From: Mytilus trossulus
Taxonomy: Eukaryota
Assembly (NCBI RefSeq): GCF_036588685.1
Contig: NC_086380.1
Location: 2,790,001 to 2,854,000, forward strand
DNA: 64,000 nucleotides
Reading direction: 5' to 3'
Each line of letters begins with the position of its first letter. Position 1 is the stretch's first letter. Below are positions 1 to 64,000 of this stretch, piece after piece. The position numbers and the translations under genes were made by a program. Under the pieces are notes generated by a model that saw only the letters and a list, made by a program, of their open reading frames with translations, was not told the origin of the DNA and did not search any database.

Positions 1-1151
1 GTAGAGTAGTATTCGGGCCCGTATGCGGATCGGAACTGGAACTGCCGGGGAGTTTGCAACAGGTCTTCAATGTAACGAGAAATTCCTGCACCTGGATGCG
101 TCCTTCAGCTGGCCCCTAAAATTAACATATATTTTGATATTCATTTGCATAAGGTCGATTTGTATCCGACGCAGCTGAAATATTATAAAATTAAAATAAT
201 TAATGTTACAAGATAAATGTCATCGGATCCTCAAAGTTTTAAACGTGTGAAAGCTTTGGTATTTCCGCTTTTATTACGAAAAAATCATGAAATAATAGAA
301 TATGGAGCAATGCGTTGAAATAATACAAACATGGTTTTACACTAGTAATTTTGGGGCCCTTTATAGCTAGTTGTTTGGTGTGAGCCAAGGCTCCGTGTTG
401 AAGACCGTACATTGACCTATAATGGTTTACTTTTATAAATTGCTATTTGGCTAGAGAGATGTCTCATTGGCACTCACACCACAAGTATATATGCTATAGC
501 TGTTCCTGCTATCGTATAGGTTAAGAAGGACAAAATTGTCCGAAAAATTCCCGTTTTGAATTCAATCTTGATTCGGTAAAAGTCTAAACTTAATCTCTGA
601 GAAATAAACACTGCAAGATTTAAACCTCATTAGCACGAAAATGGTGACAAGTTAAAGAAGTGATTTTCAATTATTTTCTTCTAAAAGATATTTTCAATTT
701 AGCCTTTTATACATCATTTTAGGTATGTTTATAAGATGTTAGCATTATATTGATCATTCTCCTATCTAGCTAAATGAATTACATACTATGAATAAAGATT
801 TTAAAAATAAAAAGATTAATTTTAAAAAGTTTTATCAAGAATTACATAATTTTCTTAATAAAGCTAAACACCTTAATTTTCGCATTACAATTTCAATGAA
901 CAGATAAATTTTACATTCAATGAAAATTATAAGTCATGTAAAATATATGTGTACGACGACTTTTTGATAGAACGATTTGTTTAATATTTTGTTTTGTTTT
1001 TGATTGTGAGAGGACAGAGACGTATCTTCTTTGGTGGTCTCTTTCAAAATAATTTATAAATAAAAATAATGAAGATGAGAATCGTTAAACATTTCCAAAG
1101 CACAAACTAAATTTGTGTTGAGTCGCTCTCTCATTTACTTGCATACACTAG

Positions 1152-1291
1152 CAGGGCGGATCCAGCCATTTTGAAAAAGGGGGTTCCCAACCCAGGACAA
1201 GGGGGGGGGGGGTCCAACTATATGTCCCCATTCACATGCATTGGTCGGCCAAAAAATTTGGGGGTTCCAACCCCCCTTGGATCCGCCAATG
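1152..1291. mobile_element. Small non-autonomous DNA transposon (MITE)
   Basis: Terminal inverted repeats cagggcggatcca ... tggatccgccaatg, flanked by direct repeat actag (1147-1151, 1292-1296). A more degenerate copy lies at 52660-52817. Confidence 0.7.
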
Positions 1292-1445
1292 ACTAGCTAC
1301 AACCATTTCTTTTATCTTTTACTGCACAGACAATCATTAATAGCTTTTAAATTATAACATTATCACTCAAACCACAAATGATTGTTTCTTGTTTTACATC
1401 CAGTGGCAAATATTAGATAGATACTAATTATGATATATATATTAC

Positions 1446-1602
1446 CTTCTAGTGTTTGGTAAATCTCATCTGGATGTAGAATCCACCAATTGTCTTTGTT
1501 TATAACATAACGAATTCTAAATATTACTGTCAGTATAAATATAATCCAATGAAAATGTCTTGGGAAAAGTCTGGAATCTCTGAGACGGGTTGATGATTTC
1601 AT
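1446..1602 (-). CDS. First coding exon of a GT22-family (PIG-B/ALG9-like) mannosyltransferase-like gene; the rest lies to the left or outside the window
   Basis: Reads MKSSTRLRD...HWIIFILTVIFRIRYVINKDNWWILHPDEIYQTLE: a hydrophobic helix followed by a PDExxQxLE motif typical of PIG-B N-termini. The motif is followed directly by a splice donor G|GTAAT at 1446/1445. Confidence 0.65.
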
Positions 1603-2299
1603 CGTCTTCCTATTTTTTTCTATCCATTAATTTTTTTTATCACAAAGTAAGTCCTATTTTATTGATTGATATCAAAAGTATTGGTTAATTCCAATAAATA
1701 TCAGTGATGAGTCTAGAACAAATAACCATTATCCTAGTGCAATCGTTCAGGTTCAGTAACAGTTCGATTGTGATCAGAGTTAATGTTCATACCTAGTTAA
1801 TAGGTTTTTTATTTGCTACATTCGAAATTCTATTACCCTACATATATTGTTGGATTTACTTGTTAATTTTACTTCGGTAGCCAATAATCATGGTATGAAT
1901 GAAATGTGACCTACAATTACGATCATGTAACCCTGCCCTATTGAGACCATTAACCAGTATAATCATCAGTTCAAACATATATAACAAAGATATAGTCATA
2001 AATCACATACAAATCGAAATGTTTTGATGATCTATTCGAAAATTAATTTGTCTCCAGTAGGGTTAGGTCTCGTAACCAAAAATAGGCTAAACGAAGATAT
2101 AAATTTGAGGTAAGGGGTCAACAATTAAAAAAATAAGATTATATGTTTCAAGATGATTGGACTGCAACTTCATAAAAAAAAACTACCTCGATCAAAACTT
2201 TAACCTGAAGCGGGACAGATGGATGGAAGAACGAACGGACGAACGAATAACTGACGGACGAATAGACCAGAAAACCTTATGCCCCTCTATCGTAGATAT

Positions 2300-2800
2300 A
2301 CACATTGTCACTGGACAAATAAAATAACTCTAAGAAAAAAACTGAATCATCATTATCTACAACGTGTCATGAAATTCTGTTGTGTGGTTTCAGAGGAGTA
2401 GCAATGACAAACTGTTGTAGTAGTATATTGTAGCAAACAATTTCAAAGAGGCGTAACTCCTAGAAAAAATGTTGAATCATAATTTCCTATTGATATGCAC
2501 ATCTACATAGTATTTCATCATTATCTACAAAGTTTCATGAAATTATGCTGTGTGGTTTCAGAGGGGTTGCGATGACAAGCTGTTGATGTAGTATATTGAA
2601 GCAAAAAAGCTCAAAGGGGCGAACAATATTGAATCATAATATCCTGTCGATATGCACATCTACATAGTATGTGCTTATTATCTACAAAGTTTCATGAAAT
2701 TCTGTTATGTGGTTTCAGAGGAGTTGCGATGACAAGAACATGACTGACGGACAGACGTTTCAAAAACAGTATACTCTCCGCAACTCCGTTGCATGGGGTA
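2300..2800 (+). repeat. Helentron-associated (HINE-like) element with three ~160-bp internal tandem repeats
   Basis: ttatctacaaagtttcatgaaattctg..tgtggtttcagaggagt.gc.atgaca recurs at about 2353, 2521 and 2678, followed by a GACG/GACT micro-repeat and a short terminal palindrome (ccgcaactccgttgcatgg). Confidence 0.55.
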
Positions 2801-2974
2801 TGATTTCCTAGCTGTAAAAATTATACTTTAAGGGATGTGTATTGCTGTTTGTTTATTCCACTTTGGCTTAAGGTATCCTGGGGGATTGAAATCTAACAAT
2901 TTCATTTTATTCCCAATGCATTTATGTACCCGTCTCAAGTTTTATTTGTTTTCGTGGTGTTTTTTTTTTTTACA

Positions 2975-3388
2975 GTTTTCTGGTTTGTGCCTCCGTTCGT
3001 TCGTCCGTCCGTCTGTTCCTCCTGCTTCAGGTTAAAATTTTTGGTCAAGGTATTTTTTGATGAAGCTGAAGTCCAATCAACTTGAAACTTAGTACACCGG
3101 TTGCTTATGATATGATTGTCTAATACTAAAGCCAAATTAGACTTTTGACCCCAATTTCACAGTCCAATGAACATAGAAAATGAAAATGGAAGTTTCAGGT
3201 TAAAGTTTTTGGTCAAGGTAGTTTTTGATGAAGTTGAAGTCCAAACAACTTGAAACTTAGTACACGTGTGCCCTATGGTATGATCTTTCTAATGCCAAAT
3301 TAGATTTTTATCCAATTTCACGGTCCATTGAACATGGAAAATGATAGTACGAGTGGGGCATCCGTGTACTTAGGACACATTCTTGTTT
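2975..3388 (-). repeat. HINE/pearl-like dispersed repeat with two internal units and an (ACGG)n tract
   Basis: Homologous to 26862-27333 (+) and to a partial copy at about 2080-2290 (+). Shared core: tttcaagttgattggacttcaacttcatcaaaaactaccttgacc...tttaacctgaagc, plus gacggacgg repeats. Confidence 0.65.
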
Positions 3389-3398
3389 TATCTACAAG

Positions 3399-4384
3399 AG
3401 CTTCCAATTGCTTTTGAGCATTTCCATATGCTCAAGTTAATGGGTGTTTCGGATAAGCGAGAATTCTGAAATAAGAATGTTGGAAAGCAACACTTTTTTA
3501 AGATGAACTCAATACAATACGGTATTTAGACCTAATACTTTTTTTTTTTATATAAAATATTAATTAACTGTTAAAATAGCAGTAGTTATTTTATTATCGT
3601 AGTTTTAACAATAATAATGAATAATTGAATTGTCATCGTTTAGACATAAGGATATCCTAATTTGGATAGAATACATAATACACATAATCAAGGAATAAAA
3701 CTGTTCTTATCCAAATTCGGATAAGAAGAGTACTTGACGCACGAGTTAAGTATGCAGTGTGGAGACCTTTATCCAAATTCGGATGAGTACCAGTATATTT
3801 AAATTCAATATAAAGTCGTCTTGGTCATTATCCGAATTCGGATAAGAAGAAAAATCAATTGGACATCAAATATTTGCCATCAAATCAATCAATCATTAGC
3901 GCAGAAAATTAATCACAAGGCTAATTGATATATAGATATATCGCTTTTATCTCAATTCGGAAAAAATCATCTTTGATTGGTACTCATACATGTATGTATA
4001 ATTCATTTTATCTTCTTATCCGAATTCGGATAACAACCAAGACAAATTACTATCAAATATAGATATACTTTTGCCAATTTGAATAAGGATTCTCATTGCA
4101 TACCAAACTCTCTGAGGTAGGCCTTTCCAAATTTGGATAAGAGCAGTTATTTTTTCTTGGTAATGCGTTTTATCTATTTTATCCAAATTCGGATAACATA
4201 AGTTTCTATTGATGTGTACATTGTCGATCTTATATTCCTTAGCTTAATAGTGAGAATTCGAGAATGCATGCTTTTTTAAATAAATAAAAAGGTCGCCTAC
4301 CAAAGTTCTCACATCAAAATTTTCGCTTAATCAAAATACCCATTGACTTGAGCATATGGAAATGCTCAAAAGCAATTGGAAGCT
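3399..4384. mobile_element. ~1-kb foldback/MITE element with ~60-bp TIRs and nine internal 18-bp palindromes
   Basis: The left end agcttccaattgcttttgagcatttccatatgctcaagt is the exact reverse complement of the right end. Internal ttatccgaattcggataa-like motifs at 3652, 3707, 3769, 3828, 3947, 4016, 4069, 4123, 4179. Confidence 0.85.
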
Positions 4385-5124
4385 GTTCTACCCAATATTC
4401 CCTATATATTTTACTAAATGAAAGAACTGTGTGATACTTAAGATTTTCTCTCTTATATTTGAATCAATGTTCTCCTGCAATGGAATACTCAGACAAGCAC
4501 AAAATAATTTTTATTAGCATTATAATAGTCAGTCTCATATTTTTTTTAAAAACAAATTATGGCAAGTTATTCAGGAAGAAGCGAACAATTCCATTCTCAA
4601 TTTTAATGGTATAAGATGCCTATTTAACAATGAGCCTTTTAGATTAGTTAAGATAATGCACATGTTTGTTATCTAGCAAATTTGTTCATGTGATTTTCAG
4701 CTGAACTAATTTAAAGATTGATTCAATGCATATGCGGATCTTATTTCACCAGCCATTATTAATGAAAGTCAATAAAAATGTTCTTAAATTCTAAATCCGC
4801 ATGTATATATATATGAATAAACAGATTCCTACTGTAAAAAGAATTAAGATCAAATACAACCAAATAATGATTCCTAATTTTTCATTTGACTTTTAGGAAA
4901 TGCTGTCTTGACTGTATTTCTTGGAATAAAAAATTGTCTGTAATACAAATAACGGTCATTTGAATAAATTACATATATACATTGTATATATGCATAACAA
5001 GTTTCTTTTCAAGCGGTGTACAGAATTATATATTAAAAATTAAATTCACAAACTGAGTTTTAAAAGCAGCATTGTCTAGCACTTTCATCCATCTTATGAC
5101 TTTTCAAGACTATATATATATATA

Positions 5125-5792
5125 TATATACAACTCGTCTGAACATTAAATCAACAATGTTAGATCTGTACATTTGCTTTTGCAAATTTTTTGTTCTTCC
5201 CTCGCCGGGAATTGAACACAGGGTACCAGGATATCGTGACACCAGATCGCCTGCACTGTATGCGGTGCGCTAGACCACACGACCACCATGGCTTCATAAT
5301 AACAAAACTTTTGATGGCCGTGTGTTACCTTTCCTCGTCAGTTTTTATCTAGCATCGTAATTCAGTACATGATATATAAGGCATGGAGATGTGTTTTTTT
5401 ACAGATCAGTTGAATTATCTTTAGTAAAGAATCCTACAAATTAATGCAAGATACAGTCACAGACAATAGTTATATTTATAAGTACGTATGAGTCAGTGAC
5501 AACTCTACAACAGATTTATCCATTGGATCGCCATCAATGATGGTGATAAATGACTGTGTACATTATGTATATACAACTCGTCTAAACATCAACCCAACAA
5601 TGTTAGATCTGGAAATTTGCTTTCGCAAATTTTTTGTTCTTCCCTCGCCGGGATTCGAACCCATGCTACTGTGATATCGTGACACCAAATCGCCTGCACT
5701 GCAGCCGTCCCGCTTGACCACACGACCACCTGGGACAAAGCAAATTTACAGATCTTACATTGTTGGTTTGATGTTTAAATGAGTTGTATATA
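5125..5792 (-). repeat. ~1.4 units of the 441-bp tRNA-like satellite, ending in an inverted 55-bp segment
   Basis: Reverse complement of the 62717-64000 unit (ttcttccctcgccgggattcgaacccatgct...gaccacacgaccacctggg). Preceded by a (TA)n tract at 5111-5128. Confidence 0.85.
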
Positions 5793-5812
5793 AATTATAT
5801 ATATAGTATGAA

Positions 5813-6141
5813 ATAAAATAGAGAAAGAAAATGGTAATGTGTCAAAGCGACAACAACCCGACCATAGAGCAGACAACAGCAGAAGGTCACCAATGGGCCA
5901 TCGATGTAGCGAGAAACGCCCGCTCCCGTAGGCGTCCTTCAGCTGGCCCCTAAAAAATATGTATACTTGTATAGTGATAATTGACGTCATACTAAACTCC
6001 AAATTATACACAAGAAACTAAAATTAAAGAAATAAATAAACTTATCTCAACCCTCCCACTATACCTTTAGCCAATGTAGAAAAAGAAATTGCATAACAAT
6101 AGGCACATTAAAATTCAGTTCCAGAGATGTCCGAGTCCGAT
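5813..6141 (-). mobile_element. 5'-truncated, internally deleted copy of the Penelope-like element 3' tail (family 1)
   Basis: Reverse complement matches 8700-9096, e.g. ggggccagctgaagga and ctctatggtcgggt.gttgtcgctttgac. Confidence 0.8.
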
Positions 6142-6331
6142 TTCAATCGTAATTGACAAGGAATTGTCAGTTTTCACATCGAAGGCCAATGGTTTTCTCT
6201 TGGCACTCCGGCTTCATCGACCAATAAAAAATGGCCGCCAGGAAATAGCCCAAATATGGTGTTTAAAGTGGTGTTAATTGGCATTCTTATTGGTTCTAGT
6301 TGTACGCCTGTTTAGTACTTTTACTTTTCAT

Positions 6332-6960
6332 AACAAGAATGCACACGCTGAACTGTCTCGCCTTCTTAACTAATCATTAATACTTTGTTGACAGTCCTAA
6401 ATGTAAAGCTTAATTACAACTGTCACATTAACTTTAAATTAATCAAGAAAACTAACCATTGACCAATGAACCATGACAGGCAGACATGTACAGCTTATAA
6501 TTCTTCATTACAACCAATATAGTTGACGTATTGTTTATAGTTTAACAAAAACAAACCAACACACAATAAATTAACACTAAGCAATGAACAAAGAAAATGA
6601 GGTGAAGGTCAAATTTAATCTGCACGACTGACATTTAGATAAAAAATATATTTCCAAACACCAAATATAGTTGACCTATTGCGTATAGTATAAGAAAAAA
6701 AGACCAAAACTCAAAAACTTAAATTTGACCACTGAACCATGAGAATGAATTCACGGCCAGATAACACCTGCCAGCTAGACATGTACACCTAACAATCATT
6801 CCTTATACCAAATAAAGTAGACCTATTGCATACAGTATAAGTAAAACAGGCCAAAACACAAAAGCTTAACTTTAACCACTGAACCATGAAAATCCGATCA
6901 AGGTCAGATGACACCTGCCAATTGGATGTGCACATCCTACAGTCCTTCCATACACCTAAT
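6332..6960 (+). repeat. Satellite-bearing HINE-like element with ~140-bp degenerate internal repeats
   Basis: Starts aacaagaatg, as do the other HINE-like copies. Recurrent accactgaaccatga / agat.acacctgcca / ata.agt.gacctattgc blocks. Confidence 0.5.
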
Positions 6961-7298
6961 TCTAGACTTAATCCAATATGGCCGAACTAAACGTGAAGAG
7001 CCATTTTGCTAAGATACACAGGGGAATGTAGAGAATGTAGAGAAAAGAAAAGTTAATCAAAATTTATAAACTGTTAATTTGTATTATTAAAGAACAAATC
7101 ACTCATCCTTTGTATGGAAAGGGGGGTACTTTTCTAGGGTTATTTTGTTTTATTTTGCAAGCTAGTCCCAATCAAGATAAATTGAGGCTAATGCAACTCA
7201 AACTGTCAAATATACACCAACCATTAGCAACGTTACCAAAAGCATTTAATACGAACCAGCAGATGATGACGAGGTTCTACATGTGACGGTATATACAG

Positions 7299-8456
7299 CT
7301 TCCGAAGCTGCACAAAAAACCTTACAAATATAGATTTATTTCATCTTCTAGCCATTGTTCAACTACTAAATTGTCTGTTTTACTTACTAGTACACTTGGT
7401 ACAATAAAAAACCTGATAATAAATTGTTCAAATAAGGCCTTTGAAAATAGTGGAATTAATTACTTTTGGAGTGTCAAAAACTCGTTGGAAGTACTTGATA
7501 AATTGCATGCATATATTGGCGATTTTGAATCTGTTCAAAGTTTTGATTTTTCTACCCTATATACCACTTTGCCTCATATTCTTATTAAGAAAAAATTCAC
7601 ATCCTTAATTAACTGGGCATTTAAAAAGTCGGAATGCGAGTTCATATGTTCAAACTCTTTTAGATCATGTTTTAGTAGCAATAAACAAAAGAACTATGTC
7701 AATTGGACATGCTTTGATACTATTTATGCGCTTGAATTTTTACTTGATAACATTTTTGTTCGCTTTGGAGATTCCGTATATCGTCAAGTTATTGGAATTC
7801 CAATGGGGACTAACTGTGCACCACTTATTGCGGACCTGTTTTTGTATTGTTATGAGTTACAAATTTATCCTGTAGAACTTACTTTAAATAAAGCTAATGA
7901 TAACAATGACCACTGCCCTTTCCTCGATCTTGATATCTATATCATAAACGGGAAGCTTAATACAAAAATTTATGATAAAAGTGATGATTTTTCATTTCCT
8001 ATTGTTAATTATCCATTTTTAGATGGGGACGTTCCTTTGTCACCATCTTATGGTGTTTATATATCTCAACTTGTACGATTCGCTCGTGTATGTAACAACG
8101 TATTAGATTTTAGCGAGAGAAATTTATGTATTACTGAAATATTATTACACCAGGGTTTTCGATATCACAACTTGGTCAAAACATTTACTAAATTTTATCA
8201 CCGGTATAAGGAAATAATTCGTAAATATAACTCAACATGCAGACATCTTATACGTTCAGGTATTTCACATCCAAAATTTTATGGAAATATTCTTTATAAA
8301 GCACAACAATGTCAGTATTCTCCTCCAAAACTAACAAAACCTTTAAATAGACTTATTAAAAGGGGATATAGTTACGATACTGTTGTCAGGTCATTAAAGA
8401 TTGCATATTTTGGCTTTAACATTGATTCACTGATAGAGTCTTTGCATCGGAACTAA
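7299..8456 (+). pseudogene. Penelope-like element reverse transcriptase, 5'-truncated, with the catalytic YIDD segment deleted in frame
   Basis: Frame reads LPKLHKKPYKYRFISSSSHCSTT...SFDFSTLYT...YRQVIGIPMGTNCAPLIADLFLYCYE...FLDLDI...IYDKSDDFSFPIVNYPFL...YGVYISQLVRFARVC. These are PLE RT motifs. No C-terminal GIY-YIG endonuclease is visible, compatible with the Naiad-type N-terminal-EN arrangement. Confidence 0.85.
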
Positions 8457-9096
8457 ACATATTTATTTCTAAAAAAAACAGTTGTTGGCATGACACGGGT
8501 TATGTTCTTCTCATATATTTTATGATAGTATGATACTAAACCCCTAACGGGAGGGATTGTACCTGATATTCATATGATGAAGACATAATCTTTCAATCAG
8601 TTTAATTGAGGTCTGGAGCTAGCATGTCAGTTAACTGCTAGTAGTCTGTTGTTATTTATGTATTATTGGCATTTTATTTATTTTCTTTTGTTACATCTTT
8701 TGACATCGGACTCGGACTTCTCTTGAACTGAATTTTAATGTGCGTATTGTTATTCTTTTACTTTTCTACATTGGCTAGAGGTATAGGGGGAGGATTGAGA
8801 TCTCATAAACATGTTTAACCCCGCCGCAATTTTGCGCCTGTCCCAAGTCAGGAGCCTCTGGCCTTTGTTAGTCTTGTATGATTTTTAAATTTTAGTTTCT
8901 TGTGTATAATTCGGAGTTTAGTATGACGTCCATTATCACTGTACTATTATGCATATTTTAGGGGCCAGCTGAAGGACTCCTACTGGTGCGGGAATTCTCG
9001 CTACATTGAAAACCCATTGGTTGCCTTCGGCTGTTGTTTGCTCTATGGTCGGGTGGTTGTCGCTTTGACGTATTCACCATTTCCTTTCTCAATTAT
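8457..9096 (+). mobile_element. 3' UTR/terminal region of the Penelope-like element (family 1)
   Basis: Contiguous with the RT stop codon. Its last ~470 bp recur as dispersed copies sharing the 3' end ttcctttctcaatt (31525-31997, 37810-38054, 5813-6141 rev), with internal fragments at about 59740-59880 rev and 60-120 rev. Confidence 0.8.
8498..8590 (+). promoter_or_regulatory. SECIS-like stem-loop (type II) in the 3' UTR of the Penelope-like element
   Basis: Helix I ggttatgttcttctcatat / atatgatgaagacataatc. Core ATGAT (8522-8526) / TGAT (8564-8567). 11-nt helix II agtatgatact / gggattgtacc. Unpaired AAA (8538-8540). Apical ministem ccc/ggg. Confidence 0.7.
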
Positions 9097-9129
9097 ATAA
9101 TGTACTATTCTCTAGTGTTTGCATATTAT

Positions 9130-9495
9130 ATACTTATTTGTGGCTTATTTGTATAGTTCGTTCTGATGCTGTACTGTTAACCACCAAAAAATGAGTAGGT
9201 TAGGGATCCCGCTTACATGTTAAACCCCGCCACAGTCCCTATATATGCGCCTGTCCCAAGTCAGAAGCCTGTAATTCAGTGTTTGTCGTTTGTTTATGTG
9301 TTACATATTTGTTTTTCGTTCCTCCATGGATTTATTGTACATAAATTAGGCCGTTAGTTTTCTCGTTTGAATTGTTTTACATTGTCATTCCGGGGCTTTT
9401 TATAGCTGACTATGCGGTATGGGCTCTACTCATTGTAAAAGGACGTACGGTGACCCATAGTTGTTAATTTCTACATGTGTCATTTTGGTCTATTT
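9130..9495 (+). repeat. Dispersed repeat, family 2 (PLE-tail/SINE-like)
   Basis: Matches the reverse complement of 58427-58872 and 22358-22676 (ggccgttagttttctcgtttgaattgttttacattgtc...tatagctgactatgcggtatgggct). Confidence 0.8.
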
Positions 9496-12400
9496 GACTG
9501 CTAATGAGACAACTCTTCACAAGAGACCAAAATGACAAAATTGTAGCAGCAACCATCTATCATGAAAATCATAATAGGAGATGCAAGCTCTAGAATATTG
9601 TATAAACTGGGAGATACTTTGCATTATATATGAAAGTAGAATTTACATATTGCAGTAAGTTGCCCATTAACAGACATTTATCTTGTCATCTGCATGATTG
9701 TTATTTGTTTGATTTTCGTCACGTCAGACTTAATATTTTTTTTACACAATTTAAAGTTTTATAGACAAGCCAATGCAGTCCAAGCAATATGTTTTCTATG
9801 TTTTCTACCAACGTTGTAGCAATGAGTGGCTGAATTCATAAAATCGCTCTAAAGTTCAAAATTATAGAAGAGAACCTCAATCATGATAATAAAACAGAAG
9901 CCACTGAGGAATGATTATAATTGAACATTAGATTGACTTTAAATAAGGTGTTGTAAAACATTTTTACAGCAAATAATAATACTAAGTTTAATCAACACAG
10001 TAACACAAAAAAACTTATGACAGCCCTTTGTTTAAATTAAAACTAAACAAATATTCAAATACTTTACAGTATTTTAACAGAAGATTTCATACATATCGAC
10101 AGTCACTAATATATGTTGACAGTCATAAGATGTATTACTGAATCACATATTTAGCAATATAAAAAGAAAACAATGACAGTCATGAAATATAAAGTTACAT
10201 TAGACATTTTCTACAAAAACACTATGGCATTCACTAAATATGAAGTTAAATAATATTATTAACTTGTGGTGATAAACAATAATATTTTTTATAAACAAAA
10301 GTTAATTTAAAAATAATGTCAATATAAACATATTAACCGTCATTAAACACACGCTTAAACGAATATAGCTTGCTGTATTTTAAAACATTAAATGTGCATA
10401 TTAAATAGAGATATTTTTATAAAAACACAATGACACGTTTACAACTTTAGGAAATTGCAAAATATAAACTTATAAATTAACGTAACAGTTACTGTAATAT
10501 TATTTATTCAAACTGTTCTCTCAAATTATAAGTCAGTATGCATATATTGACGATTATGAATCATAAAAATTATATCTAAATAAAATCATTTTGTTATAAA
10601 CACATAGTCACAATAATTAAACAAACGGTTAAATTAAGATGTACCTTTATTAATAAATACAGTGATAGTATTAAAAGATCTTAAAACATGAGTATATCCT
10701 GGTTTATCTGTCAATATGAATATGCTGAAGTAATTAGTAAATCAACGCTTGCTTAAATCAAAATATATTGCTAAATAAAACTTAACATAAGACAGTAAAT
10801 AAAGACACGATTAAAACTAAATAGATAATTCTGAATAATCACAGTGATGGAACATCAAAACAAATGTAGTGATGGTCACTAAACTATAAAAATCTAAACA
10901 TTTTTCCAATATATGCACAGGAGAAGTCTTTCTCAAATAAACATGTTTCGTTATAAACAAAATCGATGATATCATAATTTCCTCCTTTGTTCACCCAATG
11001 TAAATTATCAGACATTTGATAATAAAACATGAGGTTACATCACAAATTCTTTCTTGTAAACACCGTTTTGAGGTGATAAAAGGAGGTCACATTAAACTTC
11101 CAAATATTTATATATTAAGCATACTTTACCAATGATTCCGTTTGTTGATTAAATTGAGCGCTTAAATTTGTCAATTTACCGTGAAGTTATCTATTTCTTT
11201 AAATAAGCGTTTTATATATTTATGACACATTGTAGAGTGAAGTATGTTTAAAGGTGAAAGTAGTTTATATACAAAAACATATGTTTGACTTTAATATCAA
11301 AACTGGGAGCAGGTAATCAAGGATTATATATAAAAACAGACAAAAGCTCTCAATTAATGGTTAAAATTTAAACATTATAAAATAAAAAAATAAAAATACA
11401 AATAAAAAAAAAACATTGATTTAAGAAAAATAAGAAACATTTCGTGACTGCAAACAGTGTCAATGAGCTGTTTGACAGTGTACAAACACATTCTATATAA
11501 AATAAAGGTGATTATAAAAATGCGCTTCTATGATAAATATAATTAGAAACTATGAAAAATATAGGTGAATTACGTAACAATATAGCAAAAACAGTACACC
11601 GATGTATGTATATCTAAATCTAATTAACCTATACAAATCAGCGACCTATTTCGAATGTTTTGATTTCTCCTGCAAATAACACAGAGAAAATTATTTCCCC
11701 ATATGTAATGAAATGAGTTTTTTACCCTTGACTAGCAAGTTCTAAAATCGAAAAGTTTCACAAAGGTAGCAAAAAAATACACGTTATTGCAAATTGATAT
11801 CACAAACAATTGCCATTTAATTTTCAGAAATAAAAAAATTGTTGCCATTTAAATTTCAGAAATAAAAAAGTTTTGCCATTTTGATATTGTCCGGTTATAT
11901 CAATAAGTGCTCTTTATCAATAATAAAAATGTCAAATATTTAATCAATATATTTTCTAATTATAAAATATATCTATGTCTGATTTTATAAGCAAAAAAAC
12001 AATTGATGTCGATTCAACCAGTTTTTATTTAATCTACTTCAATTTGGTACTGCTCCATATTTACGTACAACAATAGTATTCTATGATTTAAAAGGATAAT
12101 CAGATATCTGTTTGGTTATTTAATGTTGTTTCTGTGTGTTTGAGTATGTAAGATTTTATGTTGTCCAAACTTTATTTTTGGTGATTCTTAATGTTTTTTT
12201 AATTTCCCTCTCTTTTTTGTGTTATTCCTTTTTGCGTAAATGTGACAAATCTAATCGTTAAATTAATCGTAATTTTGTGTTGATGTGAGATATTCAGTCT
12301 TTGCTTCTCCAATTTTTATGTTTATAGTTGATCCATCTATGCGTTTTTGTTGATTCTTTAAAATTTGGTCTACTGATCCAGAAGTGTGTTGATAATGAAT

Positions 12401-12849
12401 CTTGTGTTGTTACATCTTCAGATTTTTTGTTGATGTCTATGCTGTGTTGATATCAGACGCTCTATAGATATTTTCCTCGTATTCTGTGTTTTTGTCGATA
12501 TCTGCAACTTCAATCATTCTGTATTTAACTCCTTGCATTGTGTGTTTTCGTAGATTTGTTGATTTTGTGAGATCTTTTGTCGTCATTTATTAAGTTTTTG
12601 TGTTTTTCAATTTGTTTTTTTTTAGTATCTTCACTTGTTACTTAAACTCGTGGTTTGTTTATATTCATATTTTGTTGCATATCCATTTCCAGTAATTATT
12701 GTCAATTCTCGTAACTATTCTTATTTAGCGTTTTTTCTTGGTGTTGTTTTCGGATTTTCAGACATCCTTTGTGCAACTTTTAAATTCTTTTCCAAAAGCA
12801 TATCCACGAAAGATGTATGCCATCCCTGACGTGACATGTCCAGTCCCAT

Positions 12850-13198
12850 CATTGTCACGAAGATCAACATTAGGATTTTTTCTTAATAATAACCTTCCTA
12901 TATCACCATGCCAATGCAGACTTGCTCAATGAAGGGGACTACAACTATTATTGTCACATTAATTAATGTTAGGATACTTTTCTAAAAGTAACTTCACTAT
13001 ATGTTCTTCGATACATACTTGCCCAGTACAGAGGACTACACCCATCATTGCCACATATATCAGAGTTCGCATTCTTTTCTAACAGCAACCTAACTGTTTT
13101 AGTATGTCGGTCCTTACTTGCCCAGTACAGAGGACTACAACCATCACTGTCGCATAGATCAACGTTAGAATTATTCTCTAACAGTAACTTAACTATAT
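12850..13198 (-). pseudogene. Orphaned, decaying ankyrin repeats downstream of the present stop codon
   Basis: Minus strand reads IVKLLLENNSNVDLCDSDGCSPLYWASKDRHTKTVRLLLEKNANSDICGNDGCSPLYWASMYR, then a frameshift, then LLLEKYPNIN*CDNNSCSPLH*ASLHWHGDIGRLLLRKNPNVDLRDNDG. Confidence 0.85.
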
Positions 13199-13290
13199 AG
13201 ATATAGGAAGATGTGGTGTGAGTGTCAATGAGACAACTCTCAATCCAAATAACAATTTAAAAAAAGTAAACCATTATAGGTCAATGTATC
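13199..13290 (-). mobile_element. ~92-bp repeat 3'-end fragment inserted in an ankyrin unit; supplies the stop codon of the large gene
   Basis: gaagatgtggtgtgagtgtcaatgagacaactctc...gtaaaccattataggtcaatgta is the reverse complement of the repeat at about 405-483. It interrupts the unit between GH and IVKLL. Confidence 0.85.
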
Positions 13291-16200
13291 ATGTCCATCC
13301 TTACTTGCCCAGTACAGAGGACTACAACCATCACTGTCGCATAGATCAACGTTAGAATTATTCTCTAACAGTAACTTAACTATATCAGTATTTCCATCTT
13401 CAATTGCCCAGTACAGAGGACTACACCCATCATTGCCACATATATCAACGTTAGAATTATTCTCTAACAGTAACTTAACTATATCTGTATGTCGTCCATC
13501 CTTACTTGCCCAGTACAGAGGACTGCAACCATTATTGTCACATAGATCAACATTAGAATTATTCTCTAACAGTAACTTAACTATATCTGTATATCCATCC
13601 TTACTTGCCCAGTACAGAGGACTGCAGCCATTATTGTCACATAGATCAACATTAGAATTATTCTCTACCAGTAACCTAACTATATCTGTATATCCATCCT
13701 TACTTGCCCAGTACAGAGGACTGCAGCCATTATTGTCACATAGATCAACGTTAGAATTATTCTCTAACAGTAACTTAACTATATCTGTATGTCCATCCTT
13801 ACTTGCCCAGTACAGAGGACTGCAACCATTATTGTCACATAGATCAACATTAGAATTATTGTCTACCAGTAACCTAACTATATCTGTATATCCATCCTTA
13901 CTTGCCCAGTACAGAGGACTGCAGCCATCATTGTCACATAGATCAACATTAGAATTATTCTCTAACAGTACCTTAACTATATCAGTATGTCCATCCTTAC
14001 TTGCCCAGTAAAGAGGACTACAACCATCACTGTCGTATAGATCAACGTTAGAATTTTTCTCTAATAGCAACCTTACGATATCAGAATATCCTTTTTGACA
14101 TGCAACTAATAAAGGACTGCAGCCCTCAATGTTGCATAAATCTACATTAGATTTATTCGCTAACAGCAACATAACGATAGCACTACGTTCATTTTGACTT
14201 GTCGTGTATAGCGGCCTACCCTGAATAGCTTTATACAGAGGGCTACGGCATTCACAGTCACACAAATCAACGTTTGGATTGTGTTTTAAAAGTAACTTTA
14301 TTATATCAGTATGACAGTTTTGACTAGCTAATTGCAGAGAACTATATCCGTCATTGTTGCAAAGGTCAATTTTAGGGTTTTTCTTTAACAACAGTCTTAA
14401 TATATCAGTATATCCATACTGACTTGCAATGTACTGAGGACTACATCCGTCATTGTCACATAAATTAACATCAGGATTATTTTCTAAGAGCAACCTCACT
14501 ATATCAGTAAGTCCATACTGACATGCTTTATACAGAATAGTACAGCCGTTATTATCACATAAATTAACATTCGGATTCTTCTCTAACAGCAACCGTACTA
14601 TATCAGTTCGTCGATATATACTTGCTTTGTACAAAGGAGTGCATCCTTCATTATTGCATAAATCAACATTTGGTCTTCTTTCTAAAAGCAGCTTTACTAT
14701 TTCTGTATGTCCCTGAGTACTTGCTAACGTCAAGGGACTGTTGCCATTATTGTCACAAAGATCAACACTGTGGTTATACTCTAAAAGCAACTTCATGATA
14801 TCAGTATGGCCATTCTGACTGGCCCAGTGCAAGGGACTTAATCCAATATTGGTACACATATTCATTTGAGGGTTCATCTTTAAAAGCAACATGACTATAT
14901 CAATATGTCCATTTTGACTTGCCCTGTACAGAGGACTCCAGCCATTTATATCACATAAATCAATCTTAAGATTCTTTTGTAACAGTAATCTTACTATATC
15001 TGTATGTCCATATTGACTTGCTTTATATAGAGAACTACACCTATTATTGTCAAAATTATCAACGTTAGGATTCTTCTCTAACATCAATCTAACTATATCA
15101 GTATGCCCGTACCTACTTGCCTCGTATAGAGGAGTACGACCATCATTGTCACAAATATCAATATTAGAATTCTTCTGTAATAGCAGACTCACTATTTCAG
15201 TATGTCCTTTCTCACTTGCTTTATAGAGGGAAGTGCAGCCATCGTTGTCACAAAGATCAATATTAGGATTCTTCTCTAAAAGCAGGCTCACTATTTTAGT
15301 ATGTCCTTTCTCACTTGCTCTGTAGAGAGAAGTGCAGCCATCGATGTCACAAAGATCTATATTAGGATTCTTCTGTAATAGCAGGCTCACTATTTCAGTA
15401 TGTCCTTTCTCACTTGCTTTATAGAGGGAAGTGCAGCTATCGTTGTCACAAAGATCAATATTAGGATTCTTCTCTAATAGCAGGCTCACTATTTCAGTAT
15501 GTCCATTCTCACTTGCTCTGTAGAGGGGACTGCAGCCATCGTTGTCACAAAGATCAATATTAGGATTATTCTCTAATAGCAGGCTCACTATTTCAGTATG
15601 TCCATTCTCACTTGCTCTGTAGAGGGAAGTGCAGCCATCCCTGTCACAAAGATCAATATTAAGATTCTTCTCTAATAGAAGGCTCACTATTTCAGTATTT
15701 CCTTTCTCACTTGCTCTGTAGAGGGGACTGCAGCCATCGTTGTCACAAAGATCAATATTAGGATTCTTCTCTAATAGCAGGCTCACTATTTCAGTATGTC
15801 CTTTCTCACTTGCTCTGTAGAGAGAAGTGAAGCCATCGTTGTCACAAATATCCATATTAGGATTCTTCTCTAATAGCAGGCTCACTATTTCAGTATTTCC
15901 TTTCTCACTTGCTCTGTAGAGGGGACTGCAGCCATCGTTGTCACAAAGATCAATATTAGGATTTTTCTCTAATAGCAGGCTCACTATTTCAGTATGTCCA
16001 AGCTCACTATTCCTGGAGAGGCAACTTTGGCCAGCATTGTCGCAAATATCTAAATTCGGTTTTTTCTCTAACAGTAATTTTACTATATCTATTATTCCAA
16101 GCTCACTTGCCCTGTAGACGGTAGTACAGCCATCCTTTTCACAAAGATCAATATTAGGAGTCTTCTCTAAAAGCAAGCCCACTATTTCAGTATGTCCATT

Positions 16201-19200
16201 CTCACTTGCTCTGTAGAGGGCAGTGCAGCCATCGTTGTCACAAAGATCAATATTAGGATTCTTCTCTAATAGCAGGCTCACTATTTCAGTATGTCCAAGC
16301 TCACTATTCCTGGAGAGGGAACTTTGGCCAGCATTGTCGCAAATATCTGAATTCGGATTTTTCTCTAACAGTAATTTAACTACATCTATAATTCCAAGCT
16401 CACTTGCCCTGTAGACGGCAGTACAGCCATCGCTGTCACATAGATCAATATTAGGATTATTCTCTAATAACAGGCTCACTATTTCAGTATTTCCATTCTC
16501 ACTTGCTCTGTAGAGGGCAGTGCAGCCAGCGTTGTCACAAAGATCAATATAAGAATTCTTCTCTAATAGCAGGCTCACTATTTCAGTATGTCCATTCTCA
16601 CTTGCTCTGTAGAGGGAACTGCAGCCATCGTTGTCACAAAGATCTATATTAGGATTCTTCTCTAATAGCAGGCTCACTATTTCAGTATGTCCATTCTCAC
16701 TTGCTCTGTAGAGGGGACTGCAGCTATCGTTGTCACAAAGATCAAAATTAGGATTCTTCTCTAATAGCAAACTCACTATTTCAGTATGTCCTTTCTCACT
16801 TGCTCTGTAGAGGGAACTTTGGCCAGCATTGTCGCAAATATCTAAATTCGGATTTTTTTCTAACAGTAATTTAACTACATCTATAAATCCAAGCTCACTT
16901 GCCCTGTAGACGGCCGTAGAGCCATCGCTGTCACAAAGATCAGTATTAGGATTCTTCTCTAAAAGCAAGCCCACTATTTCAGTATGTCCATTCTCACTTG
17001 CTCTGTAGAGGGAACTGCAGCAATCGTTGTCACAAAGATCAATATTAGGATTCTTCTCTAATAGCAAACTAACTATTTTAGTATGTCCTTTCTCACTTGC
17101 TATGTAGAGGGAAGTGCAGCCATCCCTGTCACAAAGATCAATATTAGGATTCTTCTCTAATAGCAGGCTCACTATTTCAGTATGTCCTTTCTCACTTGCT
17201 CTGTAGAGGGAACTGCAGCTATCGTTGTCACAAAGATCAATATTTGGATTATTTTCTAATAGCAAACTAACTATTTCAGTATGTCCTTTCTCACTTGCTA
17301 TGTAGAGGGAAGTGCAGCCATCCCTGTCACAAAGATCAATATTAGGATTCTTCTCTAATAGCAGGCTCACTATTTCAGTATGTCCTTTCTCACTTGCTCT
17401 GTAGAGGGAACTGCAGCCATTGTTGTCACAAAGATCAATATTAGGATTCTTCTCTAATAGCAAACTAACTATTTCAGTATGTCCTTTCTCACTTGCTATG
17501 CAGAGGGAAGTGCAGCCATCCCTGTCACAAAGATCAATATTAGGATTCTTCTCTAATAGCAAGCTCACTATTTCAGTATGTCCATTTGCACTTGCCTCGT
17601 AGAGGGAACTGCATCCATCGGTTTCAAAAATATTTAAGTTAGGATTTTTTTCTAACAGTAATTTTAAGATTTCAGTATGTCCGTTACGACATGCCATATG
17701 AAGAGGACTCCAGCCAATGTTGTTGCATAGCTCAAAATTAAGATTCGTCTCTAGTAGTAACCTAACGATACTAGTGTGTCCTAGCTGACTTGCTATGTAA
17801 AGAGGACTGCGGCATTCACTGTCACATAGATCGACATCAGGATTCTTCTTACACAACAACCTTACTATATCAGTGTGTCCATACTGACTCGCTTTGTAAA
17901 GAGGACTACTGCCATTGTTGTCACACAAATTAACGTTAGGATTGCTCTCTAACAGCAAGCTTACTATTTCAGGATGCCGATACATACTTGCCATGTAAAG
18001 AGGACTACAACCATCATTGTCGCATACATTTACATTTGAATTCTTCCATAATAGCAACCTTACTATATCAGTATGTCCATTCTTACTTGCTATTAATAGA
18101 GGTGTATAGCCATATTTGTTACTTATATCGATATTACAACTCGTGCTTAACAGCAACTTTACTATCTCAGTATGTCCATTCTGACTTGCTTTGAATAAAG
18201 GACTGCATCCATCAGAGTCACACAATTCAATATGAGGATTCCTCTCTAATAAAATTACCACAATATTCGAATACCCTTCCTGACTTGCCATAATCAATCC
18301 AGTGACACCATCAATGCTACATTGATCCACATCTACATCAGTATGTAACATCCACCTAATCATATCAGTATAACCATATTTACATGCTAGTATCAGTGGC
18401 GTTTCACCTAATCCCAAAAAACACTTTGGTAACACTGCATCCTTGGTATTGACCAATGTAATTTGTTGTCGTTTATCAAGTTGTAATATGTATTGTAATA
18501 ACTGTTGTCTAAATGATGAGTCTTTCATATTAATGTTATTGAATACAACTGACATCTTTCCTGCTGACCATTCTTTAACCAACCTTTTAAGATATGATCC
18601 TAAAAATGATTCTGGTATTTCGATAATAAAGTCTATGTTACTGTTCTTGTCATCCGGTGATTTTAGTAGAATAAAACGTTCAAGTACTAAATCGCTATCA
18701 CCATGATCTATTAAACATTCAATTATGATTTGACCAAAGTAATGAGAAAGGAAGTCAAACAATTTATCATGGATAGTTCTATAAATGCCATTCTGTTTAC
18801 AAATAAATGTATTATCTAAAGTATCAAGCGCCTCTTTGATTACTGCCTTGGATGTACTTCTGTTCAATCCACAAGCCTCACATGTATCTTCTAGGATGAT
18901 TCGCTGTTCATCTGTAACTTTACCTTGAAACCATATTTCTTTAAGTCGATTATTAAATAGAACGCAAAAAGCAAGACTACAAACTCTATATTTTCCTTCC
19001 TCTCCATGTCTACAAAGATTGTCTAACTCATTTTTATAGACGAAAAATGGATTTTGGAAAAATTCGTTCATATCAACATCGGTTCTTTCATGATAGAGTT
19101 CACATAAAAGGGGGAAAAAATCACAATATTTTGCGACTTCATTAAGAGTCTTACTATTCTTACCAATATACATGTCTGCAATTTTTGCTTTCTCTGAAGA

Positions 19201-19670
19201 TGTAAGATATAACATATTTGATAGTAAATTACATTCAAATGTTTTAAAAGGTAATAATACATTAAATTTATCATCTTTATAGACTTGTAACCTACAACAT
19301 ACGATAATCTTACAACAATGGTCTGCAAAAATCGTCTTTATCACAGGTAACAGTTGTTTCCAGTTTTCAATCTGTTGTTGGTTAGCGGTGAAATTTCCAC
19401 AAATATCATCTACAATAAATACCGCCAGTCTACCAGGTTGATAATAGTCCCTGATGTCTGGTGGTGAAGACACTGGTATAATATTATATCCTCTCATCTT
19501 TAAAACCAGTGCTGTGTGTCTAGCGATAAATGATTTCCCAAGTCCTGAAGGGGCAGTTATTGTCACACACTTGTTGTCCTCCAAACATGCAATGACATAA
19601 TCACTGGCTCTTGTAGACACGAACTTCTTGTCTTTCTTGTCCCAGTCTTCAATCTGTGCTTGTATTTGGT
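13240..19670 (-). CDS. Coding exon 5 of the HEPN-STAND-ankyrin gene: nSTAND3-type NTPase plus ~51 ankyrin repeats
   Basis: Acceptor catattttag|AC at 19671/19670 (phase 1). Walker A TITAPSGLGKS (about 19531-19563), Walker B VFIVDDICG (about 19396-19422), then a helical linker and 33-aa ankyrin units from GETPLILAC (about 18408) to 13290. Open for 6.4 kb. Confidence 0.92.
13290..14030 (-). repeat. Homogeneous block of ~8 coding 99-bp ankyrin units (GCSPLYWASKDG type)
   Basis: ccatccttacttgcccagtacagaggact recurs every ~99 bp. One unit has a 3-bp insertion (DGRHTD). Confidence 0.9.
15140..17600 (-). repeat. Homogeneous block of ~25 coding 99-bp ankyrin units (LYRASEKGHTEIVSLLLEKNPNIDLCD type)
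   Basis: Near-identical DNA units (cacaaagatcaatattaggattcttctctaatagcaggctcactatttcagtatgtcc) with dimeric and trimeric higher-order patterns. Confidence 0.95.
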
Positions 19671-20489
19671 CTAAAATATGTATGTAAAGACATAAAACAC
19701 TTACCATAAAAAAGAAGAAGAAGATATTGAATAATTCCCATTATATAAACGTGTTTACTAAAGACGTCATTCACGAAGGACATGTTTTATTTTTTGGCAA
19801 ACAACTTGCCTGTTTTCAAATCTTAAATAACCCATTGTGAACACACATTAATTTGTAATTGATTGATTGGATCATTTGATATGAAGGCGGACATAAACTT
19901 CTTTCGATCTGCATTTAAAACATCCATTTAATAGTTTTATCTCAGGCGTTATTCAAAATACAACAAACATTAAAACTCAAAGTACTTTTAACCCATGTGT
20001 TCTTGGAATAATAACATGGCTTTGGTTAAAATGTGAGAGAAAATCATTTTATAATTACTAAGAAGAATATGTCTTGATTTGTTTGTGGTATAGCTTAGAT
20101 TAAAGTGCATGCTATTGTTCTAACGACTGATTTATGTCCTGTTAACAAATGTCTGATCTGAACATGATAAAATAATTCAAAAAATGAAAATGGTTATTAT
20201 TATCATTTTTTTGCACAATATAATAGTATGTGTTAAGACAGTGTAGACAATTATGATTGGCCACAAAAAAGTGAAATAACAAAATTACCAAACTCCAAGG
20301 AAAATTATAACCAAAATTCCTGTATCAAATGGCAAAAAAACCCAGCTCAAACACATCAAACGAATGAAATACAAATGTCATATTCCTGACTTGGTACAGA
20401 GATTCTGTATGTTGAAGAGAGTGGATAACATCTGGTTTTATAGCTGGCTTAACTTTTCAATTGTATGAAATTTGACATAATTCAATTTT

Positions 20490-21375
20490 TTCTGCGAGTA
20501 CTCTCAGATCTGGACTTAGTGTGTTTTTGTTGTTGCGATATACAATTACCCGACCACGTCCACTATGTGTTTTTGTTAGAGTATTAATATTTGTATCAAT
20601 CTGATGCGTTAAGCCTTTTTCAACTGATTTCTATAGTTCGTTCTCATGTTGTACTGTTACAACACTTTCCCAGGTTAGAGGGAGGGTTGGGATTAGCTAA
20701 CATGTTTCGCCCGGCCACATTCTGTATGTATGTGCCTGTCCAAAGTCAGGAGCTTACGTACTCCCATTTAGGAACTCCCAAAAATATAATTGAATTAAAA
20801 ATCACGAATTGTATAATTCTTTATAACAGATTAAATTTGTGATAACGAGTTGTTGGAAATCAGAATAACAGATTTTTTAATTCTAAATTACGAATTGTAA
20901 TGTATGATAACGATTTAAAATCGTCATAACAAATTCAACAAAAGGGATTGAACACAAACTGAAACATCATTAGTGTGACTGTTTTCTTCAAATTCGTTAT
21001 CCCAAATTTTATCTGCTATAACGAATTATACAATTCGTGATAACGATTTAAATTCGTGATTTTGAATTCAAATTATATTTGTGGGAGGTTGTAAATGGGC
21101 CTCTTTATGAACCTGTATTGCAATGGTTGCCGTTTGTTGATGTGTTACATGTTGGTCTTTCGTTCATTTTTTTTTGTACATAAATTAGGCTGTTAGTTTT
21201 CTCATTTGAATTGTTTTACATTTGTTCTTTCGGGGTAATTTATAGCTGACTATGCGGAATGGGCTTTTCTGTTTGATGAAGGCCTTACGGTGACCTGAAA
21301 GTGTTAATTTCTGTGTCATTTTGGTATCTGGAGGACAGTTGTCTCATAGGCAATCATACCACATCCTTTTTTTTT
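20490..21375 (+). repeat. Family-2 dispersed repeat interrupted by a MITE (intronic)
   Basis: Colinear with the reverse complement of 58427-58872 and 23035-23515. Ends ggcaatcataccacatcctttttttt. Confidence 0.8.
20755..21108. mobile_element. MITE with ~50-bp imperfect TIRs nested in a family-2 repeat
   Basis: cccatttaggaactcccaaaaatataattgaattaaaaatcacgaatt versus aattcgtgattttgaattcaaattatatttgtgggaggttgtaaatggg. Internal gataacga repeats. The host repeat resumes after it. Confidence 0.75.
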
Positions 21376-21539
21376 ATATATATAATTAGTCTTTTTAGAT
21401 TTAATAGTAAAAAATGTAAGAAATAGTGTACAGAAGTCAACATTGTACTATAAGCTTAATCACTATAGAACAAACAACTATGTCAATAAAGTAAAACACA
21501 ATGACTTATAGACAAAGCCCATACGCAAACCTGAAACAT

Positions 21540-21850
21540 CAAGTATATACATCTCAGTTGATATAATATTCCAGTGCTTGCCATTTATAACCAGAATTTC
21601 TTTAAAGAAGATTGTTGTTTACATCAAAACTACGGGTACCTGCTTACAGTAAAGCTATTAAACAAAGAATTTTGTAGTAGAGTTGAAATGTTTACAGACA
21701 CGATCAAGAGTTGATTGACCATTAATCAATATTTAGATATGTTTCACAGACAATATATGTCATTTGCCGTAACCATTATCTCGCCTTCTTTTCAACCGAT
21801 TAGTAGCTACATAAGTATCACGACGGATTCCACATGTTAAGAACATTTTG
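21540..21850 (+). pseudogene. Highly decayed Penelope-like RT C-terminal fragment
   Basis: gtatatacatctcagttgatataatattccagtgcttgc = VYTSQLI*YSSAC, homologous to VYISQLVRFARVC at about 8055-8093 and to about 24325-24363. Confidence 0.5.
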
Positions 21851-21855
21851 GTCAG

Positions 21856-21858
<3 letters not shown>

Positions 21859-21894
<36 letters not shown>
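21859..21894. repeat. (CT)n microsatellite
   Basis: Perfect dinucleotide run in the intron just after exon 4. Confidence 0.95.
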
Positions 21895-21900
<6 letters not shown>

Positions 21901-21941
21901 TCTCTCTCATAATGTGTATAAAGAAGATACATGTGACGTAC

Positions 21942-22016
21942 CTCTGATGTTCTTTGGAATAACTTCATCCTGTTCAGCTTTTAATTTCTCTATTTCTGTT
22001 AAGAGTACTTGTATCG
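21942..22016 (-). CDS. Coding exon 4 of the HEPN-STAND-ankyrin gene (coiled-coil linker)
   Basis: tttttttcag|CG...AGAG|gtacgt. 75 nt, phase 1-1. Reads (T)IQVLLTEIEKLKAEQDEVIPKNIR(D) and joins exons 3 and 5 in frame. Confidence 0.8.
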
Positions 22017-22357
22017 CTGAAAAAAAATGAATATTATTTCTGTGAAAGAAAATATAAAAAAAAATGTATTATTTGCGAAAACTTCAAAATGAACAATTCT
22101 CTGTAGTTCTGTATCGTTTTGTGTATTACTGCGCTATATATTGCGATTATACTGGTTGACGATAATAGAGTCTAAATAAATGCCGGTTCATATAAAATTT
22201 TACTGGCCTCAATACAAACAAAACATCTAGACGGAAAGTCCCTAGGCAAATTGCGAAATCAAACGCTGAAACACATCAAACGAAGCTTAGAAGAACAACT
22301 GTTATATTACTGACTTTGTACAGGTATTTTCGTATGTAGAACATGGTGGATTAATAT

Positions 22358-22676
22358 AAAAAAGAAGATGTGGTATGATTGCCAATGAGATAACTATCCA
22401 CAAAAGACCAAAATGACACAGACATTAACAACTATAGGTCACCGTACGGCCTTCAACAATGAGCAAAGCCCATACCGCATAGTCAGCTATATTAGGCCCC
22501 GATAAGACAATGTAAAACAATTCAAACGAGAAAACTAACGGCCTTATTTATGTAAAAAAAAATGAACGAAAAACTAAATATGTAACACATAAACAAACGT
22601 CAACCACTGAATTACAAGCTCCTGGCTTGGGACAGGCACATACACAAATAATGTGGCGGAGTTAAACATGTTAGCG
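22358..22676 (-). repeat. Family-2 dispersed repeat
   Basis: aaaaagaagatgtggtatgattgccaatgaga...cataccgcatagtcagctata...ttgggacaggcaca...gttaaacatgttagcg. Confidence 0.85.
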
Positions 22677-23034
22677 TAACTTGGATTTATAGCTAGCTAA
22701 ACCTCTAACTTGTATGACAGTCGCATAGAATTTCAATACATTGACAACGATGTATGAACAAAACCAAGACATTATAGGTACAAATGTCAAAAAGGGTACA
22801 GCAGTCATCATTTTGTTAAATCTTAAACACTTTAAGAACATGCAAAACATTAACTAAAATCATTATTTTGGCTTTGCAATGGCATTATCATTTTGTTTTT
22901 GAATCGTGAACGTGCCTAATTATTTCGTTTCATTCGCCTCTTTTAAACGTGCCAAAGAGAAATGGAGAAATTGAAATAATAAACGTGCTCCTAACCGAAC
23001 TTATTTATTTTCAATTTCAAAATGTAAATATAAA

Positions 23035-23515
23035 AGAGAAAATGTGGTATGAATTTAAATGAGGCAACTCTCCATAAGAGACCAAATGACACAGAAATTA
23101 ACAACTATAGATCAGAGTATACGTGCGACCTGCAACAATGAGCAAAGCCCATACCGCATAGTCAGCTATAAAAAGGCCCCTAAATGACATATGTAAAACA
23201 ATTCAAACGAGACAACTAATGGCCTAATTTATGTACAAAAAATGAACGAAAAACAAATATGATCCCAACCCTACCCTAACCTGGGACAGTGTTGTACCAG
23301 TACATCATAAGAGAAAACTATAAAAATCGATTGAAAAACTCATCAGATGAATATAAATAGAAATACATCTAACAAGAACACAGAGTGGACGTCGCCGAGT
23401 ACTTGTATATCATAACAACAAAAATACGCTTGGTACTGATCTGAGAGTACTCGCTGTTACTGACAGCTAGTTCGAAGCCACTAACAACTAATAAAAAATC
23501 ATGCATCTAAGACTT
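23035..23515 (-). repeat. Family-2 dispersed repeat, internally deleted
   Basis: Same terminus (atgtggtatga...) and body as 22358 and 58427. Confidence 0.8.
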
Positions 23516-23726
23516 AAATCATGTATGATGTTGAATTGATAGTACTTGTTGTATCTTTCATCTCAACTTCAATATTTAATGTATTTAAGCTGTCATAATT
23601 CCTTTTTTATTTTTTTTATTTTTTAGGTACAGATCATCATCTACTTACTAGTATATAATGCAGTTAAAGGATACTGAGATCGTTTCCTCTGTCATGGAAA
23701 TCAATGGAATTTGAACTCATACTTAC

Positions 23727-23916
23727 TTGTATCATTCTTTGATTCATTCTCCTCATGAATTATTTTTAAATTCTCTAATGACTGTTTCAATTCCTGAATC
23801 TCATTTCTTGAATATCTAATTTCCAGAATAATGTCTTTATTTGTTTGATCAAGTACCTTTGTCTTTAACTGATCACATTGGTGTTTCATAGATGACCCAG
23901 CTAATCTATATATAGC
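23727..23916 (-). CDS. Coding exon 3 of the HEPN-STAND-ankyrin gene (end of HEPN, coiled coil)
   Basis: atattttag|GCT...ACAA|gtaagt. 190 nt, phase 0-1. Reads AIYRLAGSSMKHQCDQLKTKVLDQTNKDIILEIRYSRNEIQELKQSLENLKIIHEENESKNDT. Confidence 0.85.
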
Positions 23917-23974
23917 CTAAAATATATAAAGTGGGTTTAAAAACAAATTTAAAAAAGTCAACGTATAAATAAAA

Positions 23975-24595
23975 GGCATTCCAATGGAAACCAATTATGC
24001 CTCTCTTTTTGACGACTTTTTTCTTTATTATTATGAGGCTGACTTCAAACAGGAACTACGTAGGAAGAAAGATAAGAAGTTAGCAATATCCTTTAACTTT
24101 ACTTTCTGCTAAATAGATGATGTTCTCTCATTAAGTAATTCAATATTTGGTGACTATGTTAACAGATACAGTTAAGTATGCCTCATATCTTGACTAACAT
24201 CTAGAAATTGACAAGGAGGGTCGGTTGAAAACACAACTTTACGACAAAAGAGATGATTTAAGCTTCCCAATTGTGAACTTTCCATTTTCATGTAGCAACA
24301 TACCCAGTAGCGCCTGCATATGGAGTATAAATCTCTCAATTGATACGACATTCCCAGTCCTGTATTACCTATCATGCTTTCTTTGACAGAAGGTTGCTTC
24401 ACACAAGGAATCTATTAAACCAAGAGTTGTAAATGGTGAAATTGAAATCATCCCTTCGTAAATTTTATCAACGCCATCACGAGTTGGTTAACCGTCATGG
24501 AATATCCGTTTCACAGACGATATCGGATATGTGTCTTATGTCGAAACTACAATCCCGTTCGCTTCTCACAACTTTGATCTACCAAATGAGACTAT
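23975..24595 (+). pseudogene. Decayed Penelope-like RT fragment (second family), antisense in an intron
   Basis: GIPMETNYASLFDDFFLYYYEADFKQELRRKKDKKLAISFNFTFC*IDDVLS...LYDKRDDLSFPIVNFPFSCSNIP...KLKSSLRKFYQRHHELV, with stops and frameshifts. Confidence 0.8.
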
Positions 24596-24597
24596 TT

Positions 24598-24650
24598 AAT
24601 ACGCCTGACGCGCGTTTCGTCCACACAAAACTAGCCAGTGACGCTCAGAT
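24598..24650 (-). ncRNA. Degenerate type I hammerhead-ribozyme motif (core mutated)
   Basis: Minus strand: gcgtca CTGGCTA gttttgtgtggac GAAA cgcgcg TC aggcgt. The CUGAUGA box is changed to CUGGCUA. Confidence 0.6.
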
Positions 24651-25404
24651 AAAAAAGTTTGAAAGCCAAAACAAGTACAATATGAAGTGCATTGAGGACT
24701 AAAAATTCCAAAAAGTTGTGCCAAATACGGCGAGGGTTTTCTGCCTGGGATAAGAACATACTGATTGTTTAGAATAACTTTTGCGACCATTTTTTTTTAT
24801 AAAATGACTATATAATAGATATTCATGATAAAACTAAAGTGGTGACTAACTACAGAATAAATATGTCGTGAATTGAAAAATGTCTGTGTTTTCGTGTAAA
24901 TTTGAGATCTTTGTTTTGCCAAAGTTTGCACTCAAATCTAGAGAATATTAGCTTTTCGTTGATCATTTGAAATTTTGCGGTTCATCTGTGCAATCGAAAC
25001 CCACGACAATTGATATCCAAGGAATGTTTTTAAATCCACAGTAATATATATCCTACCTTTTGCAGTTTCTGTTGCATGTAACCAGATAAGGGAAACCCTT
25101 TGTTACGAACTCCATGTTAAAAAAATTTCAACTGCTTCCGCTGACTAATTTGATGCCTTTGAGAAATTAAAGATACTCTTTGATTTTTGGAACACACTTT
25201 TCTTTTTATGTTATTGGTCTTTATGGCCTTTGTTTATTAACTATTATTGTGGTGCAACTTCTGAGAAGACTATGTAGGTTTTCTTTCTTTTTCGGTTTCA
25301 ATGACTTACGCTGGGTACTTGACTGTCCGGGATACTTTTAGAAGATTACTTGAGATGAGAGCTCAAATTACGAACGAATATTATATTTTTCAATAAAAAC
25401 AAAC

Positions 25405-25634
25405 CTCACTAATGTCTTCCCAGGCAGGGTTGAAAAAAGTATTGTCTATCTTTGCGTCATCTAGATGGGCTAAGTAATTCCTGTAATACTTTATCCTCGC
25501 CAAATCAGAACCAGGTGTAGTCTCAATGGCTGAAGGAAGGCGGTCATATCCTCCGTGTGGAGGGATCAAGTCTGCCAGGTTTCTTAGTAATGTTATAATC
25601 AATGTTATGTCGAATGTATCAGAATTTGGAACAT
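25405..25634 (-). CDS. Coding exon 2 of the HEPN-STAND-ankyrin gene (HEPN core with RxxxxH)
   Basis: ttttgacag|AT...GAG|gtttgt. 230 nt, phase 1-0. Reads (D)VPNSDTFDITLIITLLRNL...GSDLARIKYYRNYLAHLDDAKIDNTFFNPAWEDISE. FDITL..LLRN and D..RI..YRN..AH are the DZIP3-type HEPN signatures. Confidence 0.9.
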
Positions 25635-25721
25635 CTGTCAAAACGAAAGATTTGAACTCATCATGATGTTTTAACCAATTCCTGGAAATTATTATCAAAG
25701 GTACCAGGATTATAATTTAGT

Positions 25722-26224
25722 ACGCCAGACGCGCGTTTCGTCTACATGGTCCGAGAACACAATTATTTCGTAGTGCATTTCTTTTAGAACATAAATGTAA
25801 ATAAAAAAAATCCCACCTGCGCTTTCTCAAAGAAACTTTTACAGTGTGTTGTACTACTTTTGGGACAAATTATATCAAAATAATAGAAAACTTCATCGGC
25901 TCTAACTCAAAATATGGACAATTGTATGTTTAGGGCGTCTTGAAATCTGTTGACAGCTTCCGAAGTGCTAATTTAAAACCTTTTTCAGTTGGACCAAATC
26001 ACTACTTTCCTTTAAAATTCTGGACCCAAATTTTTTTACAGTGTAATGTTATCCCCCTACTTGCAATTTGAGGCATTAAACATGAAGAAATAAATTTGGA
26101 AGGGGTATAAAAAGTAATGGCAAGTTACCCACTGTCAACACTAGGGGCTATATTTGTGAACAACGAAAATCAAGGGACGACAATGGTGGTCTCGGACCTA
26201 ATACATAAGACTCATCAGTGACGC
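25722..26224 (-). ncRNA. Minimal type I hammerhead ribozyme with intact core, split in loop II by a MITE
   Basis: Removing the insert and one TSD copy gives gcgtca CTGATGA gtct tatgt agac GAAA cgcgcg TC tggcgt: 6-bp stem I, 4-bp stem II, palindromic minimal stem III, and a GUC cleavage triplet at 25730-25728. Confidence 0.8.
25748..26201. mobile_element. ~450-bp MITE
   Basis: TIRs ggtccgagaacac ... gtggtctcggacc(taa). Flanking direct repeat tacat at 25743-25747 and 26202-26206. Confidence 0.75.
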
Positions 26225-26861
26225 TCATATCAAAATATTTATAAAGTCAAACAAGTACAAAGTTGAAGAGCATTGAGGATCCGAAATTCCCAAAACTGTA
26301 AATGGTGACTGAATTTTTTTTTAATCGTCCTCCTGCTAAAACAAAACTATAACTAGATTTGCCATTGCAAGCAATAGCGGGTGTCACCTTCCCCCTATGG
26401 GTACTTACTGGCAGCCATTTCGAAAATTTTAAAAAGGCTATCAACTGTTAATTATAAAAACAATTAAAGCATTTTTGATATATTTTTTTTTATATATTCA
26501 CGCAGTATCAATGGCAACGGTTACAAATTTGGAAACTCCAAACATTAAAGGCCCATCCAGATTTACCAGTTAACAATCATATAAAGTTTCATAAAATTAC
26601 GAGCATATCAAAATTTTTGATTTTTCTTTTGTATTTTTGCTTGTTCCTCTGGAATAAGAGACTGTTTCTAAAATTTAATGACGATACCACATTGGCACAT
26701 GGAAGGGAACATACCATGAATGTATCAACTGATTTGTCCTACCATTTTAGAAAGTAAATTCTAAAGTAAACCAAAACATCAGATGAAATTGCATCATCAA
26801 GTAAGTAACTGCTTATCAATACATCTATGTGTGTATTATTTTAATATTGAAGTGATAATAA

Positions 26862-27333
26862 AACAAGAATGTGTCCTTATTATACGGATGCTCCACTCGG
26901 ACTATCATTTTCTATGTTAAATGGACTTTGCAATTTGGGTAAAAACTGTCATTTTGCATTAAACTTAGAAAGATTATATCATAGGTAACATGTAGACTCA
27001 TTGTCAACTTAATTGGACTTCCACTTCATCAAAAACAACCTTTACCAAAAACATTAACCAAAAACTTTAACCTGAAACTTGCACTATCAATTTCTATGTG
27101 TTCAGTGGACCATGAAATTGGAGTCAAAACTCTAATTGGCCTTAAAATTAGAAAGATCATATCATTGGAACATGTGTACTAAGTTTCAAGTTGATTGGAC
27201 TTCAACTTCATCAAAAACTACCTTGACCATTTTTTTTAACCTGAAGCGGTATAGACGAATGGATGAACGGACGGACGGACGGACGCATAGACCATTAAAC
27301 GATTCCCCTCTACTATCATAGGTTGAACATAAT
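26862..27333 (+). repeat. HINE/pearl-like dispersed repeat
   Basis: Starts aacaagaatgtgtcc, has two internal units and an (ACGG)n tract at about 27266-27285. Homologous to 2975-3388 rev. Confidence 0.7.
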
Positions 27334-27719
27334 AAGTATTTGCCTTCATAGTTTGGATCAAATCGAAACTGATAGTAAAATTTACCGTAGATTTCAAATA
27401 TTTAAGAAAATAAAAGTATACAAAGTGTATTAAATGATGAGCTAATGAGATCTTACTTTGATTCTCTGAAGATATACATAAAGCCTGTTACAAAATAATA
27501 TTGAGATGTTTGTATTGCTTATGGACTCTTTTTTATATGAATATCTCTGAAGATATATGCTGTTACAGGAGATTTAGAAGAACATCTGTGTCTTAGGAAA
27601 TGAATTGAGCTTTATTGCAGCTGGTAAAATATACACGTAACATGTATCAGTATATTGATATTAATCAGGTTTCTATTCTAGTAATGGTGCATAATATGGC
27701 TAAATACATGGCAACTTAC

Positions 27720-27936
27720 CCGGAAATCGAGTGAACAGCAGATTCCACTGATGCGGGTTTATAACTTTTTTCTTCTTCATGTCATTCAGTTTGTTGAGCT
27801 CTTTCTTCAGTGAGGCATCCAAGCATGATGGGGCAAATTCTCGATCAAACAAAGTTCGCGCCGCACGTGGACATATTCCTGTTAGCAGCAAGCCCATCCT
27901 GACATAATTTTCCTCTTCTATTGAGAGAGTTGTCAT
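27720..27936 (-). CDS. Coding exon 1 of the HEPN-STAND-ankyrin gene (HEPN N-terminal half)
   Basis: ATG at 27936 (aaaaATGa), upstream acceptor attatttag| at 27962/27961, donor CCGG|gtaagt at 27720/27719. Reads MTTLSIEEENYVRMGLLLTGICPRAARTLFDREFAPSCLDASLKKELNKLNDMKKKKVINPHQWNLLFTRFP, the typical E..NY.R...L / Q..LL.P start of DZIP3-type HEPN domains. Confidence 0.88.
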
Positions 27937-28204
27937 TTTTGTGGTGTACAATTCTGTCTACCTAAATAATGTTAAATATATATATATATATATTATAAAT
28001 CACAGATTGCCTAACAATGTAATTTTAACACACTATTTAGTATGTAAATATAAGAATGTTTAAAGTATTTACAAAATGATGACAATAAACGCAATATTTC
28101 GCTAGACCAACTAGCTTTATCAAGCGTGCATCTATCCAGGTGAAATCGGATGTAGATGATAAGAAACTTTTGCAGCTCAATGTATATGTTGCACTTAGCT
28201 GCCT

Positions 28205-31200
28205 TGAAAATAAGAGATGTATGTATGTTTCTTTAGTTTCGGTACAAAAAGTGCACAGTTCTGTTTCACTATATTTACACTTCATAAGTAAAGTATTTGT
28301 TCCTAGAATTCTATGGAGTAATCTGTATTGAAATGCCCTTAATGTGGGATCTTCAGTTATAAGTAAAGGAAGACTAAAACAATAATTCCATTCTTCGGCC
28401 ACAATATCTATTCCCAATTTCATTTTCCATTTCTCTTGTATGCGTGATGGGGTTTCCTTTATTTTATCTAGAAAAAAATTATAAAAATGTTTTGATACTT
28501 TATCAACTGTTTTTATGGCGGTAACAATTTTGTGACTGACAGTATTTAGTTTGATAAATACTTGAGAATAAATAACATTCTTCCATTCCTTTAGCAGTGC
28601 CAAGATTAGTCCATAGAAATCTAAGAAAGTTGTTTTTATATTATAATTTCTAATAAATTCATCATAATTGTAAAATTCTCCATTTTCCTTAATGAGATCA
28701 TTTATGAAAAATACATTATTCTGTATCCAATTTTTATAAAAAGCTGTTTTTCCATCAATCATAATATTTTCATTTAAAAACAATGGTTGAGACAAGATAT
28801 CACTTGGGGCTGTGGTCAGAGGTTCACACAATGATTTCCATGATGAAATTACATTTTGCCAAAAAGGGTTAAATTCTTTTTTAATTTCATTGAGTGCTGA
28901 TTTTGATAAATGCCACATATTTTCACCACCATTCATTTCAAGGTGATCTGCCAATAGAACCTTGCATGAGGAATAATTTGTGGGGTCTAAAACTTTTTTC
29001 ACCCAGGATAACTTAAGTGATTTTATAAATGATTCAATATGTGGCATTTTTACACCACCATCCTCGTAATTTGAGATAAGTATATTTCTTTTAATTTTGT
29101 CCCCTTTACCATCCCACACAAATCTGTATAGCATAGATTGTAACTGCTTTACTATATCTGGGGATGGATCTGGTAAAACAGTAAAACATTGAATTAGAAT
29201 TGGTAGGGCGAGAGTTTTCACAACTACAATTTCCCCATATATAGTAATATTTCTAAATGACCAGTCACTTAAAAGATTTTTAACTTTTCGATTTTTTTCT
29301 AAATAATTATCAACACATATATCAACTTTTGACAAACAATATTGGATGCCTAGGAGTTTGAAATTTCCTGAATGGTTCCATATTATTGTTTTATTTGTGT
29401 TTAGCTCCTCACCACAGCCCCTTTTTTGCCCCAATCCATATTACTTAGTTTTTTTTTCAAAATTAGCCTTCAAACCAGAGCATGAGTAAAACAAGTCTAT
29501 ATTATTTAGAGCACTGTTGAGAGATTCTTCACTATCATCCAGGATCAAAGTCGAATCATCAGCATACTGACTGAGTAAAAATTCAGAATTCTTAATCTTT
29601 ATACCATTAATGTTGTTGTCATATTTTATTGATGCACTAAGCAGTTCCAAACATAAAATAAAAGGGTAGGGAGACAATGGATCCCCTTGTCGTACCCCCT
29701 CTCTATTACAAAAAAAATCAGATAGATAGCCATTATTTTGAATGCAGCTTTTTGAATTGTAGTAAAGGGTTGTGAACCATTTCACTATTGTGTCCCCAAA
29801 TCCTAGAAATTTCAAGGTTTCACATATAAAGTTCCACTCAAGAGAGTCGCAGGCTTTTTCAAAGTCCAACAAGACAAGCAAGCCAGGAATATCTTCGTCA
29901 TCTACTTTTTTCAAGAGGTCATATATAAGTCTTGTACACTCACCAATATATCTGCCTTTCATAAAGCCAGTTTGAGTTTCACTAATCAGGTGATCAAGGA
30001 CTTTTTAAATTCTATTTGCAATACATGTTGATACTATTTTATAGTCTACATTAAGCAGTGAAATAGGTTGCCAATTTTTTAGAAAATGTTTTGGTTTACC
30101 ATCTTGGGTAGACAGGTGATAACACCTTGTGTTTGTGAAATTGATAATTTACCTTCTTGAAATGCTTCTTTGAAAGAACGCAGTAAGAAAGGATAAGTGT
30201 CGTGCCCAATTTTTTTTATAAAACTCAGTTGTAAAACCATCCAGACCAGGAGATTTTCCATTTTTCATATTTTTTAATGCATTATGAATTTCTGAGCTTT
30301 TTAGTTCCCCCTCTAAATTAATATTTTGTTCATCAGACAGAATTTTGATAAATTGGTTTTCAAGAGAAAAGAAATTAGCTCTGTGTGTATTATTTATAAG
30401 TGTTTTCTTAGATGAATATAGATTATCATAATATAACTTTTGTTCCGCACGAATTTTTGCTTGATCAGTGATACATTCACCATTATCGAAAGTTAATTTT
30501 TGTATTACTTTGTCAATATAATTTCTTTTCTCTAGATTACAGAAATATTTTGTACTTGTCTCCCCTTCAATTTGCCATTTAGCTTTTGCTCTCATTATTG
30601 CCCTTTTTATTCTAGATTCTCTTAACGACCTTAACTGAAGTTCAATACGTGTAATTTCTTCCCTTTTATCATTGATATTTTCATTATTGTTCAAATTGTT
30701 CAATTGACTTTCTAGTTCTTGTTCTTCCCTACTGCGTTCTTTCTTTTTAAAAGATGAATAAGAAATTGTTTTTCCTCGTATCATCAGTTTCCCAAAACAG
30801 TTGGTCGGAAATGGAAAATTATATTTCTTCCCTATTTTCAGAATCAACTATTTTATATTGATCAATACAATCAGCAATACAAGTTTTAGTATTAGTAATA
30901 AATTCTTTGTCGTATGATAAAGCATTGTTAAATTTCCACGTCCCTTTGCCTTTTTCATTTGTATTAAATTGAATGGACAGAGATACGGGTGAGTGATAAG
31001 ACCTATATGCAACACCAATATCACACGAGGTTATCAGTGGTTGAAAATCAGATGAAACAAGGAAGTAGTCCAGTCTTGCCTGCTTCTTGTTAGGTCCTCT
31101 CCAGGAAAATCTCTTTTTCTCTGGGTATAATTCCCTATAAACATCAACCAGATCTATTTCTGACATCATTTCATTAACCTTTTTTTGAGCTTTAGGATTA

Positions 31201-31524
31201 TTTTTATGCAAATAGTTTAAAGTATCCATATCATAATTTTGTGGTAAATTCCAATCAACCCCCACTATTACTGAAGTATTACCAAAGTTTTCAATATCTC
31301 TTTGGAGTATTTCATAAAAAGCTGGTTTGTCCTCATTGGGTCCATATACCACTGCTATTGTCATTCTATGATTGAAAATTTTTATATCTAGAATTGCATA
31401 GTTCCCGTTTTGATCCACTTTTTGTCCAAAAATTTCAAAAGAAAAAGTGCTTCTAAACAAGATAGCCACGCCTCTACTGCTCGTGGTATGCGACCCAAAT
31501 ATTATTTTATAACCCCATTCTGCC
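28205..31524 (-). mobile_element. Decayed L1/Tx1-type LINE ORF2 (APE endonuclease, RT, Cys/His tail), frameshifted and truncated at both ends
   Basis: EN: VYGPNED, GVDWN, ARLDYFLVS, SYHSPV. RT: KSPGLDGF, LLDFEKACDS, GVRQGDPLSP, QYADDS. Tail: CTFC...ETYIHLLF. Spread over five reading frames. Confidence 0.9.
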
Positions 31525-31997
31525 TGTCAGTTAACTGCTAATAGTCTGTTGTTATTTATGTATTATTGTCATTTTTTTTATTTTCTTTTGTTACATCTTC
31601 TGACATCGGACTCGGACTTCTCTTGAACTGAATTTTAATGTGCGTATTGTTTGCGTTTTTTTTACATTGGCTATAGGAATAGGGGGAGGGTTGAGATCTC
31701 ATAAACATGTTTAACCCCGACGCAATTTTGCGCCTGTCCCAAGTCAGGAGCCTATGGCCTTTGTTAGTCTTGTATGATTTTTAATTTGAGTTTCTTGTGT
31801 ATAATTCGGAGTTTAGTATGACGTCCATTATCACTGTACTAGTATACATATTTTTTTAGGGGCCAGCTGAAGGACGCTTACCGGTGCAGGAGTTTTTCGC
31901 TACATTGAAGACCCAAAGGTGGCCTCCGGCTGTTGTCTGCGCTATGGTCGAGTTGTTGTCGCTTTGACACATTCCCCATTTCCTTTCTCAATTTTAT
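31525..31997 (+). mobile_element. 5'-truncated copy of the Penelope-like 3' tail (family 1), abutting the LINE endonuclease region
   Basis: Colinear and highly similar to 8625-9096. Confidence 0.9.
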
Positions 31998-34900
31998 TTA
32001 GTATCTGTATAAGAGTAAAATCCATTATATTATCGCTCCTTCACACACATATAAAAATATAAGGCACTTCGCATAGATGTCATTCTAATGCCAATTGCTT
32101 TGGCATGTTGTAATCGTAGCAACTTCATATATATATGTATATATGATATCGGCGTCATTTATTATCTTATCCATTTTAAGTATATGTTGATCTTATTACA
32201 ATTTCACGTATATTTTTTATTCATATAACTTCGCACATTTGTTGATATAACTGATAACATATGCACTTCCAACTAAACTTTTACTTTTTTGGACAGACGT
32301 ATAACTTGTAAAAGGGGAATATTTGACATACATATAATTATATCAAATTATCCAAACAGTTTTGGCTTTTCAGGCTATTATCATGTTAACGACATAGAAA
32401 CTGCTCCTGAAAATACAAATAATAACACGAATAACACCATTACAAACAAAGTTCAATTTCAGTATTCTGGTCACGATAAGAAACTACATGAAAAAGCACC
32501 TTAACAGACTGTATATTCTTAAACGCGTCTAAAAATATAACGAATCAATTTTAATTCTAAAAATGTACCTGTAATAATCATGATAATATAAACGACACGA
32601 AAATACGTAATTTTTTGTGACGTTGTTAAATTCATTTGATGTAGAGTTTATATTTGTGTTGTCGTATCCCTGTGTCGTAAATTCCTTGTAGGTGTTGTTG
32701 TTATTCTGCAGTTAACATGGTTTATTGGATTATTGTTCTATTTACTTATGTATTTATCTGTGCTAAGTGCTTTGATAGCCATAAAAGCAGGTTTAACCCC
32801 TTAAATTTTCCGTAAAATGTCCGACAACAAAATTTCCAACAACAAAAAGGAATATGGCAGTTAGTAAATTTTTATAGTTGATGTTTCCCTAGGTATTAGT
32901 TTGTGACCCGGAGTTGTTTTCGACCAATCTGTTTATGATTATAAAACAGCGGTAACTACTATTATTAAACTACAGCTGCTTCTTCAAACCATATTTACTC
33001 AGTCAAACATTCAGTTAATCAGCCAACAAAGACAATCAACAGTTTACCTAGTGTGTTAAGCTGACGATATTTGGATATGGGTATTTAGTCGGATCTTAAC
33101 GGGAACTTGTGATAGTATCAATTACAAAACCGTTCACGGATAAAATAATAAACAATATAAAATATTCAGGCTTTAGTTAAATCTGTTTATCTGTAAGATG
33201 ATGCAAGCATACGGTCTGTATTGTGTCTTTTACTATGAATAGCAAATAAATTTAAACTACTTTATTATATTATTGTGTAAACAGGTTGATTATGAGTTAT
33301 GAAGGACAATTAGTTCGAGCATTTTCGGGGTACGCTTTACAAAACTTCAAACAAATAGTCTTTTCCGTGGATTAGCCTTCATTAATCGTCACTATCATAC
33401 AGATTACTAACACTTGGTTATATTGATAATTTATTATCTCAATTAATGATGGTGCACGAATGTGCAGTTAATCAATTCTATTGATGTCATTTGTATGCAA
33501 GAGTGATATTCCTTTGTACTTTGTTGCAATTCGAAAAAGTCAATTGAACCTATGCGAGTATTGTTTCCCTTGAACAGGTTCATAATTTTATATTTACGTA
33601 TAGGTATTTGATTTATTTCAAAATAATTACAAAAAGTAGGAATTCAATATATTGCAGTTTATTGGTTTATTAAAGACAATGATGCATTAATATACTTTTG
33701 TTAATTTGTTTTGAAACGAATAAAATTATTAGCTTTCATATTTATAGATATATAATTCAGTTACATACAAGAAATTGTAACACTGACGATGCAAGACTTG
33801 CACAAATATAGTTGTATTACTTGTTTCTTTAAGACAAATGCATGTACGATGAGTCGCTCCTAACACATACATGTACACTCACAATATACACATATGAACA
33901 AATAGAACACCATACCCAACACTTATTTCCAGAAACTTCAAACTTATGTCAAATACATTAGTGAGAAGTTATGTTGAGAACCTATATAAAGCATTCAAAC
34001 TTTTATGAAAAAGACTTTAAATGGGAATTATCTCCCCATAATGATGAAATTTTGGAAAATTAACCAGAATAATCTTACTTTAATCACTTAAAGGTGCTAG
34101 CAATTTTTTTTAATTTGAGCTTAATTAACGTTAAAATAATTATCCACTAAAACGAATATTACTTTATTCAATTGTAAGGACTCGTTAGTTACCCATATCT
34201 ACTAATTTTAATTGATATGATAAATTTTAATAACAATAGACCAACATGCTAACTCATTTAATCGATCTGAATAACTTGTTTCGTTATATGCTGTAAAAAC
34301 AAACTATCACAGAAAACAACCACAAAATATGATAGAAAAAGTTGAAAAGACTGTCATGCATAACCGTGTTATGATTTTTGGTAACAACAAATAGTTGGAT
34401 GAATGAATACTTTTGATATATTTCTGCATTTAAATAATGCAATTTTCGATTCTCAGCTATCAAATTTCAGAGGTAAAAGTATATATAGATGTCGGATAGT
34501 ATATCAGTTTTATGTTAAAAATGAATGCATGGGTGACGAAAATTACTTGTATAAAATATGTTTTTATACATGCGATTTCTTTTTGTTACACTGTAGTGTA
34601 TAAACAAGGTAAAAATCTATCATATACACATTATATATGACTTATGCATAAGGCTATAGATATTTGATAAGAGGATCCTTCTTCTCATCGTGATTGAAAA
34701 TGAAGAAATTGCAGCAAGTAATTACCTCACTTTATATCTTATCATACAAAAATTCTCGTCTCATCTATAAATCTATTGTTATTTTTTTTAGCATGACAAA
34801 CATTCGATATTTCAACTATACCTCCCTGTTTTAATAGAGTAAGAAAAACACAATCTTTGAGGAGATTAATATACAAAATATATGAAAAAAAAAACCAACC

Positions 34901-35397
34901 TCATTACCACCTATTATGTATGTTATCTATGAATATTAATTTCAAAAATGTCATTATACTTTCGTTTTAACGGGTGTTTCCCAAGACAACAAATACATTA
35001 ATGCTGTTCTGATTTCCCCCCGAAAGATTGTTATTTCAATAATACTTACATTTTGCGACACAAATTCGCTGATTTTATTGATAGAATAATCATTATATTA
35101 TAATATCATAATATAAAAATGACTGATTTATCAATCAGCGACTTGAATGAGGAAACATATCATCTGGGCCTTACAAAATATACCAAGGTATTTTGTGTGT
35201 ACATGATAATCAGTTTTAGATATTCGCTTGAATAATTGCCTGCCCAAAGAAAAGAAAAACACATACTATTACAAATTATTGATTAAATCACCGTTTGGAA
35301 ACTGTTGTAAAAAACTACGAACTAGCAGACAAAACTAACTTACTTTTATCTGATTCAATATAATGTTATTTTGGACTCGTCCAGTGACCGTCTAAAT

Positions 35398-35910
35398 AGA
35401 CTTCCTGTTCGTTTGTATATGTGTTTAAATGTTTGTAGTGATAATTATTAGTATTTAAATGTTTAAAAGTACACACTGTTTTTATTTAGTTTAAATGTTT
35501 AATGTTATATTTGTAATTCTCATCGGATTTTGTCAAATGTGTTGACGTCTTTTTTTATTATATTTAAGAGTTACGGAAAGAAAAATAATCACTGCCTTTA
35601 TTAATTATATATAATTTTGTACGATAATTTACGTTTGAAGTTGGATTCATAACAGACTTCCTGTTCGTTTGTATATGTGTTTAAATGTTTGTAGTGATAA
35701 TTATTAGTATTTAAATGTTTAAAAGTACACACTGTTTTTATTTAGTTTAAATGTTTAATGTTATATTTGTAATTCTCATCGGATTTTGTCAAATGTGTTG
35801 ACGTCTTTTTTTATTATATTTAGGAGTTACGGAAAGAAAAATAATCACTGCCTTTATTAATTATATATAATTTTGTACGATAATTTACGTTTGAAGTTGG
35901 ATTCATAACA
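35398..35910. repeat. Recent 256-bp tandem duplication
   Basis: agacttcctgttcgtttg...ttggattcataac at 35398 and 35654. I see one substitution between the copies. Confidence 0.95.
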
Positions 35911-36229
35911 AACTGGACATATATATACTATAGTGTATTGCTATTAATAAGTATTGCAATATGCATTGTTTAAATGTAATATCAGTATTAAGTTCTAATA
36001 TAATCTTAAATCAATCCTAATTCTATTCTACTTTTAAATTATAGATTTTCGTATGTGACGTCACGCTGTTTCTAAATTTCATAAATTCTAATATGGCGTA
36101 ATGTTTGTGCCTTTTCGCCATCGTATGTGACGTCATTTTTTAAAATTTATGATTTGCTGCGTTTAGGCCTGAAGTGAGTCGGGTGTGTCTATTCTGTTCG
36201 GTCTTGGCATTAGGTATTCGGGTTTAGTT

Positions 36230-37026
36230 TTCAGTAATTAGTTAATACTTCAGTTTCATTATGTATATCTCTTTCATATTCATTTGATGAAATTTGCTGT
36301 TTGCGATAGCATTAATTGTTCTAAATGATAAGGATGTTCTTATCCCAAGCATAAAAACTACGCCGTATTTGGCACAACCTTTTTCAACTTTTGATCTTCA
36401 GTGCTGTACAACTTTGTACTTTTTTTCACTTTCGATGTTTTATATCTGGGCGTCACTGGTGAGTCTTGTGTTGACGAGGCGCGTTTTTGACGTATTGAAT
36501 TTTAAACCTGATTCTTTTTGTTATCTATTAATCATGTGTTTCTTTGTATGATATGTTCTCCTATTTATTTGTTTTGTAGTCCTGTAATATTATGTTGTCA
36601 TTTCAATGTTATATTTAACTTGGCCATTAAAGTGCGAGGTTTGGCATGCCACAAAACCAGGTTCAACCAGGTTATTCCCCTTTAAAAATGTCCTGTACCA
36701 AGTCAGGAAGATGGCCATTGTTATATTATTGTTCGTTTCTGTGTTTGTTGCATTTAAATGTTGTGTCGTTTGTTTTCTTTTATTTTTGAGATATTAAGAT
36801 AAGACGTGGCACGGTACTTGTTTATCCCAAATTCATGTATTTGGTTTAGATGTTATATGTGTTATTCTCGTGGGATTTTGTCTGATGCTTGGTCCGTTTC
36901 TGTGTGTGTTCCGTTTCGGTGTTGTGTCATTGTTCTCCTCTTATATTTAATGCGTTTCTCTCGGTTTTAGTTTGTTACCCCGATTTTGGTTTTTGTCCAT
37001 GGATTTATGAGTTTTGAACAGCGGTA
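36230..37026 (+). mobile_element. Family-3 repeat: degenerate hammerhead motif, conserved hairpin and fixed 3' end (PLE-terminal-repeat/retrozyme-like)
   Basis: HHR-like gcgtca ctggtga gtcttgtgttgac gagg cgcgtt tt tgacgt at about 36450-36493; cctgtaccaagtcagg at 36692; 3' end aacagcggtatactactgttgcctttattt. Homologous to 55780-56421, with 3' stubs at about 32870-32965 and 50390-50535. Confidence 0.7.
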
Positions 37027-37809
37027 TACTACTGTTGCCTTTATTTGAATAGTTGCATACAATTTATCATGTTTATCTAAAAGACAGAAAATACCAACGG
37101 GGCATTAAAAAAATAACCTGATCTTGAGAGCTTCAAAATAAATTATTAATTTGGCAATTAACTGAAGCAACAGTATTTTATGTTTTATCTATGAATTCGG
37201 TGATTCAGAAAACGTAGTGAACTACTATACATTGTAGGAGCAGTTTGAAGACTTTATTTGTGAAGATCGAGAACCACATTTATAAACAATAATAGATTTA
37301 CAGGGAAAAGATATACGATGACGCCGTTAATATATTACAGTGGGTCTCACAAATGTCACACCTGCGTAGTAAATGAATTGTGTTTAGAAATGCAAAAACA
37401 TGATAATTTCCTCGACAATGAAAGACCTTTAAAACATGTTTTTTTGATTCTATCTTGTATCTTTTGGACATCTATTCTAATACAATTTATTTTCTCAAGA
37501 ATTCTCTAAATCACACCATTAAACAAAAAATAAACCAGTGCACTTAACTCCTAACCAAAGGTTAATGGTTGGTGCCATAATTGTGTTTTGATGAAATGCA
37601 CAGGATATTGAAACCACTTACGTTATTTTTTCTGTTATTTTTGTCAAATATTTTGAATACAAATTCTACATTATTTAAGTAATCATGCGTTGTTTAATAC
37701 GGTATCTTTAAACAAGAATGATCAAACATTTGATTTCACAATATTGAGGAATGTATGTGTTTGCTACCAGAAAAAAACCCTTTTAAGATCAACATCAAGC
37801 CATTAAAGA

Positions 37810-38054
37810 CTCTGGCCTTTGTTAGTCTTGTATGATTTTTAATTTTAGTTTCTTGTGTATATTTCGGAGTTAAGTATGACGTCCATTATCACTGTACTAG
37901 TATACATATTTTTTAAGGGGCCAGCTGAAGTACTCCTCCGGTACGGGAGTTTCTCGCTACATTGAAGACCCATTGATGGCCTTCGGCTGTTGTCTGCTTT
38001 ATGGTCGGGTTGTTGTCTTTTTGACACATTCCCCATTTCCTTTCTCAATTTTAT
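37810..38054 (+). mobile_element. Short 5'-truncated copy of the Penelope-like 3' tail (family 1)
   Basis: Matches 8856-9096 and ends at the same ttcctttctcaatttta terminus. Confidence 0.85.
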
Positions 38055-38685
38055 CTTTTGTCCCTTTAAAGCACTCATCTTGCGATTGTCTTCAATTCCT
38101 TATACTATTTAAAATATCATATTGAACCTCTGCTAAATTAAATTAATTCTAAACGATTATCATCAATGCATCTGTATTCAAAAATGTTATATTACCATAC
38201 ATATATGGAACCTCCTACTGAACATGCATGAAATGATGATTTGAAAAGGTAATGCATTTTACTAGTATTTCACAGTTACTGTTTTTACAAGGTATCTTTA
38301 ATAATATCATACTCGTAACAGAAGTACATAGCCAATTTGGATTGAATTTTTATATATTTGTCTAAATTTCGACAATCGATTGTCCTGCGGGGTACCTATC
38401 AGTGCTTCTATTTTAGATATAATGTACTTGTCATCCCGCTATGACGATCATATCCTTTCACACTTTCTTTTCTTTCAACACGAGATTATGACATAAGGAA
38501 ACAATACCTACATCTTCAAACCAATTAACTATTCTTTGACAAATGAAATACTATTGGTTATCGTATAAGTTTGACATGATTTTGTGAAGTAGATTTTTCC
38601 TTGATAACTATACTAGGTTTTTATTCTATAAATTTGTAAACGAGAAAAAGATATCAAATGCGCTCTTATCTTTATACTGTGTCTC

Positions 38686-38919
38686 ATAATTCGATTTAAA
38701 GGGCTTGACCGTTAAATCACGTTATCAGAGGAAGACAAGACTTGCTACAGTTCATGCACAGGTCAATGTAACGCGCATGTCTTAATTCGATTACACGGCA
38801 TATCAATTTTACCAGCTAAAGCACTCCTCACAATATTTTGAATGCACGGTCTGCTAGGAAGTAACTATATATATCTACGGTCAGATTGTTGAGTTTATTT
38901 TACGCATAATTATTGTAAA
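38686..38919. repeat. 234-bp segment duplicated at 48932-49165
   Basis: ataattcgatttaaagggc...cataattattgtaaa. One mismatch seen between the copies; offset 10,246 bp. Confidence 0.95.
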
Positions 38920-41790
38920 TACTTATCTTAATAATTTTTCAATTTCAACTGATTATTGATTAATTAATTTCAAATCGGTCACATTCAATTTGATAATTTA
39001 TGAATTATTGGACAATTTACTAAAGCAAGGATTTATATATAGTATACAAATCTTTGTCTAAAGTTATTATAATACGAGCGAATTTATTTTAATTTATTTT
39101 TATGATTGTATAATAAATTTTTGATTCGCATAATTTTTAATTCAGTTATATTGATATTTTTGTATCTTTTTATCGAGGTATTAAAATATGAAAACTAGGT
39201 TCCAGGTATTTCTATTCAATTTACATTTCGTAATGCAGATTAAAATGGTAATGTTCCATTATCAGGTATGTTTAACTATTATTTAATAATGGGGTTGTCT
39301 TGTGAGACATTAACACCATCAAATGCAATAATTAATGTATGGTACCATAACGATTTATTGTTCTTTAGCGTGTTTAGGACAGCAGTAAATCGTAAATTAT
39401 ATTTCAAAGTTGAGCATCCGTTAAAAGAAACTAGTGGATAAAATTTGATACGGCAGCTACAGTAATGTCTTTATAACCGATTGTTGTTCAGTCAGCCAAA
39501 TTGCGTTGCATATATACAGCGACATATAATACAATATGTCTCTGATATTTATATTTAATATTTATTTCAAATAATATTCATTCATATTTTGAAGTAATGT
39601 CTTTATAACCGATTGTTTTTTCGGTTATCCAAATTTCATTGCACACATTTTGATATTTATTTAGTGTATAAAATCAAGGATTTGTATAGTTGTATATTAT
39701 TTTAATTATATTTGTTCATATTGACATTTATTGTAAGGTTTATGATGCCTGAGAAGTAAAGGCGTTAAAAGAGGTGTTATAATTGGGGTAAAGAAAATGG
39801 CTTTAGCTACCTGTGAGGTAAAAATAGCTACGCATCGGAAACAGAAACTGAAAGTTTGTTATCTAGGATTATTTCATTCATCAGCAGGATCATTTTTATG
39901 TATGTCAGTCAGAGAAGTGTCAGTATGCCTTATCTAAATACATCAATAAAAAAGGTACTTCTTTTATTCTTTAATTTTAATGTAACTAATTTAGTACATG
40001 ACTTTTTTAGCTTTAGCATTAATTTGAGTAGTAACATTTCGAGCATAATAAGAAAACGATTCTAAATGGCGGATACTATATTGATCCGGATTGCTTTTTA
40101 CTATGAGAGACCATACCACGAATAAGAATAAGATTGATTTAGTTAATTGGTTTCTTATCTATATTTCTCACCACGATTAGAAACATTTCAACATTGATTT
40201 ATTTTATAATTACACTGAGAAGGTATAGTCCCGCAGTCATTTTATATTCAGTGCATATTTTTAGTATGTGTATATATCACGAAGGAATTTTTACATTTTT
40301 CTCTTTGTATCACTCTGACCACAAGTATATCTAAATTTGATTTATTTTCACGCATCTTTATAAAAGAGAGAATCATTTCACTAATCAAGTTTCAGAAACT
40401 AAATCTGCACTACTTGTGCGAAATATAAAAATAAATGGTATCTCGCAGCTATATACAAATTCATCAACAAAATATCAATGATGATGCATTTTATATCAGA
40501 TATTTTTTTGACAACCAATTTGAATTAGGCAAGAGAGCAAAGAAGACTTGGAGCTAGCAGGGTTCAGGTCATAAGTTGGAAACGAGCTGTTTCGGTTAAG
40601 GAAAGCAATTTCCCAGTCTTGTAATTGGGGACCAGTTGATTTAGATCTATGGATATTATTCATGTACCATGATCACAACAAATCATTCATGCCCTGTCTG
40701 TATTATGTGTAATTAATATGATCAAAACTAAGGTCTTGCACAAGGGTAAACCGTCATGACTCACAAAGCTTTTTTTGCGCACGTTTTAATCGTGCCCAGA
40801 AAAATAAAATGCTACATGTAATGGACAAGATAATCAATTGTTGATTTTCAAATATTTACATAAGATGAAAATAGTATTGCCATGTGTTTGACGTTCAAGT
40901 CACGAATCTTTATTGTTTTTTTCGGGGTTTGTTTAAACTAGCTTTATTGGATTTTTCATATGAGTGGAACTAGTAGCTATTAATCCGGGATCCACTTGGG
41001 CATTTTTAACTTTAAAGTTTCCATTAGCCTCAAATTTTAGAAAATTTATCAGCAAGGCAAGACATTTTTACTACTATACTTGGAAAAAGGCTTCGTTGGT
41101 TTATGTCTGTGTCATATTTGTTTTTCGTAAACTGCTTTGTTATAAATTAGGCCGTTAGTTTTCTCGATTGAAATGTTTTATATTTTCCATGTCGGGACCT
41201 CTAATAGCAGACTATATGGTATGGGTTTTTCTCATTGTTGAAAGCCGTAAGGTTGACTATATTTGCTTACATTTACTTCATTTGTACTTTCAAGTGGATA
41301 GTTGTCTCACTGGCAATTATAATCTTTTAATTAACACTAATAACGATTAGAGCAGAAATAGTATACACTTCTGCAAGTTACGTTTACAAACTTTATTACC
41401 AGATGCGTAGATCTCTGATAAAATTATCGTCTGAAAATTGTTGATATAAATTTACAACTTAAGCGAGTTTTTGTCTGGGTTAATGGTTTTCTTTAATCTT
41501 ATGTATATCATTACAGAGGTCAAGAAAAGTCCAAATTAGTTAGGTGATGAATTGATTTTATTGCTTTTGTAGTTTAGATATTAAAGTTGCGTATATCTCA
41601 GACTATAAAATTGCTAATTAGTGCGATTTTGTTATCTGAAAGAGAAACAACGTAATTGGGTTAAATACTGTGAACAGTTATACATGGAATTTTATGTATA
41701 TACGTTTATTAGAGAATACTAGTTTTTGTAAGCAGTCATAAATGATTTGGCATACTAATTGTTGTCGAACGCCATACTAATGATATGCAA

Positions 41791-41870
41791 TAAAACAAAA
41801 ACAAAACAAAACAAAAACAAACAAAACAAAACAATAAACAAAAACAAAATAAAACAAACAAAACAAAATA
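41791..41870. repeat. (AAAAC)n-type microsatellite
   Basis: Imperfect aaaac/aaac/aaaat run. Confidence 0.9.
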
Positions 41871-41884
41871 TTACACGATACCAG

Positions 41885-44800
41885 TTTTTTTTTTTTAATT
41901 TATCATATTTTAATGAAATCTGTACATTTGTTAGTTTAAAACATCAAGTATCGGTACCTTATCCCGGCCTCGTTAACATTAGTAAATATCATATTTATAC
42001 AGTTGTTAGTATTTGTTAGTAATATACATTCAATTTTCAATATTTGAAAGAAAAAAAAAAGAAAAATAAACAGAACGAAGTTTACTAATGAGATTTTCAA
42101 ATACAATTATTTGTATAACAAATGCACAGGTTTTGAAAAATATATATACTGTTTTCTATATTAAATTTCTCTTTTCCTTATTTGCACATGAACATAATAG
42201 GTTACACACATTTGTATGCATAATAGTTATATACACTAAAAAATAGTTTGATACATTGCAGATAATGATTTTAAGACAGAGGCTGTTTGGATATGAAATA
42301 TATACACTATATGTGAAGTCTATTTGGTTTTTGTTTTTTTTGTTTTTATGATAGTAAAGGAGTCCAGGGGTTCCAGCAGTTTTCTGCCCTACTGAGTAAT
42401 TTATTTTTATAGAATATATTTTTTTCTATCAATAAGTTTTCCTTCAAATAATTTTAAGTGCTATTATATTGGTTTGTTCCATAGCTAATTTGCTTCTATA
42501 GATGTAGAATTTTGTTAGCAGAAGTATTATGTTTCTTATATCATTTTTATCTGTTTTTGTTAAAATACCAAATAAAACCAAATCAATATTTAAAGTTAGT
42601 TCTATTTCTGTCTTCTCAAATATCCAGAAGTTAAGGTCTTCCCATAATTTTGATATATATGGGCACGTCCAGAATATATGTTCTATTGTTTCGACCCCTC
42701 CGCACCCAAAACTGCAAATATTTGTATCTTTAATTTTAATTTTAAGGAGGAGTTCATTTGTGCCTAAGATTCGATGTATTATTCTGTATTGAAACCACTG
42801 TAATTTTGATTTTTTTGTTATATGAAAGGGCAGTACATGAATATTTTTCCAATTGAAGTTTGCATTGAGAATTAATGACCATTTTTGTTCACATTTTTGT
42901 TTAGGATTTGATTTGTTACCATTCAAAATGTTATACATATCTTTTGAACCTTTCTGGGATTTAAAAAAAACCTTTAACACTGAGGGCAAAACAGGACCGT
43001 TTTCTCTCTTTAAGTCATTTGGACATATTTGATATTCTTTTAAATACTTTTTGATTGACGAAATTAGGCCTTGATATGTGAGAAAATTAGTTTTAATATT
43101 GTATACCTTATTAAAGTGATCAAAAGTCATAAAATTTCCATCTTCCTGTAACAAGTCATTGATCAGCCAAACCCCTTTTTTTGTCCAATCTTTATATAGT
43201 ACTGGATTGTTACCAATCTTTATTCTCTCATTCTTCCATAAAGGGCATGTTTAAATTTGACAGTTATTTTGTACATTTTGTAGATCTTGCCATGCGTCAA
43301 ATACTTCTTTCCAAAATGGATTATTCAACTTTTTATAAGGACCAAGAAATTGCATTTCCAAAAAATTCAAATTTTCTGAAAAGAGGAATAGTTTTACTAG
43401 TTTTGAATTATTTCTATTAATTCTTCTTATCCAGGTTAATTTAAGACCTTTTATATAGTTTTCAATATTTATCATTTTTAGTCCTCCTAAACAGTGCGGT
43501 TTGGATAAGGTGTCTCTATTGACTTTATCTGGTTTGTTATCCCAAATAAAGGAAAATATTTTTTCAGTAAAATGTTTCAGCTTTGTGCTATTTGGACTAG
43601 GTATGGATAGGAATAGATGGTTTAATTTTGATATTATAAGTGTTTTTATCACTGTAATTTTTCCAATTGGTGACAGTATTTGATTAGTCCAAGTTTTTAT
43701 AATGTTTTCAATTTCTTTTAACCTTGGGTTATAGTTTAAATTTTCAATTTCACTAATATCCACTGAGAAATTTATCCCAAGAAGTGTAAATCTGCTGGAA
43801 CCCCATTCCAATCCCCACTTGACACACATAGTTTCTTGGCTAAACCTTTTCTTCCCAATCCAAACAACCTTGGTCTTGTCTAAGTTTATATTGAGACCTG
43901 ATAAATCTGCATATTTATCTAGAGTACGGAGAGATGCATCCAAAGATTCAGGTGATCCATCAAGTATAAGAGAGGTATCATCTGCATATTGTGATATGAG
44001 ATATTCTGAGTCATCTATAGTGATTCCTTTAACCTTGTCATTATTTCGTATAAGTATACCCAGTATTTCTGCACATAGTAAAAATATATAAGGTGATAGG
44101 GTATCCCCTTGTCGGCAGCCCCTCTGAATCTAAAAAAAATCTGAGAGATTGCAATTTTGAGTTACTGCAGATTGAATCTTAGTATAAAAAGTAGTGATCC
44201 AATGTTTAATAGAAGGCCCAAAATTAAAAAAGTCTAATACACTTTCAATAAAACTCCAAGAAATTGAATCAAACGCCTTTTCAAAATCAATAAGGAGGAG
44301 AATACCAGGTATATCATGTTCTTCTGTATACAATAAAATATCATAAATTAGTCTAGTATTTTCACCAATATATCTACCAGGGATGAACCCTGTTTGATCA
44401 TTATTTATGAGAAGTGATAAAATAGACTTCAAACGCTCTGCGATACAGCTAGACCCTAGTTTATATATTGTGTTTAAAAGACTTATTGGTCGCCAGTTTT
44501 TCATATATTGTCTTGGTTTATCTCCCTTTGGTATACAAATAATTATCCCTCTTTTTTGGGATACTGACATTTCACCCATATTATACCCATAGTTGATTGA
44601 TCTAAGAACAAATTTACCTAAATCTATCCAAAAGAATTTAAAAAACTCACTGGTGTATCCATCAGATCCTGGGCTTTTGTTACTTTTCATTCTTTTAATA
44701 GCAGATGTTAATTCTGAATAGGAGATTTTTCCCTCAAGGGTATCCCTTATTTCATTTGTTAACTTGGGAACGTCTAAAAATGGAATTTCCTTATTGAGAT

Positions 44801-47161
44801 CAACACTATTTATTGTATCTTTCTTTGAATATAAATTTTTATAGAAGTTTTTAGCTTCCAATAAAATATGTTCTTGTTTGTTTATTAAACAGCCTTCATT
44901 ATTGACTAGTTTTGGAATTGTTTTATTAACAAAGTTCTTAGTTTCTAAGTTGAGAAAATATTTTGAGGATCTTTCTCCTTCTTTACCCATTGCATTTTTG
45001 AGCGAACATAGTGACCACGCATTTTTTCTTGTCTTAAAATTTGTAATTCAGATTTCTTTTGGTTGAGATCTTCAAGAGCTTCTGTGGTTTGTATATTTTC
45101 TTCTAATTTTTGAATTTCATGTATTAAAGCATTTTCCAATTTATTTTTTTCTTTCTTTTTATATGATGCAAAGGAAATTGTTTTACCCCTAATTTCTGTC
45201 ATTAATGTTTCTAAGAACAGCTGATCATTTATTGTAAATTGAATATCTAAGCCATAAATCTGGTCCAGTGGGTCTCTATTGTATACTAAAGTTGCATATT
45301 GATCTTTTACTTGTTTTATTTTTTCTTTAACAGATTTAACATATTCCATATCGTACAATAAACTATTATTAAACTTCCACAAACCCTTCCCAATATTGAA
45401 ATCACTTATTTTAAAGTGTAGAACTATAGGTGAATGGTCAGATCTATAGCTGTGTTGAATTTCTACTTCTTTTACATTTTGATAGAAACTTCGAGATATA
45501 AGAAAAAGGTCAAGCCTAGCTTGCTTCAGAGGATGAGTTTTTCTCCATGTAAATCGTTTCTTGTCTGGGTAGTATTCTCGAAAGGGATCAATTAGATCAT
45601 AAGTTTCAATAAGTTCAAAGATTTTTTCTCTTGCTCTTGGATTATTTATATTAAGATAGTTGTATGTATCTAATGCCTGATTTTGAACTAAGTTAAAATC
45701 CCCTGTCAGAATAACTTGTTGGTAATTAAAGTTTTCTATTATTTCATTAACTTTATTATAAAAAGATGGTGAGTCATTATTTGGTCCATATAAATTAACA
45801 AGTGTTATATTTTTACCTTCAATTGAAATATCTACACCAAGAAAATTTCCATTATCATCTTTCTTTATCTTATTTATTTTAAAATCAAGATTATTTGCAA
45901 ATAAAATGGCAACTCCTCTTTGATTTGAAGCAAAAGAATTGAAAATGCATTCTCCTCCCCATTGGTTTCTTATAAATGATTCATCTTTTTCAGTAAAGTG
46001 TGTGTCTTGAAGACAGTAAATATGACAGAGCTTTGATTTTAAGTATTCGAATACATCTCTCCGCTTCTCTCTAGAATTTAAACCTTGACAGTTGTATGAG
46101 AAAATTTTTAAAGAATCCTTAGTCATTTAAATAGCTAGATATATATAGCATAAACATTCCATTTATAATTTTTATTCCTTTTATCACACTTTGACTCATA
46201 CAACTGTCTATGAAAATACAAAACTGTAATATTATATATGAATAAACAAGTTGATATATAAATCTATCTTCATGCATAAATAAATCTTTATAAAACATTG
46301 TGCAAACATCATAAGAATTGAAATAAATAAAAAAAGCAAGAGTAACAACAATCATGATTGTAATATTGTGATATGTTTTCTGATTTTTTATAAATAAAAA
46401 CAAATTTTGGATTACCTGTTTCCAAAGAAAGGGGTTACTGGAGAAAAAAACTAACAAATGTATACCCATTCAAGCTAAATTTCAACAATCAAAGAGAGAT
46501 AATCCAAAATATTTTCTCCACTTAATTGTAAGATTGCAAACATGTATATTTTAGTCAAGATTTTAGTCAGCATAGTAATTCTATGGCTATTATCAAAGTC
46601 TTAATTTGAATGTTATATAATTGTTCTTGTTATTCCTAGGGTATTATTTTTCACAATTGTCCAAAGAAAGACCTTGGTCTCATAACCATAAAATGGACAC
46701 ATATTTTGATATTTAAAATGTTTTCCTTTTTCGAGCAACGAGTCATGTATGTTGGTTATTTAAAACGAGGATGCAAATTTCTTGTACATAATGTACTGCA
46801 ATACCAAACCAATTGAACAAAGCAGCACAAAAAAAAACAATTTAGCATAAAGTAGCATGCACTTTCATATAAATGAAAACAAGCAATTGCAAACATGTTT
46901 CAACAGTTACAAAAGTAAGCATGTCAAGCCTAAAGCAAATAAAATAAAATGGCTGTAGTCAATAAATACAACTTGGATTCAACCCTAGACTATAACTTTT
47001 CCTCCGAAATAATTTATCAATTAAGACATTAAACATTTCAGCCCGTGGTTAAATATCCACATGAAAAATAAATATATAAGTGCATATTTAGAAAGCTGTC
47101 TGAAAAAAGAGAACTGATTCCCTTTTCCCTTTTTTTCCCCCTTTTTTACCAGTTTTAAAAA
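41885..47161 (-). mobile_element. L1/Tx1-type LINE: essentially full ORF2 (about 42355-46126) with several frameshifts, 3' UTR and poly(A); no ORF1 recognised
   Basis: EN: SYNCQGLN, LQDTH, NLYGPNND, GDFN, ARLDLF, SDHSP. RT: KSPGSDG, NWRPISLLN, IDFEKAFDS, GCRQGDTLSPY, ISQYADDTS (about 43971-43997). Tail: CSFGC..ETIEHIFWTC. Poly(T) on the + strand at 41885-41896. The 5' boundary is taken from a candidate TSD and is less certain. Confidence 0.88.
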
Positions 47162-48588
47162 ATACCAGTTTTAATGCCGTATTGACGAGCGCCCCTAAGA
47201 CGGCTAATATTCCATCGGCTATTTTTAGAGTCAAATTTTTGGGGGGTCTTAACTGCACCTCAGTTTTAAAAGTTTTTGTCTGGGCAACGCGATTCATTAA
47301 CTAGTTTGAATTGACTTTGAACATGCTTTCAGTAACTGCGAGTACTCTTAGGTGGGTACTTGATGTCTTTAGTCTATTTGTTAGTTGTGTATTGTGTTTT
47401 GTGTCTAGCTAATGAGTTAAACCTACCTCAACTTTGTTTTATTTTGTGTTGTTAACCCGGCGATGTCCCCGGTTACGGTAGGGATAAATTCTCACAAACT
47501 TGTTGTGTGTCGCAGTCTTTTATACTTGTTGTACGTTTAAATTGAGATATACTTAAATATGGCTTTGTTTTCTTGTTTGCCGGGACCCTTTGTTGCTATT
47601 ATACTGTTTGGACTATGTTTATTGGTGAATGCTGTACGGTGGTATATAGCTGTTTACGACCACGCTATTAAGTTTAAAAATAGTTCATGTCAGATCTTCT
47701 AGTTTATATATTTTCTGATAGTAAAAGTAGAATTCAGCCAATGGTAATATAAAAAGTATCAACCATATATCTGATTACAAACATACATATAACAGTTGGC
47801 AAGTCAAATATTTTTTATCTGTTATCATATCAATTTTATTTATTTTTCTATATTGTAAATTACCAATCTAGAGCTGATTATTGATTGATTGTCAATTTAA
47901 GATATTTCATGTTTCCAAAAGCATGCTTGGAAAGTGGGGGTTTTCAATCACCAAAACTTCGTTGTTGCTCGGAAGTTTGTAGTTACTTATGGTTGTGTTC
48001 TCTTATACATTTTCGTATCACAATTTTTTAGCAAGGTCAAAGTGTTATGGGGCACTTTAAGTAAAGAGATAAACTAATCGTATGCTCATTTTTGAAGGGC
48101 CCTGCAATATTAAGTAATCCACTAAAATGAACATGACATCGGACAACCGTTCTATACGATAGGTCCTAACTTATAAGCGATTTGATTTTCTCCAAGATTT
48201 GTTACCTTAGTCAAATTTGCTTTGTTCAAATGTTACCACGATTGCAATACAAGCACAAGATTCCAAATAAGTGATTGAACCAAACTACAGTGAGAAGGAA
48301 TATGTTATTTGTCAGATTTGAAAGCTATCTAATTTTATACAAGTTACAAGTTACAATTTTAATTTATGCTATTATCTATTTTCATCTATTTATTGTCTAT
48401 CAAACGGCGAAGTAGGTTATTGGCTTCGGGAATCGGTTAGCTAGTAGTGACTGCGGTCAGATTCTTGTTATTACACAATATAACAATCAGAGTTATCTGT
48501 TATATCGACTCTCAATGTATGGTACTGGTTGGCGGTAACAAGTTCCAAAACATTCTTTGTGAAATCAGTGTTTTTGAACTTGTTTAGT

Positions 48589-49761
48589 GGCGGACTTTAT
48601 AGGCTGCGCCAGTACCGATGAACTTGATTTATCACTGTATTATTATTTCATTTGGAACATTAATCCATGTTATCTTTATTTTCACCTCAAACGAAATTTC
48701 TCATGTTGATTTTGGACATCTGTTGCCAGGGTTCAATTCAGCACCCCATTATTTCAAAATTTTCAATTCATTTTAGTTTTTATTTGAATTTTGAATTTTA
48801 TTTATCTATTTTATTTGCATTTTATTTACGGTTGCCCAAAGACCCTTTGTTTGTGGGTTGGTAACCGACAGAAGCCATGATCTTACTTCGCCAATAAAAT
48901 ATATTTTGACTTTAATAACGTCTTCTCTCTTATAATTCGATTTAAAGGGCTAGACCGTTAAATCACGTTATCAGAGGAAGACAAGACTTGCTACAGTTCA
49001 TGCACAGGTCAATGTAACGCGCATGTCTTAATTCGATTACACGGCATATCAATTTTACCAGCTAAAGCACTCCTCACAATATTTTGAATGCACGGTCTGC
49101 TAGGAAGTAACTATATATATCTACGGTCAGATTGTTGAGTTTATTTTACGCATAATTATTGTAAACCCACCCATCCCTCCTCTTATATTTTTTCGATACT
49201 GCTGTTTTATGTCTTATTTTACAGATTTCTGCTTGTTTTTAACCTCAACATAGAACTCCTGTCACGGCTTCTGGATTTACAACTCTTCGCCAGTCTATAA
49301 ACACGATTAACCACATTATGCCGTCCATCTGACGAGTGATAACGGATTAACAGTCATAGTGAACCGATAAATAATGTTATGACAGTCTTTTAGAAGAGTT
49401 CATCACTAGGGCGGACTTTATAGGCTGCACCAGTACCGATGAACTTGATTTATCACTGTATTATTATTTCATTTAGAACATTAATCCATGTTATCTTTAT
49501 TTTCACCTCAAACGAAATTTCTCATGTTGATTTTGGACATCTGTTGCCAGGGTTCAATTCAGCACCCCATTATTTCAAAATTTTCAATTCATTTTAGTTT
49601 TTATTTGAATTTTGAATTTTATTTATCTATTTTATTTGCATTTTATTTACGGTTGCCCAAAGACCCTTTGTTTGTGGGTTGGTAACCGACAGAAGCCATG
49701 ATCTTACTTCGCCAATAAAATATATTTTGACTTTAATAACGTCTTCTCTCTTATAACTCGA
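48589..49761. repeat. Pair of ~350-bp direct repeats (48589-48940 and 49410-49761) enclosing two foreign segments
   Basis: Copies are offset by 821 bp with about 3 mismatches. The intervening DNA is a copy of 38686-38919 plus a 244-bp piece not seen elsewhere in the window. Confidence 0.92.
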
Positions 49762-52659
49762 AACTCTACAACTTTAGATGAGATTTTTTAACACATAGTT
49801 CTATTAAAACATTTAAAACGTACATTAACGGAATTAAAATTGTTAACGTTTTGTTGAATGTATCTATTTGAATCCTAAGAAACCTAAATGATAGATTTAC
49901 CAAGTAGGATAGTAAGTATAGTTGGCATTCAATCTGTATCTTTGGTATTTCAAGGAGAAATATGTTTTAAAAATCTGATTTAAATGACTTCTTCCTTATT
50001 TTGTTAATATATCAATAATGATTGGTTATTACATAATAAAGAATATAGTCAAGTTAGTTTACCATCAACAGTGTCGTTTTCTGGAGAGGTCTTTGACAGA
50101 TATATCTACAATTGCATACAAACAAATCGTCAATTCATAACACTAAGTAAGATTTAAGAGAGCAACTATTTTGTTTTATTGGAGAATATAATTCGCATGA
50201 TAGAAAAGGTGTATTTTATTTGTGAAATTAAAACATTTACTAAAAATAAATTGGTGCAGCGCTTATGACATTCAGGTTGATATCTTTGGGTGTTTCTTGT
50301 TAAGTGTAATCCAAAAGAGATCGTTGGACACATTATAGAGAATAGATAAAAAAGAAAATTGGTACCCCACGAATAAAATTATTTTCACAGTAGTTCGTTT
50401 CGATGTATGCTGCATTGTCGTTTCATTGTTGTTGCACTTCGGTGTTTCTGTTTTCACTCATAGTTGATGTGTTTCTTCAGTTTTCTGTCAATCGATTTAT
50501 ACCTTTTAAACAGCGGTATACTACTATTGTTTTTATCTAAATTACTAATGATTGATGATGTTAGTGCTGCATTTATTGTATAAATATTTCGTTTACCGTG
50601 GCATCCAATGGCATATCTGTTGCGTTACATTTTATAACACACGTGTCTGTTCCATCAATACATTGGAATATAAGTCTAATATCTGGTTTTGCTGCTACAA
50701 CATAAAACATTTCAGTCAATTGCAGCAATTCAATTGTCAAACACACTCGAAACATTATTATTTACGACCAAAACACTGGCAATAGAAAAAAGGTAGTTGG
50801 TATGATTGGCAATGAGACCGATGTCCACCAGACTAAAAGGACATCGTACGCGTGTGGTATTTTTTTAAGACAAATACCACAGCGTATAGAAAGGGCGAAA
50901 AAATAATATATTATTGCGAATAATGATTAAATACGATTTGACATAAAACAAAATTTGAGAATCAATCTGCATAATAAATGTAAATTTTTTCTCTGTAATC
51001 TTAACTTTGTTTTTCCTTTTTTCACCTTTTTTTCGTTTCAATACAACCCAACAAGAATGGATATGTAGTTGTATATTGGTTAATTTCAGCGTTAGAAACT
51101 GGTGACACTATGATTCAAGGTTATTCCCCTGTACGTTCAGTAAAGATCTCGGGTAAGATGTTCATACAATGAACCGTTGATCGCTTGAAAGGAGTTAAAA
51201 AAAGAATAAAAGATCTGGAATTATCCTTTGATCGAATTATAATTGATATACTGCAATTATGTTTTAACAATTTATTATGAATATACGAATGAAAATATAT
51301 ACATATGGTGTTGACAAAAACAATTATTTGATATTTTGTGTTTATTGTACAAAAAAAGTTTAAAAAACAAAAAACATCAATATTTTGAGGAAAATTTTAC
51401 CAAACATTGCATTTGAATTATTATTTTTTTATTTTTTTTTTTTTTGAGGTCATTGTGAGCTACTTGGAGATCATTCGGTACTATAATACATTTTATTTAA
51501 GAAATAATTCATGAAGGCATTAGATTTCTATTTGAAAACGGTTAAAAAAACACTGAAGCAGAGAAAAGTATGCTGTTTATGGAGTTGTTTTATTTGACAC
51601 CGTTATTTTTTTTTAAATATGTTTAAATATATTGCATTGATTGTTTCCTTAATAGCCCCTAGAAACAGTATGTTAAATCCTTATAATCATCAATCCATAA
51701 ATTGTTTTCGTGGAGTGCAATGAATTGTCAAATCCGCAGTTGACATTACTATTCAGTGAGACTCCATGTGTACACGGTGACAGTCATAAATGACGGAGAA
51801 TACAACCAAAATGGAACATTAGGCAGTACATTCGATGTTTTGGTTTTTTTCGATTGAATTATTTCATATTCTCTAGAAATATGTAATATGTAAAAAAAAG
51901 ACTTTCATTGCAAGATTATTAAATTGATGAATCAAATCCTTGAAAGAAAATTTTTCTGAAAAACTCTTTCTTTTTAGATTTTGATAACTGAAAGGTAAAA
52001 TTTTCAACGGAAAGTCCCAAATTAAATGGCAAAATCAAAACTTCAAACACATTAAACGATTCCATAAATATTTACTGTTCAATTTTCCTGTTTTTACAAT
52101 AGAATAAACTTAAGGTGAACTCTTTCTATAATATTAGTACATACTTACAACTTCTCGTCCAACCAAATTGCTTATATTTGCCTTCTAATTTTCACAGTAC
52201 ATAATTTTTCCATGTACTAAGTAACTACGCATGAATTACTACAAGGGTAAGATTTCATTGTATCGTAATCAAGATATTAAAACAAAAATTATTCTGGCTT
52301 TTTTTAAATAAATTATGTGTTCTAAATTAAACTAAATAGTTTGCAATTAGTTTTAAAGTTGATTTTTAAACATTGTACCATTTTATCTTTGGATCTAAAA
52401 TTTTTTTTGTTTAAATAAAGATTAACACGTATGTTTTTTGATACCTTGAGTACAACACCATCTAAAAATTGTAATCATTTATCCTCCATGCAAATACTTT
52501 GTACACAAAAAAAGTGAACCATAAAACCACAGTTTGAAGGGAAATTAAAAGCAATTTGATCTATTTCGTCATGAATTGATTGATAATTGGTTGATTAATG
52601 TCCAGTAACAAATAATTCATGCACGTAAACTACCCATGTTACTCTCTATTTGTAAATAA

Positions 52660-52817
52660 CAGGGGTAGATCCATACATTTTTAAAAGGGTTCCCAACCCA
52701 AGATAAAGGAGGGGAATTCAACTGTATGTCCTCATTCAATTGCATTGGTCATCAGGAAAAGGGTGTTTTCTATCGTCCTCCCGAACTCCCCGGTCCCTCT
52801 TTTTGGATCTCCCACTG
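52660..52817. mobile_element. Degenerate copy of the small MITE at 1152-1291
   Basis: caggggtagatcca...gggttcccaaccca...tgcattggtc...tggatctcccactg. Confidence 0.65.
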
Positions 52818-53073
52818 CAAATTATGCTTTAAGGTCAATGTTTTTTTATCATCTTACTATGTAAAGAAGTACATATATAGTAAAACACCGCTTTATGTCA
52901 ATAAACATACTCACACCAGCAGCTACCTTCTTTTTATTATGGATTCAATATTTTACAATGATACTAGTGAGTAGATTTACAAAACTATGAAAATGAGCTA
53001 CACTCAGTCAGCCAAACCATATCAATAGACTAATTACAGGATTACTTAAGTTGTAAATATGTGCTTAATTGGA

Positions 53074-53163
53074 TAGTGTATGGAAAGGTATATTCTATGA
53101 ACTTAATAGCTCGGGGCAAGCCCCTCGCTCTTAATTTCATAGTATATACCTTTACATACACTA
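53074..53163. repeat. 90-nt imperfect palindrome/hairpin
   Basis: 44-bp arms (tagtgtatggaaaggtatattctatgaacttaatagctcggggc / gcccctcgctcttaatttcatagtatatacctttacatacacta), about 6 mismatches, 2-nt centre. Confidence 0.85.
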
Positions 53164-55779
53164 ACCAACACAAATAAACGTACAGTTAACTGTTTCTATA
53201 ATAGAATAAACTAACAGTGGTCGGTTTCTATAATATAATAAACGTACAGTGATGCGCGTTCATTGTTAGAGGTTTAACAGTTTATTGTGTTTTAAAGAGA
53301 GACAAAAAAAATGCGAAAAAGTCCTACCTGAAGCTCCTACTAACAGGAGGTAAACAAAATTGATCAACATCTTTTGGCTTGTTGTGACAAAGCTGTTGTG
53401 AACTTGGTCTGCCTGCTCCATGCTGACAGCTTTTTATATGAAATTAAATATTAAATATGTCACACGATTATTGTCCGATTATATAGTACAGAAATTGTTA
53501 AAACTCACTCATCATAATTATTGTAATATATCACATACAGTTAATTTGAAAACAAATGATATAATTGGCTTTCATACTTAAATTTTCAATTGATGATTAT
53601 ATTTCAAAGTACTCTGAAATGAGCAAACAGTTGTAATGAGATGATCTGAAAAATATCCAGGGCCAAACTATTTAACTGTTTGTCCAAAAGTTACAATGCA
53701 AACTGAATGTCAACTAGTGTCACTTTCACATGTTGTAATTTGCATAATAAAATATCAAGATGGTTTAGTTTCATGCCAAAAATTACCAATCGATGTACCA
53801 AATGTTTGCATATAAATTAATAATTAAGAAGGAACGACACATGTACGAGTAAAATTCAGTTAATAGAATATTTTCATATTACCAACTTTTGATTCCGGAG
53901 TTTATATTTTTTGACAGATTACCTATTCTCTGGTAGGACATCCTGGTACTTGGTCAAGTAAGAGCGACACAAAGATTTAAAATTAAGCTGACAATATTTA
54001 TATTTTTTTGGGAAAATTAACTATTTCATGTTTTCTATAGACGCCAAATCATCAGAAAAAAAGCAAACTTTCGCCCTAAATTGCACCGATTTTATGACTG
54101 ATTTGCCTTTTGTTGGTTGCTTTGTCTTGACTGAGTACTAGGACGTTCTATCACAGGTAACCTGTCTAAAAATATATATAATCATGAGTCAAAAGTCGGT
54201 AATGTGAAAAAAGTCAATTGAAAATGAACACAACATTTCTTCGCTATTTCAGATAAAACTAATCAAGTCATTGGTTGATAAGCTGAAATGCTGCCCGCTT
54301 CTGTCGATATATCATTGATTTAGTTCTTTTTTATTGGGATTTATGTCACTGGGTATCATATGAATATATATATATATAAAAGGCGACAAGTTAAACTTTA
54401 ATTATAGAAGCCAAGTTTAAAGTAAACATTACGATATTATGTTCTGAAACATAATCGACGAAAATCGCCCTATTTTATGTGACTTTGACTTTAAATTATT
54501 CATAGTGTTATAAAGTGCTGACTCCACAAAATATAAAGGTCAAATTAAAGTTTATTGAACGCTTATCTATTTAAAAAAAAACAACATGTTGTTCATTTGC
54601 ATGATATAAAAAAGGTTTTGATAAATCAGATAACTATATATTTTAATAGTAATATTTGTTCAGTCTGAAATGCAGTAAAAAGTAAAATAAATTAAAAAAA
54701 CTGAGATCTGAGGAAAATTCAAAACCTAATCAAATGGCAAAATTAAAAGTTGAAACACATCAAACGAATGGATAACAACTGTCATATTCCTGACTTGGCA
54801 CAGGTATTTTCTTATGTAAAAATTTGTGGATATTTGGGAAAGATATGTTAAAAAAATCAATAAAACAAATAGTGAAGACAGTAAAAATTGGTACTGTGAG
54901 TGATCTCGATCTAAAATCGCTACGCAATTCTACACCAAATTAGACCTTACTAACTATCCTCAGCATTGTTTTTTTTTATAAAATATTCATAGATAATTAA
55001 TTTTGTTTACATACGGGTTTCCGTTATGGTCTCTATGTTGCATCTCATAGAGTCATAACTTTTGAAGGTTACCAGTAAATATACATGTGTATATTGTTTA
55101 TATTGAAATCTGTAGTAACTCTAGAGTCGAGATAGGGGTAGTTAAGAAATATAGTGTTTGTTTAAATTGTTAGAAGTTCGGAGCATATAAAAAGTTGAAA
55201 ATATGCCTCACAGCCCTATATATTGACCTTTGAAAACAAATAGTGCATATGAACTTTCCATTCTAGGATATGATTTTTGTTGCAAAACTTCATAGTAAAA
55301 GTGGTAGAGTTTTAGCCGTTAAAAGGGGTTCTCATGGGAAAATGCATTGTCAATATTTACAAATAATGCAACCTGTACTGTGTTTAAGGATAAGGAAGGT
55401 GGCGATTGCTCTATTCCTGTCGCTCTTTGATATCTCCAATTTATTCTAAAGACAGATTCTAGTCAAACAATGTCATTTTACTCTGCAAATAAATAGTATT
55501 GGGGTAAAAAGGGATAATTTGGAAGGCCAATAAAAAAGAGCTACAATTTTCTTTGGTGCGTGACAATATTTACCCCCGGAAATACCAATGTCATTTATTT
55601 ACTTTTTGTTTATTTGAAAGAGTTTAAGAAAAGGAAATGTGGTAAACATATTAGTTTAATTTGTTTGGAAGGGCAAATAGGTCCTGCTTATAGAAAACAA
55701 AAACAAAGGAACAGCACTTGTATTAATGTATCTTCCACTAACACGGCTGTGTTTTTATGTAATGTGTCCGTTTTTATTC

Positions 55780-56421
55780 TATAGCTAGTCACCACTTCAG
55801 TTTTATAATGTAGATCTATTATATAGTCATTTTATAACATTTACTGTTCACAAAATTATTAATCATTCTAAATTCTACATACTAATGATGTTCTTGTTCC
55901 AGGCGTATTGGTTACATTTTGTTTTGGGACTTTTGGTCCTCAGTGTAATAACTTTGTACTTGTTTTGGCTTCTAAACTTAGCGTCACTAGTTAGTCTTGT
56001 GTGGACGTGGCGCTCGTCTGGCGTATTCAATTTTTAACCTGGAACATTTGTTGGATACTATTCATTTGTTTCTCTGTCCTATATGTTCTTTCATTTATTT
56101 GTATTGTAGTCCTGGCATGTGATATTGTCATGTTAATGTTATAGTTAACATTGCCATTAAAGCGGGAGGTTTGGCATGCCACAAACAAGGTTCAATCCAC
56201 CATTTTTATTTTAAAATGCCATGTACCAAGGAAGGGATATGGCCAGTGTTATATTATAGTTCGTGTCTGTGTGTGTTACATTTTAATGTTGTTTTTCTGT
56301 TGTGTCGTAGTTCTCTTATATTTAATGCATTTCCATAAGTTTTAGTTTGTAACTAGGATTTGTTTTTTTCTCTATCGATGTATGAATTTCAAACAGCGGC
56401 ATACTACCGTTGCCCTTATTT
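55780..56421 (+). mobile_element. Family-3 repeat, second copy with a more decayed hammerhead motif
   Basis: gcgtca ctagtta gtcttgtgtggac gtgg cgctcg tc tggcgt at about 55981-56024. Downstream sequence is colinear with 36500-37026. Confidence 0.65.
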
Positions 56422-57407
56422 AACACCAAAACCCTAGATTTTACGCTCACAAACATGGTTATTCATGTGCCACAATATGTATGTGGGTTCCAAGTGATAA
56501 CTGCCGGAAGCCATTTTTGACAAACTTATACGAAGCATGCTTTTCGTCCGGTTATCAATTAGTGTCAAATTATCCTTGTTCTTTGTAACAGAACCTTTAT
56601 CTTAAAGACGGATATAAATCTTTGATAATTAATCTAAATGAAAGGATTATAGTTCAGTGTAAAATACAAGTAACCTTTGAATAGCGTAAAATACAATACA
56701 CTAATAAATTATTAAAACGCAATAAGGACTCGGAATAATTGATAAAAAGCAAACATTATAAAAATATACAAAATCCTAAATGTGAACTTTGAACGAACAA
56801 TTGTCGGGTCATAATAGTGAGCGCAAACGAAAAATTCACTACAGTTTTCCAATTGTAAAGAGACAGTAATATAGAAGGGCAACAACATATTCAGCATTTT
56901 TTTCATTTGTAAAAGAGCATTACTCTAAAACGATAAAAGTGACATAACATAAATTATAACTTCATTTGTGTGATGAAGTAATACGCATTGTGTATTAGTT
57001 CCATTACATTTGACATAGGCGTACTAAAGTTAGAGAACAGAAACCAATTTTATGACACTTCAACATGTATCTTTGTTTTGTGGTAAGAAGCATTATGTGT
57101 ACGTTTCATAACTTTTGGTTAAGACAAGGACGTATGTTAGTTATACGTCCTTGGTTAAGATAATATTTGGTTGAGACAAAGTGAAGGCCGTACGGGAACC
57201 TATAGCTGTTAATTTCTGTCATTTGTTGTCTAATGGAGAGTTGCCTCATTGACAAACATACCACTTTTTCTTTTTTTAAATAAAGTTGGAGATGGAAACT
57301 AATTTTACGGACACTCAGATGTAAATACCTGGACCTCGACCTGGACGGACGAACAAGGATAAAACTTAATGCTCCCTCTGTCATGGTGGGTGTATACAAA
57401 TTAAGAT

Positions 57408-57660
57408 TAAGGAATAAGTAACGAAAAAGTAACGAAAAAGAAATTGGGAATAAGTAACGAATAGGTAGCAAATAAGGAATAAGTAACGAATACTAGCAGG
57501 TAGCAAATAAGGTATTACTTAGAAGAATAAGCAACGAATAAGTAACGAAAAAGGAATAAAGAATAAGTAATGAATAGGTAACAAATAGGGAGTAAGGAAT
57601 TAGTAACGAAAAAGTTAAGGAATAAGTAACGAAAAAGTTAAGGAATGAGTAACGAATACG
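57408..57660. repeat. Minisatellite based on aggaataagtaacgaa
   Basis: Many imperfect copies of (a)agtaacgaa and ggaataa. Confidence 0.85.
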
Positions 57661-58426
57661 AAAAAGCAACTTGACGACCCTTTGATCGGCACTGATTTTC
57701 AAAATAGTCCTGTACGTTCCTCGTATAATATAAGTTTCCTAAAAATTTAGCAAGAATTTGACCGAAGGCAGTAACTCTATAAAAAAAATGATCTGACTGA
57801 TTTTCTTACTTGTTCAATGCATTTATGATATACACCTATGATATAATTTTCATACATATCTTAGAAGAATTGTACACATAAGAGCGCTAACAAGACTAGG
57901 GGATAGAGAGACGGATGGATGTACGCCGGTAATTATATGCAACAAGCACAAAAACCTTTCAAGGATATTAATTGGAAAATCGGTGGTAAACATGCGAATT
58001 TGCTACTATTTGACATACGGGCGATATATAAAGTTATTTCTATGTAGAAAATTTACAAAATTGTGCTCCTCCGAAAAGCTATGATCGAAAACGAGAAAAT
58101 TTTAATGTTTAGCAAATTGTTTTCATAAAAAAAAACGTTTTCTGAATTTAATCTATGATTTCTATACTTTATATTTTATATGATTCTTTATTCAATTACA
58201 TAATACGACCATATAGTTGTTCCCTAATGTTTTATACTATTATTAACTTAATAATCATCAACTGAGATTTTTTTCAATCCTAAGTAAGGTCATCAATGAG
58301 CCCCCCACAGAGTTTTTTTCACTGCTTTCTCTCTCTTAACTTGATTTTGGGGACATTGATTGATGAATATGAGTATATGTTATCTAATATCAGAGTATAC
58401 TTTTTGTGTCAAGACAATATATATAT

Positions 58427-58872
58427 AAAAAAAGATGTGGTATGATTGCCAATGAGACAACTATCCACAAAAGACCAAAATGAGAAAAAAAAATTAACAA
58501 TTATAGGTCACCGTACGGTCTTCAACAATGAGCAAAGCCCATACCGCATATAGTCAGCTATAAAAGGCCAATAAGACAATGTAAAACAATTCAAGCGAGA
58601 AAACTAAAGGCCTTATTTATGTAAAAAAAATGAACGAAAAACAAATATGTAACACATAAACAAACGACAACCACTGAATTACAGGCTCCTGACTTGGGAC
58701 AGGCACATACATAAATAATGTGGCGGGGTTAAACATGTTAGCGGGATCCCAACCCTCCCCCTAACCTGGGACAGTGGTATAACAGTACAACATAAGAACG
58801 AACTATGAAAATCAGTTGAAAAAGGCTTAACTCATCAGATAGACAAAAAATAAAAGTGGACGTGGCCGGGTA
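58427..58872 (-). repeat. Family-2 dispersed repeat (best-preserved copy)
   Basis: Homologous to 22358, 23035, 9130 and 20490. Smaller fragments at about 340-483, 41090-41320 and 57180-57275. Confidence 0.88.
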
Positions 58873-60511
58873 TGTTTGTTCTGCATATTGACTTGGAGAT
58901 GACTTTTAAAAAGTATTTGTGTCTTTTTTAGTATGCATCATAAAAGGCACTGTTAAATTATAATATTATAAACACTACAGTCAGCATGGATCCTGCTTCC
59001 GTTAAGATTTGTTGGATTTCATATGGTTATAGTCCAAACATATGTTAAAGCCGAACTTAGATCCATATTGTTCCGTCCATCTGAAAATCGATGTCGGATA
59101 AACAAAACTAGCAGCGATGTTTACCCCTATCCCCAAACTATTTGAACTAAGTTTTTTTTTAAATCTTACATTGATCTTGTGATGTCGTTCCTCACTTTGC
59201 TTTGTGTTTTACGTATTGATTTTTTTGAAATTTGAATATTGGTAAAGAAATATATAATTAATACATGGTTTAAACGGGATGAAGGACGGGTCATTTTGAC
59301 TGTTATTACAAAATAATGGAATGCTGAATACCGCAAAAAGTCTCACTTTTAATAGACTATTGATATATGGACCCAACAAAGAGGTGTTCGTAGGGTTATC
59401 CAATGTAAATAGAGCTGTGTACTCGCCAATCAGAGGGCCTTAGGTTGTTCTTAAGCTGGTTATGGCTTTCTATATAAGTGTTTCATTAACTATAATTAAA
59501 TTTATTTTTGTATGCTGTGAACAAAGAAGCATTTTTCATAGAATAGATTATTAATGTTAAAGTTCGATGTTAAATTGATGTTAAGCTCTCAAAATCCTCA
59601 TATATGGAAAACTATCCACGATTCACCAACTGGCATACTTCCCAGCTGTATCGTCGATCTCTGAAATGACATTAAAATATTAGAAAATTAGAATGTAAAT
59701 AAGAATGTTTTTAAGATACAACACCCAACTAATTTAAAGAGTAGAAAACAGCCGAAGGCCACCAATGGGTCTTTCATATATTTGAAGATCCCGCGCCCGG
59801 ATGCGTGCTTCAGCTGGGCCCCAAACAAACGTGTGTACCAGGTCAGTGATAATGAACGTCATATTAAATTCCAAAATATATCAAGTTTAATATGTTTTGA
59901 AGATCTTTTAAAATGCCAGAACTGTTAAAATGAAATATTCCGCTACGCACAGCCTGATACATTTACGACCGCAGATATCAAACCATGAACAGTTAGGACA
60001 AGTTTGGACACAATATTTTAGATTGATACTGTCTGAATTTGGATTCATTGTTATCAAACTTTAACATAATATATGTTTCTGAAACAAAATAAAATGTGGT
60101 CAAAGATCTTAAAATTTCGAAATTGGACTTTAATTTACAAAGAATGGTCTGATATCCATGATTTAACAACATGGTTAGATTAATCATATAAAAAAAACAC
60201 ATTTAATTTAAGTTGAAATCAGACAAATATAAATGTTTGGCCCATTCAAACATTGATATAGACTAACTTGAAACCAGGGACCAAAAATAAAAATCTAAAT
60301 GCACAAAAAGATTCAGCATATCACAGAGTCGTCATAATTCCGTTATGATGAATTCAATCAATTGTTTACCCTTTTGATCTCAACGGATATCAATTTAAAA
60401 TGGGGCCAGATATTCAAAAAAAGTAATACAAGGTAAGAGCCCATAAAAAATAAACACTTTAAATTAATCCCATTGAATTTGGTTAAAAGATTTGCATTTA
60501 TTTTCAATTGA

Positions 60512-60900
60512 AATCTCTTGCTATTGTGCAATTGAAGATTTCTTGACATTGTGCAATATTGTGTCATTGTGCAATACTGTGCAGTTAAAGGTTTCCTGCT
60601 ATTATACAATACTGTGGAAAGCAGATTTCTTGCTATTACACAACACTAAGTAAATGAAGATTTCTTGCTATTGCGCAATACTTTTCAATTGAAGATTTCT
60701 TGCGATTGCGCAATACTGTGCAATTTAAGATTTCTTGCTATTGCACAATTTTGTGCAAGTTGAATAATTCTTGCTTTTTTGCAATACTGTGCTATTGTAG
60801 ATATTTTGCCATTGCCTAATACTGTGGTATTGGACAATATCGTGCTATTGAGCAATTAATACTGAACAATTAAATATTTCTTTGTATTGCGCAATACTGT
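60512..60900. repeat. ~35-bp minisatellite (gatttcttgctattgcgcaatactgtgcaattgaa)
   Basis: Roughly ten degenerate units; cleanest at 60659, 60694 and 60729. Confidence 0.85.
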
Positions 60901-61739
60901 GTGATTATATGAAATTTCAAATATATATAAGAAAACAAACATAACCCTCTAAACAAATTTTGAGACAACGTCCCCCCAAAACATTATCCCAGCCTTCTCC
61001 TGGTTGTATGGAACCGTGTAGTACAATTTCAGAGAGATCAATACACTTACACGCAAGTTATTGTCCGGTAACTACAAGCTTGGTTGTTTTTGGCTTTATA
61101 TTGGTCCCTAATTCCTAAACTGTTGGTTCCGAAACCCCTAAAATCAATCTCAACCTTCCTTTAAAGGTATTTCAGCTTCTGGTAAAATTCTAAGAGATCC
61201 ATTCACTTTAACTAAAGTTATTGTCTGGAAACCAAATGTATCTTCGGATGGCACTGATGCTGACACTAACGACGACGAAGACAACATCATAACATTATAC
61301 GACTGTGATTTCTTTTTTGAAGTCGTATATAAAGGGAAGTCAGTTCTGTTGAAAGCCTGACGAGCAATTTTTGGATTTTTACATAAGGCATCATCGGAGT
61401 TTATTGATACAAAATAGTTCATTTAGTGAACGATTAATTCAACAGTGCTAAAATTATTTATATGTTCTCTCTAAACGAAATACTTGTAACTGGACAATGA
61501 ACATTTCAGTCAAAAGTTAATTCAAAATTATAGATTAAATTTCCCATTAGGATAATTATCAACAACCGGCATTGAACAAAATAATGATACTAAATTACCA
61601 CTTCATCAACTGTGTCCCCAATTGCAATCATAGAAATGCCGTAAACGGTATTGATGTCATTTAAGACGTACATGTGTTAACGCTTAAAGACATGATATGT
61701 TCTAATGTGTAACATTGGGCACGTTTTGACTAATAACAA

Positions 61740-62260
61740 TTATCGCACCAAAAGTAAATTACCACGTTTTGATTGGATTAACGCCGTCACGCGGTGACTC
61801 CCTTTGGATCCGTAGGTTAGTAAAGTTTGAGAGGTTCATGACGTCACGTCTACTGTTAATTGTGACGCCATCTATTGACGTTATTGTGTTTTATTGTTTA
61901 TTTTTTAACGCAGCAGAAAAAGCCAGCGTGCGATAAATTCGTTATAATGTAAACTACTGACGCCCTACCGACCATAAAGCCTCACCCCTATGATTTATAC
62001 TAACCCTCTGTGGATTTTTATCGCACCGCGGGTAAATTATCACGTTGTGATTAGTTTAACGCCGTCACGTGGTGACCTTTATGAGACCGTATGGGGTTGG
62101 TAAATTTCATATGTGGTTCATGACGCGTTAATGGTAACGTCATCTATTTATGTTGTTGTGTTGCATTGTTTATATTTCATGAAAACGCAGCAGAAAAAAA
62201 ACTAAGCGTGCGCTGAATTCGTTATACGGTTAAATACTGAGTCTCCAGCCTCACCTCTAA
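61740..62260. repeat. Two diverged ~280-bp tandem units
   Basis: ttatcgcacc....gtaaatta.cacgtt.tgatt.g.ttaacgccgtcacg.ggtgac ... aacgcagcagaaaaa...agcgtgcg...aattcgttata at 61740 and 62018. Confidence 0.8.
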
Positions 62261-62716
62261 GGATTTTATGAACTCTAGATGGATCCGTATTTTCAAATAT
62301 TTTCAAGTTTACCATGGACATATCAAGATGTGGTTTTTCAACATAATGATCATTCTGTTTATTTCTATTCAAATATAGAAACTTACTCATAGCTGATGTT
62401 GTGTCAATTTAAAACACCTCTTATGAAGGAACAATTATGTACAAACCCATTGACATATCCTTCTTTCATAATATTCACTGTTGTGTGTATTGATAACATA
62501 TTTAGTGAAGAAACCATTTGGTACATATTCGTGGAAATATCTTACTTACTCTTTGCGGTTGTCATGTGTACTGGAAACACCTCTTATAACGTAACCGTTT
62601 GGTACACGCACTGAATCGGGATAGTCGTATCGATTTCTCCAGGTTCTATAACATTGACTGAGATCCTTTCCTATAAAATACAAGATATAAATATAAATAA
62701 TTATCTAACATAATTA

Positions 62717-64000
62717 GGTTGATGTTTAGACGAGTTGTATATACATTATGTACACAGCCATGTATCACCATGATTGATGGCGATCCGATGGATACATCTG
62801 TTGTAGGGTTGTCACAGACCCAGACGTACTTATGAATATAATTATTTTTTGTGACTGTATCTTACATTAATTTGTAGGATCCTTTACTATAGATAATTTA
62901 GCTGATCTGTAACAATAACATCTTCATGCCTTATATAGCATGTACTGAAGAACGCCGCTAGATTAACACTGACGTGGAAAGGTAACACATGGCCAGCGAA
63001 AGATCTTTTTTTAAGAGCCCAGGTGGTCGTGTGGTCTAGAGGGACGGCTGCAGTGCAGGCGATTTGGTGTCACGATATCACAGTAGCATGGGTTCGAATC
63101 CCGGCGAGGGAAGAACCAAAAATTTGCGAAAGCAAATTTACAGCTCTAACATTGTTGGGTTGATGTTTAGACGAGTTGTATATACATTATGTACACAACC
63201 ATGTATCACCATCATTCATGGCGATCCGATGGATACATCTGTTGTAGAGTTGTCACTGACTCAGACGTTATTATGAATATAATTATTTCCTTTGACTGTA
63301 TATTACATTAATTTGTAGGATCCTTTACTTTAGATAATTTAGCTGATCTGTAACAATAACATCTTCATGCCTTATATATCATGTACTGTAGTACGCCGCT
63401 AGATTAAAACTGACGTGGAAAGGTAACACATGCCCACCGAGAGCTCTTTTTTAGAGAGCCCAGGTGGTCGTGTGGTCTAGCGGGACGGCTGCAGTGCAGG
63501 CGATTTGGTGTCACGATATCACAGTAGCATGGGTTCGAATCCCGGCGAGGGAAGAACCAAAAATTTGCGAAAGCAAATTTACAGATCTAACAATGTTGGG
63601 TTGATGTTTAGACGAGTTGTATATACATTATGTACACAGCCATGTATCACCATGATTGATGGCGATCCGATGGATACATCTGTTGTAGGGTTGTCACAGA
63701 CCCAGACGTACTTATGAATATAATTATTTTCTGTGACTGTATATTACATTAACTTCTAGGATCCTTTACTATAGATTATTCAGCTGATCTGTAATAATAA
63801 CATCTTCATGCCTTATATATCATGTACTGTAGTACGCCGCTAGATTAAAACTGACGTGGAAAGGTAACACATGCCCACCGAAAGCTCTTTTTTTAGAGAG
63901 CCCAGTTGGTCGTGTGGTCTAGCGGGACAGCTGCAGTGCAGGCGATTAGGTGTCACGATATCACAGTAGCATGGGTTCGAATCCCGGCGAGGGAAGAACC
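62717..64000 (+). repeat. 441-bp tandem satellite (at least ~2.9 units, runs off the window), each unit carrying a tRNA-Leu-like Pol III module
   Basis: Period 441/442 (62717, 63158, 63599). Module gcccaggTGGtcgtgTGGtcta...gcatgGGTTCGAATCCcggcgaggg at about 63017, 63458 and 63900. Confidence 0.9.

What the first reader, a model, noticed from the sequence alone, without database searches (positions are those of the whole stretch)
13240..27936. Spliced HEPN RNase - STAND NTPase - 51x ankyrin gene: candidate animal NLR-like sensor with a built-in ribonuclease effector
Seen: four small upstream exons that the ORF track reports as unrelated fragments (or misses) splice in frame to the 6.4-kb exon through GT-AG introns with matching phases (1, 0, 1, 1), giving about 2380 aa. 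The N-terminus has a DZIP3-type HEPN fold with an intact RNYLAH motif (25465-25482). It is followed by a coiled coil, intact Walker A (APSGLGKS) and Walker B (VFIVDD), and a very long ankyrin array. Known: HEPN domains with RxxxxH are dimerisation-activated RNases (Cas13, toxin HEPNs, and the related KEN domain of RNase L/IRE1). STAND NTPases oligomerise when their C-terminal repeats bind a ligand (NLRs, Apaf-1, fungal HET, bacterial antiviral STAND proteins). Inference: ligand binding to the ankyrins drives STAND oligomerisation and switches on RNA cleavage. That would be a one-protein invertebrate immune/suicide system, mechanistically closer to bacterial antiviral STANDs and RNase L than to death-domain NLRs. 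I recall such domain combinations in bivalve annotations, but I know of no functional characterisation.
Basis: partly seen in the sequence, partly recalled or inferred. Interest (0 to 1): 0.88.

Follow-up and report, generated by a model that had tools for sequence, protein, structure and literature searches.

The report
Mussel immune sensor with RNA cutter
A spliced mussel gene encodes one protein that joins a predicted RNA-cutting domain, a switch ATPase and 51 ankyrin repeats; it is one of about ninety or more similar loci that likely act as self-contained immune sensors, but no activity has been tested and related designs were already noted in pearl oysters and corals.

Summary
Observation confirmed. 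Five minus-strand exons splice in frame (phases 1,0,1,1) to 2380 aa: DZIP3-type HEPN (RNYLAH), coiled coil, nSTAND3 NTPase and 51 ankyrin repeats. Contigs from three public runs join the exons; exon 4 is inferred from exact 75-letter gaps, and no single contig spans HEPN to STAND. The gene is not unique: 88 of the 150 best HEPN hits in this genome have a same-strand nSTAND3 exon downstream. The HEPN exon is under purifying selection (median dN/dS 0.20). Sister forms carry CARDs, and 25 of 29 keep a HEPN-like helix without the catalytic motif. The NTPase falls in the same Pfam family as bacterial Avs5. Best reading (0.6): a ligand-gated STAND receptor with a direct RNase output; ligand, oligomer, RNase activity and immune induction are untested. 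This copy lacks the usual terminal cap and ends in a repeat insertion. The scan noted another member of this family earlier on other DNA. New variant of a known kind; interest 0.6.

The parts
27720..27936 (-). Coding exon 1 (Met1 to first third of HEPN); probably preceded by an unlocated 5' UTR exon
   Evidence: HEPN profile 2-34; X2 record 13, X3 record 18
25405..25634 (-). Coding exon 2, HEPN core
   Evidence: (82 bits); splice sites at the same places in 29 of 29 extracted paralog exons
25465..25482 (-). HEPN catalytic motif RNYLAH (R124, H129)
   Evidence: R, N, H invariant in 29 of 29 extracted paralogs
23727..23916 (-). Coding exon 3, last HEPN helix and start of predicted coiled coil
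   Evidence: long helix in homolog models
21942..22016 (-). Coding exon 4 (75 nt), end of linker
   Evidence: exact 75-letter gaps in X1 record 4 and X3 record 17
18454..19670 (-). nSTAND3 NTPase module at the start of exon 5: Walker A K283, Walker B D325/D326, R364, P424, winged helix with H538
   Evidence: labels sensor-1 / GxP-like / MHD-like are recalled, positions come
13291..18417 (-). 51 complete ankyrin repeats plus a cut 52nd; recent internal duplications up to 98% DNA identity
13198..13290 (.). Interspersed-repeat fragment inserted into repeat 52; supplies the last residues and the stop at 13240-13242
   Evidence: (91% to window 408-483, 92% to L030)
12845..13197 (-). Degenerate ankyrin remnants, frameshifted; covered by contigs of other runs, likely 3' UTR in this allele

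Best explanation
This is a spliced mussel gene for a HEPN-coiled coil-nSTAND3-ankyrin protein that likely works as an NLR-type receptor with a built-in RNase: a ligand would bind the ankyrin array, the NTPase module would then assemble, and paired HEPN domains would cut RNA and shut the cell down. Shown: the gene structure, splicing, domains, conserved motifs, family size and alternative N-terminal modules. Inferred from Avs5, SAMD9 and HEPN biochemistry: autoinhibition, assembly (ring or filament), the composite RNase site and the immune or suicide outcome. Unknown: the ligand and the RNA substrate.
For: Splicing in contigs of three runs. HEPN and nSTAND3 above Pfam cutoffs. 88 of 150 HEPN hits have a same-strand nSTAND3 hit within 35 kb downstream, against 12 upstream and 0 on the opposite strand. 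HEPN exon dN/dS median 0.20 over 363 pairs, none above 1; pairs with this gene 0.08-0.25. RxxxxH intact in 36 of 45 HEPN-labelled homologs and kept in subfamilies with only about 30% STAND identity. CARD-bearing sisters: 0 of 29 have RNxxxH, 25 of 29 keep the homologous helix, as expected if CARD replaces a catalytic output. A second module with an RNxWAH motif, resembling HEPN_DZIP3/DUF4559 clusters, also occupies the slot. N-terminal labels change repeatedly on the STAND tree (HEPN 14 changes, at least 8 forced). In a homolog model, matches extending through the winged helix include Dark, Avs4, MalT, NOD2 and NLRP3, and Avs5 filaments score Z 11.3 and 10.7. Avs5 has nSTAND3, needs its Walker A, and resembles SAMD9; it is activated by filamentation. 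HEPN RNases use a dimeric composite site. Among the most recent repeat duplicates, pN/pS is 0.99 at presumed binding positions against 0.50 at scaffold positions.
Against: No DZIP3-type HEPN RNase assay was found in the searches. Dead HEPN-like segments are conserved in CARD forms, and 9 of 45 HEPN-labelled homologs have K or W in place of R, so the fold has a non-catalytic use. Fold searches do not single out STANDs: the Foldseek top rows are DnaA, ORC, RFC and other AAA+ proteins, and VIA Z scores of 10-12 are tied with generic AAA+. No positive selection (pN/pS above 1 overall) was seen in the ankyrins. This copy lacks the C-terminal cap seen in most of the 13 homolog ends printed. No induction data for this gene were found. 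The 29 paralogs were chosen by similarity to the query, which favours motif conservation.
Confidence: 0.6

Rival explanations
1. The protein is a STAND receptor, but its HEPN acts as a dimerisation or RNA-binding scaffold that signals through partners (for example CARD-bearing paralogs) rather than cutting RNA.
For: 25 of 29 CARD forms keep a catalytically dead HEPN-like helix (hhalign probability 25%, E 7.5e-4). K- and W-variants persist. No RNase assay of this family was found.
Against: R, N and H are invariant with synonymous variation in 29 of 29 extracted close paralogs and kept across deep subfamilies. Loss of the motif coincides with gain of CARD.
Confidence: 0.15
2. The RNase is real but serves something other than pathogen-triggered suicide, such as retrotransposon control, non-self or transmissible-tumour recognition, or a regulated non-lethal RNA decay step.
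For: The papers read leave the target open: viruses and transposons, infectious tumour cells for related architectures. Ankyrin positions show relaxed rather than positive selection.
Against: Large clustered expansion with module shuffling is the pattern these papers tie to defence genes. Tested relatives in the NTPase class are antiviral.
Confidence: 0.12
3. The family is functional but this copy is a decaying or unstable allele, with an over-expanded array, a repeat-derived end and no terminal cap.
For: Repeat insertion supplies the stop; remnants beyond are frameshifted; the usual cap is absent. Its open frame is the third longest of 150. The one raw-read RNA run laid gave no depth on the exons.
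Against: 2380 codons are open; dN/dS of 0.08-0.25 for this gene's HEPN exon against paralogs; spliced contigs in three runs. Of the STAND columns conserved at 80% or more, only two differ.
Confidence: 0.08
4. It works like RNase L: the ankyrins bind a small nucleotide messenger that dimerises the RNase, and the NTPase is only structural.
For: Ankyrin plus KEN/HEPN is the RNase L layout (table). That RNase L ankyrins bind 2-5A is recalled.
Against: No kinase domain. 51 rapidly duplicating repeats and variable array lengths among paralogs fit a large or varied ligand better. The P-loop is strictly conserved.
Confidence: 0.05

Closest known systems
Invertebrate DZIP3-type HEPN-NACHT-repeat receptors (pearl oyster PMC9646362; cnidarians PMC8260672; family table in PMC3710099)
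   Same: Same N-terminal HEPN family with RNxxxH, central STAND-class NTPase, C-terminal repeats, lineage-specific expansion, predicted RNase and immune role, none tested in the passages read.
   Different: Here the NTPase is nSTAND3, not NACHT, and the repeats are ankyrins. 'ankyrin' and 'STAND' do not occur in the main text of the pearl oyster paper.
Bacterial Avs5 (AVAST type 5; bioRxiv 10.1101/2025.07.08.663546, PMC11897194)
   Same: Same Pfam NTPase family (PF20720); effector-NTPase-repeat order; direct enzymatic effector.
   Different: Avs5 has a SIR2 NADase and TPR-type sensor, is bacterial and intronless; its Walker B has one acidic residue, here two.
Human SAMD9/SAMD9L (PMC13245274)
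   Same: Animal STAND-like protein with an intrinsic N-terminal RNase that blocks translation when activated.
   Different: Alba-type tRNA nuclease, SIR2, TPR and OB domains, a degenerate Walker A, and one or two genes; here HEPN, ankyrins, an intact Walker A lysine and a very large family.
RNase L / IRE1 (KEN domain)
   Same: HEPN-superfamily RNase; ankyrin repeats in RNase L.
   Different: Kinase-like switch instead of a STAND NTPase; C-terminal RNase; different HEPN family.
Apaf-1/Dark, NOD2, NLRP3
   Same: NBD-helical-winged-helix module aligned over 251-256 residues in a homolog model. CARD-bearing sisters of this gene resemble them.
   Different: They signal through death-fold adaptors and use WD40 or LRR sensors.

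Membership tests
DZIP3/hRUL138-like HEPN (PF18738) | Profile score above the curated cutoff | tested here: met
   82 bits against 27 for exon 2 alone; contiguous profile positions across exons 1-2
DZIP3/hRUL138-like HEPN (PF18738) | Rx4-6H motif with Asn after Arg | tested here: met
   RNYLAH at 25482-25465
Active HEPN RNases | HEPN fold matched to a solved HEPN structure | tested here: inconclusive
   No HEPN chain among the listed rows, where the NTPase domain filled the lists; no significant PDB sequence hit; the domain was not folded alone
Active HEPN RNases | Dimer with composite active site and RNA cleavage | not testable with these tools
   Needs an assay; the complex predictor was unavailable
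nSTAND3 (PF20720) | Profile score above cutoff; Walker A lysine and Walker B acidic pair | tested here: met
   85.7 bits against 27.2; K283, D325, D326 conserved in 89-100% of 105 deep homologs; first Walker A residue Ala
STAND NTPases | NBD plus helical domain plus winged-helix domain | tested here: met
   Model of homolog P0169 (pLDDT 87.7) aligns through residue 530-532 to Dark, Avs4, MalT, NOD2, NLRP3 and also Cdc6/Orc1; Z about 10-11, tied with AAA+ rows that stop near 450. Homolog, not the window's own protein.
STAND/NLR-type receptors | Tripartite effector-NTPase-repeat order | tested here: met
STAND/NLR-type receptors | Ligand-induced oligomerisation that activates the effector | not testable with these tools
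   Inferred from Avs5 and SAMD9 papers
Canonical animal NLR (NACHT + LRR) | NACHT domain and LRRs | tested here: not met
   Neither family listed at E up to 0.1
Avs5 / SAMD9 family | SIR2-like domain and TPR-type sensor | tested here: not met
   No SIR2 or TPR family; no AVAST model among PADLOC hits, best NTPase hit is candidate PDC-S73, E 1.3e-10
RNase L | Kinase-like domain followed by KEN RNase | tested here: not met
   No kinase or KEN family

The most novel reading that the evidence does not exclude
Mussels run a repertoire of a hundred or more Avs5-class (nSTAND3) receptors. Their single-exon NTPase-ankyrin chassis is plugged, through a phase-1 intron, into either a live HEPN RNase or a CARD-plus-dead-HEPN head. 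Pathogen proteins bound by the fast-duplicating ankyrin arrays would drive oligomer or filament assembly and RNA destruction: a second, independent animal case, after SAMD9, of bacterial-style direct-nuclease STAND immunity, at far larger scale and possibly with sensor-helper pairing between the two classes.
Probability: 0.35. Interest if true: 0.85.

Novelty: new variant of a known kind. Interest (0 to 1): 0.6.

Why it matters
Of the eukaryotic STAND proteins characterised before it, SAMD9 is described as the departure that uses a direct nuclease. A pearl oyster survey found typically only 5-20 NACHT genes in other molluscs. Mussels have at least 150 nSTAND3 loci that NACHT-based counts would miss and that are named 'ankyrin-like' or 'uncharacterized' in databases. 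If the RNase is real, this is a large hidden intracellular receptor repertoire in a farmed animal. The standing prediction that DZIP3-type HEPNs are defence RNases would also become directly testable with a compact N-terminal fragment.

Tried and rejected
Complex prediction (HEPN homodimer) was not available: queue full twice; nothing was folded. The look-up of sequencing runs: no RNA holder listed on record; RNA status of X1-X3 is the tool's guess, and the intron-free joins are what argue for spliced RNA. Raw-read run X23 (about 6 in 100 read) gave no depth in bins made of exon sequence only; not used as evidence on expression. PDB sequence searches found only ankyrins for the STAND-exon query and nothing at E below 0.01 for HEPN or P0169. 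Foldseek on the full homolog model returned only ankyrin proteins. No HEPN structure was listed, where the HEPN domain was barely tested. The careful tree did not finish; the quick tree was used, on 80 rows, leaving out homologs with no assignable N-terminus. The joint that skips the 3' insertion (X2, X15, X19) has at most 29 letters on one side and could come from any uninterrupted repeat, so the insertion's polymorphism is not shown. hhalign between the RNxWAH module and the DZIP3 HEPN gave only 2% probability, so its HEPN identity rests on the motif and an Atlas lead. Range outside Mytilus was not established: all named rows among the 120 listed and 10 of 10 distant representatives looked up (of 150 listed, 971 at E up to 0.001) are Mytilus; Atlas clusters say Mollusca, with bacterial nSTAND3 clusters as structural neighbours. 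'Chance ORF fragments' was rejected. The oyster OsHV-1 paper's 'Dzip3' induction was not used, since its domain content was not checked.

Full report
Observation. The six-frame scan shows a 2166-aa open frame at 13240-19740 and short frames upstream. Splicing 27936-27720, 25634-25405, 23916-23727, 22016-21942 and 19670-13240 on the minus strand uses GT..AG introns with phases 1, 0, 1, 1 and gives 2380 aa without a stop. Pfam HEPN_DZIP3 is split exactly by intron 1 (positions 2-34 and 36-115), and nSTAND3 scores 85.7 bits. There are 51 complete ankyrin units and a cut 52nd.

Transcripts. Of four runs laid on 18200-28200, three contig sets carry intron-free joins. X2 record 13 runs exon 1-2-3 contiguously with 4 mismatches in 595 letters, so it is this gene rather than a paralog (the best paralog exon is 76% identical in protein). 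X3 record 18 joins exons 1-2. X1 record 4 and X3 record 17 join exon 3 to exon 5 with exactly 75 letters between; the exon 4 piece itself was not listed. No single listed contig spans HEPN core to STAND, so the whole link is composite. The fourth run (raw reads, about 6 in 100 read) gave no exon depth. Contigs continue 35-55 letters past 27956, which suggests an unlocated 5' UTR exon.

The 3' end. A ~92-nt fragment of a common interspersed repeat sits in repeat 52 and supplies the stop. Frameshifted ankyrin remnants follow, and contigs of all four runs laid there cover most of 12300-13140. Most of the 13 homolog ends printed share a capping unit that this copy lacks. Whether the insertion is allele-specific is not settled.

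Family. The own genome gave 150 HEPN-exon and 150 nSTAND3 matches, both at the scoring cap (336 and 430 candidates). 88 of 150 HEPN hits have a same-strand nSTAND3 hit within 35 kb downstream, 12 upstream and 0 on the other strand; this is linkage, not shown splicing. 126 of 150 STAND hits lie in open frames of 600 aa or more, consistent with one large NTPase-ankyrin exon as here. The 120 listed database homologs are Mytilus where named; 45 carry HEPN_DZIP3 and 28 carry CARD by precomputed Pfam. On a quick tree of the NTPase module (80 rows), HEPN needs 14 changes and CARD 15, with at least 8 and 10 forced by strong branches. Automated gene models in tandem clusters and gene conversion may inflate this. 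CARD forms are not simple swaps: 25 of 29 (the 28 plus one named CARD protein) keep a HEPN-like helix and 0 of 29 keep RNxxxH. Fourteen proteins carry a different head with RNxWAH, whose Atlas look-alikes are HEPN_DZIP3/DUF4559 clusters (a lead).

Selection and motifs. For 29 of 30 fetched HEPN exons (L026 not extracted), median dN/dS is 0.20 over 363 usable pairs at median dS 1.26; R, N and H are invariant, and splice sites sit at the same places. These were the closest 30, which biases towards conservation. Among 45 database HEPN forms, 36 keep R and H, 6 have K and 3 have W. In the NTPase, K283, D325, D326, R364, P424 and H538 match columns conserved in 89-100% of 105 deep homologs; the first Walker A residue is Ala in this subclade. 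Among recently duplicated repeats (28 tree edges at 85% identity or more), pN/pS is 0.99 at presumed binding positions (recalled DARPin scheme) and 0.50 elsewhere: relaxed, not demonstrably positive.

Structure. Two homologs were modelled, not the window's own protein: P0026 (pLDDT 83.7) and P0169 (87.7). Both show a helical HEPN, a long helix and a five-stranded NTPase with helical and winged-helix domains. Foldseek's top rows for P0169 are DnaA, ORC and other AAA+ proteins at E about 1e-4. In the wide search, Z 10-12 is shared by many AAA+ chains. The rows extending through the winged helix are Dark, Avs4, MalT, NOD2, NLRP3 and Cdc6/Orc1, and two Avs5 filament structures score 11.3 and 10.7.

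Mechanism. Shown: anatomy, splicing, conservation, expansion and alternative heads. Inferred: the ankyrin array restrains the NTPase until it binds a ligand; assembly then pairs HEPNs into a composite RNase site, as HEPN RNases require (PMC13017515, passages), and RNA cleavage stops translation. Avs5 has the same Pfam NTPase, needs its Walker A, and resembles SAMD9 (10.1101/2025.07.08.663546, passages); it is switched on by filamentation (PMC11897194, abstract). I put this at 0.6. Rivals: scaffold HEPN 0.15, non-pathogen role 0.12, decaying copy 0.08, RNase L-like 0.05.

What is known. PMC3710099 (passages and section 9) lists DZIP3 HEPN as mostly catalytically conserved, fused to ankyrin, CARD, NACHT and others, and expanded in oyster. 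PMC9646362 (passages) reports more than 50 HEPN-NACHT genes in pearl oyster, 194 of 202 HEPNs with Rx4-6H, and proposes RNase activity. PMC8260672 (passages) reports 17-83 HEPN-NACHT proteins in anthozoans. PMC8195603 (passages) describes shuffled STAND, HEPN and ankyrin modules in Crassostrea. PMC13245274 (passages) describes SAMD9 as a STAND-like tRNA nuclease. Also read as passages, adding little: PMC9334734, PMC13581612, PMC7773633, 10.64898/2026.05.15.723513 and 10.1101/2022.07.19.500537. 'Mytilus' with 'nSTAND3' returned 0 papers, and 'nSTAND3' alone 5, of which 4 were listed, none on animals by title. Searches listed no functional study of such a protein. The library lacks most subscription papers, and no supplements were read; they may list this architecture.

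Verdict. A real, spliced, well-conserved gene and a fair hypothesis, but one member of a large family whose general design and RNase prediction are in print for NACHT versions. The nSTAND3-ankyrin chassis, its link to Avs5, its scale in mussels and the live-HEPN versus CARD-plus-dead-HEPN split were not found in the papers searched. New variant of a known kind; interest 0.6.

Noticed in passing
P0004, P0029 and other CARD-bearing homologs: CARD-nSTAND3-ankyrin proteins keep a conserved HEPN-like helix without the catalytic residues (25 of 29), suggesting a structural role for a dead HEPN.
   Followed up: partly
P0059, P0061, P0308, P0357 and others: A second N-terminal module with an RNxWAH motif, resembling DUF4559/HEPN clusters, sits on several nSTAND3 subfamilies; possibly a second RNase family in the same slot.
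   Followed up: partly
P0044, P0064, P0073, P0078, P0084, P0103; P0095, P0096, P0098: Conserved HEPN variants with K or W in place of the catalytic R.
   Followed up: no
P0351: A homolog with two tandem HEPN domains, both with RNxxxH.
   Followed up: no
window 28037-31526 (-) and 42444-46126 (-): Two broken LINE-like elements (endonuclease and reverse transcriptase frames, identified by eye); the first may lie in the intron before coding exon 1.
   Followed up: no
window 7287-8456 (+), with related fragments near 24198-24700: A 389-aa frame resembling a retroelement reverse-transcriptase C-terminal part (by eye); similar fragments lie in intron 2.
   Followed up: no
window 16041-16932: Higher-order duplication inside the ankyrin array: a distinctive multi-repeat block recurs.
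   Followed up: no
window 13192-13271 (-): A GT inside the inserted repeat and an AG just past it could form a small cryptic intron; no supporting joint was listed.
   Followed up: partly
window 18301-19668 (-): The NTPase region matches PADLOC candidate phage-defence model PDC-S73 at E 1.3e-10.
   Followed up: no
G000 C8 about 54-57.5 Mb: A cluster of nSTAND3 hits with no HEPN hit among the best 150 nearby; their N-terminal modules were not examined.
   Followed up: no
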